A model generated the notes under the pieces. It saw only the letters and a list, made by a program, of their open reading frames with translations. It searched no databases and had not been told where the DNA came from. Positions 1 through 64,000 of a DNA stretch of 64,000 nucleotides are shown here, one piece after another. Each line of letters begins with the position of its first letter. Positions within the stretch are counted from its first letter, which is position 1. Both the position numbers and the translations under genes were made by a program. The stretch comes from a bacterium (lineage in GTDB: Bacteria > Patescibacteriota > Saccharimonadia > UBA4664 > JBBRNT01), in contig JAYUFZ010000008.1 of assembly GCA_043767845.1 (NCBI GenBank), positions 4,242-68,241 of the forward strand, written 5' to 3'.

Positions 1-93
1 GACACAATCCAACCAAAGAATGAGCCCCCGACCGGACGGCAGCAACCACGCCCAGCTAAGCGCCATACGCGCCTTCAACGGATTAGCCGGCGG

Positions 94-3000
94 TTGAAAA
101 GCCTTATGGTGCATAGCCACTTCAAACCCTCACGACGCACCGTGGCTCTCACCCTGATTGCTGCCATGATGATTCCGCTCGTCACAGCGCTCATAGTCAC
201 AAAGCCTGCCCGAGCGTCTAGCACTGGCCTCATCTCGTCAGGCAAGGGCGTTCTTGCCTACGGCGACACCGGCAATGCCAACAACCCGCGAGTTAGGCCG
301 TGGGCGAGTGGCGCGACCAGCTTTGGTGCCGAGGGCGCGACTGCCTCTTCAATCACCCCGGCGCAAACCGTCATCAAGCAATCACCGACCAGAATCGATG
401 AGTGGATGATGGCGGTTGCCGACACCAGCGGCAACTTGCAGGTCCTCAAGTCGACAGATGGAGGAACCACTTGGTCTAGCGTCATATCCAGCTTCGCGAT
501 TGGCGGCACCGGTACTACCCGGCGGTTCGACTTAGCTTACGAAAGCAATAGCGGCGACGGCGTACTCATATACTCTAGGAACGCTACAACTAATGAGCTC
601 GGCTATCGCACCTGGGCCGGCTCCAGCTGGACCGCTGAAACCACCTACGACCCGGGCGGCACCGCCAATATCGTCACCTGGGTGGAGATAGGCGAACGAG
701 CCAATAGCGATGAACTTGCCGTCGCCTACCTCACCAATGGCGCGACTGATAACATTGGAGCCTTTATCTGGACCGGGAGTAGCAATACTCCGGGCAACGC
801 CACCGGGACAACCTTTGGAACCTGCGATCAGACGGCTGGTACTCCAGATGGCGTCGATAAATGCATGGACATAAACTACGAATCCGCCTCCGGCCGGCCT
901 GTGATGAGCTGGGGCATATCCAGTGCCGGCAATACCACAAACACTATCCGGGCCTCGCGCTGGGATGGATCGGCGTGGACCACCAATACGCTTAATATTG
1001 GTGCAACCGGTGACGACGGCACCTGGGTTGACTGCGAAAGCGACCCCGATCCGACCAGCTTAATTATCGCTTGCAGTAGTTTCGGGGCTTCGACCGCCGA
1101 CGTCCAGGCTTGGACGGTTAGCTCCGGCACGCTCGGGGTGGCCGGCATGGATATAGATACTGCCGCCCATGCTGCTTCTACCGGTCATGCCTACGTGGCG
1201 ACAACATACCTGTATAGCGGTAGTACGTACCGGGCAATTATGATGTATGCCGACGCCGCCGCCGATACGGGCTTTGACTACTCAACATTTAATGGAACGA
1301 CCTGGGCAGTTGAAGTGCAGGCAGCGGCCGGCTATGCCACCCAAGAAGAAAGTATGATTGCCGTCCGCAATGGAGCAACACCGTCCCAAGCATTAGTGCT
1401 CGTTACTGACGCCAGCAATGACCTCTACGCCGAAAAGATTGATATGGATTCCGCCGGCGTTGTGACCATCGCCCGGGCCGACAGCTCCGCCGCCCTGGAA
1501 ACTGTCGTACCCGCCACCCAAGGCTACCCAATGGACTTTGCTTTCGAGCCAGCGCGCCAATCGAGCGTCATCGACCAAAAAGGCTATATATTCGAAAATG
1601 ACGACGAAGATGTGGCTACAGGCGACGCCTACGATGAGAACACCCAACTGGCCGCCGGCAACACAGCAATGTCCATCCAGCAAGGCCGGCGCGTGAATAT
1701 CCGCGCCCAGCTCAACAATAGCGGCGGCGCGCTGGACGGCCACCCGGTCGGGCTATTTTATGACAAGAATGATGGCTATTGGAATAGAGTACGGACCACT
1801 GCCAAACCCAGGACTAGCGCAGGCAGCTGTGATAATACGTTATGGAACTGCAGTACAATCGATACGACGAATGGATCAGGATCAGAGACATCCGTTGCTA
1901 TCGATCCTAACGGTACACCTTGGATATCGAGCGTCGGCGTTGCAGGTGATAGTCTAGTGGTTGGTAAGTACGTGGGGTCTGGCGGAAGCGGTTGTGTTGC
2001 GGGCAATGGATGGCAATGCTTCCTGATAGATGCAGCGGTCAATACCGTGGGTGATAATTCCATAGCTATGGACTCCGCCGGTAACCCTTGGATTTCATAC
2101 TTTAAAGGCACAGGCACAGCCGCCACCTCTGGCTTGGATGTGGCGCGTTATGTTGGATCAGGCGGCACAGGCTGTTCTGGCACAGTCGCTTGGAGTTGTT
2201 CGATTGTTTTGTCAGGCAATACGACTGCTACAAAAAACTCATTGGCTTTTGATAGGCAAGGCAATGCCTGGGTAGCTTACGCCACGTCTCCCACAGGCAT
2301 TTCGGTTGCAAAGTACTCGATTCAAGCTGCAGCATGGACCAACACGCTCGTCGATGCGACTGTCACTGGTTTCAGCGATATTTCAATTGCTTTTGACAAT
2401 GCAGGCTTGCCCTGGATTGCTTACTATGACGCCAATGCCAGCGACTTGAACTTGCGAATTGCTAGAAACGTTGGCACGGGCGGTTCCGGTTGTACCGGTG
2501 GCTCGTCGGCTTGGACCTGCACTGCCATCGATACTACTGGTGATGTTGGTAAGAGCGCTTCAATAGCTATGGATCCCAACGGATATCCGTGGGTGGCCTA
2601 TGGGGACGTGACAAATACTTCGCTCAAGGTTGCCCGCTACGATCCGGCAGGCGGCTACTCGACATGTGCAGGCGGCGTAACCGACTGGGACTGCGTGACG
2701 GTCGATAACGGAGGCACGAACGGGGCCTATGCCTCTATTGCCTTTGATCCATCAGGCAAGGCCTGGATAGCCTATAACGACGATGGTTCGAACAATGATT
2801 TGTGGACAGCAAGATATGTGGGGGGTTCGGCGGGGACAGGCTGTACAAGCGGTTCGAATAATTGGACCTGTGCGTCGATCAATACCACAGGCTCGCAGGG
2901 TCATTATCCATCAATCGCTTTTGACCGTAACGGAAAAGCCACTATTTCCTACCAGGAATACACGTCAAACACCAACCTGCGGTTTGCCCAAATGGCTTAC

Positions 3001-5217
3001 AGCGGCGAAATTCTCATGGCGCCAACTATGGGAGCGGCGGCCGGTGACCCGCTGAACGAATCCCACGCTGATATGACAGCTACAACCGACACGACCAACC
3101 GTGATACAGCCAATTGTATTAGTACTGGCACTTGGAACAACGGGGCGGCCGATGGCGGCCGGGATGCGCTTACTACTTTGCGTGTGGGTGGAGGCACAGC
3201 CGGCAATGGTGGCTGTAGCGAGACCGAGTTTACTATTGATACTTCACAAGCCGTCGTAGGCACCACCTACCGCTTCGTGTTAGCCATTGACGACTCAAGT
3301 ACGAAAGAGAGGAGTCCTTGGCATGGGCCGTCGACCATAACCCAATATCCGACCATAACCGTAACCCCCGACGGCAGCGTCCGATACGGCAAATCGGCGC
3401 TGTATGAACCAGGCACGGCCGACTGTACGGCAGATACCAGTTGGACCTGTGGGCCAGTAAGTACTTGGTCCGGAACTTCTGCCTGGAATGAGCTCGCCTA
3501 TGATGCCCCTACGGATACACCATGGCTTGGCTATTACGCATTAAATGCTTCAGCTGCCAAATATGTCGGAGGGGGAACAGGTTCTGGCTGTGGGGCCAAC
3601 GGCTCGACCGACTGGCTATGCTGGTCGGTCGACGCCGGAGGACAGTACTTAAAGTCGGCGGTAGACCCGTCGGGAAATTTATGGATGGCATATTATACTG
3701 CCGGTACTGTTGCCAGCAAAAACTTGGGCGTTGCCAAATACGTCGGCGGGGGGAAGGGTACTGGTTGCTCGCTTTCCACCGACTGGACCTGCTGGCTGCC
3801 CGACCAGACCGGAGATGTCGGCAATACGCCAGCTATAACTTTCGGTCCGGATGGAAACCCAACCATTTCGGAGTTCGATGGTACCAATAACGCTGTCAAA
3901 GTAGTGCGTTATGTGGGTACGGGTGGCAACTGTGCGATCACTTCCTGGAGCTGCTACTCGATTGACGCGGCAACCAATAGTAATGGCCACCAAACTGGCG
4001 TCGTTTATGACGATGCCGGGACTGCCTGGATTGCCTACCGCAATAGTGCCGGTACTGGATTAAAAGTTGCCCAATTCGTTGGCGGAGGAGGAGCTGGATG
4101 CACGCTTACAGTTCAGTGGAATTGCGTAACTGTAGATACCAGTGTGGCACCAATAAATATGGGGATGGGAATGGGTCCGAATGGACCTGCTGTCACCTAT
4201 GGTAGTAGTGCCAATATCCTGCGTTACGCCAATTATGTTGGCTCCGGCGGGGGCTGTACTTCGGCAGCTTGGAACTGCATTAATGTTATGAATAACGGTG
4301 GCACATATGCTCAAAACGATACTAGCGTATCATTTGATGCTACAGGTAACCCCTGGATAGCCTTCTTTAGTACGGGGGTACCTAATAGCTCATTCCTCTA
4401 TGCTCGCTATCTGGGCGGTGCTACCACCGGCTCTGGCTGCGGTGGTGGCTTGACAACATGGAGCTGTGTGCCTGTAACTGGTGGCACGAACTCCTATGGG
4501 CAGTTCAGTAACATACTGTTTAATACTTCTGGTGAGCCGATGGTAGCCTACGGTTCGAGTGCGGGGCTGGGCACTATTTCGTTTGCCCGCAAGCGCAGCA
4601 ATATTACTAAGTCCTATTACGACGAAACATCGTCATTCACTCAGCATAATGGCGTCCGTTCCGATGGCCAGTGGCGACTGACGAGCGGGCGTTCACCAGC
4701 TACCTCGAGCGACCAACTCTGCGGCGGGGTGAGCGGCAACGCTGGATACTGCGCAGTCGGAACCGAAGATGGTAGCTATGATTCACTGACAGTTAAGGCC
4801 AAAGAAAAAGCCATGTACACCATGCGCTGGGAATATCCGGCCAACGCCGAAGCCCCAGGCGTGACCTGGGTCGGCAAGTCGACCCTAGCTCCAAGCACTG
4901 CCAGTACCGCCGGCGATTTAGCGCTCCAAGTCTACCGTTTCGGTACCACCAACGCCTGGGAGGATGTGGCAACTGATACTGCTAGCACAGATTGCACGGT
5001 CCGCTGTTCACTTACCGGTATGCCAGTCACGGGCGCAGTATCAGACTATTACGAAGCAAGCGGCTCGGTCTACTTCGCTTATTTCCGACTTATTCAACGC
5101 GAAACCACTGCCGCCTTCACACTCTCAACCGATAGCTTCAAAGCCGAGCAGACAGCCAAAGCCCTGCGCGGCGGCCAGTATTTCCGCGACGGCCAGAAGA
5201 CGCCGCTGAACTATTAA
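94..5217 (+). CDS. Giant secreted/cell-surface protein (1707 aa). It has an N-terminal signal/TM segment. At least 11 tandem ~70-aa repeats each carry a Cys pair ('YVGxGGxGC…WxC') and a beta-propeller-blade-like 'SIAxDxxGxPWIAY' motif.
   Basis: Long uninterrupted ORF with clear coding periodicity. The N-terminus MKSL…LTLIAAMMIPLVTALIV is hydrophobic. The motif YVG-GG-GC…W-C…D…G…SIA-D-G-PWIAY recurs about every 210 nt in the translation. No LPXTG motif is present at the C-terminus. Confidence 0.75.
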   Translation: MKSLMVHSHFKPSRRTVALTLIAAMMIPLVTALIVTKPARASSTGLISSGKGVLAYGDTGNANNPRVRPWASGATSFGAEGATASSITPAQTVIKQSPTRIDEWMMAVADTSGNLQVLKSTDGGTTWSSVISSFAIGGTGTTRRFDLAYESNSGDGVLIYSRNATTNELGYRTWAGSSWTAETTYDPGGTANIVTWVEIGERANSDELAVAYLTNGATDNIGAFIWTGSSNTPGNATGTTFGTCDQTAGTPDGVDKCMDINYESASGRPVMSWGISSAGNTTNTIRASRWDGSAWTTNTLNIGATGDDGTWVDCESDPDPTSLIIACSSFGASTADVQAWTVSSGTLGVAGMDIDTAAHAASTGHAYVATTYLYSGSTYRAIMMYADAAADTGFDYSTFNGTTWAVEVQAAAGYATQEESMIAVRNGATPSQALVLVTDASNDLYAEKIDMDSAGVVTIARADSSAALETVVPATQGYPMDFAFEPARQSSVIDQKGYIFENDDEDVATGDAYDENTQLAAGNTAMSIQQGRRVNIRAQLNNSGGALDGHPVGLFYDKNDGYWNRVRTTAKPRTSAGSCDNTLWNCSTIDTTNGSGSETSVAIDPNGTPWISSVGVAGDSLVVGKYVGSGGSGCVAGNGWQCFLIDAAVNTVGDNSIAMDSAGNPWISYFKGTGTAATSGLDVARYVGSGGTGCSGTVAWSCSIVLSGNTTATKNSLAFDRQGNAWVAYATSPTGISVAKYSIQAAAWTNTLVDATVTGFSDISIAFDNAGLPWIAYYDANASDLNLRIARNVGTGGSGCTGGSSAWTCTAIDTTGDVGKSASIAMDPNGYPWVAYGDVTNTSLKVARYDPAGGYSTCAGGVTDWDCVTVDNGGTNGAYASIAFDPSGKAWIAYNDDGSNNDLWTARYVGGSAGTGCTSGSNNWTCASINTTGSQGHYPSIAFDRNGKATISYQEYTSNTNLRFAQMAYSGEILMAPTMGAAAGDPLNESHADMTATTDTTNRDTANCISTGTWNNGAADGGRDALTTLRVGGGTAGNGGCSETEFTIDTSQAVVGTTYRFVLAIDDSSTKERSPWHGPSTITQYPTITVTPDGSVRYGKSALYEPGTADCTADTSWTCGPVSTWSGTSAWNELAYDAPTDTPWLGYYALNASAAKYVGGGTGSGCGANGSTDWLCWSVDAGGQYLKSAVDPSGNLWMAYYTAGTVASKNLGVAKYVGGGKGTGCSLSTDWTCWLPDQTGDVGNTPAITFGPDGNPTISEFDGTNNAVKVVRYVGTGGNCAITSWSCYSIDAATNSNGHQTGVVYDDAGTAWIAYRNSAGTGLKVAQFVGGGGAGCTLTVQWNCVTVDTSVAPINMGMGMGPNGPAVTYGSSANILRYANYVGSGGGCTSAAWNCINVMNNGGTYAQNDTSVSFDATGNPWIAFFSTGVPNSSFLYARYLGGATTGSGCGGGLTTWSCVPVTGGTNSYGQFSNILFNTSGEPMVAYGSSAGLGTISFARKRSNITKSYYDETSSFTQHNGVRSDGQWRLTSGRSPATSSDQLCGGVSGNAGYCAVGTEDGSYDSLTVKAKEKAMYTMRWEYPANAEAPGVTWVGKSTLAPSTASTAGDLALQVYRFGTTNAWEDVATDTASTDCTVRCSLTGMPVTGAVSDYYEASGSVYFAYFRLIQRETTAAFTLSTDSFKAEQTAKALRGGQYFRDGQKTPLNY

Positions 5218-5228
5218 TTTTTTAGGCC

Positions 5229-5723
5229 TCAGCGGCTCGTTTTGACGAACCCCCGTAGTATGGTCTTCATATCTTCGGTATCGATCCGGCCAGGATAATT
5301 AATAAGTACCCAGGTCTGGCCAGCAATGAGCGTAGCCGTGGTCCGATCTTCAAAAGTTACAATGTAGGCCTTGCCCAAGTCGGTCGTAAATTCCTCGTTG
5401 CCCTTGAGTGAACCATCATCAAAGTCCTTTGGATAGGCTTGCTCGGTAACAACTAGCAGATCTTGTGCGTTACTAGCAATCGAATAGACCACCACGCCTT
5501 TGCTACCATTCATTTGGCTCAATTCTAACTTATAGCCTGAAGGTAGCTTTTCGGGGAATAGGAGCGGAAAGCTGATAGTTTTTTGCACTTCGGTAAACAT
5601 CCGCCTCGATGTGCCGAGTGACCAGCGCCACCATAGGAGGCTGCCGATAAGACATATACCTGCCAGCAGGATCAAACTGTAGATTAGTTTTTTTGATAGC
5701 ACATGTTTCATCTGTTCTATCAT
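5229..5723 (-). CDS. Hypothetical membrane-anchored protein with an N-terminal TM segment and a DUF4367-like extracytoplasmic domain
   Basis: 164-aa ORF with the TM helix LIYSLILLAGICLIGSLLWW. Its C-terminal domain resembles the C-terminus of the 17809..19284 protein. It lies on the same strand as the adjacent queA. Confidence 0.45.
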   Translation of the reverse strand: MIEQMKHVLSKKLIYSLILLAGICLIGSLLWWRWSLGTSRRMFTEVQKTISFPLLFPEKLPSGYKLELSQMNGSKGVVVYSIASNAQDLLVVTEQAYPKDFDDGSLKGNEEFTTDLGKAYIVTFEDRTTATLIAGQTWVLINYPGRIDTEDMKTILRGFVKTSR

Positions 5724-5758
5724 AGCAAAGTATTGCTAGGCGATCGCCTGCTGCGGCA

Positions 5759-6787
5759 TTATTGGATGAACATACTATCGCCGTAAGATAAGAATCCGTA
5801 GTCCCCAGCCAGTGCCTCGGCATAAGCCTTTTGGAGATTTGGCCAGCCGGCAAAGGCGGCGGCCAACATCAGGACCGTTGACCTGGGGGCGTGGAAATTG
5901 GTAATCAATGCGTCTACAATCTGGAATTCGTAACCTGGGTACATGAATATATCGGCCTCACCGCTCAGCGAATCGCCCGGGAAGCGTAAGTCACCAACCG
6001 CATACTCCAGAGTACGGGCGACAGTGGTGCCAAGCGCCACTACCCGGCGACCCGTACCCTTGGCAAGAGCAATCTCATAGCGGGTCTCGGCTGGGATTAG
6101 ATAGAACTCAGCATGCATTTTGTGTGTCTTTAAGTCATCAACACGTATTGGTAAAAATGTGCCAAGCCCAACGTGCAGCGTGAGGTAGGAAATAATTACG
6201 CCCTTTGCTTCGAGCGCGGCGAGCAGTGCAGGTGTCATATTGAGCGAAGCAGTCGGCGCCGCAACTGATCCTGATTGCGTGGCAAATGTCGTTTGATAAC
6301 GAACCTCATCGTCGGCGGTGGCATCCCGCTTCATATAGGGTGGCAGGGGAGTGTGGCCGGCTTTTTCGGCGAGCGTGTATAAGTCAGTGTCTGATTCAAT
6401 CTCGGCCAGCCCGCCCGCTAATACTTTTTTGACGAGTATCTGCTGTCCTTCAATTGTTAGCTGATCTCCAACTTCTAATGAGCCTCGATAAATAACCTTG
6501 GCCCCCAAAACAGGCCCACTGTTACCATCATGCTTTTCGGTTAGTAGTAGCTCCTGGCTCATCCCGGCAGCATTTTTGGCAATCAGTCGGGCCTTGATCA
6601 CTTTGGTATCATTGAGCACCAGCACATCGCCTTCATCTAGTAGATCTAGCAGATTAGAGTAGCTTTGATGGCTTATTACTCCATCCCCACGTCCCAGTAC
6701 CAAAAGCTTAGCCTGACCACGGATGGCTGGAGGGTGAGTAGAGATCCGGTCCTTTGGTAAATGGTAATCAAAATCACTAGTAAGCAT
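5759..6787 (-). CDS. queA: S-adenosylmethionine:tRNA ribosyltransferase-isomerase
   Basis: The N-terminus MLTSDFDYHLPKDRI matches the QueA family start. Length is 342 aa and the C-terminal HAPRSTVLML block matches the family. Confidence 0.85.
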   Translation of the reverse strand: MLTSDFDYHLPKDRISTHPPAIRGQAKLLVLGRGDGVISHQSYSNLLDLLDEGDVLVLNDTKVIKARLIAKNAAGMSQELLLTEKHDGNSGPVLGAKVIYRGSLEVGDQLTIEGQQILVKKVLAGGLAEIESDTDLYTLAEKAGHTPLPPYMKRDATADDEVRYQTTFATQSGSVAAPTASLNMTPALLAALEAKGVIISYLTLHVGLGTFLPIRVDDLKTHKMHAEFYLIPAETRYEIALAKGTGRRVVALGTTVARTLEYAVGDLRFPGDSLSGEADIFMYPGYEFQIVDALITNFHAPRSTVLMLAAAFAGWPNLQKAYAEALAGDYGFLSYGDSMFIQ

Positions 6788-6851
6788 GATCCATAGTTTA
6801 GCCCATTACATGAGTCTCGTCACGACTCGGGTCATGGTGTATGATAGCAAT

Positions 6852-7442
6852 ATGTCAAAAACCGTACGTAACCCGAATAACCGCCCCCGACCCAGACCAG
6901 CTTTTGTGTTACTCATTGCGGCTGTGGCGGGATTGGTAGTTTGGCAGGTAGAAGGGAAGTCACCACTCGCCAGTAGCATAGCTAAGATTCAGCCAGGGAC
7001 ATATCTAGTGAGCTACGTGGACGATGGCGATACCATCCGGGTGCGCGACAGCCTCGGGCACGAAAACACTGTCCGGCTCATCGGCGTTGATACCCCCGAG
7101 GTTAAGGATCCTCGCAAGCCAGTGCAGTGTTTCGGCGAGGAGGCCAGCAACTTCACCAAGCGACAGCTTAGCGGACAGCGCATCCGGCTGGTAAGCGACC
7201 CGCTATCGGCCGACCGCGATAAATACAGCCGCCTGTTGCGCTACGTGTACCTAGGGGACGGCACCTTCTTCAACACCAAGCTGGTGGGCGATGGCTACGC
7301 CTTTGCCTATGTTGTCTTCCCAAACAGCCATCTAAGTGAATTTGTGGATCTGGAGCGCCAGGCGCGAGACCAAAATAAGGGGCTTTGGGCCGGCTGTGGT
7401 GTTAACGATAGCAGTAAGATCAAGCAGACAACTGGGCGCTAG
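6852..7442 (+). CDS. Membrane-anchored thermonuclease (staphylococcal-nuclease-like, SNase fold)
   Basis: Contains the motifs VDGDTIRV…RLIGVDTPE…RYVYL…GYA. An N-terminal TM segment follows a Pro/Arg-rich stretch. The ORF-track start at 6786 overlaps the divergent queA start, so the internal ATG at 6852 (MSKTV…) was chosen. Confidence 0.65.
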   Translation: MSKTVRNPNNRPRPRPAFVLLIAAVAGLVVWQVEGKSPLASSIAKIQPGTYLVSYVDDGDTIRVRDSLGHENTVRLIGVDTPEVKDPRKPVQCFGEEASNFTKRQLSGQRIRLVSDPLSADRDKYSRLLRYVYLGDGTFFNTKLVGDGYAFAYVVFPNSHLSEFVDLERQARDQNKGLWAGCGVNDSSKIKQTTGR

Positions 7443-7829
7443 TTAAGCTTCAGCCCCTGGTTTGCCAATTTTGGCCGAGATAACCACTTGGCGAATCTCG
7501 CCTTCACTATCTTTGATCTGGGTATCGTGGGTTTCATTGTAGTAGGTTACCAGGTGGTGGCTCATAATCTCGCCAAGGTCTTTGAGCTTAAACTTGATCT
7601 CATCCAACTCAGTGTTGATAACCTGGTAGTCTTTATCTTCTTCCAGAATTTTTTTGGCAGCAGTGCGTTTGAGCGTCAGTGTCTTGAGCTCTTCGGCTAT
7701 CGCCCGGTAATCATCATTTTGCTCCATAATATCCTTGAGATCCTGACCCATCCGCTTGGCCTTACCGCGAGTTTCAGAAATTTCGAGCATTAAGCGATGG
7801 ATAGCATCTATTGTCTTTTCGTCTTCCAT
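7443..7829 (-). CDS. Hypothetical coiled-coil protein (charged, Lys/Glu-rich)
   Basis: 128-aa ORF with heptad-like charged sequence. No recognisable catalytic motif. Confidence 0.45.
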   Translation of the reverse strand: MEDEKTIDAIHRLMLEISETRGKAKRMGQDLKDIMEQNDDYRAIAEELKTLTLKRTAAKKILEEDKDYQVINTELDEIKFKLKDLGEIMSHHLVTYYNETHDTQIKDSEGEIRQVVISAKIGKPGAEA

Positions 7830-8008
7830 GTATTCCTTCTTGGTTCTTAATTTGGTTTTACTTTCACTAATCTGTAGCCTATCAGGTGAGAGGGTAGGGC
7901 GTCAATAAGCATAAGAGTCTAAGGAATGAGGCGGAAGTCTACGATATGCGTATCCGCTTTGAAAGCTAGATTCTTATCCTGATTTGTAACAGCCTGTATA
8001 ATACGCAT

Positions 8009-8869
8009 ATGAACTCGATTCCCATTTATCAAACCCAAGGCCTCGGGGCACCACTTTTTCCAAAGGTGCTCTGGAACCGCCCAGTCAGCCGCCACAGCGG
8101 CGGGCGACTTTTGGTGGTCGGCGGACGGCCCGAAGGCGTAGCTCTACTGCAGACCATCTATAGCATGGCCGAAGCCTATGGCCTGGGTGCCTGCGAGCTG
8201 GTAGTGCCCGATGCCCTTACCCGGCTGCTGGCTTCCAGTGGCGTAGCGCACTTCGTGCCGTCAACTCCATCACACACCCTGGCCAAGATTGGCCTTGGCC
8301 AGATTCTCTACAAGGCCGAAGACTACGATGCTATGCTACTAGCGCCATCAGCCGGCAATAATAGCGAGACGTCACTGTTACTCGCAGCAATAATTGGCAA
8401 AACTAACTCCAGGTTGATCATCGCCGATGACGGCCTACCGACAGCTCTGCTTGACCCAACTACACTAGTCCGTCAGTCTCCGACGCTCCTCATACTCACT
8501 ATGCAGGAAGTTTTCAAGCTGGCTGGAGCGCTGAGCATTGGTATACACATTCGACCAGATGGGGGACTCATTAATAAGCTTGAAATAATCGAGGATATCG
8601 TGCGTGAATTGCCGGTCGATTACGTGATCTACGGCGGTACCGATCTAATAATTGCAGCCGGTGGCAACCTCTCGGTTACTAGTCTTATGGTGCCTATTCC
8701 GGGCGCTGCCATTGGCCTCTTCTCGGCCGCTTGGGTTCAAAACCCCTCTCAACCATTCGAAGGCCTAACGACCGCCGCCTATGTCCTAGCCAAAGCCCAA
8801 GCCCTGGCCGAATCGAACAACCCCACCGACCTGCGCAAAACTATCCCCAGGGCTCTGGAGATTGAGTAG
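8009..8869 (+). CDS. Degenerate YjeF C-terminal-like protein (NAD(P)HX dehydratase/carbohydrate kinase fold)
   Basis: Gly-rich blocks LLVVGGRPEG, LIIADDGLPTAL and VIYGGTDLIIAAGGN…PIPGAAIG are spaced like the YjeF_C family. The canonical GGxGD motif is degenerate. Confidence 0.3.
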   Translation: MNSIPIYQTQGLGAPLFPKVLWNRPVSRHSGGRLLVVGGRPEGVALLQTIYSMAEAYGLGACELVVPDALTRLLASSGVAHFVPSTPSHTLAKIGLGQILYKAEDYDAMLLAPSAGNNSETSLLLAAIIGKTNSRLIIADDGLPTALLDPTTLVRQSPTLLILTMQEVFKLAGALSIGIHIRPDGGLINKLEIIEDIVRELPVDYVIYGGTDLIIAAGGNLSVTSLMVPIPGAAIGLFSAAWVQNPSQPFEGLTTAAYVLAKAQALAESNNPTDLRKTIPRALEIE

Positions 8870-8910
8870 CGGCGGCAGCGACTAATAATTCTAATATTCC
8901 GAAAATTCTC

Positions 8911-8946
8911 AAAAAAAAAGGCCCAGGAGATAGCTCCTGGGCTTAA
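8911..8946. terminator. Bidirectional intrinsic terminator between convergent genes
   Basis: An A9 run, then GCCCAGGAG-atag-CTCCTGGGC (9-bp perfect stem), then TTAATT. Confidence 0.6.
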
Positions 8947-10455
8947 TTACCGAATCAGCTTGGCGGGCACTTGGCCTCGGCGCAAGACATCGCCGAAATG
9001 CGAGGTCAAGCCGACTTGCCCAATGAGCTTAATGCCAAAGCCCTCTAACCGGGCTGTGAGGCAAAGCGCACGCAATTTCTCCAACCCCTCTGAGGCGGCA
9101 AACGAGACCCAAGACGCCGGCTCTCCCGGATAGATGATGCTGCCGTAGGACTCCGACGCGCCGACGTGGAGCTGCAAAAGCCAAGCTTGCTGGCCGTCGA
9201 AAGCCCACTCGAAGCGAACTGGCCCATCGAACTTGCCAGTCAGACGCAGCCACAAGTCGTAAACCGCCAGCCTGACTTCTTCCGGCAGTTCAGCACTCGG
9301 CGGCGCGGCGCCTACCATGAAGTTGCTGCCCTCGCCAAGCTGGCCCTCGATCACCACTTCTCCACTGGTAGTAGTTAGCGCCGCCCCCGACCAGCGGCTA
9401 GCGATACCATCCTGGACTAGTATCGAGGCAATGCGCTCTCGATCGGGATCTTCACGAGCCATCAGCTCAAATGGGTCGAGCCAGCCACGCTTTGTAGTAA
9501 ACAATCCCGGTACTTGGACTCTCGGACAGGTTCTGACCCATCGATCGGTATCGGCATTTACTCGCAGGCCAAACTCGAAGTGGGGGACTGTGCGACCGAA
9601 AACGACAGTTCGCGGTACAGCAAACCCCTTCAAATAAGCCAGTAGGATGCCGTAGGCCTTATCGCCGAGGTACTGGCTATACAGATTCGGCCAGCGTGGC
9701 GGCTCAGGACGCGGGGGCAGCGAGCCGCTCAGTTCTTCGGCCTGCCAGATAAGCTGACGTTGAGCTAAGTAGCCAACCGGTCCAGGGTGTACCGAGAACT
9801 CAACCCGAACACTGGAAGCGTAAGGAATATCTAGGTTGAAACCGTAGACTGTGCGCACCAGGGCATGGGCCAAATCGCGACCAAGCACCGCCGTGCCTTC
9901 TTTCTCTACGCAACGCGGCGTGTCACAAGCGGCGAATTCGCACAGGTCTCCATACAATACGCCCGAGAAGCCACCGTCGTTTACATCTATGGTCTCATGG
10001 ATGATGATGTAGTAACCCTGCTGCATCATTTGCTGGGCTGTCTCTGCCGCCAGCTCAGGATTATCGGCACTAAAACCACAACTTGGCCCGTAGTAAAAGG
10101 GATTGCCGTCCGGCTGATCGGGTGTGAACGTCCGAATATTGACGTTGCTAGCACCACCGACATACAAGGCATTTACGGCATCAAGTGGCTGTGGCAGAGT
10201 CGAGTCGGACACTATGCCGCGAACGCGACTAAAGCGCTTGCTACCGTCTGGCGCGTACGACACAAACATGGCGACATTGCCACCACGGGTGGCCACCTGG
10301 TCGATAGCTTCATCTTTCAATACTTGCTGGTCGCTCACTTGCGCTCCTTTGTCGAGGTACAAACGGAATAGGCAGTAGGCTTTGCCTATGTCGTTCAATG
10401 TAACAATAAGGTTACAAAAGCGCAAACTAAACCAGCTTCGGCAAGGCTCACTCAA
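8947..10455 (-). CDS. Hypothetical 502-aa protein whose C-terminal half resembles a PEP/pyruvate-binding (PPDK_N, ATP-grasp-like) domain
   Basis: LGDKAYGILLAYLKGFAVPRTVVF resembles the lGGKaanL…G-PVP-gfvi block. EWAFDGQQAWLLQLH resembles the EWAid…l.ilQaRP block. The gene is GC-rich relative to its neighbours and lies next to tRNA-Leu. Confidence 0.4.
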   Translation of the reverse strand: MSEPCRSWFSLRFCNLIVTLNDIGKAYCLFRLYLDKGAQVSDQQVLKDEAIDQVATRGGNVAMFVSYAPDGSKRFSRVRGIVSDSTLPQPLDAVNALYVGGASNVNIRTFTPDQPDGNPFYYGPSCGFSADNPELAAETAQQMMQQGYYIIIHETIDVNDGGFSGVLYGDLCEFAACDTPRCVEKEGTAVLGRDLAHALVRTVYGFNLDIPYASSVRVEFSVHPGPVGYLAQRQLIWQAEELSGSLPPRPEPPRWPNLYSQYLGDKAYGILLAYLKGFAVPRTVVFGRTVPHFEFGLRVNADTDRWVRTCPRVQVPGLFTTKRGWLDPFELMAREDPDRERIASILVQDGIASRWSGAALTTTSGEVVIEGQLGEGSNFMVGAAPPSAELPEEVRLAVYDLWLRLTGKFDGPVRFEWAFDGQQAWLLQLHVGASESYGSIIYPGEPASWVSFAASEGLEKLRALCLTARLEGFGIKLIGQVGLTSHFGDVLRRGQVPAKLIR

Positions 10456-10481
10456 AAGCCCTCGAAGTTGACTCTGACACT

Positions 10482-10507
10482 AAAAACCACCCAAAGGGGT
10501 GGTTTTT
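10482..10507. terminator. Intrinsic terminator just downstream of the tRNA-Leu 3' end
   Basis: AAAAACCACCC-aaag-GGGTGGTTTTT, a perfect stem flanked by an A-run and a T-run. Confidence 0.6.
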
Positions 10508-10524
10508 ACTACTTCATAATCACA

Positions 10525-10610
10525 TGGTACCGCTGGTCGGAATCGAACCGACACGAGGTTGCCCTCACGAGATTTTGAGTCTCGCGTGTCTACCAATTCC
10601 ACCACAGCGG
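10525..10610 (-). tRNA. tRNA-Leu(CAA), class II with long variable arm, CCA encoded
   Basis: The reverse complement reads GCCGCTGTGGTGGAATTGGTAGACACGCGAGACTCAAAATCTCGTGAGGGCAACCTCGTGTCGGTTCGATTCCGACCAGCGGTACCA. It has a 7-bp acceptor stem, anticodon loop CTCAAAA with anticodon CAA, a long extra arm, and a GTTCGATTC T-loop. Confidence 0.85.
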
Positions 10611-10781
10611 CAAAGGAGCAGGAGAGTTACCATAACTTGTAAAACACTGCGAACTATGCTAGAATTACAGATTGCTGCAGTTCGACTTGGTCAAACTGCC
10701 TGGCATTCATAACCTACTCAGACTATCATATTTATAGCGCCTAGAACAGTCTTTTGCTCACACTAGGCCAGGGACGGTCAC

Positions 10782-11909
10782 ATGCAACAGCCCACCAAAT
10801 CACTTGATATCACACCTATTACGCCGGATCCAGTTGATCCGAGCTATTCGGCTACGCCAGCCCAACACACCCAACCAGCTAGCGAGCTATTTGCCGTAGA
10901 GGCCTACACCGACCGGCCAGAGCTCCACCAAGCACGGGCAGCTATTGCTTCGCTCCACGATGCCCACGGCTCTGTGCCAGCCACCCAGCTCCTCCCAAAC
11001 CAGATCGTCCGACCTATGGTAGCAGTTTCATCAATATCTGGCCCCAGCCTATCACCGCTGGCTAGCGCTACCGCTGGCGAGACACATTTCATGCCACTGA
11101 GCCAACCGACTTTCCCCAAGGCCACCCATCACGATAAGCGTCACGCCACCAAAAAGAACCGCGTCAAGCCGATCATAGCTGCTGTTGGCTCATTTGTGCT
11201 GTTGCTAGCACTTTTTAAGTCACAGATCATTTTCAGCCAGATCAGCTACCTCGGCCAAGCCAATAAAGCCTCAAGCAACGTGCCGGTCATTACCGGTAAT
11301 AACGAGCTTATTTCAGCAGACAGCGTCTTAAATATTCCCAAGATTAATGTCTCAGCGCCAATCGTATTCGTGCCCACGACCGAAGAATCCCAAATCCAAA
11401 AAGCACTCGAGGGAGGCGTTGTCCACTACGGGGGAACCGCCGAGCCAGGCCAAAAAGGCAATGCCGTTATCGTCGGCCATTCTTCGAACGACTGGTGGGA
11501 GCCAGGCAATTACAAATTTGTCTTCGTACTACTCGACAAATTGATCGTGGGCGACACATTTAGCCTGAATTACAAATCGACCAAATACGTCTACGAAGTA
11601 ACTGAGGTGAAAGTCGTGGAGCCAACCGAGCTTAGTGTACTGGCCCCAACCGCCGACCCGACTATTACGCTTATTACCTGCACACCCCCAGGAACCAGCT
11701 GGAAGCGCCTGGTTATTAAGGCTCGGCAAATTAGCCCTTCACCGACCAGCGCAGTGGCGACAACCACCACAGCCACCCCAACGCCAACCGGCGCCCTGCC
11801 CAGCAACCCACCAAGCTTCTTTGAGCAGATCGCCCAGTTCTTTGGCGGACTATTCGGCGGCAATAAAAAGAGTGAGACCCCTTCCGCAGGCAGCCTGCCC
11901 GGGCTTTAG
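10782..11909 (+). CDS. Sortase family transpeptidase with N-terminal Pro-rich region, TM anchor and Pro/Thr-rich C-terminal tail
   Basis: Contains the catalytic TLITC motif, HSSNDWW and a conserved Arg downstream, plus the TM segment IIAAVGSFVLLLALF. Confidence 0.7.
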   Translation: MQQPTKSLDITPITPDPVDPSYSATPAQHTQPASELFAVEAYTDRPELHQARAAIASLHDAHGSVPATQLLPNQIVRPMVAVSSISGPSLSPLASATAGETHFMPLSQPTFPKATHHDKRHATKKNRVKPIIAAVGSFVLLLALFKSQIIFSQISYLGQANKASSNVPVITGNNELISADSVLNIPKINVSAPIVFVPTTEESQIQKALEGGVVHYGGTAEPGQKGNAVIVGHSSNDWWEPGNYKFVFVLLDKLIVGDTFSLNYKSTKYVYEVTEVKVVEPTELSVLAPTADPTITLITCTPPGTSWKRLVIKARQISPSPTSAVATTTTATPTPTGALPSNPPSFFEQIAQFFGGLFGGNKKSETPSAGSLPGL

Positions 11910-11931
11910 TCGGACGCCGCGAGACACAGGG

Positions 11932-13368
11932 TTAATGTTTGGTCTCGATCGAAATAAGATCGGTTGTTTTCAGATCCGCCCCCAGCATCGGTAGCAGAAT
12001 GGCTTTTTGGTCGGCTGTCGAGTAACCTAGACCAGTCGTTTTTGCGAGATCTCGGGTATTAGCACCATCAAACTCGCTCCAGAACAGCTCACCATTTCTG
12101 GTAGTAAGCAAGTGGGCATTGTCAAACCAGCTGAGTCCGGTAACGCCAGTTCTCGAGTCAAAGGCATAGCTGCTACTCTTCTCCAGGTCATACACCCCAA
12201 CGCCATTCTCTGAGTAGTGTGACAAAAAGTGGCCATCAGCAGTAAAAGCCAAATGCAGCGCGTCTTTAGAAACAATTTTTGCCAGAGGGAAGCCGCTGGA
12301 TAGATCACTGTAGAGCGTGACAGTACGGGCCTTGGTTGGCAAAACGGCGAGCACATCCTGGTTCTTATAATTACTAAAAGCAATCTCGTAGCTATCGCTA
12401 TCAGCCAGCGCTTGCACGAGCTCTTTTTTATCTTTGCCGCTGTGGTCGATAGAGTATAAAGTTTTACCGAGCTTCGAGCTCTGGACGTAGAGTATTCGAT
12501 CAGCACCAAAAGCAAAGCTTGTGACACTCTCGGCAAGCACCGCCGAAACAGTCTGGGCATTGAGGTCTATTTTGCGTAGGCCTTCTGGGCTTACCCAGTA
12601 GAGCTCGCGCCAATTGCTGGGCGAGAATCGGAGGCTGGAGTTAAACTCATAGCGAAAAGTCTCGCTGAGGGCGATAGCCGCGCCAGGCGTGGTGGGGATG
12701 ATCTGATAATTGTTTCTCGGGCCAATGGTGGAATGTAGGAGCAGGTGCGAATTATCATCGGCCCAACTAACTTCGGCCAACACCTCAGCCGGAGTTTCGA
12801 CAACTTCGGGATTTATTGCAGTTTTGACCACCGCCGCCTTAGGCGTGTAAACCCGAGTCGGCTGGTGGCTGGTGGTGTCTAGGACCCATAGCCCAGCATC
12901 GTTACCGCTGGCCACGCTATAGGCAAACAGTTTATGGTCCTTAGAAGGCACAAGGCCGCTCATAGTCGGCTGGCTCAGCAGTGTGCTTGTTCGCAACTGG
13001 GAGGGGAGGAGCCAGATATACTGCACCCACACAACTTCCGAGGCTTTCACCTGGATTTGCTTCTGCCAAGGCTGGTAGCCGTCTTTGGTGACTGTATAAT
13101 TGTAGCTTTGGGCCTCGACTGTATTTCTAAATGGCGTCTTGCGATGGATATTCTTGCCGTTCTGCAGAATCGTCGCACCGGTCGGATAGGAGCCGATAAC
13201 CACCAGGCCGTTCAGCGTTGTACGGTGGTTTCTGAAGTCATAGCTGTAGCCACTGCCAATAGCCACAAGCACGATAGTACCGACAACGACGAAGCCGAAA
13301 CTACCGAAGAAGGATAGGATCGAGGCAATACGTTTCCAGCTGTTTTTTGGTTTTTTGCGAGGGCTCAT
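11932..13368 (-). CDS. PEGA-domain membrane protein with C-terminal beta-propeller-like region
   Basis: N-terminal TM segment. The PEGA-like block is GSYPTGATILQNGKNIHRKTPFRNTVEAQSYNYTVTKDGYQPW. Repeated W/D-containing blades follow. Confidence 0.55.
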   Translation of the reverse strand: MSPRKKPKNSWKRIASILSFFGSFGFVVVGTIVLVAIGSGYSYDFRNHRTTLNGLVVIGSYPTGATILQNGKNIHRKTPFRNTVEAQSYNYTVTKDGYQPWQKQIQVKASEVVWVQYIWLLPSQLRTSTLLSQPTMSGLVPSKDHKLFAYSVASGNDAGLWVLDTTSHQPTRVYTPKAAVVKTAINPEVVETPAEVLAEVSWADDNSHLLLHSTIGPRNNYQIIPTTPGAAIALSETFRYEFNSSLRFSPSNWRELYWVSPEGLRKIDLNAQTVSAVLAESVTSFAFGADRILYVQSSKLGKTLYSIDHSGKDKKELVQALADSDSYEIAFSNYKNQDVLAVLPTKARTVTLYSDLSSGFPLAKIVSKDALHLAFTADGHFLSHYSENGVGVYDLEKSSSYAFDSRTGVTGLSWFDNAHLLTTRNGELFWSEFDGANTRDLAKTTGLGYSTADQKAILLPMLGADLKTTDLISIETKH

Positions 13369-13498
13369 CGCAGCAATAATACTCCACCAGCGCTAAATTC
13401 TCAATCGACCAGCGGTCAGGTGCCTGGCTCCTCACAGGTTGGGTTCTGCTCGTTTCATGCTTCATGATTGACCCCAGGCTGCTATACTAGGGACAACT

Positions 13499-14506
13499 AT
13501 GTTTCAAAGACGAATTGCTATTGATCTGGGAACGGCCAACGTTTTGGTGTATGTGCCAAAGCGCGGTATTGTCGTAAACGAACCGAGCGTCGTGGCGCTC
13601 GATACTACCACCAATCGGATCCTGGCTGTCGGCACTGAAGCCAAAGAGATGCTCGGCCGCACACCGGAGACGATTGTGGCTTCGCACCCCCTGCGTGATG
13701 GCGTCATAGCCGACTACCGCATTACCCAAGCTATGATTAGGCATTATATAAACAAAGTCTCTAGCGGCTGGCGGATCACCCGGCCAGATGTCATGGTTTG
13801 CGTGCCCGCCGGTGCAACCTCTACCGAACGTCGGGCGGTCATCGATGCCACCCTAGCAGCCGGCGCGCGAGCAGCCTACATTATCAAAGAGCCAGTGGCG
13901 GCGGCTATCGGCGCCGGTATCCCAATCTCTTCGGCGGCCGGCAATATGGTTGTCGACATTGGCGGTGGCACCACCGAGATCGCTATATTATCGCTTGGCG
14001 GGATTGTAGCCTGGCATAGCGTCCGAGTCGGCGGCAATAAGATTGACGCGGCCATCGCCGACTTCATCCGCCGCAATTACGGGCTAGCCATTGGCGACCG
14101 AACGGCTGAAGAGATCAAGAAAGAATTGGGGAGTGCCTTACTGCTTACCAAGGACCGGCACATGGAAATCCGTGGCCGCGATGTGATCGCCGGGCTGCCA
14201 AAAACCATCACCATCCATGCCAATGAGATTACGACCGCCATTGGCGACGAGCTCGACAAAATAATCCTGGCTATCCGGACTGTGCTGGAGCAAACCCCGC
14301 CCGAACTATCGAGCGACATTATCGACAGGGGTATGGTACTCACCGGTGGCGGGGCATTACTCAAGAATCTCGACCGCTTACTATCCAATGTTACAGGCGT
14401 GCCCTGCGTCGTGGCCGAGGAGCCCTTACTCTGCGTGGCACGAGGCACCGGCATCGCCCTCGACAACCTGAACGACTACAAACGTAGTCTGGCAGGGATT
14501 CGCTAA
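13499..14506 (+). CDS. mreB: Rod-shape-determining actin homologue MreB
   Basis: Contains IAIDLGTANVLVYV, DIGGGTTEIAI and the phosphate-2/adenosine motifs typical of MreB. Confidence 0.9.
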   Translation: MFQRRIAIDLGTANVLVYVPKRGIVVNEPSVVALDTTTNRILAVGTEAKEMLGRTPETIVASHPLRDGVIADYRITQAMIRHYINKVSSGWRITRPDVMVCVPAGATSTERRAVIDATLAAGARAAYIIKEPVAAAIGAGIPISSAAGNMVVDIGGGTTEIAILSLGGIVAWHSVRVGGNKIDAAIADFIRRNYGLAIGDRTAEEIKKELGSALLLTKDRHMEIRGRDVIAGLPKTITIHANEITTAIGDELDKIILAIRTVLEQTPPELSSDIIDRGMVLTGGGALLKNLDRLLSNVTGVPCVVAEEPLLCVARGTGIALDNLNDYKRSLAGIR

Positions 14507-15796
14507 ATGGGTGAGCTGACTGACCAGCCGATCGGACCAGGTCAAAAACTTGCTCAGTTAGCCAGTAGCGGCTTATTACTACTCGTAGCCATCATGCCCT
14601 TCCACGCCTTCTTGACGGTCTGGGTGGCTAGTTTCATCAGCCATCGCAGCCTCCTCCAAAGCTGGAAAGAATTGGTGATCGTCATGCTTATGGGTCTCGC
14701 GGCCTGGCAGGTTTATAAGCACCCCAAAAACCATCTACCAAAGATGAGGCGCCGTTATGTCTACTTCACATTGGCTTACGTTATTTGGGCAGTTGGGCTA
14801 TCGCTTATCCGCTGGCCTGGGGCCGTAAGCTTCGCTTTCGGCATCAAAACCGACCTTTTGTTCTTGGGCCTACTGCTTGCGACCACAGTTTTGGCTACCA
14901 AAAAGCTGGCCTCTCGCGCGGCCACAGTCATTTTAGCCACGACCAGCATCGTTGTCGCTTTCGGAACCCTGCAGGCATATCTTCTGCCAAAGGATTTTTT
15001 GGTGCACTTTGGCTATGGGCCGAGCACCATTGCCCCCTACCTTGGCCTCACTGCCTACACCACAGCTTTTCGTATTTTAAGCACACTTGGCGGGCCGAAC
15101 CAGCTCGGTTGCTTTTTAATCTTGCCACTCTGCCTGCTGCTAGCATCTGCCATACATAAATTCAAATGGTGGCAACCACTAGTAATGCTCCTGGGGATCG
15201 TCACGCTCTGGCATACGTACTCACGCAGCGCTTGGATTGGCACAGCCGTCGCCCTAACGGCGACTATAATTCTATCCACCCCGAGCGCGCTGCGGCGCAG
15301 GGTAGCACTCACGACCGCAGGAGTTGTGCTAGTTCTGGCTGGCCTGACCTATTACAGTTTCCAGCGCAGCGCCAGCTTGCAGAATTTCCTCTTGCATGGC
15401 AACCTAGCCAACTATGGGCGCCTCAATACCTCCGACGGCCAGCGCCTTGATGCCCAAAACCACGCGCTCAGTGTTATCAAAAGCCATCCGTTGGGCTTGG
15501 GGCTTGGTACCGCCGGACCGGCCAGCTTCCATAGCCAGCAGCCGATAATTAGCGAGAACTATTACCTGCAAATCGCCATCGAGCTGGGGATCCCGGGGCT
15601 TGTACTATTCCTATGCCTCCTAACCAGCCTTGGCCGAGCTCTCTACCAATACTGCAACCGCCCACTCGCCGCTAGCGCCCTGGCCAGCCTCATCGGCATC
15701 AGTATCGTAAATCTATTCCTGCATGGCTGGGCGGATAGCTCGACGGCCCTTGTCTGGGCCATCGCGGCCGGCGCAAGCATGAGGCACCATGACTAA
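14507..15796 (+). CDS. Polytopic membrane protein, O-antigen ligase/polymerase (Wzy_C)-like
   Basis: About 10–12 predicted TM helices. The WHTYSRSAWIG motif is characteristic of the O-antigen ligase domain. Its start abuts the mreB stop. Confidence 0.5.
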   Translation: MGELTDQPIGPGQKLAQLASSGLLLLVAIMPFHAFLTVWVASFISHRSLLQSWKELVIVMLMGLAAWQVYKHPKNHLPKMRRRYVYFTLAYVIWAVGLSLIRWPGAVSFAFGIKTDLLFLGLLLATTVLATKKLASRAATVILATTSIVVAFGTLQAYLLPKDFLVHFGYGPSTIAPYLGLTAYTTAFRILSTLGGPNQLGCFLILPLCLLLASAIHKFKWWQPLVMLLGIVTLWHTYSRSAWIGTAVALTATIILSTPSALRRRVALTTAGVVLVLAGLTYYSFQRSASLQNFLLHGNLANYGRLNTSDGQRLDAQNHALSVIKSHPLGLGLGTAGPASFHSQQPIISENYYLQIAIELGIPGLVLFLCLLTSLGRALYQYCNRPLAASALASLIGISIVNLFLHGWADSSTALVWAIAAGASMRHHD

Positions 15797-16919
15797 AAAA
15801 GAACCGAAAGTAGCGCTAGTCCACGACTGGCTCAACACGAAGCTCGGTGGTGGGGAGCAAGTACTGCTCGACTTAGCCGAGCTTTACGCTGACGCCCCGA
15901 TCTACACCCTGTTGCTTGACGCAGACAAATACCGTGGCAAGCTCGACCTCTCACGCATCCGGACTTCAAATCTCCAAAAATGGCCAGCTGTCCTGCGAAA
16001 GCGTTCGCGCTATTTGCTACCCTTTGCCCCAAAGGCTATAGAGGGTTTTGACTTATCAGGCTACGACATCGTCATTTGTACTTCAAGCGCCTTTGCCGGG
16101 GGAGTTATTACTGGCCCCAAAACCTACCATCTCAGTTACTGCTTCTCGCCAATGCGTTATGTATGGGATTATTGGCCCCGCTACCTTCAGGAGCAGAACG
16201 TTGGTCCACTCCGGCGGGCGGCCATCCACTACCTCACCTCCAGACTGCGGTTATGGGACTACTACGCCTCCAAGCGAGTGAACAGCTTTGTGGCAATATC
16301 GCAAACCGTCAGTGCCCGTATTTATAAATATTATGGCCGACCGAGCCACATACTGTATCCGCCAGTTGACATCACGCCTTACGATATCAGCAATAAACAG
16401 GTCGGAGACTATTACGTCACCCTGGCCGCGCTAACCCCCTACAAAAAGATTGACTTGGCCATTGAAGCCTGCCAGGCCAGCGGCCGTAAACTGGTTGTCA
16501 TCGGCGAGGGGAGCGACCGCGCGCGCTTGGAGACCTTGGCTGGCCCGACAATACAGTTCGTCGGCCGAGTCTCAACCGAGGAGAAAGCAAGGCTCTTAAC
16601 GGCCGCCAAAGGGCTTATTTTTGCCAACGAGGAAGATTTTGGCATCGCCCCAGTCGAAGCCCTGGCCGCCGGCACGCCAGTTATCGCTTATAAGCGTGGG
16701 GGTGTCACCGAAACAGTCACCGACCGTGTTACCGGCTTATTCTTCTCTGAGCAGTCGACGGAAGCGCTGAAGCGTGCCCTTGATGAATTCGAAAAGCTCA
16801 CTTTCGACCCGAAGGTATTGCACAAATCGGCCGAAATCTACGACAGCCGGCAATTCGGAAGCAAATTTAGCAAGCTGGTAGAGAAGGGGTATCGTGAATA
16901 CATCAAGAAAAACAGCTAA
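15789..16919 (+). CDS. Glycosyltransferase family 4 (GT-B, group 1)
   Basis: C-terminal EDFGIAPVEALAAGTPVIA (the EX7E motif). Overlaps the upstream gene by 8 nt. Confidence 0.8.
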   Translation: MTKKEPKVALVHDWLNTKLGGGEQVLLDLAELYADAPIYTLLLDADKYRGKLDLSRIRTSNLQKWPAVLRKRSRYLLPFAPKAIEGFDLSGYDIVICTSSAFAGGVITGPKTYHLSYCFSPMRYVWDYWPRYLQEQNVGPLRRAAIHYLTSRLRLWDYYASKRVNSFVAISQTVSARIYKYYGRPSHILYPPVDITPYDISNKQVGDYYVTLAALTPYKKIDLAIEACQASGRKLVVIGEGSDRARLETLAGPTIQFVGRVSTEEKARLLTAAKGLIFANEEDFGIAPVEALAAGTPVIAYKRGGVTETVTDRVTGLFFSEQSTEALKRALDEFEKLTFDPKVLHKSAEIYDSRQFGSKFSKLVEKGYREYIKKNS

Positions 16920-17751
16920 TACCAGCTTTCGCATTCTGGGAGTTGAAGTCGACGCCCTCACTATCGAAGCGGCGATCACCCAGATTACCAGCAAAGCCCA
17001 GGATCCCACCAGCACCAGTAGCTATGTGGTAAAGCCCTATGTGGAATTCCTAGAAAGCTGCATAGCATTCCCCGAGCAGATCCAGCTCTTAAATAATGCC
17101 GAGTGGTGTTTGTCCGATGGCGTGGCGCTCAACTGGGCCGCTCACTACCTCTACGGCGGCCGGCACAATCCACTCCGCCTCATCCTTACTATCCTTGAAA
17201 TAATCGTTTACCCGCGGGCCATTCGGCGCCAGCTCCCGGAGCGTTTCGGGGGTATCAATTTTACCTGGCCACTACTAGAAGAGGCCGCAAGGCAGCAGCT
17301 GAGTGTTTATCTGATCGGTTCCCCGAAACATAACCCTATCAGCCGCACCGCGGAGGTGCTCACAAAAAGCATCCCCGGACTCAACATTGCCGGTTTTTAC
17401 AGTGGCTACCTGGATAAGCGCCTCGAAGCAAAGTTGCTGGCTGAACTGAGCCGGTTGCGTCCGGACATTATCCTAGTGGGCATGGGCTTCCCCAAGCAAG
17501 AGTTGCTTATGGAAAGGCTCACTAGCCAGCTTAACCATGGTATTTGTATCGGCGAAGGGGGGACTTTTGACTATCGGCAGTTTGGCGGAACCGCTCCGAA
17601 AGCTCCCCGCTTTTTGCAGATTATCGGCCTGGAATGGCTGTTTCGCCTGGTACTGGAGCCTAGCCGTGCCAAGCGACAGATGGCCATCCCACGCTTCATC
17701 TGGCATGTCTACCAGCAAGGATTAGAACAGAATCGTCGAAAAAACGCTTAA
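16894..17751 (+). CDS. WecB/TagA/CpsF-family glycosyltransferase (GT26)
   Basis: N-terminal ILGVEVDALTIEAAI plus ILVGMGFPKQE match conserved GT26 blocks. Overlaps the GT4 gene by 26 nt, indicating an operon. Confidence 0.7.
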   Translation: MNTSRKTANTSFRILGVEVDALTIEAAITQITSKAQDPTSTSSYVVKPYVEFLESCIAFPEQIQLLNNAEWCLSDGVALNWAAHYLYGGRHNPLRLILTILEIIVYPRAIRRQLPERFGGINFTWPLLEEAARQQLSVYLIGSPKHNPISRTAEVLTKSIPGLNIAGFYSGYLDKRLEAKLLAELSRLRPDIILVGMGFPKQELLMERLTSQLNHGICIGEGGTFDYRQFGGTAPKAPRFLQIIGLEWLFRLVLEPSRAKRQMAIPRFIWHVYQQGLEQNRRKNA

Positions 17752-17808
17752 ATTCACCTCTGGAAGGTTGCGGGCGGTCTTATCTTGATGTAGCATAACT
17801 AGTATAAA

Positions 17809-19284
17809 ATGGTGCAAAGCGTGCAGCAGTGCAATAAATGTGGTAAAACGGAGCGGGTGATTATTGGCAGCAAGCAATATTGCTCATATTGTGGCATGCT
17901 CCAACAAAGCGACGCGTCTCCCACACCGAGCGCCGCCCCCACCCCGCAGCCCGGCAAAGTGTTTAGCGATTTGCGAGCCCCCATGCCCGGTAGCCTGGTG
18001 GCGCCGGCAATAGCACCAAATGTTACGTTACCAAGCGCGCCTCCCCAGGCAGCAGTGGAGGTAGCCGTACCAATGCCAAAACACGCACCGCTGACGATGA
18101 GTTCGGTCGCACCACCTACACCCCCGGCCGATAAGCCAGCGCACCACGCGCACCAGCCTACCCACCATAAGACCACATCAACCCAAGACATCAAGCCGAT
18201 TTCTAGGCCAAACCCTGCCGCCCGCTTCCACGCCACGCCACGGCCCGCGAGCAAGCCATCCACGCTTGACCTTCGAGCTATCACTCCGACCCCGGCCTCT
18301 GCACCCATCCCAGCGCCTAAGCCTACAGCGGTCACCCCAACCGCCCAGGCGCCTGCAACGATACCCACCCCCAGCTCGACTCCGGCCGCCATCATTTCGC
18401 CTTTTGGGCGCACCCAGCAGCGTCTAGCCAAGGCGACGAACACCACCCAGAGTTCAGCGATATCCAAGTTTGGCCAAATGGTTGCCGCTCGGATTGCGCC
18501 GACGCCTGCCCCCGTAGCTACCCAACCCGCCTTTACCCAGCCCCAAACCAAGCCAACCGACTCACTTTCTGGCCTCATCAGGCCGAATTCTGTTCAGCCT
18601 CAGACCGTCCAAGCAGCGCCCCCGGCCGCAAGCGCGCAGCCATTAGTCATAAATCCGCTTCAGCAGGCAACTGTCCCACAGATCCAGCCGCAAACCACTT
18701 TTGCCTCGAAATTGCCAAATTCGGTGGTAAGCCAGATAGAGTCGCTCGCTAAGGCCGCCGGCCCGGCCATGGCCGCTCAGTCGGCAGTAGGCCAGAATGT
18801 CTCCACCACAAAACCAGCCTCCTCGCCAGCCATCAAGCCAGCGACAGTTGTAGCCGCGATAGTGGCCATCGCCATTATGGGTGGCTACACTTGGATTAAC
18901 AATTACCCGAAAATGACTGTCAAAACTGCCGCTAGTAAGGCTGGCATCGAGGCCAGCATTCCCAGCTATCTACCAGCTAACTACAGTCTGGGGAACGGGG
19001 TCAGTTTTGCGCCGGGCGAGATCAGCTTTAACCTGCACAATGCCCAAACCGGCGACGATGTGGCTATCAAACAGCGCACCACAAGCTGGGACTCGAGCTC
19101 ACTGCTCGAAAACTTTATTGCCAAAGACACCAGTCAATACTCGTCGGTCCAGGGCCAGGGCCTAACAATCTATCTGTACGACAATAACAAAGCCAGCTGG
19201 GTAAACCATGGCATTTGGTATAGTATTGATGCAACAAATAATTTGACCCGAGACCAACTGCTCAAGATCGCCTATAGCTTGTAA
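17809..19284 (+). CDS. Zinc-ribbon / Pro-Ala-rich linker / TM / DUF4367-like C-terminal domain protein (anti-sigma-factor-like architecture)
   Basis: CNKCGKT…CSYCG zinc ribbon, then a ~300-aa low-complexity PAPTP linker, then the TM segment VVAAIVAIAIMGGYTWI, then a globular C-terminus. The antisense ORF 17799..18578 was judged spurious. Confidence 0.5.
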   Translation: MVQSVQQCNKCGKTERVIIGSKQYCSYCGMLQQSDASPTPSAAPTPQPGKVFSDLRAPMPGSLVAPAIAPNVTLPSAPPQAAVEVAVPMPKHAPLTMSSVAPPTPPADKPAHHAHQPTHHKTTSTQDIKPISRPNPAARFHATPRPASKPSTLDLRAITPTPASAPIPAPKPTAVTPTAQAPATIPTPSSTPAAIISPFGRTQQRLAKATNTTQSSAISKFGQMVAARIAPTPAPVATQPAFTQPQTKPTDSLSGLIRPNSVQPQTVQAAPPAASAQPLVINPLQQATVPQIQPQTTFASKLPNSVVSQIESLAKAAGPAMAAQSAVGQNVSTTKPASSPAIKPATVVAAIVAIAIMGGYTWINNYPKMTVKTAASKAGIEASIPSYLPANYSLGNGVSFAPGEISFNLHNAQTGDDVAIKQRTTSWDSSSLLENFIAKDTSQYSSVQGQGLTIYLYDNNKASWVNHGIWYSIDATNNLTRDQLLKIAYSL

Positions 19285-19317
19285 GGGTCGCGCGCAATCA
19301 CTAGAAAGTGGGGGATT

Positions 19318-19665
19318 ATGGACTCAGACAAAGGATGGGAGCGGATAGTAGATGCCATCGACGAAAAATATGGTATCGCAAAGCATGGCCGCTACAAAGA
19401 GCCGCTGGAAGACAAGCCTGAACTCACGGCCGGTATCCAGTTCATAGAATTTAGCGCTAAGGGCAAAGACTTCCGCCTAGAGCGTGTTTCTAAGCCAGCC
19501 ATCATCGAGCGTAAGACTATTCACCACAAAGCAGCCAACTCCAGCGTGCGCTTTGAAAATATTTACGACCCGTCCGAAACCACCCACAAAACACTCTTCT
19601 TCGAACTGGTCGGCGGCGAGCAAAAGCCACTCAATCCCGAAGATATCGCCGCCACTCTTGCCTAA
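19318..19665 (+). CDS. Hypothetical protein (115 aa)
   Basis: ORF preceded by GGGGGA 5 nt upstream of the ATG. No recognisable motifs. Confidence 0.4.
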   Translation: MDSDKGWERIVDAIDEKYGIAKHGRYKEPLEDKPELTAGIQFIEFSAKGKDFRLERVSKPAIIERKTIHHKAANSSVRFENIYDPSETTHKTLFFELVGGEQKPLNPEDIAATLA

Positions 19666-19694
19666 TCAACCTAAGCAGGCTACGCTATAAGCCT

Positions 19695-21137
19695 ATGGCC
19701 TCCAAACACCCAGTCCGTGTCCGTTTCGCGCCGAGCCCAACCGGTTTTGCGCACGTCGGCGGCATACGGACAGTGCTTTTTAACTTCCTCCTAGCTCGCC
19801 AAACCGGCGGCACTTTTATCGTGCGCGTCGAGGATACCGACCGTGAACGGATGGTTGAAGGCGCGACTGAGCATTTGTTCAAGTCGCTAGAGTGGCTCGG
19901 CCTCACCCCCGACGAGGGCCCTGGCATAGGCGGCGATTTTGGCCCCTACACCCAGTCGGAGCGGCTGGATATTTACAAGTCTCATGCCGCCCAACTCGTA
20001 GCTGCCGGGGCGCTCTACCCCTGCTGGTGCAGCCCTGAACGGCTCGACGGCTTGCGTAAAGAAGCTGAGGCCGCTAAAACCGCCTTCAAGTACGACCGGC
20101 ACTGCCTCGAGCACCCAGGCGACCCAAAGCTTCCCCACGTCTTGCGTTTTCGGGTTCCAACCCAGCCAGATAGTGTCAGCTGGCAGGATAAGGTGTTCGG
20201 TGAGATGACGGTTCAAACCGCTGAGCTGGACGACTTCGTATGCCTCAAATCAGACAACTTCCCGACTTACCACTTTGCCAACATTGTCGATGACCACCTC
20301 ATGCAGATCACCCATGTCTTAAGGGCCGCTGAGTGGTTACCAAGCACACCCAAACACCTTTTGCTCTACCTGGCCTTTGGCTGGACACCACCAGAATTCG
20401 TACACCTGCCCCAAATCCTGGGACCGGATGGTAAACGCAAGCTTGGCAAACGCGACGGCGCCAAAGATATTCTCGACTACCAGAAAGAAGGCTACCTTGT
20501 CGACGCCTTAACAAACTTCCTGGCCACACTCGGTTGGAATGATGGCAGCGAGCAGGAAATCTTTAGCCGCCAGGAGTTGATAGAAAAATTCAGCATTGAG
20601 CGCGTCCAGCGCAGCCCAGCCGTTTTCGACGCCGAACGCCTAGACTGGATGAATGGCCTCTATATTCGCGAATTGTTCAAACAAGACCCTGACAAACTGC
20701 TCGCCGCCATGGAACCTTTTTGGCCGAAGTCAGCCTCCGGTAGTGCCAGGGAGTACAAGCGGGGAGTGCTGGAGCTGGAATATGAGCGTGCCAAAAAGCT
20801 GTCCGACCTCAGTGAGAGCACAGCCTTCTTCTTCACCGACCCTATGCCCGACAGAGACCTTATCATCGGCAAGCTGGATACGGAGACTGCTGCTGCCTAC
20901 CTTACGGCGACGATGGATACGCTCAGCTCGGCCGAATTCACCCACGACGGTCTAGAGCAACCACTCCGCTCGTTGGCTGAAAAGCTCGGTATCAAGGCCG
21001 GCCCGCTTTTCATGCTCATCCGTGTGGCAATTACTGGCCAAACCGCCACTCCCGGCCTCTTTGAAATGATGGCTCTTCTCGGTAGACAAACAATACTACG
21101 CCGGCTCAATTCAGCGCTAGCCACGCTAACAGATTGA
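19695..21137 (+). CDS. gltX: Glutamyl-tRNA synthetase
   Basis: RFAPSPTGFAHVGG (HIGH-region variant) and KLGKRDG (KMSKS-like) are present. Length 480 aa. Confidence 0.9.
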   Translation: MASKHPVRVRFAPSPTGFAHVGGIRTVLFNFLLARQTGGTFIVRVEDTDRERMVEGATEHLFKSLEWLGLTPDEGPGIGGDFGPYTQSERLDIYKSHAAQLVAAGALYPCWCSPERLDGLRKEAEAAKTAFKYDRHCLEHPGDPKLPHVLRFRVPTQPDSVSWQDKVFGEMTVQTAELDDFVCLKSDNFPTYHFANIVDDHLMQITHVLRAAEWLPSTPKHLLLYLAFGWTPPEFVHLPQILGPDGKRKLGKRDGAKDILDYQKEGYLVDALTNFLATLGWNDGSEQEIFSRQELIEKFSIERVQRSPAVFDAERLDWMNGLYIRELFKQDPDKLLAAMEPFWPKSASGSAREYKRGVLELEYERAKKLSDLSESTAFFFTDPMPDRDLIIGKLDTETAAAYLTATMDTLSSAEFTHDGLEQPLRSLAEKLGIKAGPLFMLIRVAITGQTATPGLFEMMALLGRQTILRRLNSALATLTD

Positions 21138-21219
21138 CAGCTTCCGGCTCGCGGGATATATTCAGTTCATGATTAGTAACGCCAGTAGACTCTAGAATAC
21201 CGGCATATAAGGGGAAGTC

Positions 21220-21420
21220 ATGTACGAATTTTATGATGTTAAGAGCCGCGAGAAAGTTAGCCTTGAGGCTAAAGATGTAGCCAAGGTTACTTACGAATCA
21301 ACAACCAAGTCGGGTAAAACCCAAGTTCGCTACGCCTTCCGTGGTAGCTACCAAGGCCGCAAACTGACCAAGTTTGTGAACCAAGCCACCTGGGAATCAG
21401 CAGCTGTCGCTAGCGAGTAG
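21220..21420 (+). CDS. Small basic hypothetical protein (66 aa)
   Basis: Good SD (AAGGGGAAG) 6 nt upstream. A terminator-like hairpin plus T-run follows at about 21430..21470. Confidence 0.4.
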   Translation: MYEFYDVKSREKVSLEAKDVAKVTYESTTKSGKTQVRYAFRGSYQGRKLTKFVNQATWESAAVASE

Positions 21421-21499
21421 TCGCCGCAGCTCTAGAAAAAGAGTCTCTAGGAGGCTCTTTTTTGTTTTATGACGTAATATTCGGGTATAATGCTTACGT

Positions 21500-22744
21500 A
21501 TGGACGATATCACGCCGAAATCAAAAGTTGCCAAGCCCTTCCCGGGTACGTCGACCGCTGGTGTCTCCGATCTTGGTACGGACGAGCGACCGGGCACCCT
21601 TGACGCCCACTTGGCCAGGTTAAAGTCTGTCGAAGCCGCCCCGGAGCAGATCCCGACTACACCTACAAAAGCCAAGCAACCAATGCTAAAAATTATCTTG
21701 ATAGCCGTCACAGTGCTTGGAATTGGTACCGGTGCCGCCTTTGGCTACATGAAACTACGCCCCAAGCAGTCGCCGGCTCCAACGGCTAGCCCCACGCCCC
21801 AAGCGTCACCCACGCCAGTACCCACACCAGCACCGACGCCAGTGCCGACCACCAAGGCTTCTCCGCTTACTGGCCTATTGGTGCCGATTGCAGCTGCCGA
21901 CCGACAGATAACCGCGGTAGTCATTGAGAACCACACCGATGCCCGGCCGCAGTCGGGGCTAGGCCAGGCCGGCGTCGTATATGAGGCATTGGCCGAGGGC
22001 GGCATTACCCGCTTCTTAGCCTTCTTTCTAGACAGCCGCCCGGCCTCGCTGGGACCAATCCGCAGCCTCAGAACCTACTTTATCGACTGGGCCAAGGAAT
22101 ACAACGCGCCGGTCGCCCATGTGGGCGGCAATGCCGACGCCCTAGACCTCGTTGGCCCGACCGGCCTGCGTGATATGAACCAGTTCTACAACAGCCCAGC
22201 CTTCTTCCGCACCACCGACCGCGTTGCGCCTCACAACATGTATTCCACCAGCGATCTGCTCGACGCCTTGGAACAAAAGCTCGGCTTCGCGACGCCGACT
22301 AGCTTTGTGCCGACCCCTCGCAAGGCAGACACCCCACAGGCTGCCCCCAGCCATCCCAAAGTCACCATCAACTACTCCTACAGTGGCTACAATGTCGAAT
22401 ACCGCTTTGACGCCGCCACGGACAGCTACCTGCGCTTTTTAGCCGGCGCCCCTCACATCGACCGCAATACCAATGCCCAGATCACGGTCAAAAACGTCGT
22501 TGTCGAATACATGCCCACTAGCTACGGCACCACCCGCATCGGCGAGCAGACAGTTATTATGACCACCGTCGGCAACGGCAAGGCCCTGGTATTCATCGAC
22601 GGGGGTGTCATCGAAGGCACTTGGCAGAAGACATCTCGCGAGACCCGTACCCGTATTCTTGATAGCACCGGTGCCGAGATCCAGCTCAATGCTGGTAATA
22701 CCTGGTATAGTATCGTGCCGGTCGGCAAATCGGTCGCCTACTAA
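21500..22744 (+). CDS. Secreted/membrane-anchored DUF3048 (YerB-like) protein with Pro-rich linker
   Basis: TAVVIENHTDARPQSGLGQAGVVYEALAEGGITRFLAFF resembles the DUF3048 core as recalled. There is a TM segment and a PTPxP linker. Confidence 0.45.
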   Translation: MDDITPKSKVAKPFPGTSTAGVSDLGTDERPGTLDAHLARLKSVEAAPEQIPTTPTKAKQPMLKIILIAVTVLGIGTGAAFGYMKLRPKQSPAPTASPTPQASPTPVPTPAPTPVPTTKASPLTGLLVPIAAADRQITAVVIENHTDARPQSGLGQAGVVYEALAEGGITRFLAFFLDSRPASLGPIRSLRTYFIDWAKEYNAPVAHVGGNADALDLVGPTGLRDMNQFYNSPAFFRTTDRVAPHNMYSTSDLLDALEQKLGFATPTSFVPTPRKADTPQAAPSHPKVTINYSYSGYNVEYRFDAATDSYLRFLAGAPHIDRNTNAQITVKNVVVEYMPTSYGTTRIGEQTVIMTTVGNGKALVFIDGGVIEGTWQKTSRETRTRILDSTGAEIQLNAGNTWYSIVPVGKSVAY

Positions 22745-22795
22745 GCGGCCCTGTTGACACAATGCTTATCCCGATGGCATACTAAAGCAAAGTCC

Positions 22796-23431
22796 ATGAA
22801 AACAAAAAAGTCCTTACATCACACTCTGACCAAAAAGAAAATCCTGAAGCGCAAGTCGTCTCGGAGGCTGGCGCGTGGCTTTTTCATCGTTGTTGCTGCC
22901 TTATGCACCGGCTCGCTGGCCGTTGCCTTGGCCGCCACCAAGCCCAGTAGTGCTAGCCTCTACGTACAGACTGACGCCCATCGCCCGGGATACCGCTTGG
23001 CCGGCGACCCCACGCCCGTTCCGCCCAACCCCGAAGGGACCCCCGACCAAGTCGGCACCGCATCCTGGTACGCCCTCGGCCTACCGTCGCCAGACAGCCT
23101 GACATGTGCTTCAACCCATTTTGGCCGGGGCACCTACCTCGATGTTAAGAACCTGCGCAATGGCAAACACGTCACCTGCCTGGTCAACGATTATGGTCCT
23201 GAGGCTTGGACCAACCGGGCCATCGACCTATCACGCGGCAGCTTCCGGGTCATCGACAGCCTCAGTTCCGGCACGACCAAGGTCGAAATTCGCGTTGTGT
23301 CGCGTCCAACAGGCCTCAATATCAACGCCGCCCAGCTACTGGGCACGCTCATGGGCTACAATCTATGCTCCCAAACCAATACGATGCAATTCTGCGAAAT
23401 CAATAAGCAAAGCAGCCTACAGCTCAAGTAG
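22796..23431 (+). CDS. RlpA-like double-psi beta-barrel (DPBB) protein with N-terminal TM/signal
   Basis: GTASWYALG…THFGRGTYLDVKNLRNGKHVTCLVNDYGPEA…RAIDLSRGSF matches the RlpA/DPBB_1 pattern. The ORF-track start is a TTG at 22754, so the ATG at 22796 was used. Confidence 0.6.
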   Translation: MKTKKSLHHTLTKKKILKRKSSRRLARGFFIVVAALCTGSLAVALAATKPSSASLYVQTDAHRPGYRLAGDPTPVPPNPEGTPDQVGTASWYALGLPSPDSLTCASTHFGRGTYLDVKNLRNGKHVTCLVNDYGPEAWTNRAIDLSRGSFRVIDSLSSGTTKVEIRVVSRPTGLNINAAQLLGTLMGYNLCSQTNTMQFCEINKQSSLQLK

Positions 23432-23505
23432 TCCAGTCATATTGCATATTCTGAAACTATATGTCATAGTAAGGCATCTTCGCACCTACAAGACCGGAGC
23501 TTATC

Positions 23506-23922
23506 ATGTCCACCGAGCTAACGTTACGCGACTGCCTGTATGCCACAGGCATTGTCGCCGCCATCTGCGTCATACTATGCATTGAGGTAGGAGGAACGAA
23601 CCCGATAGTCTACGGCTCGCTGCTCGCCAGCCTCACGTTGTCGCTAGCGGCGCACACCTGTAGTCGCTACTTGCGTCGTAAAATAGTGGATAGCAGCTAT
23701 CGTAGGCTGCTCAGTTCGGCCGAACTAGCATACCGCAAATACGACCACCGCCAAGACTTGAAGCCCATGCAACAGCTCGCCCTGCATGATTTGCGTCGAT
23801 CCATCTGGGACTTACGCCGAGAAATCTTGCTGGCAAATCCTTACGACCTGACCCATATTGCAAGCGAGCTTAGCCGGACTACAAACATTCTCGGCTTCAG
23901 CCTCCAGCAAGCCATGCGCTAA
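23506..23922 (+). CDS. Hypothetical small membrane protein
   Basis: Two hydrophobic helices near the N-terminus. Followed by a terminator. Confidence 0.4.
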   Translation: MSTELTLRDCLYATGIVAAICVILCIEVGGTNPIVYGSLLASLTLSLAAHTCSRYLRRKIVDSSYRRLLSSAELAYRKYDHRQDLKPMQQLALHDLRRSIWDLRREILLANPYDLTHIASELSRTTNILGFSLQQAMR

Positions 23923-23926
23923 CAGC

Positions 23927-23961
23927 AAAAGACCCCCGGATTCGAGGGTCTTTCTTTATTT
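23927..23961. terminator. Bidirectional intrinsic terminator
   Basis: AAAAGACCC-ccggattcga-GGGTCTTTCTTTATTT. Confidence 0.6.
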
Positions 23962-23973
23962 ACTAGACGAAAA

Positions 23974-24462
23974 CTATTCGACGCCGAGCAGCTCAACATC
24001 AAACTTCAGCGGCGAGTTGGGCGGGATCGAACCTTGGCCGCCGGCGCCGTAGGCCATCTCGGCTGGAATAGTTAGGGTGCGCTTGCCACCAACCTTCATG
24101 CCATCAAAGCCTTGGTCCCAGCCCTTGATAACCTGGCCTTGGCCAAGCGTGAAGCTAAATGGCTGGCCTCGATCGACCGAGCTATCAAACTTCGTGCCGT
24201 CAAGCAGACAGCCAGTGTAGTGGACGCTAATCTTTTTACCAGCCGTTGCTTCGGCGCCAGTACCGACTACCGTGTCGGTCTTTATGAGTTCAGTCACATT
24301 TTTATCTCCGTTAGTTGGTGTGCACGTGGCCGTGCGGGCCGTTGTTGTTGCCGTAGTTCCGGCAGTGGTCGATGAGTTCTGGTGACGCATCACCAGAAAA
24401 GTGCCTGTGCCGAGCGCCAAAGCTGCCAGAAGTGTTCCGATAGATATAAGTTTGCCATTCAT
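23974..24462 (-). CDS. FKBP-type peptidyl-prolyl cis-trans isomerase with lipoprotein/secretion-type N-terminus
   Basis: [10 protein letters not shown]…[11 protein letters not shown] is the FKBP signature. Confidence 0.8.
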
Positions 24463-24526
24463 AGCTGAAATTATACCAAACCCAGACCAAAGGTACTAGG
24501 CGAACGCCACACGAAGCATTAGAATA

Positions 24527-26080
24527 ATGTTGATGAAACATGATGATCGATTCCGCTACCACGCCTTGGCGCTGTTTTTCGCAGTTGCCTTATTCCCGGC
24601 CGTTACAGTCAGTACCTTGTGGTATGTACTGACCCGCGCCACCACCTCTGGGAGCCTGGTAAGCTATGGAATAGTTGTACTACCGATCGCCATTCTTGGC
24701 CTGGCACCGGCTCTAGTTCTAAGCTTTTTCTTCGTTGAACTACTGGTGCAGCCGATCCGCCGCCTCCACCAAGCGATCGATGAAATAAGCAAGGGTAATT
24801 TTAACTTCCGAAGCCATTTCAAGAAGGGGAGCGAGTTCTACGAAATGGCCGAGTCACTCAATGGTATATCAAGTACCATGGAAGAGATCCTCAGCCAAAA
24901 AAGCGGCGAGAACGAGTTAATCGTAGCCGAGCGCAACAAACTGCGAGCCGTCTTAGACTCTATGGAAGATGGCGTATTTGCTATCGACTCCAGCGGCCGC
25001 ATAATGCTGTTCAATAAAGCCGCCCAGGAGATTACTGGCCGCTCGATAACCGAGGTTGCTGGACAGCTCTCAGAGAAAGTCATGCCACTACGCCGTGGCG
25101 AAGAATTGGTAATGGCCAGCTGGCTTGCCGATCGGCGGGTTGCCAAGCGCGAACTAGGCGAATGGCGCAACCTTACACTCTACCGAGCCGATGGCGATAA
25201 GCTCTTCGTCGATGTTCGAGCTATCAAACTCCCCAGCGACCCGAACGGTATCCAGGCCCTAGTGACCTTCCACGATCTTACCAAGAGCCACAATCTGGAG
25301 GAAATGAAGGTCGACTTCGTGTCTCTGGCGGCTCACGAACTGCGGACACCACTGACCGCTATAAAAGGCTATCTAGACGTGCTCGAAACCGAGACAGAGG
25401 GGGAGCTGTCGGTCGACCAGCAGCAAATCCTAGCCCGCACCATCATTAGCGCCCGGCAGCTCTCTGGAGTGGTTAATAATATATTAAACGTCTCCCGTAT
25501 TGAGCGCGGCGAACTGGCCCTGAACTTCGAGATTATTGACCCCAAAGCACTCGTCCACAACCTAAAGATCGACTATGATGTTCGCGCCCAGCAACAAAAC
25601 CGCCAGCTCGAAGTCCACTACGGCAGCCACTTGCCGGCGATAAACGTCGATCTGGTGGGTATTACCGAAGTCATGAATAACCTCGTCGATAACGCCATCA
25701 ACCATACCGAACCGGGCGGCAAGATCGATATCAAACTTAGCTTCATCAAAGACAATCAGGAATTGGAAATAATCGTCACCGATGACGGCCACGGCATACC
25801 AAAAGCCGCCATTCCCAAATTATTCACCAAGTTCTACCGGGTCGAGGGCCTACACACCACCAAGGGCACTGGCCTCGGCCTCTTCATCTCCAAATCGATT
25901 CTCGAAGCATTCGGCGGCCGCATTTGGGTAGAGTCCGAGGAGGGCCACGGCGCGAGTTTTAGCTTACGGATCCCAGCGGCGCAGCTAGTTGCAGAGAAAG
26001 AACATGCGTCGCATAATAGTAGAACAAGTGGCTCAATGAAAGGAACTCATGGCTGGATCAAAGACCATTCTATTCGCTGA
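24527..26080 (+). CDS. Sensor histidine kinase (2 TM, HAMP, PAS, HisKA, HATPase_c)
   Basis: H-box LAAHELRTPLTAIKGY, plus N-box and G-boxes (DDGHGIP, GTGLGL). Confidence 0.8.
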   Translation: MLMKHDDRFRYHALALFFAVALFPAVTVSTLWYVLTRATTSGSLVSYGIVVLPIAILGLAPALVLSFFFVELLVQPIRRLHQAIDEISKGNFNFRSHFKKGSEFYEMAESLNGISSTMEEILSQKSGENELIVAERNKLRAVLDSMEDGVFAIDSSGRIMLFNKAAQEITGRSITEVAGQLSEKVMPLRRGEELVMASWLADRRVAKRELGEWRNLTLYRADGDKLFVDVRAIKLPSDPNGIQALVTFHDLTKSHNLEEMKVDFVSLAAHELRTPLTAIKGYLDVLETETEGELSVDQQQILARTIISARQLSGVVNNILNVSRIERGELALNFEIIDPKALVHNLKIDYDVRAQQQNRQLEVHYGSHLPAINVDLVGITEVMNNLVDNAINHTEPGGKIDIKLSFIKDNQELEIIVTDDGHGIPKAAIPKLFTKFYRVEGLHTTKGTGLGLFISKSILEAFGGRIWVESEEGHGASFSLRIPAAQLVAEKEHASHNSRTSGSMKGTHGWIKDHSIR

Positions 26081-26426
26081 AGATGATCGCTTTATTAGCG
26101 AAATGTATTCGCGCGTTCTCCAAAAAGCAGGCTACACCGTAGACTTCGCCTACACCGGCTCCGAAGCCCTCAAAAAGGCTCAAGGTGGCAAATTCGACCT
26201 TATCCTGCTCGACATCATGATGCCCGAGAAAACCGGCATTGAAATCCTTGAGGAGCTGCGTGGTGCCGACGGCAAGGGCGCGCCAGATACCAAGATTATT
26301 ATTCTCACCAATCTAGCTCAAAACGTCGCTAGCCAAGACCAGCTCAAGGCTTTGGCCGATGGCTACCTTATAAAAGCCGACATCGTACCCAGTAAGCTGG
26401 TAGAGCTTATCAACGGACTCTGGTAA
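26049..26426 (+). CDS. Stand-alone response-regulator receiver domain (CheY-like, no output domain)
   Basis: ILFAEDD…DLILLDIMMPEKTG…K carries the Asp pocket and phospho-acceptor Asp. Length 125 aa. Confidence 0.8.
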   Translation: MAGSKTILFAEDDRFISEMYSRVLQKAGYTVDFAYTGSEALKKAQGGKFDLILLDIMMPEKTGIEILEELRGADGKGAPDTKIIILTNLAQNVASQDQLKALADGYLIKADIVPSKLVELINGLW

Positions 26427-26538
26427 GTCAGTATTATTCTACAAATTTTAGAGCCAACCAAGACGTTTATACTACTTATGCTATTGACAATATCTTGCCT
26501 CTACGTAAGAATAATAGGTAACTAACCAAAAAGAAAAA

Positions 26539-27693
26539 ATGCCTACAAAAAAGTCCACTAAAAGCAAAACACCAACAGCCACTCGTTCGCGCGTTGCTCA
26601 TGCTAAGCCAGTCATCGCTACCGAGTCCGGCTGGGCGAAACGCAATCTATTGATTATGGCAGGGGTAGCAGTTTTGGCAGTTGCCGTGGCAGCCAGTGCC
26701 TACATCTACACGACCAAGCACAAGACTGTCACCAAGACGCCTGTCACACTGACTAAGGTCAAGGTCAAGCTCAAGTGGCTCCACAACGCCCAGTTTGCCG
26801 GCCTCTACTATGCCAAAGAAAAGGGTTATTTCGCAGCTGAAGGCTTGGACGTGAGTTTTGAAGAGTGGTCGAGTACCCGTAGTTCGGCAACCAAGATCGT
26901 TGATGCCAAAGAAGCAGATTTCGGTGTTTCAACTGGTACCGATATCATCAACGCCAGAGCCAACTCCGGCCGCAAGGTCGTTGGACTGGCCACTGTCTTC
27001 CAGCATGACCCTGAAGGCTATGTAGCCCTCAAATCATCAGGCATTACTGACCTCAAAAGCGTTGCCGGCCATAATGTTGGGCTCTTCCCTGGAAAGACTA
27101 CGACTATATGGAATGCTATGCTCAAGGCCCAAAACCTATCAAGCCTTAGCTTCAAGCAGACGAATATGGACTTCAGCAAACTGCCCAAGCCTGAGACTAA
27201 GGTCTTGACTGACAAAACAGTTGATGTCTACGCCACCTTCCTGACCGACCAAGCCGTCCGTCTCAAGGCTGACCTAGCGGCCAGTGGCTCGAGCGACGAG
27301 ATCGTGACCTTCAACCCCTACGACTATGGTATTGCCAACTACAATGACACACTCTTCACCTACGATGATATGGTTAAAAACAATCCGGCTCTGGTTCAGA
27401 AATTCGTCAACGCCGCAGTCAAAGGTTGGCATGACGCTATAGCTGACCCGACCGGCGCAGTCACCGCCATCCACGCCTACGACGGTGCCGACTATAAGCC
27501 CTACGAAGCCGCTATTTTCAAGGCCGAAGTGCCTTTCATCCAGACCAACGATGTGCCTCTGCTCTGGACCGATGGTGCAGTCTGGAAGGGTATGTATTCG
27601 ATGATCAACGCTACTGGCTCGCTCAAGACCCAGATCGACGTTACAGCCGCCTACGACTCAAAGTTTGTCCGCAACTACTACAACATCAAGTAA
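26539..27693 (+). CDS. NMT1/THI5-like periplasmic substrate-binding protein (nitrate/sulfonate/bicarbonate/HMP family) with N-terminal TM anchor
   Basis: LKWLHNAQFAGLYYAKEKGYF is the family hallmark. There is a TM anchor. No permease or ATPase genes are adjacent; the protein sits between the kinase genes. Confidence 0.6.
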   Translation: MPTKKSTKSKTPTATRSRVAHAKPVIATESGWAKRNLLIMAGVAVLAVAVAASAYIYTTKHKTVTKTPVTLTKVKVKLKWLHNAQFAGLYYAKEKGYFAAEGLDVSFEEWSSTRSSATKIVDAKEADFGVSTGTDIINARANSGRKVVGLATVFQHDPEGYVALKSSGITDLKSVAGHNVGLFPGKTTTIWNAMLKAQNLSSLSFKQTNMDFSKLPKPETKVLTDKTVDVYATFLTDQAVRLKADLAASGSSDEIVTFNPYDYGIANYNDTLFTYDDMVKNNPALVQKFVNAAVKGWHDAIADPTGAVTAIHAYDGADYKPYEAAIFKAEVPFIQTNDVPLLWTDGAVWKGMYSMINATGSLKTQIDVTAAYDSKFVRNYYNIK

Positions 27694-27711
27694 TAGCTAG
27701 AGAGATCACCA

Positions 27712-29565
27712 ATGAAGCTGGCTAATAGGAGTTCGCTTAGCACCAAGCTAACCGTGTACTTCCTAATAGCCGCTTTGTTGCCGGTTGGCATTGCAGGCGT
27801 GTTGATACTGAGAGTAGCCCAGAAAAACATCGACACATTGACCTTTTCAAACTTAGAACTAGCCAGAAACCTCAAAATCAACCAGATCAATCTATTGATA
27901 GAAAAAGAATCTGAGGTAGTAAATGCACTATCTAAAACCCAGACGGTTCAAGATAGTGCCATGAGCTTAAAAAACAAGCAGCCCCTCAGCCCTGCGCAAT
28001 TGTCTGCTTATAAGCCGCTCGTTGAAGTCGAGGGTGAATTCATTGAGGTTTTTCTCATAGATAGTGAAACGGCTAAGGTTTATGCATCAAGCAATACGGC
28101 CGAACTTACAAAAAACAAACAACTTGATGAATCGTTCGTACGTGGCAAGCAGGCGCTATTTGTACAAGATTTATATTTCGACTACTCTAATTTTGTACCG
28201 CGATATACTATCACCACTCCAATCATTATCGGCGGCCAATTGGTGGGTGTCTTCGGTGCTCATCTCGAACTCGATGCCATCGACCAGATCATGGCCGAGC
28301 CCCTAGGTATTGGCGATACCAGCGAGACATATTTAATTAATAAAGCGCATCAGTTCGTCTCAGACAGTCGCTTCGATCCGAATTCCAAATTCAATCTAGG
28401 TCTCAATACGGCACAGTCGGAGTCGGTATTGGCGGGCAAGGAAGGAAAAGGAATTTACAAGAATTACCGCGGCAAACTCGTGTATGGGAACTACGTCTAC
28501 ATTCCTGAGAGACACCTAGCAATCTTCGCCGAAGTTGAGCAACACGAAGCACTGGCCTCACTCCGTGAATTTGAACGGCTTATCTTGTATGCAGCTCTGG
28601 CTAGCTGCCTCTTTCTCGTCCTACTCACGCGCTTGTTTACCAACCAATTCTTAAAGCCGATAAGAAAGCTAACCGAGGGCGTAGAAGCCTTCGGCCGTGG
28701 CCAGCTGACGACGCGTATTAGTATTACTTCCAAAGATGAGGTCCGCAAGCTAGCTGAAACCTTCAATAGCATGGCCCAGTCGGTCCAAGACAGCATTACC
28801 AAGCTGCGCGAGCTGGATAAACTCAAATCCGAGTTCCTAGCCATTGCCTCGCACAACCTACGCACACCGCTGTCGGTCATCATGGGCTACGCCGATGGTA
28901 TGCGCGATGCTAACAATAAGCTCAATAAAGATGCCGCTATCATTGGCTCCTACGCCCAGCGACTCAACGTCTTTGCTGAAGATATGCTACTAATCTCTGA
29001 AATTGAGATTGGCGGCAATCTGGCCACCGTTACTCAAAAAACGCCGACCGACATCACTACGCTCATCGGGGAGATAGCTACGCAGATTACCCCGATGGTC
29101 TCAGAGAAGAAGCTATCTCTAGGAGTAGTAGCCGCCAAAAAAATCCCGATGGTCAATATTAATAAGCAATATGTTAAAGATGCCATTTGGAATATCCTCG
29201 ATAACGCTATAAAATTCACCGGCGAGAACGGCATTATCACCATGACGGCCAAGCCGGTCAAGGACAAAGTGACGGTCACTATTGCCGATACTGGAGCGGG
29301 TATCGCCAAGGAAGAGCTACCAATGCTCTTTACCAAATTCCACCGCGGGACTAGCACTATGGTTTACAACTACGAGGGCACCGGTCTCGGTCTGTACGTC
29401 GCTAAGCTGATTGTGGAGAGTAATGGGGGGCAGATAGAGGTTGAAAGCGTCGAAGGTAAAGGAACGACAGTGACGCTTATGTTCCCCGTAGCGCCAGTCG
29501 AGCCAAAGTCCAAGGACGCCCTCACCCCCAAAGCTGTCAAAACCATCGCCGACACATTGGAGTAG
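27712..29565 (+). CDS. Sensor histidine kinase with extracytoplasmic Cache-like domain, HAMP, HisKA, HATPase_c
   Basis: H-box IASHNLRTPLSVIMGY. G-boxes DTGAGI and GTGLGL. Two TM segments flank a ~250-aa sensor domain. Confidence 0.75.
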   Translation: MKLANRSSLSTKLTVYFLIAALLPVGIAGVLILRVAQKNIDTLTFSNLELARNLKINQINLLIEKESEVVNALSKTQTVQDSAMSLKNKQPLSPAQLSAYKPLVEVEGEFIEVFLIDSETAKVYASSNTAELTKNKQLDESFVRGKQALFVQDLYFDYSNFVPRYTITTPIIIGGQLVGVFGAHLELDAIDQIMAEPLGIGDTSETYLINKAHQFVSDSRFDPNSKFNLGLNTAQSESVLAGKEGKGIYKNYRGKLVYGNYVYIPERHLAIFAEVEQHEALASLREFERLILYAALASCLFLVLLTRLFTNQFLKPIRKLTEGVEAFGRGQLTTRISITSKDEVRKLAETFNSMAQSVQDSITKLRELDKLKSEFLAIASHNLRTPLSVIMGYADGMRDANNKLNKDAAIIGSYAQRLNVFAEDMLLISEIEIGGNLATVTQKTPTDITTLIGEIATQITPMVSEKKLSLGVVAAKKIPMVNINKQYVKDAIWNILDNAIKFTGENGIITMTAKPVKDKVTVTIADTGAGIAKEELPMLFTKFHRGTSTMVYNYEGTGLGLYVAKLIVESNGGQIEVESVEGKGTTVTLMFPVAPVEPKSKDALTPKAVKTIADTLE

Positions 29566-29644
29566 TACACTTGATAAATTGCCTGAAAGTAGGTAAAATA
29601 TCCTAGTCCAAAAGGGTAGCTGTCTCTCGACCAGGCTATCAGTG

Positions 29645-29719
29645 CGGTCCCATCGTCTAACGGTTAGGACACCGGATTCTCATTCCGACAATCGGGGTTC
29701 GATTCCCCGTGGGACTACC
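29645..29719 (+). tRNA. tRNA-Glu(CUC), CCA encoded
   Basis: GGTCCCATCGTCTAACGGTTAGGACACCGGATTCTCATTCCGACAATCGGGGTTCGATTCCCCGTGGGACTACCA. Acceptor 7 bp (one G-U pair). Anticodon loop UUCUCAU. Resembles the bacterial tRNA-Glu consensus TCGTCTA…AGGACACCG. Confidence 0.8.
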
Positions 29720-29727
29720 ACAGAAAA

Positions 29728-29751
29728 CGCCTCACTTTTGTGGGGCTTTTT
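29728..29751 (+). terminator. Intrinsic terminator after tRNA-Glu
   Basis: GCCTCAC-tttt-GTGGGGC followed by TTTTT. Confidence 0.5.
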
Positions 29752-29756
29752 CTATT

Positions 29757-29812
29757 CAGGAAGTTACTAAGCCAGAACTTACAAAAAACAGCCCCACCGC
29801 CAGGTCCCAGGA
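29757..29812 (-). repeat. Copy A of a ~50-nt terminator-like element
   Basis: Minus-strand reading: CCCCACCACC-TATCCCCTCCTGGGACCT-GGCGGTGGGG-CTGTTTTTT. About 85% identical to copy B at 31258..31312. Each copy sits 50–65 nt past a minus-strand stop codon. Confidence 0.6.
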
Positions 29813-29855
29813 GGGGATAGGTGGTGGGGCGAAGGAGTCGCTAGACAAAGCTAGC

Positions 29856-31235
29856 TCAGGCAGGCAGGGCTTTAGGCCATTTGATGTTACGAATGTGGCC
29901 AGTGCGGTCGATCTCACCGTCGAGATGTTGGGACTTATGGAGCTGGTCCCAAACGTTTTGCTGCAAGCTACGGGTGTAGCTTTTGGCGTTATCGGCGCTG
30001 AGCGTTACAGTATAGCTTTGGTCGGTGCGGCCGCTGAGACGGTGGCTGGCATCAATGCCCTTGAAATCGGGCCAATGCGGATTATCGAGCTCTCCACCGT
30101 GGCCACCGGCTACTTCCCAGTGGTCGGAAGCCCAACGTTCAATGTCGTAGCGATACTTGGTCGCGTAGACCGGATCGTTGCGATAAACCGGGTCATTGCT
30201 ATAGGTGTAGTACACTTCGGTGCGCGTCTTGGACCGGCTACCAGTACATTGCTTTGTTCGCTCAGTGAAGGTGCCGTTGCCATTGCTAACCGTCTCAGAC
30301 CCGCAGTCATAGGTGTAATTTTCCGTGCCATCGGGAACGTCGCGTGCGTGACTATGGCTATTGGTTTCGTAGTGGTCAACGACCTTATTGTATCGAAAAA
30401 CCGCCGGGTAGTTACTCGTTTCGCGGCCTCCAGCCGGAACCGTCCAATCCTCTTCATGGAAAGTCTGGATTGATTCGACTTCCACCTGACGCTGCCAATT
30501 GAGCTCGCTAACTGTAAGAGCCAGAGGCTTGGTAGAAAGGAACAGGAAGTGGACGACCATATAGGTGAGCAGCAGCGTCAGGATCACACCAGCGGCAATA
30601 AACTCCCACCGGTATTGCCGATAGGCCTCACCGATATTCTTTGGCTTAGCCTTGTAACTTTCGACGCGAGTAGCGATCTGTCCAGTGCGGGGGATCTGCG
30701 AGCCTCGATGGGTGTAGTGTTCGGCGGTGCGGACATCGTCACTGTGCCCGGTTATGAGCCTTTCGCCCTCAACGAGCGGGTCGGGCAAGAGTCTTTCGAT
30801 GCGAGCGTCGGCTTCGACCGTATCTTTGTCGAAATGAACGCCCTTGGCGTAGTCACCAGTGACGTATCTGGCTACTGGAGCCGTGAAATCGTCGCCGTCG
30901 CGCTTTTGCCCACAATGCTGACAAAATTTCTGGTTGCCTTGATTAGTAGTGCCGCAGTGGCCGCAATTCCATTCCGCACCGGCGTTTGCCAGTGCAAGCT
31001 CGGCGGCATCCGTAATCTCTCGGGCACCGCGCGGTAGGTATGGCGCTTCTTCGGGAGTCAACGTCACATTGCGCGGATCGTGGCAGTTTGGGCATGTTGT
31101 CGTTAACCCAGGGATGCCAGTAGTGAGACAGTTCGAACAATCCCACATGCCTTCGAGAGTTTTCAATCGTACCTCCGGTAATTGTAGGAACATATCAAGG
31201 TGCCGGCATATTATGAAACTATTCTTACTAAACAT
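29856..31235 (-). CDS. Hypothetical protein with two N-terminal zinc ribbons, one TM, and a ~230-aa extracytoplasmic C-terminal domain
   Basis: CSNC…CPNC and CGHCG…CQHCG zinc-ribbon pairs. TM segment FIAAGVILTLLLTYMVVHFLFL. The C-terminal domain is rich in Tyr, Asn, Thr and Ser. The ORF track starts on a TTG at 31238, so the adjacent ATG was used. Has its own terminator and is GC-rich. Confidence 0.5.
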   Translation of the reverse strand: MFSKNSFIICRHLDMFLQLPEVRLKTLEGMWDCSNCLTTGIPGLTTTCPNCHDPRNVTLTPEEAPYLPRGAREITDAAELALANAGAEWNCGHCGTTNQGNQKFCQHCGQKRDGDDFTAPVARYVTGDYAKGVHFDKDTVEADARIERLLPDPLVEGERLITGHSDDVRTAEHYTHRGSQIPRTGQIATRVESYKAKPKNIGEAYRQYRWEFIAAGVILTLLLTYMVVHFLFLSTKPLALTVSELNWQRQVEVESIQTFHEEDWTVPAGGRETSNYPAVFRYNKVVDHYETNSHSHARDVPDGTENYTYDCGSETVSNGNGTFTERTKQCTGSRSKTRTEVYYTYSNDPVYRNDPVYATKYRYDIERWASDHWEVAGGHGGELDNPHWPDFKGIDASHRLSGRTDQSYTVTLSADNAKSYTRSLQQNVWDQLHKSQHLDGEIDRTGHIRNIKWPKALPA

Positions 31236-31257
31236 CAATATTATTATTTCAACAATA

Positions 31258-31312
31258 AAAAACAGCCCCGTAGCCAGGTCCCAAGAGGGGATAGGCAGTG
31301 GGGCTTGGGCCG
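31258..31312 (-). repeat. Copy B of the terminator-like element
   Basis: Shares the loop TATCCCCTC(T/C)TGGGACCTG, the GGGGC…GCCCC arms and the T-run with copy A. Confidence 0.6.
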
Positions 31313-31370
31313 CGGATGGCGGCTAGGGGATGTGCAGTAGCACATGGTAATCGGCAGGGATTGGACGGGG

Positions 31371-32570
31371 TCAAATCTGAGTCAGAACTCTTAGGATCAT
31401 GCCGACCATCGACCAATCGACTGTTTCGGCCTCGAGTATTTGGCCCAGGGTGGCGACTTCGACATAGGTGCGTTCGGTGCTGCCGGGGGCGCCGTGCGGC
31501 TGGCCGTATTGACCCTTGAGGTAGGTGATTTCGGTGTCGGTCAGGTCGACGGCGAAAAGGGTGGCTTTGTGGGCCGAGAAAGTGGCCATAAGCTGCCTTT
31601 GGCCACAGGGGACAAAGCGCTCAAAGGCCAGGTCCAAGCCCGTTTCTTCCTGGCATTCGTGCTTGGCAACCAAGCGCGGATCGGTGACCATCTGTGGATC
31701 GGAGCCTCCGGGCAATTCCCAGACATACCCAGAATCGTTGGAGACCGAGGGGCGGAACTCCCGGATCAGCACCACGGTACTGTCGTTGATCGGTACTGCC
31801 CTACGATAGAGCATCACGGCCGAAATGTCCGGCCTGGAAAGCACGATCTCATTGGTCTTGGAACGGCCTTCGGCGGCGATGTAGACCTCGACGTGCAGGG
31901 CCCACAAGTAAACCCTTTGCAGCTGAGGCCCTTTACGCACCGTCGTAAGCACGCGGGCATGCTCCAGCGTATTACCCGCTGCCTTGAGGGCTCGATACCA
32001 GCTCTGGAAATGCGTGGTCCGCCAGATGTAGAGCGGCACTTCGCGCTCGCCGTCACTACGCCAGCTGCCTTCGCCAAGTAGCTCAATGGCCCTAGCAACG
32101 GTGCCGGCCGGCGTGTCAGAGAATGGTACCTGGAATTTTTCGGCCTTGTACCCTAGATAGCGGTTTTTGACGCTTTCGTAGGGAAATCCCAGCACGATTT
32201 TGCCGGAGTCTTCCCATTCGCCCCACTCCACATTGGTCGTAAAGCCGGGCATGGTTTCCAGGTCGCGTGGCACCCAGGCAAGGATCACATCGGCCAAGTG
32301 CAAGCAGGTTGTTTCCCACTTCACTTGGTCGAGGTACTCACCGCGGTAGGTGGTGACGCCGTTGGAGTCGGGCCGGTCTTCGGGCACAAAAACCACGCCG
32401 TCGTAGCCGAGCATGGCCAGGTAACGCAGGGCCTCGGGCCGCCAGGAAGTTACACCCTCATGCCGCGGTGTCGGGCCAAGCAGGAAAATCGATTTTGCAT
32501 AGCTAGCCGGTGGTTCTTCGCGAGCGTAAACAATTGTCATAGTACGAGGTGGTGCAGTGGCCTCAGTCAT
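31371..32570 (-). CDS. Fusion protein: N-terminal nucleoside 2-deoxyribosyltransferase-like (NDT/DNPH1/Rcl-type Rossmann-like) domain plus C-terminal Nudix hydrolase domain
   Basis: N-terminal IFLLGPTP…GYDGVVFVPED…ADVILAWVP is an NDT-like pattern. The Nudix box is ELPGGSDPQMVTDPRLVAKHECQEETGL (GX5EX7REUXEEXGU). About 60–70% GC in sampled stretches, against about 47% in the flanking kinase genes. Minus-strand -35/-10 candidates lie at about 32610..32640. Confidence 0.6.
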   Translation of the reverse strand: MTEATAPPRTMTIVYAREEPPASYAKSIFLLGPTPRHEGVTSWRPEALRYLAMLGYDGVVFVPEDRPDSNGVTTYRGEYLDQVKWETTCLHLADVILAWVPRDLETMPGFTTNVEWGEWEDSGKIVLGFPYESVKNRYLGYKAEKFQVPFSDTPAGTVARAIELLGEGSWRSDGEREVPLYIWRTTHFQSWYRALKAAGNTLEHARVLTTVRKGPQLQRVYLWALHVEVYIAAEGRSKTNEIVLSRPDISAVMLYRRAVPINDSTVVLIREFRPSVSNDSGYVWELPGGSDPQMVTDPRLVAKHECQEETGLDLAFERFVPCGQRQLMATFSAHKATLFAVDLTDTEITYLKGQYGQPHGAPGSTERTYVEVATLGQILEAETVDWSMVGMILRVLTQI

Positions 32571-32742
32571 GGCTAGCCTCTCGGGGGTAGAAAAACTTTT
32601 CAGAACTCTGTTGTTATATCATCGAGCTGCAGGCTTTACAAGCATCAGCTGACTTTTGATTAAAACATCGCTACAAAATCTGCAAATAATTTGTAAACTT
32701 TGTGGTGCGTCCCGCCGATGGCGGGACTGTGGGGCAGAGCCC

Positions 32743-33045
32743 CTAGGTGGTCACAATGTGGAAGATTATGGCCAGCCCGGAGACGATGCCCATGACGTAG
32801 AGCAGGAGCAACAGTATGGCAATGGTTTCGCCGCGGCCGTTGCCGTTGAGGCGGGAGAGCTTGTAGAGGCTGGTGACCCCGAGTAGGAACACAGCGGCGG
32901 TCAGCCTGAGCGCTTCGCTCGATTGGGCACCCGGCAGATGGCTGGAGAGCCACCACAAGGTCAGCGCGGCCGTGGCCACGAAGCAGACGGTGGAGAGCTT
33001 GCCCCAGACCTGGGCGCGGCTCGGCGAGTAGGTCGACATTGTCAT
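32743..33045 (-). CDS. Small 3-TM membrane protein (~100 aa)
   Basis: Three hydrophobic helices. GGAGGA SD 5 nt upstream of the ATG at 33045 (the ORF-track TTG is at 33057). The perfect hairpin GTCCCGCC-gat-GGCGGGAC lies just downstream at 32714..32732. Confidence 0.45.
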   Translation of the reverse strand: MTMSTYSPSRAQVWGKLSTVCFVATAALTLWWLSSHLPGAQSSEALRLTAAVFLLGVTSLYKLSRLNGNGRGETIAILLLLLYVMGIVSGLAIIFHIVTT

Positions 33046-33233
33046 CTGATCCTCCAAGGATCGTGTGGGTACGGCTACTTAACCTAGCAGATGAGGATCC
33101 TTCAATGGATGTACTATTGTATTACTTTACTGTACTTTTGTCAATATTATCAATCATCGAGCCGATCCCGTCCCTAGGATAGGCTTTTAGATTGAAATAT
33201 TGCCCCCGACGCTGCATAATAAGCGTAACAACG

Positions 33234-35108
33234 ATGGTGGAGATGGCGGACCAAAAGGATCGAAATCTCAATATTCTAGCGGCCGTCCAGGCAGCCCTGG
33301 GGGCGCTTATTAGTAGTATCATCCTGATTCTTTTCAAACTCAACCCCAACTATTTGCGTGATGCTGGACTGAGCTGGGTGGTGGTGATACTCGGCTTCAC
33401 CGTGGTCGGGTATTTCCTGAGCGCGCACCAACTGATTCGCTACTTCAGTACTTCTATATCGGTCTTTATTATGTCCTGCATCAGCATTGCCAACCTGGTG
33501 CTCGTCATTGCCCAAACCGGTGGCCTCGACTCGCCCTACAATGCTTTTTTGATACTTGCGTTGGTAACCACTGGGTTGTTTAGTCTGGTAGCGACGATCA
33601 TTGGGCTCACGGCCCTCATAACCTACTATGTCGTTGCTTTTGCCCAACACCATTTCGAGTCCAGCTTTTTGGCGGCACACCTTATCCAGTTCGTCATGAT
33701 GCTCTCGGCCGGGGGCCTAGCACTGTGGGTACATAACCGTGGGCGCAAAACAGTCGCTCAAACCCAGCAAATGGCTAGCCTTTCTGGGCAGCTCGGCGAA
33801 GAGCAGCTTAAAGCCCAAGTACTCATGAATAGTATGGGTGAGGGGGTAGTAGTGGTAAACACCAGCCGCCACGTCCAGCTCTTCAACCCGGCGGCCCAAG
33901 CGCTCACCGGCTGGGACGCGGCCACAGCCCAAAACTTGAACTATCTGACCATCATGGGGCTCAAGAAAAACAACGACAGCGATGTGACCGACGCCGACGA
34001 CCCCTTCCTCCAAGCTTGGGAGAAAAAAGCCACTGTAATACGTAGCGACCTGATACTCGGCACCAAGTCCGGACGCAAAGTCGCCCTGACCATGACAGTT
34101 TCACCAATTTATGACGGAAATAACAATATCTCCGGCGGTATTGCCCTTTTCCGTGATATATCGCAGGAAAAAGAGGTTGAGCGCCAACGCAACGAATTTA
34201 TTTCCACTGCTAGCCATGAAATGCGCACCCCGGTGGCCGCAATCGAAGGCTACATAGCTCTAGCCATGAACCCAGATATCTCCACCATCGATGAGCGGGC
34301 GCGCGGTTTTCTGGGCAAAGCCCATGATAGCATCCAGCATCTTGGCGCGCTGTTTAAAGACTTGCTCTCGGTCACCAAGGTCGAGGAGGGGAAGATCGGC
34401 GGCGCCATTGAGCCAGTCGAAATCGGCAAGATGGTGCGCGAAGTGGTCAGTGACATGCAGTTTAATGCTCAGAAGAAGAACCTGACGCTGCTGTTGCAAT
34501 CCGGGGGCATGACCTTGGGCGACAAAGACGTCATGCCCCTCTTCATGGTCAAGGGCAATGGCGAGCGGCTGCGGGAAGTGACCATGAACTTAATCGAAAA
34601 CGCCCTTAAATACACCCAGCAAGGAGGCATAACCGTCGACGTCTCCGGGACAAAGGACTTAGTGACAGTGAAGGTCATCGACACCGGCGTCGGGATTGCC
34701 GCCGAAGACATTACCCATTTGTTCCAGAAATTCTACCGTGTCGATAGTACTGCCACCCGCACTATTGGCGGCACCGGTCTAGGCCTCTACTTGGTACGCA
34801 CCATTATCGAGTACTTCAACGGCCGCGCTTGGGTGGAAAGCATACTCGGCCGGGGTAGTACTTTTGCCTTTAGCCTACCACGCGTCGCCAACGACGCCAC
34901 CGCTGCCAGCCTCAACGATGCGGCAGCAGCCACGGCTCAAGCGCCAGGTTCGATTCTTCCGTCACCCTCGCCCAAGCCTGCACCAGCTCCCACCGAAACC
35001 ATCATTCATCCCGTCGTCGTGGCGGCTCCAGCAGTGCAGGAAATGCCCGTCCCGGCCAGTATGCAGAGCACACCACTCCCAGAGAGCAGCCTTGCCAAGC
35101 CAGTGTAA
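33234..35108 (+). CDS. Sensor histidine kinase (multi-TM N-terminal region, PAS, HisKA, HATPase_c) with Pro-rich C-terminal tail
   Basis: H-box FISTASHEMRTPVAAIEGY and G-boxes. About 5 TM helices at the N-terminus. The ORF-track start is a TTG at 33192, so the ATG at 33234 was preferred. Confidence 0.75.
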   Translation: MVEMADQKDRNLNILAAVQAALGALISSIILILFKLNPNYLRDAGLSWVVVILGFTVVGYFLSAHQLIRYFSTSISVFIMSCISIANLVLVIAQTGGLDSPYNAFLILALVTTGLFSLVATIIGLTALITYYVVAFAQHHFESSFLAAHLIQFVMMLSAGGLALWVHNRGRKTVAQTQQMASLSGQLGEEQLKAQVLMNSMGEGVVVVNTSRHVQLFNPAAQALTGWDAATAQNLNYLTIMGLKKNNDSDVTDADDPFLQAWEKKATVIRSDLILGTKSGRKVALTMTVSPIYDGNNNISGGIALFRDISQEKEVERQRNEFISTASHEMRTPVAAIEGYIALAMNPDISTIDERARGFLGKAHDSIQHLGALFKDLLSVTKVEEGKIGGAIEPVEIGKMVREVVSDMQFNAQKKNLTLLLQSGGMTLGDKDVMPLFMVKGNGERLREVTMNLIENALKYTQQGGITVDVSGTKDLVTVKVIDTGVGIAAEDITHLFQKFYRVDSTATRTIGGTGLGLYLVRTIIEYFNGRAWVESILGRGSTFAFSLPRVANDATAASLNDAAAATAQAPGSILPSPSPKPAPAPTETIIHPVVVAAPAVQEMPVPASMQSTPLPESSLAKPV

Positions 35109-35185
35109 TCTTGTTAAGCTAACACTAGAAATTGGTTCCAAGTACCAGATGTGACGCGATAGAGTAATTAAATAGGTAATCCACC

Positions 35186-35908
35186 ATGCCAAAACTGCTG
35201 CTCGTCGAAGATGACATTAATTTGCGAGATATCTACTCGGCCCGCTTCATGGCTGAGCAGTACACTGTCATCACCGCCGCCGACGGCGAGGAAGCCCTAG
35301 CGACAGCTGTTCGTGAACGCCCCGACTTAATTATTCTCGATGTCATGATGCCGAAGATAAGTGGCTTCGATGTCCTAGACATTCTGCGTTCGACACCCGA
35401 GACCAAAGAAACCAAGATCATCATGATGACCGCTCTTTCCCAAGAAACAGACAAGGCTCGTGGCGAAGCATTGGGCGTTAATAAGTACCTCATCAAGTCC
35501 CAAGTGACCCTAGAGGACGTCGTCAGCTCGGTCAAAGAAATCCTCGGCGGGAGCACTGTGCCAGCTGGTGTCGTCACGAGCCCTGTTGTCGCACCAAGCT
35601 CACCCACAGCCACCAACGCACTGGCCGAGCCCGAAGTTACCGCCCCACAAGTCACGCCAGGTGCCGATGCAGCAGTAACCACTGAGCCCGAAACCGCAGT
35701 CACAGAGCCTGATTCGAGCACTACTTCAGCTGATATGGATGAGCCAAAGATGGCTACTAGCCCAACAGAACCTGCTATCACTACTGCCAGTATCGCCGCA
35801 GCACCTGCTAGCAGTAATGACAGCCAAGCCTCTACTGGCTCGTCGTCGAGCGCCCCGAGTGAGCCAACACCTGGCGCCGATACCAGCTCCAGCGAAGCAA
35901 TCCTCTAA
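35186..35908 (+). CDS. Response-regulator receiver domain fused to a ~120-aa Ser/Thr/Pro/Ala-rich disordered tail (no DNA-binding output)
   Basis: LLLVEDD…DLIILDVMMPKISG…K receiver motifs, then the low-complexity tail VVAPSSPTATNALAEP…. Confidence 0.7.
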   Translation: MPKLLLVEDDINLRDIYSARFMAEQYTVITAADGEEALATAVRERPDLIILDVMMPKISGFDVLDILRSTPETKETKIIMMTALSQETDKARGEALGVNKYLIKSQVTLEDVVSSVKEILGGSTVPAGVVTSPVVAPSSPTATNALAEPEVTAPQVTPGADAAVTTEPETAVTEPDSSTTSADMDEPKMATSPTEPAITTASIAAAPASSNDSQASTGSSSSAPSEPTPGADTSSSEAIL

Positions 35909-35920
35909 ATCTAGCTTACT

Positions 35921-36610
35921 ATGAATTACCAAGTCGCCGTTCTGAATTTCGAAGGACCGCTCGATTTGTTACTTCAGCTTGTCGAAAAGTCCCAGCTGGA
36001 AGTGACGGCAATTTCGTTAGCCGAGCTGACCGAGCAGTATCTGGCCTACCTCGACAAACTCCAGGCCATCAGTACTAAGGATTTACACCAGTTTATAGAA
36101 CTAGCCAGCCGGCTGGTCTACATAAAAAGCCTGGCTCTTTTGCCAGACAGTAGGCTCGAGAGCGACCCAGGCGTACGAGAGCTACGCGAGCAATTGGCCA
36201 CCTACCAGCGCTACCACGCGGCCGCCAAATATCTGAGTGACTTACTTGGTGGCGGCCGCAGTTTCCGTCGACCTTCGGTTAAGGTCCAGGCCAGTCCTAC
36301 CACTCCCATGCCGCATATGGAACTCAACGAACTAAGCGCGGTTTTCCGCCAACTACTGGCCAAAATGCCTAAGCCAGGCACCGAGCTTCAGGTCACCCCG
36401 ACCATTACACTCGAAGATATGATTAAGCAGCTCAGCAACTTCATGCAGCACAGCCACGCCAAGCTGGAGGATTTCCTAGGCAATCTTAGTAGCCGGCTGG
36501 AGCTCATCATCGCTTTTCTAGCCACACTGGAGTTAGTCAAAAGCGGTTGGCTAGTGGTCACCCAAGACCAACAGTTTGGGACCATTACCCTCCAAAAGGC
36601 TGCAGTATGA
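35921..36610 (+). CDS. scpA: Segregation and condensation protein A
   Basis: LNFEGPLDLLLQLVEKSQLEVTAISLAELTEQYLAYL is the ScpA N-terminal signature. Confidence 0.8.
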   Translation: MNYQVAVLNFEGPLDLLLQLVEKSQLEVTAISLAELTEQYLAYLDKLQAISTKDLHQFIELASRLVYIKSLALLPDSRLESDPGVRELREQLATYQRYHAAAKYLSDLLGGGRSFRRPSVKVQASPTTPMPHMELNELSAVFRQLLAKMPKPGTELQVTPTITLEDMIKQLSNFMQHSHAKLEDFLGNLSSRLELIIAFLATLELVKSGWLVVTQDQQFGTITLQKAAV

Positions 36611-37134
36611 GCAATTTAGAATTATCGGCACAGATTGAAGCCTTGCTGTTTGTTTCGGGTCGTCCACTGAGCCCCAGCGACCTCGCGATCTATGCCGGCT
36701 CATCGGTCTCCGACGTCGAAGCTGCCCTGCTAAAACTAGCAGGGCAGCTAGCAGATCATGGCTTAAGTTTGATCTGCCACAAGGGCGAATACGAGCTAGC
36801 AACGCACCCAGCCGCTAGAGAAGCAATCGAGCGACTCCAAAACTCCGAGGTCAAGTCCGAGCTGAGCAAGCCGGCCTTGGAGACATTGGCTATCATCGCC
36901 TACAAGCAGCCAATCAGCCGGAGTGGTATCGAAGAAATCCGCGGCGTAGCCAGTGAGCAAAGCATTAAGAATCTTTTGCTACGTGGCTTGGTCGTGGAAG
37001 CTGGCAAATCCAAGGAGCCTGGCAAGCCGACGCTGTACGCTACCAGTCACAGTTTTTTGCGCCATTTTGGCCTTACCACAGCTGCCCAACTACCAGCACT
37101 TGATAATTTTGAGGTCAATCACCATGCGGCTTAA
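36607..37134 (+). CDS. scpB: Segregation and condensation protein B
   Basis: MSNLELSAQIEALLFVSGRPLS, and a winged-helix pair. Overlaps the scpA stop (ATGA). Confidence 0.8.
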   Translation: MSNLELSAQIEALLFVSGRPLSPSDLAIYAGSSVSDVEAALLKLAGQLADHGLSLICHKGEYELATHPAAREAIERLQNSEVKSELSKPALETLAIIAYKQPISRSGIEEIRGVASEQSIKNLLLRGLVVEAGKSKEPGKPTLYATSHSFLRHFGLTTAAQLPALDNFEVNHHAA

Positions 37135-37795
37135 TCAATATATAGCTGGCGCCTCCGAGCTCTCCAGACGCTCGGCCGATGCTGCTATCGCCGAGGGCCG
37201 GGTGAAGGTCAATGGCGGAACACCGACTGCCGGCCAACAAATAGCAACCGGCGATGCGGTAACGCTCGACGATAAGCTATTGGCACTTGACACCAGGCTG
37301 CTCTACGTCGCCTTCAACAAGCCGCCAAAATATGTCACTAGTCGCAAACGCCAAGGCAATAATCCAACTATCTATGAGATATTGCCGGACGAATACCAGC
37401 ACCTGCAAGCGGTTGGACGGCTCGATAAAGACAGCTCCGGACTACTCTTACTCAGCAATGATGGCCAGTTCACCCTGCAAGCGACCCACCCCAGCTTCGG
37501 CAAAGAAAAGCGCTACTACGTTGAGACTAGCCCAGCGCACATTGCCCATGCCACCGCCAGACTAGAGGCAGTTATCGAGCTCGAAGATGGGCCTAGCCAG
37601 ATGTACGAGGTCAAACGGGTGGGCCGAGGAGTTGAGGTGACTCTGCGTGAAGGCCGCAATCGGCAAATCCGCCGGGCATTTGCCGCAATCGGTTACAGTG
37701 TCACCAAGCTTCACCGCCTGCGTTTCGGCAAACTGCTGCTCGGCGACCTGGCCATTGGTCAAACCCGGCTGGTCAGACCAGAGGATGTGCTGTGA
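37124..37795 (+). CDS. rluB: Pseudouridine synthase, RsuA/RluB family, with S4 domain
   Basis: S4-like N-terminus (RLNQYIA…SRR…I..G.V.VNG). Catalytic GRLDKDSSGLLLLSNDG motif. Confidence 0.75.
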   Translation: MRLNQYIAGASELSRRSADAAIAEGRVKVNGGTPTAGQQIATGDAVTLDDKLLALDTRLLYVAFNKPPKYVTSRKRQGNNPTIYEILPDEYQHLQAVGRLDKDSSGLLLLSNDGQFTLQATHPSFGKEKRYYVETSPAHIAHATARLEAVIELEDGPSQMYEVKRVGRGVEVTLREGRNRQIRRAFAAIGYSVTKLHRLRFGKLLLGDLAIGQTRLVRPEDVL

Positions 37796-38703
37796 AAGGC
37801 GCCATCACGACGCTGTTGCTGATTATGCAGCTTACCGGCTTAAGCCGCGTTATTCCGACAGGCGGCCTAGAAAAAGCCGTACTACCCAGCTCTATGGTCG
37901 AGATTAAGCCCAGGCAAAGCCTTGATATACTCACCAGCTCCAGGCCGCAGGCCGTGGCAACTAATCCCGTTTTCAGCCTTAAGGCGGCCAGTGTCTACGC
38001 CCTGGACCGCGAAAGCGGGGTAGTGCTCTATAGCCAGAATGCTGGCCAGGAGCGGCCAATAGCCTCGATCACCAAGCTGATGAGCCTCTTAGTGCTCCTG
38101 CGAGGCCACCAACCCGCAGAAAGCATCACAATCAAAAGCCTTCCTAGCTACAACCCCGAAGACGCCAAGCTTGGCCTAATAAATGGGCAGCAGTTTAGCT
38201 TTTCGGACCTACTCGCGGCCATGCTCATAAAGTCGGCCAACGACTCGGCCGATGCTCTGGCCATCCACGACTCGGGTAGTCTCGAGGCCTTCACCGTGAA
38301 GATGAATAGCCTGCTCAACGAGTGGGGGATAGAGCACAGCCACTTTGCCGCCCCCAGTGGGCTAGTCGATAATAATAACTTTTCTACAGCAGAGAGCTTG
38401 GCTAAAATCGCTGCCTTGGCGCTATCCAATAGTAGTGTCCGGGAACTAGTAAACACCGAGTCAAAAGTGATCCACGATACCAGTGGCAAGCCTTACTCGC
38501 TAGAAACCACCAATCTTCTCTTGAAAGATAATCGTTTTCATGGTATAAAAACAGGATACACGCTGGCCGCTGGACAATCTGTCGTCGCCCTGGCCAGTAT
38601 TAAAGGCCACGACGTCATTACCGTAGTCCTCGGCAGTCCCGACCGCTTCGGTGAAACCACGCAATTAGTAAACTACCTCGAAGGAGCCTATACATGGCAA
38701 TAA
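37792..38703 (+). CDS. Serine-type D-Ala-D-Ala carboxypeptidase (PBP5/DacA-like low-molecular-weight PBP)
   Basis: SITK (SxxK), SAND (SxN) and KTGYT (KTG) motifs. GTG start overlapping the rluB stop. Confidence 0.75.
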   Translation: MKGAITTLLLIMQLTGLSRVIPTGGLEKAVLPSSMVEIKPRQSLDILTSSRPQAVATNPVFSLKAASVYALDRESGVVLYSQNAGQERPIASITKLMSLLVLLRGHQPAESITIKSLPSYNPEDAKLGLINGQQFSFSDLLAAMLIKSANDSADALAIHDSGSLEAFTVKMNSLLNEWGIEHSHFAAPSGLVDNNNFSTAESLAKIAALALSNSSVRELVNTESKVIHDTSGKPYSLETTNLLLKDNRFHGIKTGYTLAAGQSVVALASIKGHDVITVVLGSPDRFGETTQLVNYLEGAYTWQ

Positions 38704-40034
38704 ACCCTACCTCAACCCGCCTGCCTGTCGTTGCCATCGTCGGCCGCGCCAATGTTGGCAAATCAAGCTTATTTAACCGACTTATAGGCCGTCGCCAGGC
38801 CATAACCGACGATAACGCCGGTACCACCCGCGACGCCGTCGGGGCCACCGTCAACTGGAACCGCCACGACTTCCGCTTGCTCGATACCGCTGGGCTGGAA
38901 CAGCCAGGCTCGGAGCTCGAGGAGCAGGTCCAGGAACAAGTTAGCGCCGCCGCCGAGATGGCCGATGTTATCCTGGTAGCCGTTGATGCTGCCACCATTA
39001 TTACCGACCAGGATAGGGAGGCCGCCAAGCGTGCCCTACGCACCAAGAAGCCAGTTATTTTGGTACTCAATAAGGTTGATACTCTGGGTCGCGACTTACC
39101 GGAAGGCTTCGAACGCCTCGGTATCAAAGAAATGATTGGCGTCTCCTCGGCCCATGGTATCGGCACCGGCGACCTGCTCGACGCCATTGTACGCTATCTG
39201 CCCGAGATTCACGCCGATGACCTCGAGCAACCGATCCGATTCGCGCTTATTGGACGCCCAAATGTCGGTAAGTCCAGCTTGCTCAATAGTCTCGCCGGCA
39301 AACAGCAAGCAGTCGTCTCACCAGTCGCCGGAACCACCCGCGACGTTCGCGAGATAGCCATGCGTGCCCACAATAAAGATATAGTTTTAGTTGATACAGC
39401 CGGACTGCGCCGCCGCGGCAAGATTGAAGCCGGGGTCGAAAAGTACAGCGCCTCTAGGACCGCCGCCGCTATCGAATCCAGCGACGTTTGCGCGCTCATC
39501 ATCGATGCCACCGAACCTTCGGTATCTGGCGACCAGCACCTTGGCGGTATGATCCGCGAAGCTGGCAAAGGCATGATTATTGTTATAAACAAATGGGACT
39601 TGGTCGAGAAGGATGATAAAACCCAGTCTGATTTTCTCAAAAAACTGACCGTCGACTTCGCCTTTGCCCCGTGGGCACCGGTGGTCTTTACTTCAGCTGT
39701 AACCGGCCTACACGTCACAGAGCTTCTTAAGCTGGTCACCGAGATCGCTGTCCGCCGCCAGACCCGCATTCCCACCCACGCCTTCAACACTTGGCTGGAG
39801 CGCGTCACGGCCGAGCACCCGCCGTCAGGCAAGGGCAACCGCCACCCAAAGATGAAGTACGGCCTGCAAATCGACTCCAATCCACCGCGCTACGCGCTCT
39901 TTACTACACATTCCGACATCATCCACTTCTCCTACCGCCGCTACCTAGAGAATAGCCTACGCAAAGACTTTGATTTCATTGGCACGCCAATCGAGATCGA
40001 GTATCGAGCCAAGAAAGAGAATGAGAAAGAATGA
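38694..40034 (+). CDS. der: Ribosome-biogenesis GTPase Der (EngA), tandem GTPase domains plus KH-like domain
   Basis: Two G1 motifs (GRANVGKSSLFN and GRPNVGKSSLLN), DTAG motifs, and a KH-like C-terminus. Confidence 0.9.
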   Translation: MAINPTSTRLPVVAIVGRANVGKSSLFNRLIGRRQAITDDNAGTTRDAVGATVNWNRHDFRLLDTAGLEQPGSELEEQVQEQVSAAAEMADVILVAVDAATIITDQDREAAKRALRTKKPVILVLNKVDTLGRDLPEGFERLGIKEMIGVSSAHGIGTGDLLDAIVRYLPEIHADDLEQPIRFALIGRPNVGKSSLLNSLAGKQQAVVSPVAGTTRDVREIAMRAHNKDIVLVDTAGLRRRGKIEAGVEKYSASRTAAAIESSDVCALIIDATEPSVSGDQHLGGMIREAGKGMIIVINKWDLVEKDDKTQSDFLKKLTVDFAFAPWAPVVFTSAVTGLHVTELLKLVTEIAVRRQTRIPTHAFNTWLERVTAEHPPSGKGNRHPKMKYGLQIDSNPPRYALFTTHSDIIHFSYRRYLENSLRKDFDFIGTPIEIEYRAKKENEKE

Positions 40035-40603
40035 AGCTCATAATCGGCCTCGGCAATCCCGGCAGCGAGTATGACCTGACCCGTCACAATTTCGGCTACG
40101 CTGTCCTTGATAGCCTTGCCAGCTCACTTGAAGCGCCGGCTTTTAAACCGAATAAGAAGTTTACTGCCGATATCTGCGAAGTATCACACCGCGGCGACAA
40201 ATTGATTTTGGCTAAACCAACAACTTACATGAATCTCAGCGGTACATCCGTTGGTGGCCTTGTGCAATTCTACAAAATTGCCGCACGAGATGTCTGGGTC
40301 ATCCACGACGAGCTCGACTTGCCATTTGGCGTGATGCGTGTCAAGCAAGGGGGGAGTGATGCCGGCCACAACGGCCTGAAGTCTATATCGAGCGCTATCA
40401 CGCCCGATTACTGGCGTTTCCGCCTTGGTATAGCTAATTCAACGCTACGCAGCCCTGTACCCGCGGTAGATTTTGTGCTGCAAAAATTCAACGGCCATGA
40501 GCAAGAAAAGCTCGAACTAGCCACCGCCAAAGCAACAGATCAAATCCTGCTCTGCCGCAAAACCCCAGCCAGTCTGCACGTACCCGAAATCAAACTTTTT
40601 TAA
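40031..40603 (+). CDS. pth: Peptidyl-tRNA hydrolase
   Basis: MKLIIGLGNPG…YxxTRHNxG. Overlaps the der stop. Confidence 0.9.
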   Translation: MKLIIGLGNPGSEYDLTRHNFGYAVLDSLASSLEAPAFKPNKKFTADICEVSHRGDKLILAKPTTYMNLSGTSVGGLVQFYKIAARDVWVIHDELDLPFGVMRVKQGGSDAGHNGLKSISSAITPDYWRFRLGIANSTLRSPVPAVDFVLQKFNGHEQEKLELATAKATDQILLCRKTPASLHVPEIKLF

Positions 40604-41086
40604 CCTAAGGCTCGGTCCGCATCAGACCCAGCTATCGTCACCCTGAACTTGCCTGCCACGCATCGTTGCAGTGCGTAGGATTCTGGATAAGACTTAGTTC
40701 TCATAGACATATCCCGGATCAAGTCCGGGATGAATACTAAAACGTTTAGAAAGAGAAGGTTACCTTCTCACGCAGAAGAAAGGTAACCTTCTCTTTACTT
40801 TCGGTATTTGTTTGGTATAATGAATTTGTAGAAAATAAAAACCCCCTCGTGATAGGTGGATATCAGTTGGAGGTTTTTATTACACCCTTCAATACACGCA
40901 CGAGGGCGTTTGCCCGGTCACGCAATATATAAATGGTGCCGTTGATTGAAGGGATTAATCCGCCTGTGATTTTGATCTAAAGGAGGGTGCATTTAGACGA
41001 GTCGCAGGCAGGTTAATTTGAGTTTTTGTAATTGTTTAAAGAACGGTTTTTGTGTATGCTCACTAGACTAACACACTTTGTTATTA
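40604..41086 (+). promoter_or_regulatory. 474-nt AT-rich structured intergenic region with several terminator-like hairpins, an extended -10 promoter, and a possible small RNA
   Basis: Four elements. (1) IR TCCCGGA-tcaag-TCCGGGA at 40712..40730. (2) A 13-bp perfect stem AGAGAAGGTTACC…GGTAACCTTCTCT with T-rich tail at 40752..40800. (3) TGgTATAAT at 40813..40821. (4) CCCTTCAAT…ATTGAAGGG enclosing GGGC-gttt-GCCC at about 40885..40963. Confidence 0.4.
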
Positions 41087-41953
41087 ATGTCAACAATAAT
41101 TATGCAAATCTCTGAAATTAGTTATCAATCAAATGACTTCCCAGATAGGCTTCATGAAATTGCAAGCCCTCCAAAGCAGTTGTTTTGCATAGGAACATTG
41201 CACAATGACTCACCTCATGTGGCGATAGTAGGCAGCCGTAAGGTCACCGAGTATGGTCGCGAAACTACCTACCAGCTGTCTTTTGAACTAGCCAAAGCCG
41301 GTATTGTTATTGTAAGTGGGCTAGCACAGGGCGTAGACGGTATTGCCCATCAGGCCGCGATAGATGCCGGAGGATTAACTCTTGCCGTACAAGCTTGTGG
41401 CCTCGATCAAATTTATCCCACCAAACACCGACCACTAGCTAAACAAATATTAGCTAGTGGGGGAGCGATCATCACAGAATATCCTTTTGAAACGATCCCT
41501 TTCAAAAGCAATTTCCCGGCCCGTAACCGCATCATTGCTGGGCTTAGCTTAGCAGTCATCGTCACCGAAGCTGATGCCTCAAGCGGATCACTCATCACCG
41601 CCAACTTTGCGCTGGAGCAAAACCGCCTGGTACTGGCCGTACCAGGCAATATCACCAGCCCTCGCAGTGCTGGGCCAAACAACTTATTACGCTCGGGCGC
41701 TATCCCCGTCACCAATGCCAGCGATGTGCTCGAGGCGCTTGATCTGGAAGCTGGCCAGCCGATGGTCAAAGTCAGGGCTGAGAGCGCCGAAGAAGCTCTG
41801 ATCTTGAAGCTCCTGGCCGAAGGCCACCGCACCAGCCAGACCTTGATAGAGCACAGTCACCTCAGCGCCGGTCGTTTTGCCACCATCATCAGCCTCATGG
41901 AAATCACCGGCAAAGTCCGCAACCTCGGTGCCGGCCACTGGGCCCCACGGTAG
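41087..41953 (+). CDS. dprA: DNA-processing protein A (Smf)
   Basis: VAIVGSRKVTEYG…IVSGLAQGVDGIAHQAAIDAGG…LAVPGNITSP…NLL is the DprA Rossmann-like core. The ORF-track start is a TTG at 41078, so the ATG at 41087 was used. Confidence 0.75.
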   Translation: MSTIIMQISEISYQSNDFPDRLHEIASPPKQLFCIGTLHNDSPHVAIVGSRKVTEYGRETTYQLSFELAKAGIVIVSGLAQGVDGIAHQAAIDAGGLTLAVQACGLDQIYPTKHRPLAKQILASGGAIITEYPFETIPFKSNFPARNRIIAGLSLAVIVTEADASSGSLITANFALEQNRLVLAVPGNITSPRSAGPNNLLRSGAIPVTNASDVLEALDLEAGQPMVKVRAESAEEALILKLLAEGHRTSQTLIEHSHLSAGRFATIISLMEITGKVRNLGAGHWAPR

Positions 41954-42000
41954 CTTTTGTAACAATTTGTACTATAATACGCCGTGTGACCGCACCTACG

Positions 42001-42600
42001 ATGACCAAATCCCTTCTCAACCATGATGGAACTCCGATGTCGCCTGAGCAGCATGATCGGGTGCTAGAATCCAATGCAAAATCGCTGTTATCGATCACAC
42101 ACAAGGCCGCAGGCCGAGGTGGTCAGAAGCGAGCTCGCGGCGGCGCCGAACGAACAACCCAAGACTATGAAGAGAAGAACGCCCATCAAGGAGAAGCCTG
42201 TCGTGATTTTAAAAGCTTGTTTGCGCCACTCGGCCAGACTCCTTACCCCTTCAGCAATGCCGATCGGCGGCTCAGAGCTGCGGCGTATGAGATCTACCGA
42301 AACGCCCGAGTTCCGCTATGGCTCAAAACATCAGTGTCTTCGGGTCTGGTACTCGCGACCGATAGCCGGCCTCTTCTAACTATCTTAGGGCGGCAAGCTT
42401 GCGTCACCGACCACTTCATGCCACGAGGTTACTTTGTTCGAATCCGTAGCGACGTGCTTTTTGACGCCATCGCTGGAGACACTCACAAAGCAAGCTTCTT
42501 TTTCAAGCAAGAGGCAACGTATCCTAGGCTCCAATTCATTCCTTGGTCAGACGACTTTGAGCCGCTGCTTGAGGCCTTGCAGCAGACCATTATTATCTAG
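42001..42600 (+). CDS. Hypothetical protein (~200 aa)
   Basis: The ORF has a GTG at 41986. The TATAAT at 41973..41978 suggests a leaderless or short-leader start at the ATG at 42001. A hairpin (42613..42634) and terminator follow. Confidence 0.4.
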   Translation: MTKSLLNHDGTPMSPEQHDRVLESNAKSLLSITHKAAGRGGQKRARGGAERTTQDYEEKNAHQGEACRDFKSLFAPLGQTPYPFSNADRRLRAAAYEIYRNARVPLWLKTSVSSGLVLATDSRPLLTILGRQACVTDHFMPRGYFVRIRSDVLFDAIAGDTHKASFFFKQEATYPRLQFIPWSDDFEPLLEALQQTIII

Positions 42601-42664
42601 ATAGATCGGCGACCTTTGTGATTACTCACAAAGGAGTAGTGACAAGATATAACGCCCGCCAAAA

Positions 42665-42696
42665 CCCCGCCCGCATAGCCCAATGCGGGTTTTTTG
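42665..42696 (+). terminator. Intrinsic terminator
   Basis: CCCGCAT-agccca-ATGCGGG followed by TTTTTT. Confidence 0.65.
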
Positions 42697-42758
42697 AACC
42701 CGTAGAACAACAAATTAGCTTGACTAAAAGTGCCTCGTCATAGACTGTATATATTTGT

Positions 42759-45074
42759 ATGGCAAAAAATCTCGTTATCGTTGAGTCGCCTGCCAAGGCC
42801 AAAACAATCGAAAAATTCCTCGGTAAGGACTATACGGTCGTTGCCAGTTTCGGCCATGTCCGCGACCTGCCCAAAAAAGGCATGAGCATTGATATAGAGC
42901 ACGGCTTCGCCCCACAGTACGAGGTCAGCCCGGATAAGAAAAAAGTGATTGCCGAGCTCAAACGCCTGGCCAAAGCCGCCGACAATGTCTGGCTCGCAAG
43001 CGATGAAGACCGAGAAGGGGAGGCCATTGCCTGGCACTTGTCCCAGGCCCTATCGCTCCCCAAGGACACCAAGCGCATCGTCTTCCACGAAATCACCATA
43101 GGAGCCATTACCGACGCCCTCAAAACCCCGCGGATTGTTGATCAAAACCTGGTCGATGCCCAGCAAGCCCGCCGTATCCTAGACCGCCTTGTGGGTTATG
43201 AACTCTCTCCAGTCCTTTGGAAGAAAGTCCGCACTGGCCTCTCGGCCGGCCGTGTCCAATCCGTCGCCGTCCGCCTCATAGTGGAACGCGAACGCGAGAT
43301 CGAAGGCTTTATGTCAACTGGGAAATTCAGAATCAAGGCCGAATTTAGCCTCGACGGGGGAGTAACGCTCGATGCCGAGCTACCCAAAAAGTTCGATACA
43401 ATCGAGCTGGCCGAAGCCTTTTTAAAGAAATGCCTAGGCGCCGATTTTACTATCACTTCGGTCGAGACGAAGCCCGCGAAAAAGTCGCCTACCGCCCCAT
43501 TTACCACCTCAACCCTTCAGCAAGAAGCTAGCCGCAAGCTTGGTTTTTCGGTGAAACAAACCATGGTGCTTGCACAAAAGCTTTATGAGACCGGTGCTAT
43601 TACCTACATGCGTACCGACTCGGTACACCTCAGCGCAACAGCCATAGACGGCGCTATCAGCCACATCCAGAGCACCTATGGCAAAGAATACGTCCAAACC
43701 CGCCAGTTCAAGACCAAGTCGGCTGGCGCCCAAGAGGCCCATGAGGCTATCCGCCCAACGAATTTTAATCACCAGTCAGCTGGCGCCGACAGCGGCCAAA
43801 AACGGCTCTACGAGCTCATTTACAAGCGCACGATTGCCTCACAAATGGCCGAAGCCAAACTTGATAAGACAAAAGTTGAAATCACCATCTCGACCACTCC
43901 CGAAAAACTCATTGCCGAAGGGGAAGTCATAGTCTTTGACGGTTTTTTGAAAGTCTATCTCGAAGGCACCGACCACGAAGACAGCGCGGCCGAGGCCAAG
44001 ATGTTGCCACCACTCAAGATGGGCGAGAAGTTGGACTTGACTCAGATGCAGGCTATCGAATCGTTTGATCGACCCAAGCCACGCTACACCGAGGCCAGCC
44101 TAGTGAAGGCCCTCGAAGAAATGGGCATTGGCCGGCCATCGACCTACGCCCCGACCATCTCCACAGTCCAAGACCGTGGCTACGTTGAAAAAGCCGATAT
44201 GGAAGGCGTGGAGCGAAATGTTCGCACCCTGACTTTAGCCAAAGGCCAGATCAAGCCTGCCGAAAGTACCGAGATCACCGGCGCCGAGCGTTCCAAACTC
44301 TTCCCAACCGATATCGGCAGCATTGTGACTGATTTTTTAGTCAAACACTTCCCTAGCATTGTTGACTTTCACTTTACAGCCAAAGTCGAAGGCCAGTTCG
44401 ATGAAATCGAAGACGGCAAACAAACCTGGACCAAGATGATTGGTGACTTCTACAATCCTTTTCACAAAACTGTCCAAGAAGCTGAAGGGATTAGCAGGGA
44501 AGAGGCCTCAGGTGCCAAAGACATCGGGATAGATCCTAAATCCGGTAAGCCTATTATTGCCCGTATGGGCCGCTTTGGCGCCATGCTACAGCTCGGTAGC
44601 GCCGAAGACGAGGAAAAGCCGAAGTTCGCGCCCCTGCCAGCTGGAAAGAAAATTGATACAGTCACCCTCGAAGAAGCCCTTGAGCAATTCAAGCTACCGC
44701 GTGTTCTCGGCCAAACCGCCGCCGGCGACGATATTAAAGCAAATATTGGCCGTTTTGGACCCTACGTCCAATACGCCGGCAAATACGTCTCTATCAAGCC
44801 CGATGATCCCTTCACTATCACCCTGGAACGAGCGCTGGAACTGATTGCGGCCAAAGAAAAGACCGATGCCGAAAAGACTATCCAGTACTTCGAGAAAGAG
44901 GGGATTAGCGTACTCAACGGTCGCTACGGCCCCTACATTACCAACGGCAAGAAGAATGCCAAGATCCCCAAAGATGTCGAGCCCAAGAAACTGACCCTTA
45001 AGCAGTGCAAGGAATTGCTCGAAGTAGCCCCCGCCGCCGGCAAACGCAAGCGCTTCGTCCGCAAGCGCAGCTAG
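42759..45074 (+). CDS. topA: DNA topoisomerase I
   Basis: TOPRIM start MAKNLVIVESPAKAKTIEKFLG. The active-site Tyr region and C-terminal zinc-ribbon-less Lys-rich tail are present. Confidence 0.9.
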   Translation: MAKNLVIVESPAKAKTIEKFLGKDYTVVASFGHVRDLPKKGMSIDIEHGFAPQYEVSPDKKKVIAELKRLAKAADNVWLASDEDREGEAIAWHLSQALSLPKDTKRIVFHEITIGAITDALKTPRIVDQNLVDAQQARRILDRLVGYELSPVLWKKVRTGLSAGRVQSVAVRLIVEREREIEGFMSTGKFRIKAEFSLDGGVTLDAELPKKFDTIELAEAFLKKCLGADFTITSVETKPAKKSPTAPFTTSTLQQEASRKLGFSVKQTMVLAQKLYETGAITYMRTDSVHLSATAIDGAISHIQSTYGKEYVQTRQFKTKSAGAQEAHEAIRPTNFNHQSAGADSGQKRLYELIYKRTIASQMAEAKLDKTKVEITISTTPEKLIAEGEVIVFDGFLKVYLEGTDHEDSAAEAKMLPPLKMGEKLDLTQMQAIESFDRPKPRYTEASLVKALEEMGIGRPSTYAPTISTVQDRGYVEKADMEGVERNVRTLTLAKGQIKPAESTEITGAERSKLFPTDIGSIVTDFLVKHFPSIVDFHFTAKVEGQFDEIEDGKQTWTKMIGDFYNPFHKTVQEAEGISREEASGAKDIGIDPKSGKPIIARMGRFGAMLQLGSAEDEEKPKFAPLPAGKKIDTVTLEEALEQFKLPRVLGQTAAGDDIKANIGRFGPYVQYAGKYVSIKPDDPFTITLERALELIAAKEKTDAEKTIQYFEKEGISVLNGRYGPYITNGKKNAKIPKDVEPKKLTLKQCKELLEVAPAAGKRKRFVRKRS

Positions 45075-45203
45075 TCCTAACCACCTAGGCTAGCCCAAAT
45101 CTCTTGCCCGCTACTCCTGAAAATGGTATAAAACAGTCGAAGATACTGCTGGGTTGTGCTGTTTTGCGCTCTCTATTATTCAAAGTCCTAAGGGTGGACC
45201 CTC

Positions 45204-47528
45204 ATGTCCAAGAAAAAGCGTCGCCATCATAAGAAAAAATTCCAGCCCATCGCTTTTCACGAGAGCCTAGCTGTTTTCGCGCCCGAGCCAGCCAGCTTGA
45301 CGCTGCAAATGCCGTTCCTCGAGGAATCGCTAGCTATTGGCTATGACATCTTTAGCACCTGGGCTCGGCCAAGACTGGAAATCGCCAGCCTATACACTGT
45401 TGCCACCTGGCACGACACGCGCATGGTGATCCGGCCGTTTTTTGCTGCCTTCAAAGCCAAGCGCTTGATTATTGCCTTTGTATTACTGAGTGTCATCGGC
45501 GCTAGTGGTACTGGCGTCTTTGCCTATCGGATGGCCCAAGCCACCATCGCCAAGTACCAATCTCAGATAACTAGCCCAAATATTCTGCTGAACGTTAACC
45601 GCAAGGGTACAACCATCACCGACCGTGACGGCCAAATCCTGTACCAAGGTTATGGCGCGACTGAGCAGGTGCCTGTCAAAATTGATGACCTGCCACCAGC
45701 GCTCATCCAGGCCACGCTGGCCGCCGAAGATCCGAGCTTCTACGACCATGCCGGCTTCTCCTGGAAAGGAACAGCCCGGGCGATATTTGAAGACATCAAA
45801 GCCCATGGCAAAGTCCAGGGTGGTTCGACTATCACCCAGCAACTTATCAAGAACAGTCTATTAACCTCCCAAAAAAGCTACCAGCGCAAATTTGAAGAAA
45901 TAGTCATGTCGGTGGTCCTCGAGCAGCGCTATAGCAAACGCCAGATACTGGAAATGTACCTCAACAAAGTCTACTACGGGCAGGGGAGCTACGGAGTAGG
46001 TAGCGCCGCACAAACCTATTTCCATAAAAACGCCAAGGATTTGACGCTCGATGAGTCGGCCTTACTGGCTGGCCTACCGCTGGGGCCTAGCCGCTTCGAC
46101 CCCAGCCTCAGCCCCAGTGCCGCCAAAGCCCGCCGCGACTTCGTGCTAGAGGAAATGGTCGGCGACGGCTTCATCACGACTGCCCAATCGCACGCCGCTA
46201 CGGCAAAGACTGTGACGGGCTACGAGCGCGTAGTGGCTATCAAGTCCCCACACTTCGTGTTTTATGTCCTTTCCGAGCTGCGCCGGCTCTACGGCGACAA
46301 AGCTGTCGAGGAGGGAGGCATCCTCGTCAAAACTTCGCTCAGCTCCGCCGATCAAGCATTGGGGGAACGACTGGTAGCCGAGCAAGTCGCCCGGATTAGT
46401 GCCGCGCATCACGCCACCAACGGCGGCCTCATATCACTTGATCCCAAGACTGGGGATATTTTGGCTATGGTTGGTAGTATCGACTACAACTATCCAGGCT
46501 TCGGTTCAGTCAATGTCACCACCTCCAAGCTCCAGCCTGGCTCAAGCTTTAAACCCATCGGTTATGCCGCGGCCATGAAAAAAGGCTGGAACGGCGCGAC
46601 GCTCATCGATGACTCACCATTCCAGATAACCCAGCCAGACGGCACAATCTATCGCCCCGCCGACTACGATGGGCGTTTCCGTGGCAAGGTTTTATTGCGC
46701 CGGGCCCTCGGTAACTCACTGAACATCCCTGCCCTCCACGCCATTCAGTTTGCCGGCATTGAATCAGTCATATCAACGGCTAGCGACCTCGGTATTACCA
46801 CGCTTGGCGACAGCTCCAACTATGGCATTAGCCTCATCTTGGGTAGCGCCGAGGTCAAACCCCTCGATATGGCGGCGGTTTATGCCACATTTGCCACTGG
46901 CGGTCTCAGGGTGTCACCAAACGGCATTTTGCAGGTGCTCGACCGCAACGGCAAAGACATTACCAAGCCCAGAGCAGCAGCGGTCCAAGTCCTCGACCCA
47001 CGGATTGTCGGCATGCTCACCGATATCTTGAGCGACAATAATGCCCGCATCGAGGAGTTTGGCCCCAATTCACCGCTCAAGCTCTCAAGGCCAGTGGCCG
47101 CCAAAACCGGCACCACTAACGATTTCCGTGACAACTGGACAGTCGGCTACACCCCCAACCTGGTAACGGCCGTCTGGGTAGGCAATAACGACCACACGCC
47201 AATGATCAGTATTGATGGTATAACAGGCGCGGCGCCAATCTGGCATGATTATATGGAAGCTGTCCTCGCTTCAATGCCGCTTCTGGGTTTCGAGAAACCG
47301 GCCGGGCTCGTCCAGCTCCAGATCTGTGCTAGCGATGGCGGCCTGGCCAACCCCTGGGACCCAAAGACAGGGGAGTGGTTTATTACCGATAACCTACCCA
47401 CCAAGCAATGTAGTACCAAGGAACCGGCTAAGCCCGCCGATCCAGCGCCAATCGAACCCATTATTGTGCCTATCCAATCAGGAAAACCAGGTAAACAGTC
47501 AGGTTTCTGGCCCCCGGGCTTAAATTGA
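45204..47528 (+). CDS. Class A penicillin-binding protein (bifunctional glycosyltransferase/transpeptidase, PBP1A-type)
   Basis: GT51 motifs EDPSFYDHAGF and GGSTITQQL. Transpeptidase motifs SSFKP, SLN and KTGTT. N-terminal TM. Confidence 0.85.
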   Translation: MSKKKRRHHKKKFQPIAFHESLAVFAPEPASLTLQMPFLEESLAIGYDIFSTWARPRLEIASLYTVATWHDTRMVIRPFFAAFKAKRLIIAFVLLSVIGASGTGVFAYRMAQATIAKYQSQITSPNILLNVNRKGTTITDRDGQILYQGYGATEQVPVKIDDLPPALIQATLAAEDPSFYDHAGFSWKGTARAIFEDIKAHGKVQGGSTITQQLIKNSLLTSQKSYQRKFEEIVMSVVLEQRYSKRQILEMYLNKVYYGQGSYGVGSAAQTYFHKNAKDLTLDESALLAGLPLGPSRFDPSLSPSAAKARRDFVLEEMVGDGFITTAQSHAATAKTVTGYERVVAIKSPHFVFYVLSELRRLYGDKAVEEGGILVKTSLSSADQALGERLVAEQVARISAAHHATNGGLISLDPKTGDILAMVGSIDYNYPGFGSVNVTTSKLQPGSSFKPIGYAAAMKKGWNGATLIDDSPFQITQPDGTIYRPADYDGRFRGKVLLRRALGNSLNIPALHAIQFAGIESVISTASDLGITTLGDSSNYGISLILGSAEVKPLDMAAVYATFATGGLRVSPNGILQVLDRNGKDITKPRAAAVQVLDPRIVGMLTDILSDNNARIEEFGPNSPLKLSRPVAAKTGTTNDFRDNWTVGYTPNLVTAVWVGNNDHTPMISIDGITGAAPIWHDYMEAVLASMPLLGFEKPAGLVQLQICASDGGLANPWDPKTGEWFITDNLPTKQCSTKEPAKPADPAPIEPIIVPIQSGKPGKQSGFWPPGLN

Positions 47529-47537
47529 AAAATACTG

Positions 47538-47566
47538 TTGACACAGCTTATGACTTATTTTATAAT
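47538..47566 (+). promoter_or_regulatory. Near-consensus sigma70-type promoter
   Basis: TTGACA, 17 nt, TATAAT, located 35 nt upstream of the GTG start at 47602. Confidence 0.5.
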
Positions 47567-47601
47567 TCTATACAGTCAATAGAGGGGTAGAAGGTAATTA
47601 C

Positions 47602-48636
47602 GTGTCCCAATCAACTACAGCTACGACAACTAAAATAGATTACAAGCAAGCAGCTCAATCCGCCCTCAAGCTCCTACGCCGTGATCGCGACCGCCAAATC
47701 CTAGCCAAGCGCTTCGGGTTTGGTCTCATTAAACGCCAAACTCTTGAAAAGATCGGGCGTGATTTCGGTATCACCCGTGAGCGTGTCCGCCAGATTGAAA
47801 AAGCTGCGCTAGCCAAGCTCAAAACCGGTGCTGCCAGCGAAATCACTAGCACGTCAACGGCTATTAAGTCGGTCGTTGCCGACCACGGCGGCATTGCGCC
47901 ACTAGAAGTCATCGCCACAGCCCTTGGCGCCACCAACCCGGGTGAACAAGCCTACATCGTCTTTCTAGCCGAATTGTCACCAGAAGTTGAAGTTATTGAA
48001 GAAAACGACTACTTACGACCCGGCCTCGGACTTTTGCCCAGTATTACCGAAAAAGCCACCCGCCGCTGGTCAGCAGCCCTAGCCGACATCGTCACCGAGA
48101 TTGGTAAGCCCACCACCCTGGCCAAAATCGCCGCCAAAACCGACATCCCCCTCGAACCGAAAGCACTCTCGAACCTGGCCAAAATGAGCAAAGCACTAGC
48201 AGAGCTCGATGGCAAATGGGGACTCATGAGTTGGCCAGAGGTCAATCCCAAGAGCATCCGCGACAAAACCTACCTAGTGCTACACAAACATGGCCGCCCA
48301 TTGCATTTCTCTGACATCGCCACCCACATCCACAAAACTGGCCTGAATAAGCGCCAGGTCACTGTCCAAGCAGTCCACAACGAACTCATCAAAGATGGTC
48401 GCTTCGTGCTTATTGGCCGCGGCATCTACGCCCTGGCCGACTGGGGATACACTCCCGGCACCGTAGCCGATATTATTGCTGACATCTTGCGTGATGAAGC
48501 CCCACTGCACAAAGACGAAATCGTCCGCCGGGTGCTCATCAAACGCCAGGTCAAGACCACTACCATTATATTAAATCTACAGGAGAAACAGCAGTTCGTT
48601 AGGGTCGCCAAAGCCACTTATACACTGGCCGTCTAA
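47602..48636 (+). CDS. DNA-binding protein with N-terminal sigma-70 region-4-type HTH (no region 2) and ~270-aa C-terminal extension
   Basis: LAKRFGFGLIKRQTLEKIGRDFGITRERVRQIEKAALAKL is a region-4 / LuxR-type HTH. The stop overlaps the start of the next gene (TAATG). Confidence 0.55.
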   Translation: MSQSTTATTTKIDYKQAAQSALKLLRRDRDRQILAKRFGFGLIKRQTLEKIGRDFGITRERVRQIEKAALAKLKTGAASEITSTSTAIKSVVADHGGIAPLEVIATALGATNPGEQAYIVFLAELSPEVEVIEENDYLRPGLGLLPSITEKATRRWSAALADIVTEIGKPTTLAKIAAKTDIPLEPKALSNLAKMSKALAELDGKWGLMSWPEVNPKSIRDKTYLVLHKHGRPLHFSDIATHIHKTGLNKRQVTVQAVHNELIKDGRFVLIGRGIYALADWGYTPGTVADIIADILRDEAPLHKDEIVRRVLIKRQVKTTTIILNLQEKQQFVRVAKATYTLAV

Positions 48637-51611
48637 TGGATCTGGTTCTCTCTCTTCTTTCTAGCATTATCCAACTGATCGGTCTCATCCTCTTCAAATT
48701 CTACGGATGGGTCGTTGTGGTTGCTGTACTTGGTTATTTAATCTGGCAAAATCGCCGTCGGGAGGTTTGGGTGAACGGTAGCGAATACACACTCTTAAAA
48801 ATAGGCGTGCCTCGTGAGAACGAGAAGAAGGAATTATCGGCCGAGCAAATGTTCGCCAGTTTGCACGGCATTTTGCGTTCGGCCGAAGAGTTAGCCAAGG
48901 ATGGCGCTCTCCAAGATCATCTTAGTTTCGAGATCGCCTCGATCAAAAACCAGATTCAATTCTATGTCTGGACGCCAAAACACCTCAAAGACTTCGTGGT
49001 CGGCCAGATCTATGCCCAATACCCCAGTGTGCATATTGAAGAGGACGCAGTCGACTATACCACCCCCGAGCCGGGCCAAAACCACAGCCTGGGAACCGAA
49101 CTCAAACTCGTCAAGAATGAAGTATTGCCAATAAAAGTTTTTGCCTCTTTCGAAGTCGACCCGCTGGCCGGCATTACTGCCGTGATGGCCAAGCTCGACC
49201 AGCAAAGTGAAGAAATGTGGGTTCAAATCCTGGCCCGCCCAACCGACGACGCTTGGCGTGACCGGGGGCTCAAATACATCGACGAGCTCAAGAGTGGCAA
49301 GAAGACAAGTATTATGGATCAGCTTATCAAGATGCTCATCGACCTGCCAATGCACGTATTAAGCAACCTGTTCAGCGGACTGGCTACGCCACCCGAAGCC
49401 AAGAAGGAAGAGAAAAAAGAAGAAAAGAAAGAATTATCCATCGGCCAGGCGTCGCTAGCCAAGGGCGCTGAAGAGAAAATCAATAAGCTTGGCTTTGAGA
49501 TCAAGATCCGCATAGCCTACATGGGGCCAGACGAAACCCTCGCCAAACAACGTATCCAGGCTATCGTAGGCGGCTTCAAACAATTCAACACCAATAACCT
49601 CAATGGCTTTACCTCAAGCGGTATGAACACTACCCAGAGCTTCATCGACGACTACCGAGCCCGGCTCTTTCTCGATGACGGCTATGTCTTAAACATTGAG
49701 GAATTAGCTGGCCTCTACCATTTGCCGCACAAAAGCGTCGAAACGCCAAACCTGGCCTGGGCAACGAGCAAAAATGCCGAGCCTCCATTTACATTGCCAG
49801 GCGAGGGGAGTGTGCCAGACGCCGAGCTGAGCTTGATAGGCCTCACCAACTTCCGTGGCCACCAGATCAAATTCGGTATTAAGCGAGCGGATCGTGGTCG
49901 CCATCTCTACATTATCGGCCAGACCGGAACCGGTAAGTCTTTCTTACTGCAATTGTTGATGCTTTCTGACCTGTACCACAATGTTGGTATGGCCGTCGTC
50001 GATCCCCACGGTGATCTCGCAACCGATATCATGCGATATATCCCTGAGCATCGGCTTAAGGATGTCGTCTATTTCAACCCGGCCGATCGCGATTTCCCGA
50101 TCGCCTTCAACCCGATGGAAGTCACTGACCCAAACTTCAAGAATATGATCTCCTCAGAGCTTGTCGGCGTGCTCAAGCGGCTCTTTGAGTCCTGGGGCCC
50201 TAGGTTGGAGTACATCCTGCGGTTCACCATACTAGCGCTACTTGATTATCCAAATGCCACGATGCTCGGCATTACCCGGATGTTGACCGAGAAGAATTTC
50301 CGCAACCGAGTTATCAAGCAGATCAAAGACCCGATCGTCAAAAACTTCTGGGTTACTGAGTTTGCTTCATGGAACGATAAGTTTGCCTCCGAAGCTGTTG
50401 CCCCGGTACTCAATAAAGTCGGCGCTTTCACCGCCAATCCACTCGTCCGCAACATCATTGGCCAGCCGAAGAGTGGCGTGAACCTACGTAAAATTATGGA
50501 CGAGGGCAAGATCCTAGTAGTCAACTTATCAACTGGTCTCGTGGGCGAAGACAATGCCGGCATCCTCGGAGCCCTGATGGTCACCAAGATCCAGCTGGCT
50601 GCTATGAGCCGGGCCGATATCGTTGATAAGAATATGCGCCGCCCATTCTACCTTTATGTTGATGAGTTCCAGAACTTTGCCACCGACTCATTTGCGGTCA
50701 TCCTGTCGGAGGCTCGTAAGTATGGGCTCAATCTAACAGTCGCCAACCAATATGTCTCACAGATGCCTGAAACAGTCCGCGATGCGGTCTTTGGTAACGT
50801 CGGTTCAATGATCAGCATGCGCGTTGGTGCCGCCGATGGCACAATCTTGGGCAAATACTTTGAGCCAACCTTTTTGGCCAACGACCTCATAACCCTCAAC
50901 AATCAAAATTGTCTGATAAGCATGAGTATCGACGGTGAGAAAACCACGCCGTTTAGTGCTGTAACTTTGCGCATGCCAACGCCGAGTGCCGACCATACCG
51001 ACCAGATTATCGCCCTTACTCGTGAGAAATTTGCTTCCAGCCGGGCAGAGGTTGAGGACAAAATTGCCAAATGGACCGAGGGTGCCGATGACCAAGCCGA
51101 GAGTGGCGAGCCAGCCGACGGTGCAGCAGCCGATCCAACAGATAAGCCCAATCTGTTGATAACTGAGCAAAAACCGAACAATCCATTTCTGGCTGGGCTC
51201 AAGAACCCCGAAGCTGGCAGTATCCCAGCCCCAACCATAAGTGAGAACAGGGGAGGCCAGGGGAGTAATCGGCCGGTTTCTAAGAATGTGAATGATGTCT
51301 ATCGGCCGGCCGAGCATCGACGTGAGAACACTCCTTCGAACGCGCCAGCCCCGGCCACAAGCTATGTCGAAGACCGCAGTCAAGCAGCAGCGGCAGTTCC
51401 AACGCAAGCGGCCCCGCAATACATCGAGCAAGTGCCAACCCAGCAGCCCACAAGCACCCCATTCCTGCATAACGCCGACGAGTTAGCCCTTATAGAAGCC
51501 ACCCGGCGGGCTATCGCCAACTTGCCGACGCTAGAAAGCCCTCTCAACGCCCCTCAGCAGCCTGTGGCCGCTGGCAACATTCATGACGGGCAATCAACCA
51601 ACTTGCGTTAG
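48636..51611 (+). CDS. Membrane-anchored FtsK/HerA-superfamily P-loop ATPase (VirD4/TraG coupling-protein-like or HerA-like), 991 aa, with Lys/Glu-rich insert and Pro/Gln-rich C-terminal tail
   Basis: N-terminal TM. Walker A LYIIGQTGTGKSF followed by VVDPHGDL. Walker B FYLYVDEFQNF. The SEARKYGLNLTVANQ Arg/Gln motifs are typical of TraD/VirD4/HerA. Confidence 0.6.
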   Translation: MDLVLSLLSSIIQLIGLILFKFYGWVVVVAVLGYLIWQNRRREVWVNGSEYTLLKIGVPRENEKKELSAEQMFASLHGILRSAEELAKDGALQDHLSFEIASIKNQIQFYVWTPKHLKDFVVGQIYAQYPSVHIEEDAVDYTTPEPGQNHSLGTELKLVKNEVLPIKVFASFEVDPLAGITAVMAKLDQQSEEMWVQILARPTDDAWRDRGLKYIDELKSGKKTSIMDQLIKMLIDLPMHVLSNLFSGLATPPEAKKEEKKEEKKELSIGQASLAKGAEEKINKLGFEIKIRIAYMGPDETLAKQRIQAIVGGFKQFNTNNLNGFTSSGMNTTQSFIDDYRARLFLDDGYVLNIEELAGLYHLPHKSVETPNLAWATSKNAEPPFTLPGEGSVPDAELSLIGLTNFRGHQIKFGIKRADRGRHLYIIGQTGTGKSFLLQLLMLSDLYHNVGMAVVDPHGDLATDIMRYIPEHRLKDVVYFNPADRDFPIAFNPMEVTDPNFKNMISSELVGVLKRLFESWGPRLEYILRFTILALLDYPNATMLGITRMLTEKNFRNRVIKQIKDPIVKNFWVTEFASWNDKFASEAVAPVLNKVGAFTANPLVRNIIGQPKSGVNLRKIMDEGKILVVNLSTGLVGEDNAGILGALMVTKIQLAAMSRADIVDKNMRRPFYLYVDEFQNFATDSFAVILSEARKYGLNLTVANQYVSQMPETVRDAVFGNVGSMISMRVGAADGTILGKYFEPTFLANDLITLNNQNCLISMSIDGEKTTPFSAVTLRMPTPSADHTDQIIALTREKFASSRAEVEDKIAKWTEGADDQAESGEPADGAAADPTDKPNLLITEQKPNNPFLAGLKNPEAGSIPAPTISENRGGQGSNRPVSKNVNDVYRPAEHRRENTPSNAPAPATSYVEDRSQAAAAVPTQAAPQYIEQVPTQQPTSTPFLHNADELALIEATRRAIANLPTLESPLNAPQQPVAAGNIHDGQSTNLR

Positions 51612-51639
51612 AATGGCCCTTAAAACGGCTGCAAGTGTC

Positions 51640-51677
51640 AAAATACCCCCCAAGCAATGCAAGGCGGGTATTTTGTA
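51640..51677 (+). terminator. Intrinsic terminator
   Basis: AAAATACCC-…-GGGTATTTTGTAT. Confidence 0.55.
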
Positions 51678-51857
51678 TCTGTCCTACAGATGGGATCATG
51701 CCAACACTTTTATCCAGCGTGGAGATTGATAACACCTGCACACTCAACCGTCAAAGACTAGTTCGGTTTTTGTTTGCTAGGCAGAAAGCGTTTGGTGCAT
51801 TTACAAACGATGCAATATGACGTCTAGAGCCAGGGGACAACGTGGGATACAGCAAGG

Positions 51858-51930
51858 ATAACAAAACACCGGAGACTACATAGAAATTACTCAAGAGTGG
51901 GGCAATTGCACTTCTCCGGTGTTTTGTTAT
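51858..51930. repeat. Perfect 17-bp inverted repeat with 39-nt spacer
   Basis: ATAACAAAACACCGGAG…CTCCGGTGTTTTGTTAT. No T-run on either side. Confidence 0.7.
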
Positions 51931-52275
51931 TAGTGTCGCACAATGTATATTTTGCGTCTTAGTAAATAGATAAGCAAAGACGACTAGTAGTGCCTCTCAT
52001 GGCCATGTCGCATGCTGTATTATACCTGTTGCAAGCCATTATTCGTGCATTTTAGAAAACACTATAAGTATTTGTTAAGTCGCTAAAACACCATTTAAGC
52101 GACTAAATTGACGCTGGAGCCAGGCCCGTCAAAATATCGCTTTTCATTTGAGAATTCTGATATTTGGAATGAGTATTATTTACCACGGCCATAATGATTT
52201 TGCGATATGCCATGACTCTAAGAACAAATACCGAACAGTAGGGAGGAGTACCCGAACGCCGATTTGGGCTGGCAT

Positions 52276-53097
52276 TTACTTGTAGTAGGCTTTGCCGGCA
52301 ATACGGAGGTCGATGTACTCACTTGGCGGGGGCTTCTTAAGTCTGGCCAGCTCGGCCAGCACCCGGTTGAGGCTGGCTAAAGCATCCTGGACGCTACGCG
52401 TCGTATCAAATTTTACAACATAGCCTTTTGATGTTGTAACATAAACTTCTGTCGTAGTGTCTGGGATGCGCATGCCGGTAATTCCCAGGCCGGTTTGGCC
52501 AACCATGGCCTGCACTAGGCCTGTACAAAATTCCACGAACCTCGCCCCCACTACCCGCTCCCCAACCTTCACTGGTAGGTTTGTCCCATCGAGAACCACG
52601 GGGAGCTTACTCCCCTCCCCTGCTACCTCGGCTATGACGGTGCCATCAATATCCAGCTGGTAACTTTTGTTTGCCGATTTCCAGATCAGGCTCGGTATCC
52701 GTTCGGTCACCCGCAGCTCGAGGCCATTAGGCCACAACCGCCCGACCTCAACAGATTTGATCAGTAGCAAATGTTCCTGCAACTGTTTGGCTAACTGATC
52801 GGTATCTACAGTCGTGATATTGCCCGACCAGAGGCTTTTTTGCAATTCACTGCGAGTGGCGCTCTCGAGCTGGGCAGTTTCGATGCTTTTATTGCCTTTA
52901 ATAACAATTCGCCGAATACTGAACAGCTGTGACCAGCCGATACAGACCAGGAGGGTCACAAAAGCCGCCAAACTCCAGCGTAGATTAAGCCTTGGTAATC
53001 TATGACTCCGGCGGTTGCTCGGCCTGTTCTGGCGGCCGTACATCGACGTCGAGGCTGGCCGACGCATATTTACTACCTTGCGCCGACTCTCACTCAT
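52276..53097 (-). CDS. ftsQ: Cell-division protein FtsQ/DivIB-like (TM plus POTRA)
   Basis: TM segment LAAFVTLLVCIGW followed by RIVIKGNKSIETAQLE, a POTRA-like block. The ORF-track start at 53214 would overlap murG by 125 nt, so the internal ATG at 53097 was chosen. Confidence 0.5.
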   Translation of the reverse strand: MSESRRKVVNMRRPASTSMYGRQNRPSNRRSHRLPRLNLRWSLAAFVTLLVCIGWSQLFSIRRIVIKGNKSIETAQLESATRSELQKSLWSGNITTVDTDQLAKQLQEHLLLIKSVEVGRLWPNGLELRVTERIPSLIWKSANKSYQLDIDGTVIAEVAGEGSKLPVVLDGTNLPVKVGERVVGARFVEFCTGLVQAMVGQTGLGITGMRIPDTTTEVYVTTSKGYVVKFDTTRSVQDALASLNRVLAELARLKKPPPSEYIDLRIAGKAYYK

Positions 53098-54310
53098 GGT
53101 GGTCACCGCTACGCTCCCCACTGCCCTCCTCATCCACTGCTTTCGGCTGCTTATCGGCGCGGGCATTGTCGACCAATAGCTGCGCCAGGTCGCGAGCAGC
53201 ATTAGGACGAGCAAAGTTCGCTATATGTTCGGCTAGTCGCTCCATCTCAGCGCTGTCCCCACTAATCTTGCGCAATTCAGCAGTCAAAGACCGGGGTGAG
53301 AGCTTGTCTTCACCGAGGACACGTACTGCCCCGGCCCGGCCAAGCATTCGGGCATTCTCGGTCTGATGGCCACCGGTCAGGCGATGGTTTGGCACCAGGA
53401 TTGTCGGCTTTGCCAGAGAGGCCAGCTCGGCTATGGTATTGGCCCCGGCCCTGGCCACGACAATGTCAGCCGCGGCTAGAGCCAGCCCCATGTCGTTGGT
53501 CAAGAAGGAAAAAGCTTGGTAGCGCTTCGGATATTTTAGCTTGAGCCGGCTTACTTCGAAGCGTACTTGCTCAATTTCTTTTTCTCCAGTGTGGTGGATT
53601 ACTTGAAAATACTGCGTGAGCTCCGGCAAGGCTCCAACAACGGCCTGGTTAATAGCATGCGCGCCTTGGCTACCACCGGTGACGAAAATAATTGGCAGAT
53701 CGGCCTGGAGACCGAAATGTGCTAGCCCCTCCAGGCGATGGACGGTCAACAGTTCGCTACGCACCGGATTGCCGACATACTCAAGTTTACTTGCCGGAAA
53801 AACCGGGCCATACTTATCAATTGGAAACCCAGTAGCTATCTTGGTCGCCCGCTTGGCCAGTATTCGGTTGGCAAGCCCCGGCAGGGTGTCCGATTCGTGG
53901 ATAACGTATGGTATGCGCATAACCCCAGCGGCAATTCCCAGAGGCAAACCGACATATCCACCCTTGAGAAAAATGATGTTTGGCTTAAAGCGGCGCAATA
54001 TACCAAAAGCCTGGAAAATACCGCGCGCAACCCGAAATAGATCGCGGATGTTTAGAAACAACGTCTCGAGGTCGAAGATATTGGCCAGCAAATGCCGGTT
54101 GTGATAGCGGCGTATTTTGCCGGATGTGACTGTGTCAAAACGAAAACCAGCCGCCTGGGCGATCTTTTGTTCCATACTGCCCTTGCCACCGACATAGAGA
54201 ATGTCGGCCGACTTATCGAGCCGCTTTAACTGTTCGACTGTAGCGAGGATCGGCGAGATATGACCCGCTGTCCCCCCGCCGGAGACGAGAATTCGCATCT
54301 TTGGCCTCAT
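53090..54310 (-). CDS. murG: UDP-GlcNAc:undecaprenyl-PP-MurNAc-pentapeptide GlcNAc transferase
   Basis: ILVSGGGTAGHISP…GGSQGA. Has a C-terminal acidic extension. Confidence 0.85.
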   Translation of the reverse strand: MRPKMRILVSGGGTAGHISPILATVEQLKRLDKSADILYVGGKGSMEQKIAQAAGFRFDTVTSGKIRRYHNRHLLANIFDLETLFLNIRDLFRVARGIFQAFGILRRFKPNIIFLKGGYVGLPLGIAAGVMRIPYVIHESDTLPGLANRILAKRATKIATGFPIDKYGPVFPASKLEYVGNPVRSELLTVHRLEGLAHFGLQADLPIIFVTGGSQGAHAINQAVVGALPELTQYFQVIHHTGEKEIEQVRFEVSRLKLKYPKRYQAFSFLTNDMGLALAAADIVVARAGANTIAELASLAKPTILVPNHRLTGGHQTENARMLGRAGAVRVLGEDKLSPRSLTAELRKISGDSAEMERLAEHIANFARPNAARDLAQLLVDNARADKQPKAVDEEGSGERSGDHHE

Positions 54311-55442
54311 AGGTTGTGTATTTTGATATGTTCACCAGAATGCCAATAGCAAACATGCTCATGACCAGGCTCGAGCCACCGTAACTAATGTACGGCAGCG
54401 GGATGCCTGTCAACGGAATCAGCGATAGCATTGCGCCTATGTTTATTATAGCCTGGAACATCAACCATATGCCAATTCCAGTGGCCACCAGCCGCCCGAA
54501 TGTGTCCGGCGCCTTGCGGGCAATGCGAAAAGCCCGCCAGACCAATAGCCCGAACAGGATAATCAGCATCACCGAGCCGATCATGCCAAACTCTTCAGCA
54601 ATTATGGCGAATATTGAGTCGTTCGGCGCCTCTGGCAGGTAGCCATAGACTTGCACGCTGCGGCCCAGACCAACGCCAAAAAGTCCACCACTACCCACAG
54701 CTATCAGTGCCTGCTGAATGTGATAGCCGGTGTCCGAACTGTCTCGGCTAGGGTCAAGAAAGGTCAAAAGCCGCTCCATGCGATGCGGAAAAAGAATAAT
54801 CGCAAGCCATCCCGCTGCCAATCCCGAGCCGATCATGCCCAGAAAATGGCGTGGTCGGACGCCGGCTACCCACAGCATGCCGAGCGCTAGGCCGGCTAGT
54901 ACTAGCATTGTTCCCATGTCACGCTGGAAAACGACGATCACCAGGCTTATCAAAGCCATCATTACCCCAAACGGGATTATCGCCTCCGACAGCGAGCTAA
55001 TATCCTTGCCTTTTTTCTCGAACCAATTGGCCAAATACAATACCAGCGCCAGTTTCATGAGTTCGGCTGGCTGGAATGACACCGGGCCGAGCTTCAGCCA
55101 ACGGGTGGCGCCGTTTTTAGCAAAACTCAGACCTGGCACCATGATCACCAGCAGCGCGAAGATAGCCACCAGCATGATACGCGGCGCCCACTTACGCCAG
55201 GTAGTGTAGCGAATCTGGCTGGCCACAATCCAGCAGACCAGACCTATGCCAACATTTACCAGGTGATTGTAAAAGTAAAAATTCCGACTGGCACTACCGA
55301 CCAGTTTTTGGCTCTGGATCGGGCTAATCGAGTACATCACGATCAACCCGATGGCTACGAGCACAAAAGTTAGCAAGATCAAGCCGTAATCGGCGGCATG
55401 CGAACGCCGGACTACCTCACCCGCCCCGGTAGTACCCGCCAC
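54213..55442 (-). CDS. ftsW: SEDS-family peptidoglycan glycosyltransferase FtsW/RodA
   Basis: Ten TM helices and the PLPYISYGGSS SEDS motif. GTG start. The Arg-rich C-terminal tail overlaps the murG start. Confidence 0.8.
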   Translation of the reverse strand: MAGTTGAGEVVRRSHAADYGLILLTFVLVAIGLIVMYSISPIQSQKLVGSASRNFYFYNHLVNVGIGLVCWIVASQIRYTTWRKWAPRIMLVAIFALLVIMVPGLSFAKNGATRWLKLGPVSFQPAELMKLALVLYLANWFEKKGKDISSLSEAIIPFGVMMALISLVIVVFQRDMGTMLVLAGLALGMLWVAGVRPRHFLGMIGSGLAAGWLAIILFPHRMERLLTFLDPSRDSSDTGYHIQQALIAVGSGGLFGVGLGRSVQVYGYLPEAPNDSIFAIIAEEFGMIGSVMLIILFGLLVWRAFRIARKAPDTFGRLVATGIGIWLMFQAIINIGAMLSLIPLTGIPLPYISYGGSSLVMSMFAIGILVNISKYTTYEAKDANSRLRRGDSGSYLADPRYSRTVKAAR

Positions 55443-56477
55443 CTAGCGTTTATTCCCAATGAGCGCCAGTATCAGTCCTATCGTGCCAACGATTTGGCCA
55501 ACAACCCACAGCCGCATAGTTACCTTGGTTTCTGGCCACCCTAGCGCCTCAAGATGATGATGCAGCGGCGCTGAAATGAAGATTTTACGCTTAAAGACTT
55601 TCTTGGAGAAAATCTGCAATACGCTTGAAGCAGCTTCCACCACAAAGACTGCCGCAATAATCGGTAATACAAAAACAGTATTAGTAAGCATTGCCACCAC
55701 CCCAAGTGTTGTACCTAAGGCGAAAGAGCCGCTGTCGCCCATGAAGAACCGCGCTGGATAGATATTGAACCAGGTATAAGTCAGCATTGCTCCAACAACC
55801 GTGGCGCAGAAGCCGGCCAGCCCAAAGCTGCCCTGGAAATAGGCAATTACCGCGTAGGCTCCAAAGGCTATGGACAGCAAACCACCCGACAGCCCGTCGA
55901 GGCCATCTGTGATATTGACGGCGTTGGCTGTGGAAACCACCACGCTAATGAATAGTGGTACGTATAGCCAGCCAATATTAATATCGCCGTAAGCAGGTAT
56001 GTGGATGAGGCTGTAGCCGAGTTTGTAGTAGAAATAGAGCGCTCCAGCCAGGGCAATTCCAGAAATCAGCGAAAACTTGATCTTACCACGCATCCCAGCA
56101 ATCCCCAGCCCCTCGCTGCGGATATTGAGAAAGTCGTCAAACAGGCCTACGACACCAGCCGCCACCAGCACAAAAAGTGGCAAATAGGTCTGCGAGCGGC
56201 TCAGGTTGAAAATTACGGTCACCAGCGTAATGGCCAAAATCATGATCAAGCCACCCATCGTTGGAATGTTACGCTTGTGTTTCTCGGCGTGTAGCTTGGC
56301 GTAGACTGTGGCCTTCTCGCCAGTTATGGCATCGGTACGGGGACGTTTCCAGAGCTTGTATTTGAAAGCGAAGTGGGTGTAGATCGGGGTAATAGCCATG
56401 GCCACTAAAAAGCCAAGCGAAGCCTCAGCAAATATATGTGAGAGCGGGATGATGGTTGACTGGTGTAAGAGTGTCAT
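55443..56477 (-). CDS. mraY: Phospho-N-acetylmuramoyl-pentapeptide transferase
   Basis: NAVNITDGLDGL…FMGDSGS motifs. Confidence 0.9.
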   Translation of the reverse strand: MTLLHQSTIIPLSHIFAEASLGFLVAMAITPIYTHFAFKYKLWKRPRTDAITGEKATVYAKLHAEKHKRNIPTMGGLIMILAITLVTVIFNLSRSQTYLPLFVLVAAGVVGLFDDFLNIRSEGLGIAGMRGKIKFSLISGIALAGALYFYYKLGYSLIHIPAYGDINIGWLYVPLFISVVVSTANAVNITDGLDGLSGGLLSIAFGAYAVIAYFQGSFGLAGFCATVVGAMLTYTWFNIYPARFFMGDSGSFALGTTLGVVAMLTNTVFVLPIIAAVFVVEAASSVLQIFSKKVFKRKIFISAPLHHHLEALGWPETKVTMRLWVVGQIVGTIGLILALIGNKR

Positions 56478-56529
56478 GGGGTTTACTTCTTTGGGTTATT
56501 GTAGCATATCTGGGTTCGCTGAGGCGCTG

Positions 56530-58278
56530 CTAACTACTCGGTGGTATCGCATAGTAACGCAGCAGCCACTGGGTGATGTTGGCAAAAATCGGCACCGTCG
56601 TCGACTCGGCGAAGCCACTGGTTTTTGGCTCATTGACGCGTACCATCATCACAAAACGTGGCTTTTCGACCGGTGCCAGGCCAATGAATGAACCAATGTT
56701 TTTACCCTCCTCATAGCCTTGGCCGTCGGCTCGCGGGATCTGGGCGGTACCGGTTTTGCCGGCAATCTTATAGCCTGGGATCTTAGTGAGATACCCCGAC
56801 CCGTGCTCGACTACTTGGATAAGCATCTGGACCAGGTCACTTGCCGCCTGGCTAGTGATAACCTGCTTATTAACCACTCGTGGTTCGTGGCTCACGGTAG
56901 TGCCATCGGGCTTAATAATTTTGTCGATAATGTATGGCTGGTAGAGTGTGCCGCCGTTGGCAATGGCCGACATGGCCGAGACCATCTGCAACATTGTCAC
57001 CGAAATACCTTGGCCGAAGCTCATATTGGCGTAGTTCACATCGGGTGTCGAAGGGGCGTTAACCGCCCCGCTGGCCTCCCCCGCGACCTCGATGCCAGTC
57101 TTGATACCAAAGCCAAAACGCTTGGTAAGATAATCATAATAGAGTTTCTTGCCCGCCTGCGTGATCCGTGTCGGATCACCACCAAGACTCTTAAGCACAA
57201 AAATAACACCAGTATTGAGTGATTTCTGAATGACATCGGTCATGGTCTGGATCCCAAACTTGTGGCCCTCGGCGTTGCGGATCACCCGGCCGCTGACCTC
57301 TTCCTGGCCGGTATCGTTATAGGTTGTGGCCACCTGGACTTTGCCACTATCGAGGCCGGCGGCCATGGTAAAGGCCTTAAAGCCTGAGCCGGGCTCGAAA
57401 TTGTCGCTGACCACCGAGTTACTAAACTGACTGTAGTCGGTAACCTTGGTATAGTCGTTGGGGTCGTAGGTTGGGTAGTTGGCCATAGCCAGCACTGCCC
57501 CGCTACTGGGGTCCACAATTACCACACTACCGGATTTGGCACCGACCGCCTCGACGCCGCTTTTTAGAAATTTTTCGGCTTGCGACTGGATATTTCTGTC
57601 AATGGTAATCACGTAGCTCGAGCCGTCAACTGGTAGCTTGAGCAAGTTGTCGGCGGTGGCGATAGGTATCCCACGAGTGTCAGTTTTGGCTTTGAGGAGG
57701 CCCGGTTTACCAGTAAGCTCACCATTGAGATAACCCTCAAGGCCGTATTGGCCTTGGCCATCGGCATTGACGAAGCCAGTGATCTGGCTGGCCAGTGAGC
57801 CCTCCGGGTATACGCGGTAGGTTTCATCGACCATTCCAACCCCAGCCAAATTCAGGGCGCTAACCTTGGTAGCGACATCGCTGGTGAGCTTGTTTTCCAG
57901 CGCCACATACTCCCCGCCTTTGCCGAGCAAGTCGTAGTATTTGGTGGCCGAGCCGCCAGTCACCTCGGCCAGTGCTCGGGCGGTCTTCACCTTATCACTT
58001 ATAAAGCTGGGGTCGGCGTAGAGCAGCTTGAGGGTCTGGTTGAGTACCAGCGGCGAGGTGTCATCGTGATCATGCATATAGATCTCCCCACGCTGGGCCG
58101 GCACCTCATACTTACGCTGGTGAATATTAGCCCCCAGTGCCTGATAGCGATCGTGCTCGAGTATTTGGATTTGAAATAGCCGGATCGTAAAAATTAGGCC
58201 AACGCCAAGCAGACTGGCCATCAGCCAGCCCAACCGAGCTTTCGGTGTAAGTTGATCGCTATAGGTAGTGGTACTCAA
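56530..58278 (-). CDS. ftsI: Class B penicillin-binding protein (FtsI/PBP2-type transpeptidase)
   Basis: SGFK (SxxK), SxN and KTGTA motifs. N-terminal TM. The start is apparently a TTG. Confidence 0.8.
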   Translation of the reverse strand: MSTTTYSDQLTPKARLGWLMASLLGVGLIFTIRLFQIQILEHDRYQALGANIHQRKYEVPAQRGEIYMHDHDDTSPLVLNQTLKLLYADPSFISDKVKTARALAEVTGGSATKYYDLLGKGGEYVALENKLTSDVATKVSALNLAGVGMVDETYRVYPEGSLASQITGFVNADGQGQYGLEGYLNGELTGKPGLLKAKTDTRGIPIATADNLLKLPVDGSSYVITIDRNIQSQAEKFLKSGVEAVGAKSGSVVIVDPSSGAVLAMANYPTYDPNDYTKVTDYSQFSNSVVSDNFEPGSGFKAFTMAAGLDSGKVQVATTYNDTGQEEVSGRVIRNAEGHKFGIQTMTDVIQKSLNTGVIFVLKSLGGDPTRITQAGKKLYYDYLTKRFGFGIKTGIEVAGEASGAVNAPSTPDVNYANMSFGQGISVTMLQMVSAMSAIANGGTLYQPYIIDKIIKPDGTTVSHEPRVVNKQVITSQAASDLVQMLIQVVEHGSGYLTKIPGYKIAGKTGTAQIPRADGQGYEEGKNIGSFIGLAPVEKPRFVMMVRVNEPKTSGFAESTTVPIFANITQWLLRYYAIPPSS

Positions 58279-58369
58279 AACATATCCAGTTTAACATTCT
58301 TTCTATCCGAGGTGCCCGAAGAAGCTCTCTATCTGAGCAACCAGCTGCAGAGATCAATGATTGCGCCGG

Positions 58370-58687
58370 CTACTTGGCGTAGCTCACTGGCCCTTCGATA
58401 ACCATACTGGCCACTACCGGCGAGGCTTGAACCTGCTGGATCGACTGCAAACGAGCGGCTTCCACTTCCAACTCTTGCTTCATATTCACTGCCTTATCGC
58501 GCTGCCTCGATAATTCGGTTGATTTATAGCCATAAATACTCGTCTTGGTGATCTGGTTTAGGTACAGTAGCGCAAGTACGCTGATGGCGAGCATAGTTAA
58601 GATACTGGCTGACACTGGACCTAACTGGACCTTGGTTTTTTCTCGATATAGATTTTGATTGCGTCGTATGGCTATGGCTGTTGACAT
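58370..58687 (-). CDS. ftsL: FtsL-like small bitopic division protein
   Basis: 105 aa: a cytoplasmic tail, one TM (ILTMLAISVLALLYL), and a coiled-coil periplasmic segment. AGGAGG SD. Position between rsmH and ftsI. Confidence 0.55.
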   Translation of the reverse strand: MSTAIAIRRNQNLYREKTKVQLGPVSASILTMLAISVLALLYLNQITKTSIYGYKSTELSRQRDKAVNMKQELEVEAARLQSIQQVQASPVVASMVIEGPVSYAK

Positions 58688-58803
58688 AAGCCCTCCTGAA
58701 ATTTTTTTGTATTTTTGTTTTTGTTTTACGAGTCGGCACGGTTTAGGTGGTGCAGCACGCTCATCTCGGGAACCGAAAGTTCCGCGCGCTGCACCAGGCT
58801 AAA

Positions 58804-58869
58804 CTATTTCTTGACGTTGACTTTGATTCGTCTCGCGCCGCGTGATAGATTCTTGACTACTACAGTCAT
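58804..58869 (-). CDS. 21-codon micro-ORF (MTVVVKNLSRGARRIKVNVKK) translationally coupled to the rsmH stop
   Basis: AAGGAG SD (formed by the last two rsmH codons), then 5 nt, then ATG. It is too short for the ORF track and its coding status is unproven. Confidence 0.25.
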   Translation of the reverse strand: MTVVVKNLSRGARRIKVNVKK

Positions 58870-58871
58870 CG

Positions 58872-59804
58872 CTACTCCTTTGTTTTTGGTTTTAGTTTTA
58901 CGACGGCCCTGAGCGTTGCACTCCGAGCGCGCGGGTTAAAAACATCATTATCTTTGCCCAAGATCGGTTTTTTGGTAATCCTAGCCAGTGTTGCCAGGTG
59001 GTCGCAGGTGCAAACCGGTTGTTTGGGCGGGCAAATACAGTCCTTACTTTCTCGTTCAATAAATTGCTTCACGATCCGGTCTTCAAGTGAATGGAAGCTG
59101 ATAACTGCTAGTCGCCCGTCAGTGTCGAGTAACTCGACAAGCAGGGGGAGAACTTTGGCTAATACTTCCAACTCACGGTTAACCGCTATGCGGATACCCT
59201 GAAAACTGCGTGTGGCGGGGTCGATGTCCCCGCTACGGCCCACTACGCCCCGGATCGTCGCGGCCAGCGCGGCGGTGGAGGCGAAGGGTCGTCCGGCTAC
59301 TATCGCCCTGGCAACTGCCCTTGATTTGCGCTCTTCCCCGTATTCATAGATTACCTGGGCAAGCTGGGTCTCGGGCCAATTATTGACTACTTCGTCGGCA
59401 CTCAGTTCACTCCGCGTGTTCATACGCATGTCGAGCGGACCATCGTGCTTAAACGAAAAGCCTCGAACTGGGTTGTCAATTTGTGGTGAAGATACACCGA
59501 GATCGAGTAAGATCAGGTCAAATTGCGCGCCTTCATCGACTAACCCCTGCGCCGCTTCCAAGAAATTTGCTTGGATAAGTCGGGCCTTAGGGAAAAGCTT
59601 AGAAAGGCTTGCGATTGCCTCTGGATCTTGATCGATCAATACTGTTTCGGCCTCCGCCTGAGTTCTTGCTAAGATCTCAAGTGCGTGTCCACCGAAGCCG
59701 GCTGTTCCGTCGAGATAGCGCTGTCCTATTTTTGGATCTAATACGTCTATAACCTCTTGGAGCAGAACCGGGATATGTTTGTGGTGATTGTTTTTGTTTT
59801 TCAT
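58872..59804 (-). CDS. rsmH: 16S rRNA (cytosine1402-N4)-methyltransferase
   Basis: HIPVLLQEVIDVL…DGTAGFGGHA is the MraW signature. Confidence 0.9.
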   Translation of the reverse strand: MKNKNNHHKHIPVLLQEVIDVLDPKIGQRYLDGTAGFGGHALEILARTQAEAETVLIDQDPEAIASLSKLFPKARLIQANFLEAAQGLVDEGAQFDLILLDLGVSSPQIDNPVRGFSFKHDGPLDMRMNTRSELSADEVVNNWPETQLAQVIYEYGEERKSRAVARAIVAGRPFASTAALAATIRGVVGRSGDIDPATRSFQGIRIAVNRELEVLAKVLPLLVELLDTDGRLAVISFHSLEDRIVKQFIERESKDCICPPKQPVCTCDHLATLARITKKPILGKDNDVFNPRARSATLRAVVKLKPKTKE

Positions 59805-60126
59805 TTCAAGGTCACCTATTTAGCAGCCAGCTTTTTGTTTGATAATTTTTGTTTTTTGTTTTACCGGCACTTCTGACGTGTGATCAGAAGTGAAAGTGGA
59901 GTTTGTGGCAAGGAATTAGGTTATAATTCCTTGTTTGGGTCCCACGCTTAAGGCGGGACGAACGTTTTTGTGAGGTGGAGTTTTTGTGACTAAGGTACAA
60001 GGGCTGGTTAAAGCGTGCCCCGCTGGTACCGCTGTGCTGACTGCCAAATAGCTGCTTTGAAATGGTTGATTACAAGTTTTCAATGTACCAAAAATTTACG
60101 ATTGGACTGCGCGCCTACCAGTAGAG

Positions 60127-60486
60127 TTACTCTTTGGCGCTGAGGCGCCAGTATTCTCCTGCTCGGACGGCTACAATGTCTTTTTCGATACCGGCGTAAC
60201 TCAACAAGTGCTGCTCAAGGGTGATGCGGCCTTGTTTGGAGTCCATGTTCGCTATAGTCTTACCCGTACGGAAACGTACGTTTAAGTCAGCGATTCGCTC
60301 ATCGAGGATGTCTCCTTTGAGCGCGCTTTCCATGCGCTCATTCCAGACCCCTTCGGTGTAGCAGTGAAGGTACTTGCCAAACCCTCTAGTGATGATGACG
60401 CTACCCGCTTGGAATTCATGACGCAGTTCGGCTGGGATGGTTAGCCGGTTTTTGTCGTCTAGTTTTCTTTCGAAGTAGTCGGTCAT
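60127..60486 (-). CDS. mraZ: Transcriptional regulator MraZ (short, 119 aa)
   Basis: KLDDKNRLTIPAELR plus a second SpoVT/AbrB-like half (DSKQGRITLEQHL). Confidence 0.75.
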   Translation of the reverse strand: MTDYFERKLDDKNRLTIPAELRHEFQAGSVIITRGFGKYLHCYTEGVWNERMESALKGDILDERIADLNVRFRTGKTIANMDSKQGRITLEQHLLSYAGIEKDIVAVRAGEYWRLSAKE

Positions 60487-60901
60487 TTTTTGCTGCAGTC
60501 AGATTTTTGTGACTGCATCCTTAGACTTTTATGGTTTGTGTTTTGCCCTCTCACTGAACTCAGTATACTACCCACTTCTACCCACACGCAATAGTATTTT
60601 TGTAGAATTAACCCACATTCTCAAAAATACAAATAACGGCTTTCTCAAGCCGTTATTTGATACCCTATTGTCGACTAACCGGCTGGGCGAATGGCCCGCT
60701 TAGGAGCGATCAACTCCACAGCCTACCGATTATCCACAGTGTACTAGCGAGGACCCGAAACGAAAAACAACCTTTGTACACTTTCATCATACCGAACGTA
60801 TACCAAACATGCAAGCCTAATATTATTGACAAATCAAAGCACTTATGCTAATATGTTCCATTCCCTGAGAAACACTCAGGGTCGTTCCCGAAGGACATCC
60901 T

Positions 60902-61213
60902 ATGAAGACCGCAGCCCCGACCATGCGCTTCACCAACTCGTCTGCTCTGCTGAGCTACGCCGACACCGACCTCATCGGCTTCGACTTCGATGCTACTACC
61001 CTGACCCTCTCCGTCCACGACGGAATCGACCCTGACCTGTTGGCCGACGAGCAGTACCTGGCCTGTGGACCACGAATCTTCGACCCCTTCTCCGCACCGC
61101 CGGCCAGCACGACACGCCCACGGACGACTCGTCTGCTCGCCGCACCGCTCAACCCCGACCTCTGCCTCAAGGCCCGCTACTTCGGCCGCAACCCAGCGGG
61201 CTACGCGGCCTAG
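60902..61213 (+). CDS. Hypothetical protein (103 aa), GC-rich
   Basis: AAGGA SD. Followed by a strong terminator at 61305..61351. The antisense ORF 60848..61321 was judged spurious. Confidence 0.4.
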   Translation: MKTAAPTMRFTNSSALLSYADTDLIGFDFDATTLTLSVHDGIDPDLLADEQYLACGPRIFDPFSAPPASTTRPRTTRLLAAPLNPDLCLKARYFGRNPAGYAA

Positions 61214-61304
61214 CCGCGCGCTTACTAAGCACCCAGTACCAAGCTGTACCTTCGACGAACTTTCCACAGCACCTGCCACGCACATTGTCCAACAAGCACT
61301 TTGG

Positions 61305-61351
61305 CCCCGGCCTCTCTCCATTACAGGAAAGAGCCGGGGTTAGTTTTTTTA
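61305..61351 (+). terminator. Intrinsic terminator
   Basis: CCCCGGCCTCTCTCC-attacag-GGAAAGAGCCGGGG followed by TTAGTTTTTTT. Confidence 0.6.
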
Positions 61352-61373
61352 CTCACCAACTCTCGGTACAAAT

Positions 61374-61402
61374 ATTGACATTGGTGCTTTTTGGTGCTAT
61401 TA
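61374..61402 (+). promoter_or_regulatory. Sigma70-type promoter
   Basis: TTGACA, 17 nt, TATTAT(AAT). Confidence 0.5.
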
Positions 61403-61445
61403 TAATCCGGTTCTTGTCCTTTGACCTCAACGCCTAGGAGTTGCA

Positions 61446-61982
61446 GTGCCACATCTCCCCCGCTACATGCCGAGTCCCGAAATAGCGCTCATGGCCGCGG
61501 CTGTCGTCGTTGCCCTGGTTGGTACCATCTACCGCACTGTCTCCATCAAGGGGGCGACCTATCGACGGCAAATATCGGCTGTATTCGTTGCTGTCCCAAT
61601 CGGCTTGATGCTGGCCTTGGCCGTCACGGCCCAGCTGGGTAGCGTCGGACTTACTACAAATAGTGTAGCTCCGCAGACCGCGAGCAAAAGTACTGTAGTA
61701 CTCAAAGCCACGCACATCGATTCCCAGATCTATGGGATGAATATCCCGTTGTACGCGCTGCAGGGTATCGAAACCAGCACTCCGCCCAACCCTGTCGACA
61801 CCTGCCGCTTGGCAATCCTCGACAGCGTCCTCCCAGAGGAAAGCATTTTCAGGATCACAGAGGCCCAGGCTAAGACGATCTGCGGCCCGAAGATCTGGAG
61901 CGACTTGCAGCCTTGCTACGCCCCAGGCCCGATCTTCGACGCCGCCATCACCGGCGACACTACCCGACCCGACTGTGCCTAG
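61446..61982 (+). CDS. Hypothetical membrane protein (2 TM plus Cys-containing extracytoplasmic domain)
   Basis: GTG start with AGGAG SD. Hydrophobic helices AAAVVVALVGTIY and VFVAVPIGLMLALAV. Confidence 0.45.
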   Translation: MPHLPRYMPSPEIALMAAAVVVALVGTIYRTVSIKGATYRRQISAVFVAVPIGLMLALAVTAQLGSVGLTTNSVAPQTASKSTVVLKATHIDSQIYGMNIPLYALQGIETSTPPNPVDTCRLAILDSVLPEESIFRITEAQAKTICGPKIWSDLQPCYAPGPIFDAAITGDTTRPDCA

Positions 61983-62370
61983 GAGAATTGTGGATATATT
62001 CCAACGCATTGGTAACGAACCGCTGATCGTCATTGCGATCATCTGTTTGCTCGCAGTCCTCAGCTACTTGAAGATCGCAGCAAACGGCCCGATCACCAAA
62101 TGGCTCGATGGCTACTTCCTCGGCCTCTTCCTCCTACCTGTGATGATAGCTACCGTGTCGCTAACCGGGGTCATGGTCAACGTGACACATCGCATCGACC
62201 AGCAGCGTCTCGACCAGGTCAATCAAGACCGCATCGACAAAGCGCTGATTGCCGATTACATCAAACTGGCCGACACTATCAAGACTGGCGCCGAGCCTGC
62301 CAACACCCGCCCACTCCGGCCAATGACCGACTCGCCGGCCTACAAAAAGGCCGCAGGGATCCAACCCTGA
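61975..62370 (+). CDS. Hypothetical small membrane protein (2 TM)
   Basis: Overlaps the upstream gene by 8 nt. Helices LIVIAIICLLAVL and FLGLFLLPVMIATVSL. Confidence 0.45.
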   Translation: MPRRIVDIFQRIGNEPLIVIAIICLLAVLSYLKIAANGPITKWLDGYFLGLFLLPVMIATVSLTGVMVNVTHRIDQQRLDQVNQDRIDKALIADYIKLADTIKTGAEPANTRPLRPMTDSPAYKKAAGIQP

Positions 62371-62388
62371 CCCCCGAAGCGCTCAACT

Positions 62389-62416
62389 GAGACCCCTTCG
62401 GGGGTCTCTTCATTTC
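62389..62416 (+). terminator. Intrinsic terminator
   Basis: GAGACCCC-ttcg-GGGGTCTC followed by TTCATTT. Confidence 0.65.
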
Positions 62417-62459
62417 TACATATGAGTCGGCACAAGCTATACTCCATAGAGGAGGTTCC

Positions 62460-62981
62460 ATGCATCTAATTACCACTTTCGATCAAAAAATTATCAAATT
62501 CGTCCAATCTTTTCAGCTCATATGGTTTGGCAAACTAATGGCGGCATCGACTTTTGCCGGTAACGGCCCAACCTTAGCCGTGCTTGGGTTGGGAGTCGGC
62601 AGTTATTCGTATTTCACCGGCAATACCGCAGCACCTAAACAGTTTGCCGCGGTACTAGCACTGATACTCGGCTACAACGCCATCAAAATATTCTTTCGTC
62701 GTAAACGTCCGGAAAATGCCTATTCGGCGCTCATTAAGTCATCAAGCTTTCCGAGCGGCCATAGCGCAGGCTCGGCTACGGCTTATGGATACATGGCCTA
62801 CATACTAGCGAACCGATCTTCCGCAGGATTAGGCCTCCTGCTGCTGGCAATTGGTGCGCTTATCTCCTTGCTGATTGGCATTTCCAGGGTATATTTAGGA
62901 GCCCACTACCCTAGCGATGTCGTAGCCGGCTGGCTACTGGGACTTACAGGCCTTTTGGCTGTTATCCGTTTTTTGGGCTAG
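62460..62981 (+). CDS. PAP2-family membrane phosphatase (undecaprenyl-diphosphatase/PgpB-like)
   Basis: KxxFRRKRP…PSGH…SRVYLGAHYPSDV are PAP2 motifs 1–3. Confidence 0.7.
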   Translation: MHLITTFDQKIIKFVQSFQLIWFGKLMAASTFAGNGPTLAVLGLGVGSYSYFTGNTAAPKQFAAVLALILGYNAIKIFFRRKRPENAYSALIKSSSFPSGHSAGSATAYGYMAYILANRSSAGLGLLLLAIGALISLLIGISRVYLGAHYPSDVVAGWLLGLTGLLAVIRFLG

Positions 62982-63506
62982 CTACGGCTTGGTAGTTGAT
63001 AGGTCGGCACTTTTTACGTAAGCATCATTCACTAATACGTATTCTGGCATATAGCCACCGGGCTGGCAGTAGGAGCTCAGTTGTTGGCCGTAGGCGAAAG
63101 TAATGACTGGCGTCCATTGGTTTGGAGCTTTGTAGGAACCTGCCGTGCCATTCTTATTCGATACCCAGACAGTGACATTGGCCTGCCCAGTACAGTCTGC
63201 GGCCTTGTAGGGTGTAACATTTGGCTTCGGGGTTGGGACGGGGGTGGGCGCCTTAGTAGGGACCGGCGTAGGCGTCGCGGTGGCTACTGGAGTGGCGGTT
63301 GGCGTGACATTTGGCGCCGGGGTAGGCGTCTTTTTCTTGGGCGTAGCTGTATTCGCGCTTTGCTCTATGGCCAACGCTTTCTTGTTATCGCTGGCTTGCT
63401 TGGAGCGGACCGCGGCGTAAGCACCGACGCTCAGGACAAGGCCGACGAGCATTATGACTAATATGAGCGCAAAGCCGGACTGATTGTTATTAGTTGTGCG
63501 AGCCAT
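62982..63506 (-). CDS. Pilin-like or pseudopilin-like secreted protein with Pro/Thr-rich linker and Cys-containing C-terminal domain
   Basis: The N-terminus MARTTNNNQSG|FALILVIMLVGLV resembles a class III (prepilin) leader but lacks Glu at +5. A TPTPAP linker follows. Confidence 0.35.
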   Translation of the reverse strand: MARTTNNNQSGFALILVIMLVGLVLSVGAYAAVRSKQASDNKKALAIEQSANTATPKKKTPTPAPNVTPTATPVATATPTPVPTKAPTPVPTPKPNVTPYKAADCTGQANVTVWVSNKNGTAGSYKAPNQWTPVITFAYGQQLSSYCQPGGYMPEYVLVNDAYVKSADLSTTKP

Positions 63507-63689
63507 AATTTTCTTCTTTAATTCTTATGGTTGTATTGTGCGCCTCCTGCCATATTTGTCAAGATTGCTCCGGCCAATACCGAAAGTATACAAAATTCTT
63601 CCTTATTTCGATAATGCGGCGTATGCTGGTGAGGGAATTTTGGCTTCGCTATAGCAGTATTGGCCCGTCGACCGAGACGAGGAACATGT

Positions 63690-64000
63690 ATGACAATGGA
63701 TAAGCTAGTAGCCTACGACCATAAGGTTATCGCCCGTATCGAATGCCGGGATCACGCGGCTTGGCTCAACAAGCTCATGAGACTTTCGACCAGAGCCGGC
63801 AGCACCTTCACACTCGGCCCGCTGTGCACCGGTCTATGGCTGCTGTTTACCTTGGTGCATAATGTCGCACTCGCCCGAGCTTATGCAGTGGTGATAGTAG
63901 TAATGATTTGCTACAACGCCTTCAAGACCTGCTTCCGGCGCCAACGTCCACAGAACGCCTACTCGGCCGGCATGAAGTCATCTAGCTTTCCTAGCGGACA
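63690..64000 (+). CDS. PAP2-family phosphatase paralogue (5' partial, runs off the window end)
   Basis: KTCFRRQRPQNAYSAGMKSSSFPSG parallels KIFFRRKRPENAYSALIKSSSFPSGH in the 62460 gene. Confidence 0.55.
   Translation, partial: MTMDKLVAYDHKVIARIECRDHAAWLNKLMRLSTRAGSTFTLGPLCTGLWLLFTLVHNVALARAYAVVIVVMICYNAFKTCFRRQRPQNAYSAGMKSSSFPSG

What the first reader, a model, noticed from the sequence alone, without database searches (positions are those of the whole stretch)
47538..51677. Translationally coupled pair: sigma-region-4 HTH protein plus 991-aa membrane-anchored FtsK/HerA/VirD4-like ATPase, stand-alone in a housekeeping neighbourhood
The HTH gene's stop overlaps the ATPase start (TAATG). A near-consensus promoter (TTGACA-17-TATAAT) precedes the pair and a terminator follows it. 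The ATPase has an N-terminal TM and a ~400-aa non-ATPase region with a KKEEKKEEKKE insert. The P-loop core carries the T4SS coupling-protein/HerA hallmarks GxTGxGKS and VDPHGDL, plus the Arg/Gln finger region (RKYGLNLTVANQ). There are no other T4SS (VirB4/B6/relaxase) or NurA/Sir2 partner genes nearby. An HTH–HerA-like membrane ATPase pair does not correspond to a characterised system. It could be a reduced DNA-uptake or DNA-export motor (relevant for an epibiont with dprA nearby) or a novel defence or segregation module.
Basis: partly seen in the sequence, partly recalled or inferred. Interest (0 to 1): 0.6.

Follow-up and report, generated by a model that had tools for sequence, protein, structure and literature searches.

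The report
Conserved HTH plus membrane T4CP-like ATPase
This gene pair is the Saccharimonadia (fused) version of an uncharacterised module found across the candidate phyla radiation: a DNA-binding protein, a membrane domain and a conjugation-type motor ATPase that sit apart from any secretion system.

Summary
A 344-aa sigma-region-4/HARE-HTH protein (47602-48636) and a 991-aa membrane-anchored P-loop ATPase (48636-51611) overlap at TAATG. A perfect TTGACA-17-TATAAT promoter precedes them and a hairpin follows.

The ATPase core is of the TrwB/VirD4 coupling-protein (T4CP) type, not HerA or FtsK (Foldseek TM 0.67; hhalign 96.6%). Its N-terminal 400 aa are a TM hairpin plus Pfam DUF8128. The only significant PDB fold match for that region is the VirB4 N-terminal domain, and this is structure-only evidence.

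The pair is co-conserved: HTH lies upstream in 66 of 75 species loci. In other Patescibacteria classes, with unrelated flanks, the same module is three genes: HTH, stand-alone DUF8128, and ATPase with a zinc ribbon. No T4SS gene is nearby in any context examined.

Published work already records "orphan" T4CP homologues in 96% of Patescibacteria genomes. Tn-seq in S. epibionticum calls the ATPase orthologue non-essential and the HTH orthologue essential.

Apparently undescribed: the operon, the DUF8128 split/fusion, the VirB4-like fold and the conserved consensus promoter. Translational coupling is not conserved. Function is unknown; the best guess is a membrane nucleic-acid translocase loaded or regulated by the HTH protein.

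The parts
47538..47566 (+). Consensus sigma-70 promoter TTGACA-17-TATAAT upstream of the HTH gene
   Evidence: It scores 12/12 and is the only such site in the window. The same position scores 12/12 in 25 and 11/12 in 30 of 65 Saccharimonadia loci, against 5 of 325 shuffles reaching >=11. The spacer sequence is not conserved.
47602..48636 (+). HTH protein gene (344 aa): sigma-70 region 4 plus winged-helix domains including HARE-HTH
   Evidence: ORF. Pfam: Sigma70_r4 5.8e-15, HARE-HTH 2.3e-10, and no sigma region 2 or 3. Full-length homologues in other CPR classes are 34-35% identical, E 6e-60 and 8e-59.
47683..47823 (+). Sigma-70 region 4 domain (aa 28-74)
   Evidence: Pfam PF04545 at 55 bits versus cut-off 24.1. 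NCBIfam sigma-factor models match only this stretch and score far below their cut-offs.
48259..48444 (+). HARE-HTH winged-helix domain (aa 220-281)
   Evidence: Pfam PF05066 at 41.1 bits versus cut-off 25.9. The NCBIfam RNAP delta N-terminal model gives 5.4e-7 but is below its cut-off.
48636..51611 (+). Fused DUF8128-T4CP-like ATPase gene (991 aa); its start overlaps the HTH stop (TAATG)
   Evidence: ORF. An identical protein in public data carries PF26449 (DUF8128) + PF01935. More than 7,500 homologues were found.
48642..48746 (+). N-terminal hydrophobic hairpin (aa 3-37), followed by QNRRRE
   Evidence: Kyte-Doolittle >1.6 over aa 1-37. The AF2 model has helices 2-21 and 24-48.
48780..49799 (+). 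DUF8128 alpha/beta domain (aa ~49-388), with a flexible K/E-rich loop (aa 255-266, nt 49398-49433) and the conserved LNIEELAxLYHLP junction motif (nt 49689-49727)
   Evidence: Precomputed Pfam PF26449. AF2 pLDDT is 81.6, with the low-confidence loop at 251-263. The only significant PDB fold hits are TrwK/VirB4 (E 1.5e-5 to 6e-4, TMq 0.29-0.38). It aligns to stand-alone DUF8128 proteins at 31% identity, E 5e-49.
49833..51035 (+). T4CP-type P-loop motor (aa 400-800): Walker A 49917-49940, all-alpha insert 50130-50459, Walker B 50649-50669, Arg-finger/Gln region 50709-50750
   Evidence: AF2 pLDDT 91.3. Foldseek: TrwB E 2e-13, TM 0.67 over 413 columns, then Cagbeta and DotL; HerA TM 0.49-0.58. hhalign versus TrwB gives Prob 96.6%, E 7e-10, 263 columns; versus TrwK only the P-loop matches. 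Catalytic residues are invariant. Coordinates were verified by translation.
51036..51608 (+). Low-complexity A/P/E/N-rich C-terminal tail (aa 801-991) with the conserved short motif EQKPNxxFLxxLKNP (nt 51165-51209)
   Evidence: Composition. The K-P-N...L..L.NP columns are >=90% conserved among 80 homologues while the rest of the tail is not. In split-type relatives this position holds a CxxC-x17-CxxC zinc ribbon, PF23477.
51639..51677 (+). Terminator-like hairpin 28 nt after the stop codon
   Evidence: The RNA fold of 51612-51700 gives -27.7 kcal/mol, z = -2.37 versus shuffles. The scanner did not report it because the loop exceeds 8 nt.

Best explanation
The locus is the Saccharimonadia form of a Patescibacteria-wide, chromosomally fixed module of three parts.

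1. A DNA-binding protein with a sigma-70 region-4 HTH followed by winged-helix domains (HARE-HTH), expressed from a conserved consensus promoter.
2. DUF8128, an alpha/beta domain anchored in the membrane by an N-terminal helical hairpin. Its fold resembles the VirB4 N-terminal domain.
3. A TrwB/VirD4-type (T4CP) P-loop motor with an all-alpha insert and intact catalytic residues.

In Saccharimonadia, parts 2 and 3 are one polypeptide. In other classes they are adjacent genes.

Shown here: the architecture, the homologies, the co-conservation, and the independence from T4SS gene clusters.

Inferred mechanism: the DUF8128-motor protein forms a cytoplasm-facing, membrane-anchored hexameric NTPase that translocates or remodels nucleic acid, as T4CPs and FtsK do. 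The HTH protein binds DNA and either loads or stimulates the motor or autoregulates the operon, by analogy with TrwA-TrwB of plasmid R388. There is no relaxase and no dedicated T4SS channel. The HTH protein must also have a role of its own, because its orthologue is essential in S. epibionticum while the ATPase orthologue is not. Substrate and direction (import, export or intracellular) are not known.
For: Architecture:
- Pfam Sigma70_r4 + HARE-HTH in the HTH protein, and DUF87/TrwB_AAD_bind in the ATPase.
- DUF8128 is precomputed for the identical protein.
- The AF2 models are confident, pLDDT 81.6 and 91.3.
- The motor matches TrwB at E 2e-13, TM 0.67, full length including the all-alpha domain. 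hhalign gives 96.6% versus TrwB.
- DUF8128 matches only TrwK/VirB4.
- Walker A Lys, Walker B Asp-Glu and the Arg/Gln residues are invariant.

Linkage:
- HTH is upstream on the same strand in 66 of 75 evaluable species loci, and adjacent in 61.
- Fused members that are only 34-36% identical keep the HTH gene.
- Three non-Saccharimonadia genomes with different flanks carry HTH -> DUF8128 -> ATPase, with the homologies verified.
- Starting from the HTH protein, 13 of 16 evaluable metagenome loci have DUF8128 immediately downstream.

Independence from T4SS:
- No T4SS Pfam families occur in the window or in nine annotated contexts.
- Published survey: 5,713 T4CP homologues in 2,918 of 3,035 genomes, with only 148 near virB4 (PMC12102498).

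Experiment (PMC10633639, Table S1):
- SEML1_0293 (ATPase) is called NE, with reads falling 5817 -> 2940 -> 1372.
- SEML1_0294 (HTH) is called ES.
- Both are flagged core and Patescibacteria-enriched.

Precedent: a small DNA-binding gene sits directly upstream of trwB in R388. TrwA's role there is from my own knowledge.
Against: - There is no direct evidence for DNA binding, hexamer formation or translocation.
- The essentiality of the two genes differs, so they are not strictly co-functional.
- Eight Saccharimonadia loci lack the HTH gene within the flank.
- Three HTH-seeded loci lack DUF8128 and the ATPase nearby, and in four the ATPase is not adjacent.
- The VirB4-NTD similarity rests on Foldseek alone at low TM (0.37). 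Profile-sequence and profile-profile tests were negative.
- No operator-like element was found beyond the promoter hexamers.
Confidence: 0.45

Rival explanations
1. It is simply the dispersed coupling protein of the Patescibacteria T4SS. The virB4 cluster lies elsewhere in the genome, and the ATPase delivers substrates to that channel. The HTH protein is a substrate adaptor or regulator.
For: - T4CP-type fold and sequence.
- Patescibacteria T4SS clusters lack a recognisable T4CP (PMC10633639).
- T4CP genes are often encoded away from virB4 in other systems (PMC12102498).
- Both T4SS and this family are near-universal in the phylum.
Against: - In S. epibionticum the T4SS genes are essential, but this ATPase tolerates insertions at 87-120 sites.
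- The authors of PMC12102498 themselves say exaptation cannot be ruled out.
- Canonical T4CPs have no VirB4-NTD-like DUF8128 domain and no conserved sigma4/wHTH partner.
- Relaxases are absent from most Patescibacteria.
- The module is never next to T4SS genes in the contexts examined.
Confidence: 0.22
2. The pair is primarily regulatory. The HTH protein is an essential transcription factor: a sigma region-4 mimic acting on -35 elements or on RNA polymerase, with a delta-like HARE domain. It represses its own very strong promoter. It appears essential because its loss derepresses a membrane ATPase that is harmful in excess, or because it controls many other genes.
For: - Region 4 matches RpoD/RpoS models at E 1e-13, and HARE-HTH matches the RNAP delta N-terminal model.
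- A perfect consensus promoter is conserved upstream, which suggests a need for tight control.
- An essential upstream regulator with a non-essential downstream gene is the pattern seen for repressor/toxic-effector pairs (own knowledge).
- HTH homologues exist without the module nearby (L106, L109, L110).
Against: - No conserved operator was found.
- The tightest conserved adjacency is HTH-DUF8128 across classes, which points to a physical or functional partnership and not a general regulator.
- No data exist on RNAP binding.
- This reading does not explain what the ATPase does.
Confidence: 0.15
3. It is the cytoplasmic motor for DNA uptake during natural transformation, a functional analogue of ComFA working with ComEC and DprA.
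For: - dprA-topA lies directly upstream throughout Saccharimonadia.
- No ComFA is annotated in S. epibionticum.
- Like comEC, the ATPase is non-essential.
- The H. pylori ComB T4SS provides a precedent for T4SS-type ATPases in uptake (cited in PMC11665869).
Against: - The dprA linkage disappears in other classes, and dprA-topA adjacency is common in bacteria irrespective of this module (own knowledge).
- comEC insertions are neutral (reads 12586 -> 11147 -> 12301), whereas ATPase mutants are progressively depleted.
- The essential HTH partner is not explained.
Confidence: 0.1
4. It is an anti-phage defence module (HerA or MADS mad8-like ATPase with a DNA-sensing HTH), or an FtsK-like segregation motor linked to the neighbouring division cluster.
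For: - PADLOC mad8 hit at 3e-18, plus weak HerA and DndH hits; the HTH protein hits MzaA through region 4.
- The gene lies beside the dcw cluster and a dif-like site in Saccharimonadia.
Against: - It is a core family in 96% of genomes at a fixed locus among housekeeping genes, unlike defence islands.
- No nuclease, Sir2 or other mad partners are present.
- HerA matches are weaker than T4CP matches, and no HAS-barrel fold was seen.
- A canonical, essential FtsK with a gamma domain exists in S. epibionticum.
- The dcw and dif-like adjacency is absent in other classes.
Confidence: 0.05

Closest known systems
Type IV coupling proteins (TrwB of R388, VirD4, TraD, Cagbeta, DotL)
   Same: - N-terminal two-helix membrane anchor.
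- RecA-like nucleotide-binding domain with an all-alpha domain inserted between Walker A and Walker B.
- Best fold match (TM 0.67) and best profile match (hhalign 96.6%).
- A DNA-binding protein gene lies directly upstream, as with trwA-trwB.
   Different: - About 340 extra residues (DUF8128) lie between the anchor and the motor, or are encoded as a separate gene.
- No relaxase and no adjacent T4SS genes.
- It is chromosomal, core and vertically inherited at a fixed locus.
- The partner is a sigma4/winged-helix protein, not a ribbon-helix-helix protein.
- It is dispensable where the T4SS is essential.
VirB4 (TrwK) and VirB3-VirB4 fusions
   Same: - Domain order: membrane-associated N-terminal segment, a ~350-aa alpha/beta N-terminal domain, then a C-terminal P-loop motor.
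- DUF8128's only significant PDB fold hits are TrwK chains.
- Natural VirB3-VirB4 fusions exist (annotations).
   Different: - No sequence-level similarity to the VirB4 N-terminal domain: hmmsearch and hhalign were negative.
- The motor is closer to T4CP than to VirB4.
- Patescibacteria carry a separate, bona fide VirB4 in their T4SS cluster.
Orphan 'T4CP homologues' of Patescibacteria (Quinonero-Coronel et al. 2025; SEML1_0293 in Wang et al. 2023)
   Same: This is that family. It has the same Pfam hits (PF10412, PF12696, PF01935), the same length class and the same dprA-topA-HTH-ATPase order.
   Different: Those papers treat it as a lone T4CP hit. In the library searched, they do not describe the conserved HTH partner, the DUF8128 domain and its split/fusion, the VirB4-like fold or the conserved promoter.
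HerA/FtsK-type translocases (HerA-NurA, HerA-Sir2, FtsK/SpoIIIE, Streptomyces TraB)
   Same: They share the ASCE P-loop superfamily. DUF87 passes its Pfam cut-off. They suggest the idea of a membrane or DNA-bound hexameric pump with a winged-helix DNA-recognition element.
   Different: - Fold scores are lower (TM 0.49-0.58).
- FtsK_SpoIIIE is below its Pfam cut-off.
- No HAS barrel, no NurA or Sir2 partner, and no gamma domain in cis.
- A canonical FtsK is present in the model organism.

Membership tests
Type IV coupling protein (VirD4/TrwB/TraD) | Nucleotide-binding domain with Walker A/B plus an inserted all-alpha domain, homologous to TrwB | tested here: met
   - Foldseek: TrwB E 2e-13, TM 0.67, 413 columns.
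- hhalign: Prob 96.6%, E 7e-10, from Walker A to the Arg finger.
- Pfam TrwB_AAD_bind: 21.7 bits versus cut-off 20.5, which is borderline.
Type IV coupling protein (VirD4/TrwB/TraD) | N-terminal transmembrane anchor | tested here: met
   Hydrophobic aa 3-37 and two predicted helices.
Type IV coupling protein (VirD4/TrwB/TraD) | Pfam T4SS-DNA_transf (PF02534) or NCBIfam TraD/VirD4 models above their curated cut-offs | tested here: not met
   - PF02534: 14.5 bits versus 20.1.
- SXT_TraD: 37.7 versus 366.
- conju_CD1115: 34.3 versus 250.
Type IV coupling protein (VirD4/TrwB/TraD) | Genetic association with a relaxase and/or mating-pair-formation (VirB4) genes | tested here: not met
   None in the 64-kb window or in nine annotated contexts. 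In the literature, 148 of 5,713 homologues lie near virB4.
Type IV coupling protein (VirD4/TrwB/TraD) | Required for function of the cognate T4SS | not testable with these tools
   Indirect only. In S. epibionticum the T4SS genes are essential while the orthologue SEML1_0293 is called NE.
VirB4 | N-terminal domain homologous to CagE_TrbE_VirB / the TrwK N-terminal domain | tested here: inconclusive
   - Foldseek hits are only TrwK chains, E 1.5e-5 to 6e-4, but TMq is 0.29-0.38.
- No Pfam hit.
- hmmsearch against PDB was negative.
- hhalign of the DUF8128 profile against a 10-sequence VirB4-NTD profile gave Prob 0.08%.
VirB4 | C-terminal ATPase domain of VirB4 type | tested here: not met
   hhalign versus TrwK aligns 18 P-loop columns, Prob 5.7%. 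No VirB4 chain appears among the top 50 fold hits of the motor.
HerA helicase | HerA fold with N-terminal HAS barrel and a partner nuclease or effector (NurA, Sir2, etc.) | tested here: not met
   - DUF87 passes (36.9 versus 23.2), but HerA_C and the NCBIfam HerA models are far below their cut-offs.
- HerA TM is 0.49-0.58, below TrwB.
- The N-terminal region matches VirB4, not HerA.
- No partner genes are present.
FtsK/SpoIIIE | FtsK alpha/beta motor above the Pfam cut-off and a gamma winged-helix domain | tested here: not met
   FtsK_SpoIIIE scores 21.3 versus 24, with only the P-loop stretch matched. A canonical FtsK exists separately in S. epibionticum.
Sigma-70 family sigma factor (for the HTH protein) | Region 2 (core binding, -10 recognition) in addition to region 4 | tested here: not met
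   Only Sigma70_r4 was found. NCBIfam RpoD, RpoS and ECF models match 60-75 residues and score 30-54 bits against cut-offs of 43-800. The 'RpoS' name given to SEML1_0294 is therefore a mis-annotation.
Pfam DUF8128 (PF26449) | Match to the family model | tested here: met
   Precomputed PF26449 on the identical protein and on all 120 top homologues. 31% identity, E 5e-49 to a stand-alone DUF8128 protein. My local Pfam copy did not report this model.
MADS (mad8) / anti-phage defence | Co-occurrence with the other system genes in a variable defence island | tested here: not met
   mad8 hits at 3e-18 over the P-loop core only. The neighbours are housekeeping genes, and the family is core.

The most novel reading that the evidence does not exclude
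The HTH-DUF8128-motor module is a self-contained, CPR-specific nucleic-acid translocation machine. It preserves an intermediate VirB4/VirD4 architecture: a VirB3/VirB4-NTD-like membrane part joined to a T4CP-like motor. It works without a classical T4SS channel, for example in moving host-derived or chromosomal nucleic acid across or along the epibiont membrane. The sigma4/winged-helix protein would be its essential DNA-recognition and control subunit.
Probability: 0.15. Interest if true: 0.85.

Novelty: new variant of a known kind. Interest (0 to 1): 0.62.

Why it matters
Patescibacteria make up a large share of bacterial diversity, and how they exchange macromolecules with their hosts is unresolved. 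One recent preprint explicitly leaves the route of host RNA uptake open.

This module is close to universal in the phylum: T4CP homologues occur in 96% of genomes. One of its genes is essential in the only genetically tractable member. The module had been noticed only as a stray 'T4CP hit'.

Three findings turn that stray annotation into a defined system that can be tested in S. epibionticum. First, it is a conserved three-part operon with a dedicated DNA-binding partner. Second, it contains a domain (DUF8128) whose fold resembles the VirB4 N-terminal domain. Third, it is independent of T4SS loci.

The architecture also bears on how the VirB4 and VirD4 ATPase lineages are related.

Tried and rejected
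1. An apparent in-frame HTH-ATPase fusion in L014 was rejected. The ORF runs through 398 masked N bases.
2. Translational coupling as a family feature was rejected: 1 of 66 other loci overlaps.
3. The FtsK-replacement idea was rejected because S. epibionticum has a canonical essential FtsK.
4. The defence reading was rejected on context and core-family status.
5. Sequence-level homology of DUF8128 to the VirB4 N-terminal domain was tested three ways, all negative: family profile against PDB sequences, family profile against TrwK, and DUF8128-only profile against a 10-member VirB4-NTD profile. I consider this inconclusive, not disproved, because the fold search is specific.
7. Rfam found nothing in 47400-52400.
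8. A search for an operator around the conserved promoter found only the two hexamers conserved.
9. The conserved site after the ATPase was first tested as an RNA. That was rejected because the flanks are unrelated.
10. That site was then tested as a module-intrinsic cis element. This is unlikely, because split-type loci lack it.
11. GC skew does not flip at that site, so a terminus assignment is unproven.
12. Literature searches for 'DUF8128' and for HARE-HTH with Patescibacteria returned nothing.
13. The second T4CP paralogue implied by about 2 hits per genome was not traced.

Full report
**1. Observation.** The window encodes, on the + strand, a 344-aa ORF (47602-48636, GTG start) and a 991-aa ORF (48636-51611). 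They share one base in TAATG. A TTGACA-17-TATAAT promoter lies at 47538-47566. It is the only 12/12 match in the 64-kb window. A hairpin with a T-run at 51639-51677 folds better than shuffled sequence (z = -2.4). The scanner missed it because its loop is 11 nt. The N-terminus is hydrophobic over aa 3-37 and is modelled as a helical hairpin followed by QNRRRE, which would place the rest of the protein in the cytoplasm. Pfam annotation of 30 other ORFs in the window shows housekeeping and envelope genes: QueA, MreB, glycosyltransferases, GltX, histidine kinases, ScpA, RluB, DacA, Der, Pth, DprA, TopA and PBP1a upstream, and the convergent dcw cluster (FtsQ, MurG, FtsW, MraY, PBP2) downstream. 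There are no T4SS, NurA or Sir2 genes and no second ATPase of this type.

**2. The two proteins.** The HTH protein has a sigma-70 region 4 (aa 28-74, 55 bits) and a HARE-HTH winged helix (aa 220-281, 41 bits). It has no region 2 or 3. Sigma-factor models match only 60-75 residues and fall far below their cut-offs, so it is not a sigma factor. The ATPase gives weak, mixed sequence hits: DUF87 above threshold, TrwB_AAD_bind borderline, and FtsK, TraG and HerA_C below threshold. The structure resolves this. The model of aa 381-800 (pLDDT 91.3) matches TrwB over its whole length, including the all-alpha insert (E 2e-13, TM 0.67). Cagbeta and DotL come next, and HerA scores lower (TM 0.49-0.58). 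A family profile aligns to TrwB from Walker A to the arginine-finger region (hhalign 96.6%, E 7e-10). Against the VirB4 protein TrwK it aligns only at the P-loop. Catalytic residues are invariant. The motor is therefore of T4CP type.

**4. Co-conservation within Saccharimonadia.** More than 7,500 homologues exist at 90% clustering. There are 6,408 50%-identity representatives below 1e-30. In 75 evaluable species-representative loci, the HTH gene lies upstream on the same strand in 66, and within 300 nt in 61. The median spacer is 45 nt, and only one locus has an overlap. Eight loci lack the HTH gene in the flank. These include one clade in which topA directly precedes the ATPase. An apparent fusion in L014 is an artefact of masked bases. 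Members only 34-36% identical keep the order der-pth-dprA-topA-HTH-ATPase. Within this class, then, the adjacency could in principle be inherited synteny.

**5. The module is phylum-wide and can be split.** Many representatives about 50% identical in the motor lack the N-terminal 400 aa and are complete proteins. They form a family of more than 8,000 members in Falkowbacteria, Uhrbacteria, Moranbacteria and other Parcubacteria, and they carry a C-terminal CxxC-x17-CxxC zinc ribbon. In three such genomes the order is Sigma70_r4/HARE-HTH protein, then a stand-alone DUF8128 protein (462-557 aa), then the ATPase. The flanks (secDF, DUF2207 and others) are unrelated to those in Saccharimonadia. The homologies are clear. 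HTH aligns at 34-35% identity over its full length (E 6e-60 and 8e-59). The stand-alone DUF8128 aligns to aa 5-388 of the fused protein (31% identity, E 5e-49) and ends exactly at the linker. I also searched metagenomes starting from the HTH protein. Nineteen loci match it over its full length, and 16 of these have enough downstream sequence to evaluate. Thirteen of the 16 have DUF8128 immediately downstream, across GC contents of 29-53%. Among those 13, the ATPase is fused (3), adjacent (4), elsewhere or not detected within about 5 kb (4), or lost to the contig end (2). Three loci have the HTH gene alone. The gene split/fusion and the recurrence in different contexts argue for a functional unit. 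HTH-DUF8128 is its tightest link.

**6. Promoter.** The consensus promoter is itself conserved. In 65 Saccharimonadia loci it scores 12/12 in 25 and 11/12 in 30, against 5 of 325 shuffles reaching >=11. About 29 of the 48 perfect sites in 1.2 Mb of loci are this one. Split-type loci keep TTGACA with a good -10. The spacer is not conserved, so no operator is evident.

**7. What is already known.** Quinonero-Coronel et al. 2025 found 5,713 VirD4-type T4CP homologues in 2,918 of 3,035 Patescibacteria genomes. Only 148 lie near virB4, and the authors noted possible exaptation (PMC12102498). Wang et al. 2023 state that the essential T4SS cluster of S. epibionticum lacks a recognisable coupling protein and relaxase. 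Their tables list SEML1_0294 ('RpoS': Sigma70_r4 27-72, HARE-HTH 225-283, four DNA-binding-type domains) directly upstream of SEML1_0293 (a 921-aa T4CP-like protein), downstream of dprA and topA. Both genes are flagged core and Patescibacteria-enriched. SEML1_0294 is essential at all time points: 24 insertions in the input, then 1, 1 and 2. SEML1_0293 is called non-essential, with 87-120 insertion sites, but its reads fall from 5817 to 2940 to 1372. I infer orthology from architecture and synteny, since I did not align the sequences. The same organism has a canonical essential FtsK, one true sigma factor, no annotated ComFA, and a neutral comEC. No paper describing the operon, DUF8128 or the HTH partner was found.

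**8. Interpretation.** Shown: a three-part, T4SS-unlinked, phylum-wide module with an intact T4CP-type motor. Inferred: a membrane-anchored hexameric NTPase acting on nucleic acid, with the HTH protein as loader or regulator, by analogy with TrwA-TrwB (and my own knowledge). The differing essentiality means the HTH protein has a further role, or that it restrains the operon. The rivals are a dispersed T4CP of the T4SS, a mainly regulatory pair, a competence motor, and defence or segregation. They are weighed in the Rival explanations section. None is excluded by computation alone except FtsK replacement and, largely, defence.

**9. Side observation.** A near-palindromic 11-6-11 site (window ~51932-51960, GTCGCACAA-TGTATA-TTTTGCGTC) lies 320 nt after the ATPase stop. 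It is unique in the window. At <=3 mismatches it occurs once per locus in 41 loci, always after the ATPase. Its arms are conserved and its centre is variable. It resembles a Xer/dif-type site (my own knowledge), and genes converge here. GC skew does not flip, and split-type loci lack the site. It is probably a lineage-specific chromosomal site and not part of the module.

**10. Verdict.** It is partly anticipated in the literature as an orphan T4CP. The operon structure, the DUF8128 split/fusion, the VirB4-like fold and the conserved promoter appear undescribed. I rate it a new variant of a known kind, interest 0.62.

Noticed in passing
window 51932-51960 (core 51935-51958): A near-palindromic 11-6-11 site, AGTGTCGCACAA-TGTATA-TTTTGCGTCTT. 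It is unique in the window and conserved once per locus in 41 Saccharimonadia loci, always downstream of the ATPase and about 200-475 nt from the ftsQ 3' end. The arms are conserved and the central 6 bp vary, as in Xer/dif-type recombination sites, and genes converge here. GC skew does not flip, and the site is absent near split-type modules in other classes.
   Followed up: partly
window 51868-51926: A 12-bp inverted repeat, AAAACACCGGAG ... CTCCGGTGTTTT, with a ~35-nt loop, immediately left of the dif-like site. It looks like a terminator on both strands. A promoter-like site on the minus strand (52078-52049, 10/12) points towards it, so a small transcript is possible. There is no Rfam match.
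   Followed up: no
window 94-5217 (+): A 1,707-aa ORF with no Pfam match at E<=0.001. It is a giant protein of unknown function at the left end of the window.
   Followed up: no
L083:6900-7919, upstream of the fused gene at 7920-10835: The C-terminal part of a second T4CP-like ATPase (…TDSFATILSEARKYRLNLNITNQY…) lies directly upstream of the fused DUF8128-ATPase. This indicates tandem paralogues in this genome (labelled Berkelbacteria). It may relate to the roughly two T4CP hits per genome reported in PMC12102498.
   Followed up: no
L109 and L110 (GC 31-32%): These HTH homologues align slightly better under genetic code 25 and are broken into short ORFs under code 11. This suggests Gracilibacteria/Absconditabacteria-type recoding. 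No DUF8128 or ATPase was detected nearby.
   Followed up: partly
window 41986-42600 (+), between dprA and topA: A 204-aa ORF with no Pfam hit. In S. epibionticum the equivalent position holds a CDP-alcohol phosphatidyltransferase family gene, SEML1_0297.
   Followed up: no
Saccharimonadia loci, about 25-40 nt upstream of the -35 of the HTH promoter (e.g. L025, L032-L034, L036, L051): A second conserved 'catGCTATAATg' element sits just upstream of the consensus promoter in many loci. It may be a tandem or divergent -10 element.
   Followed up: no
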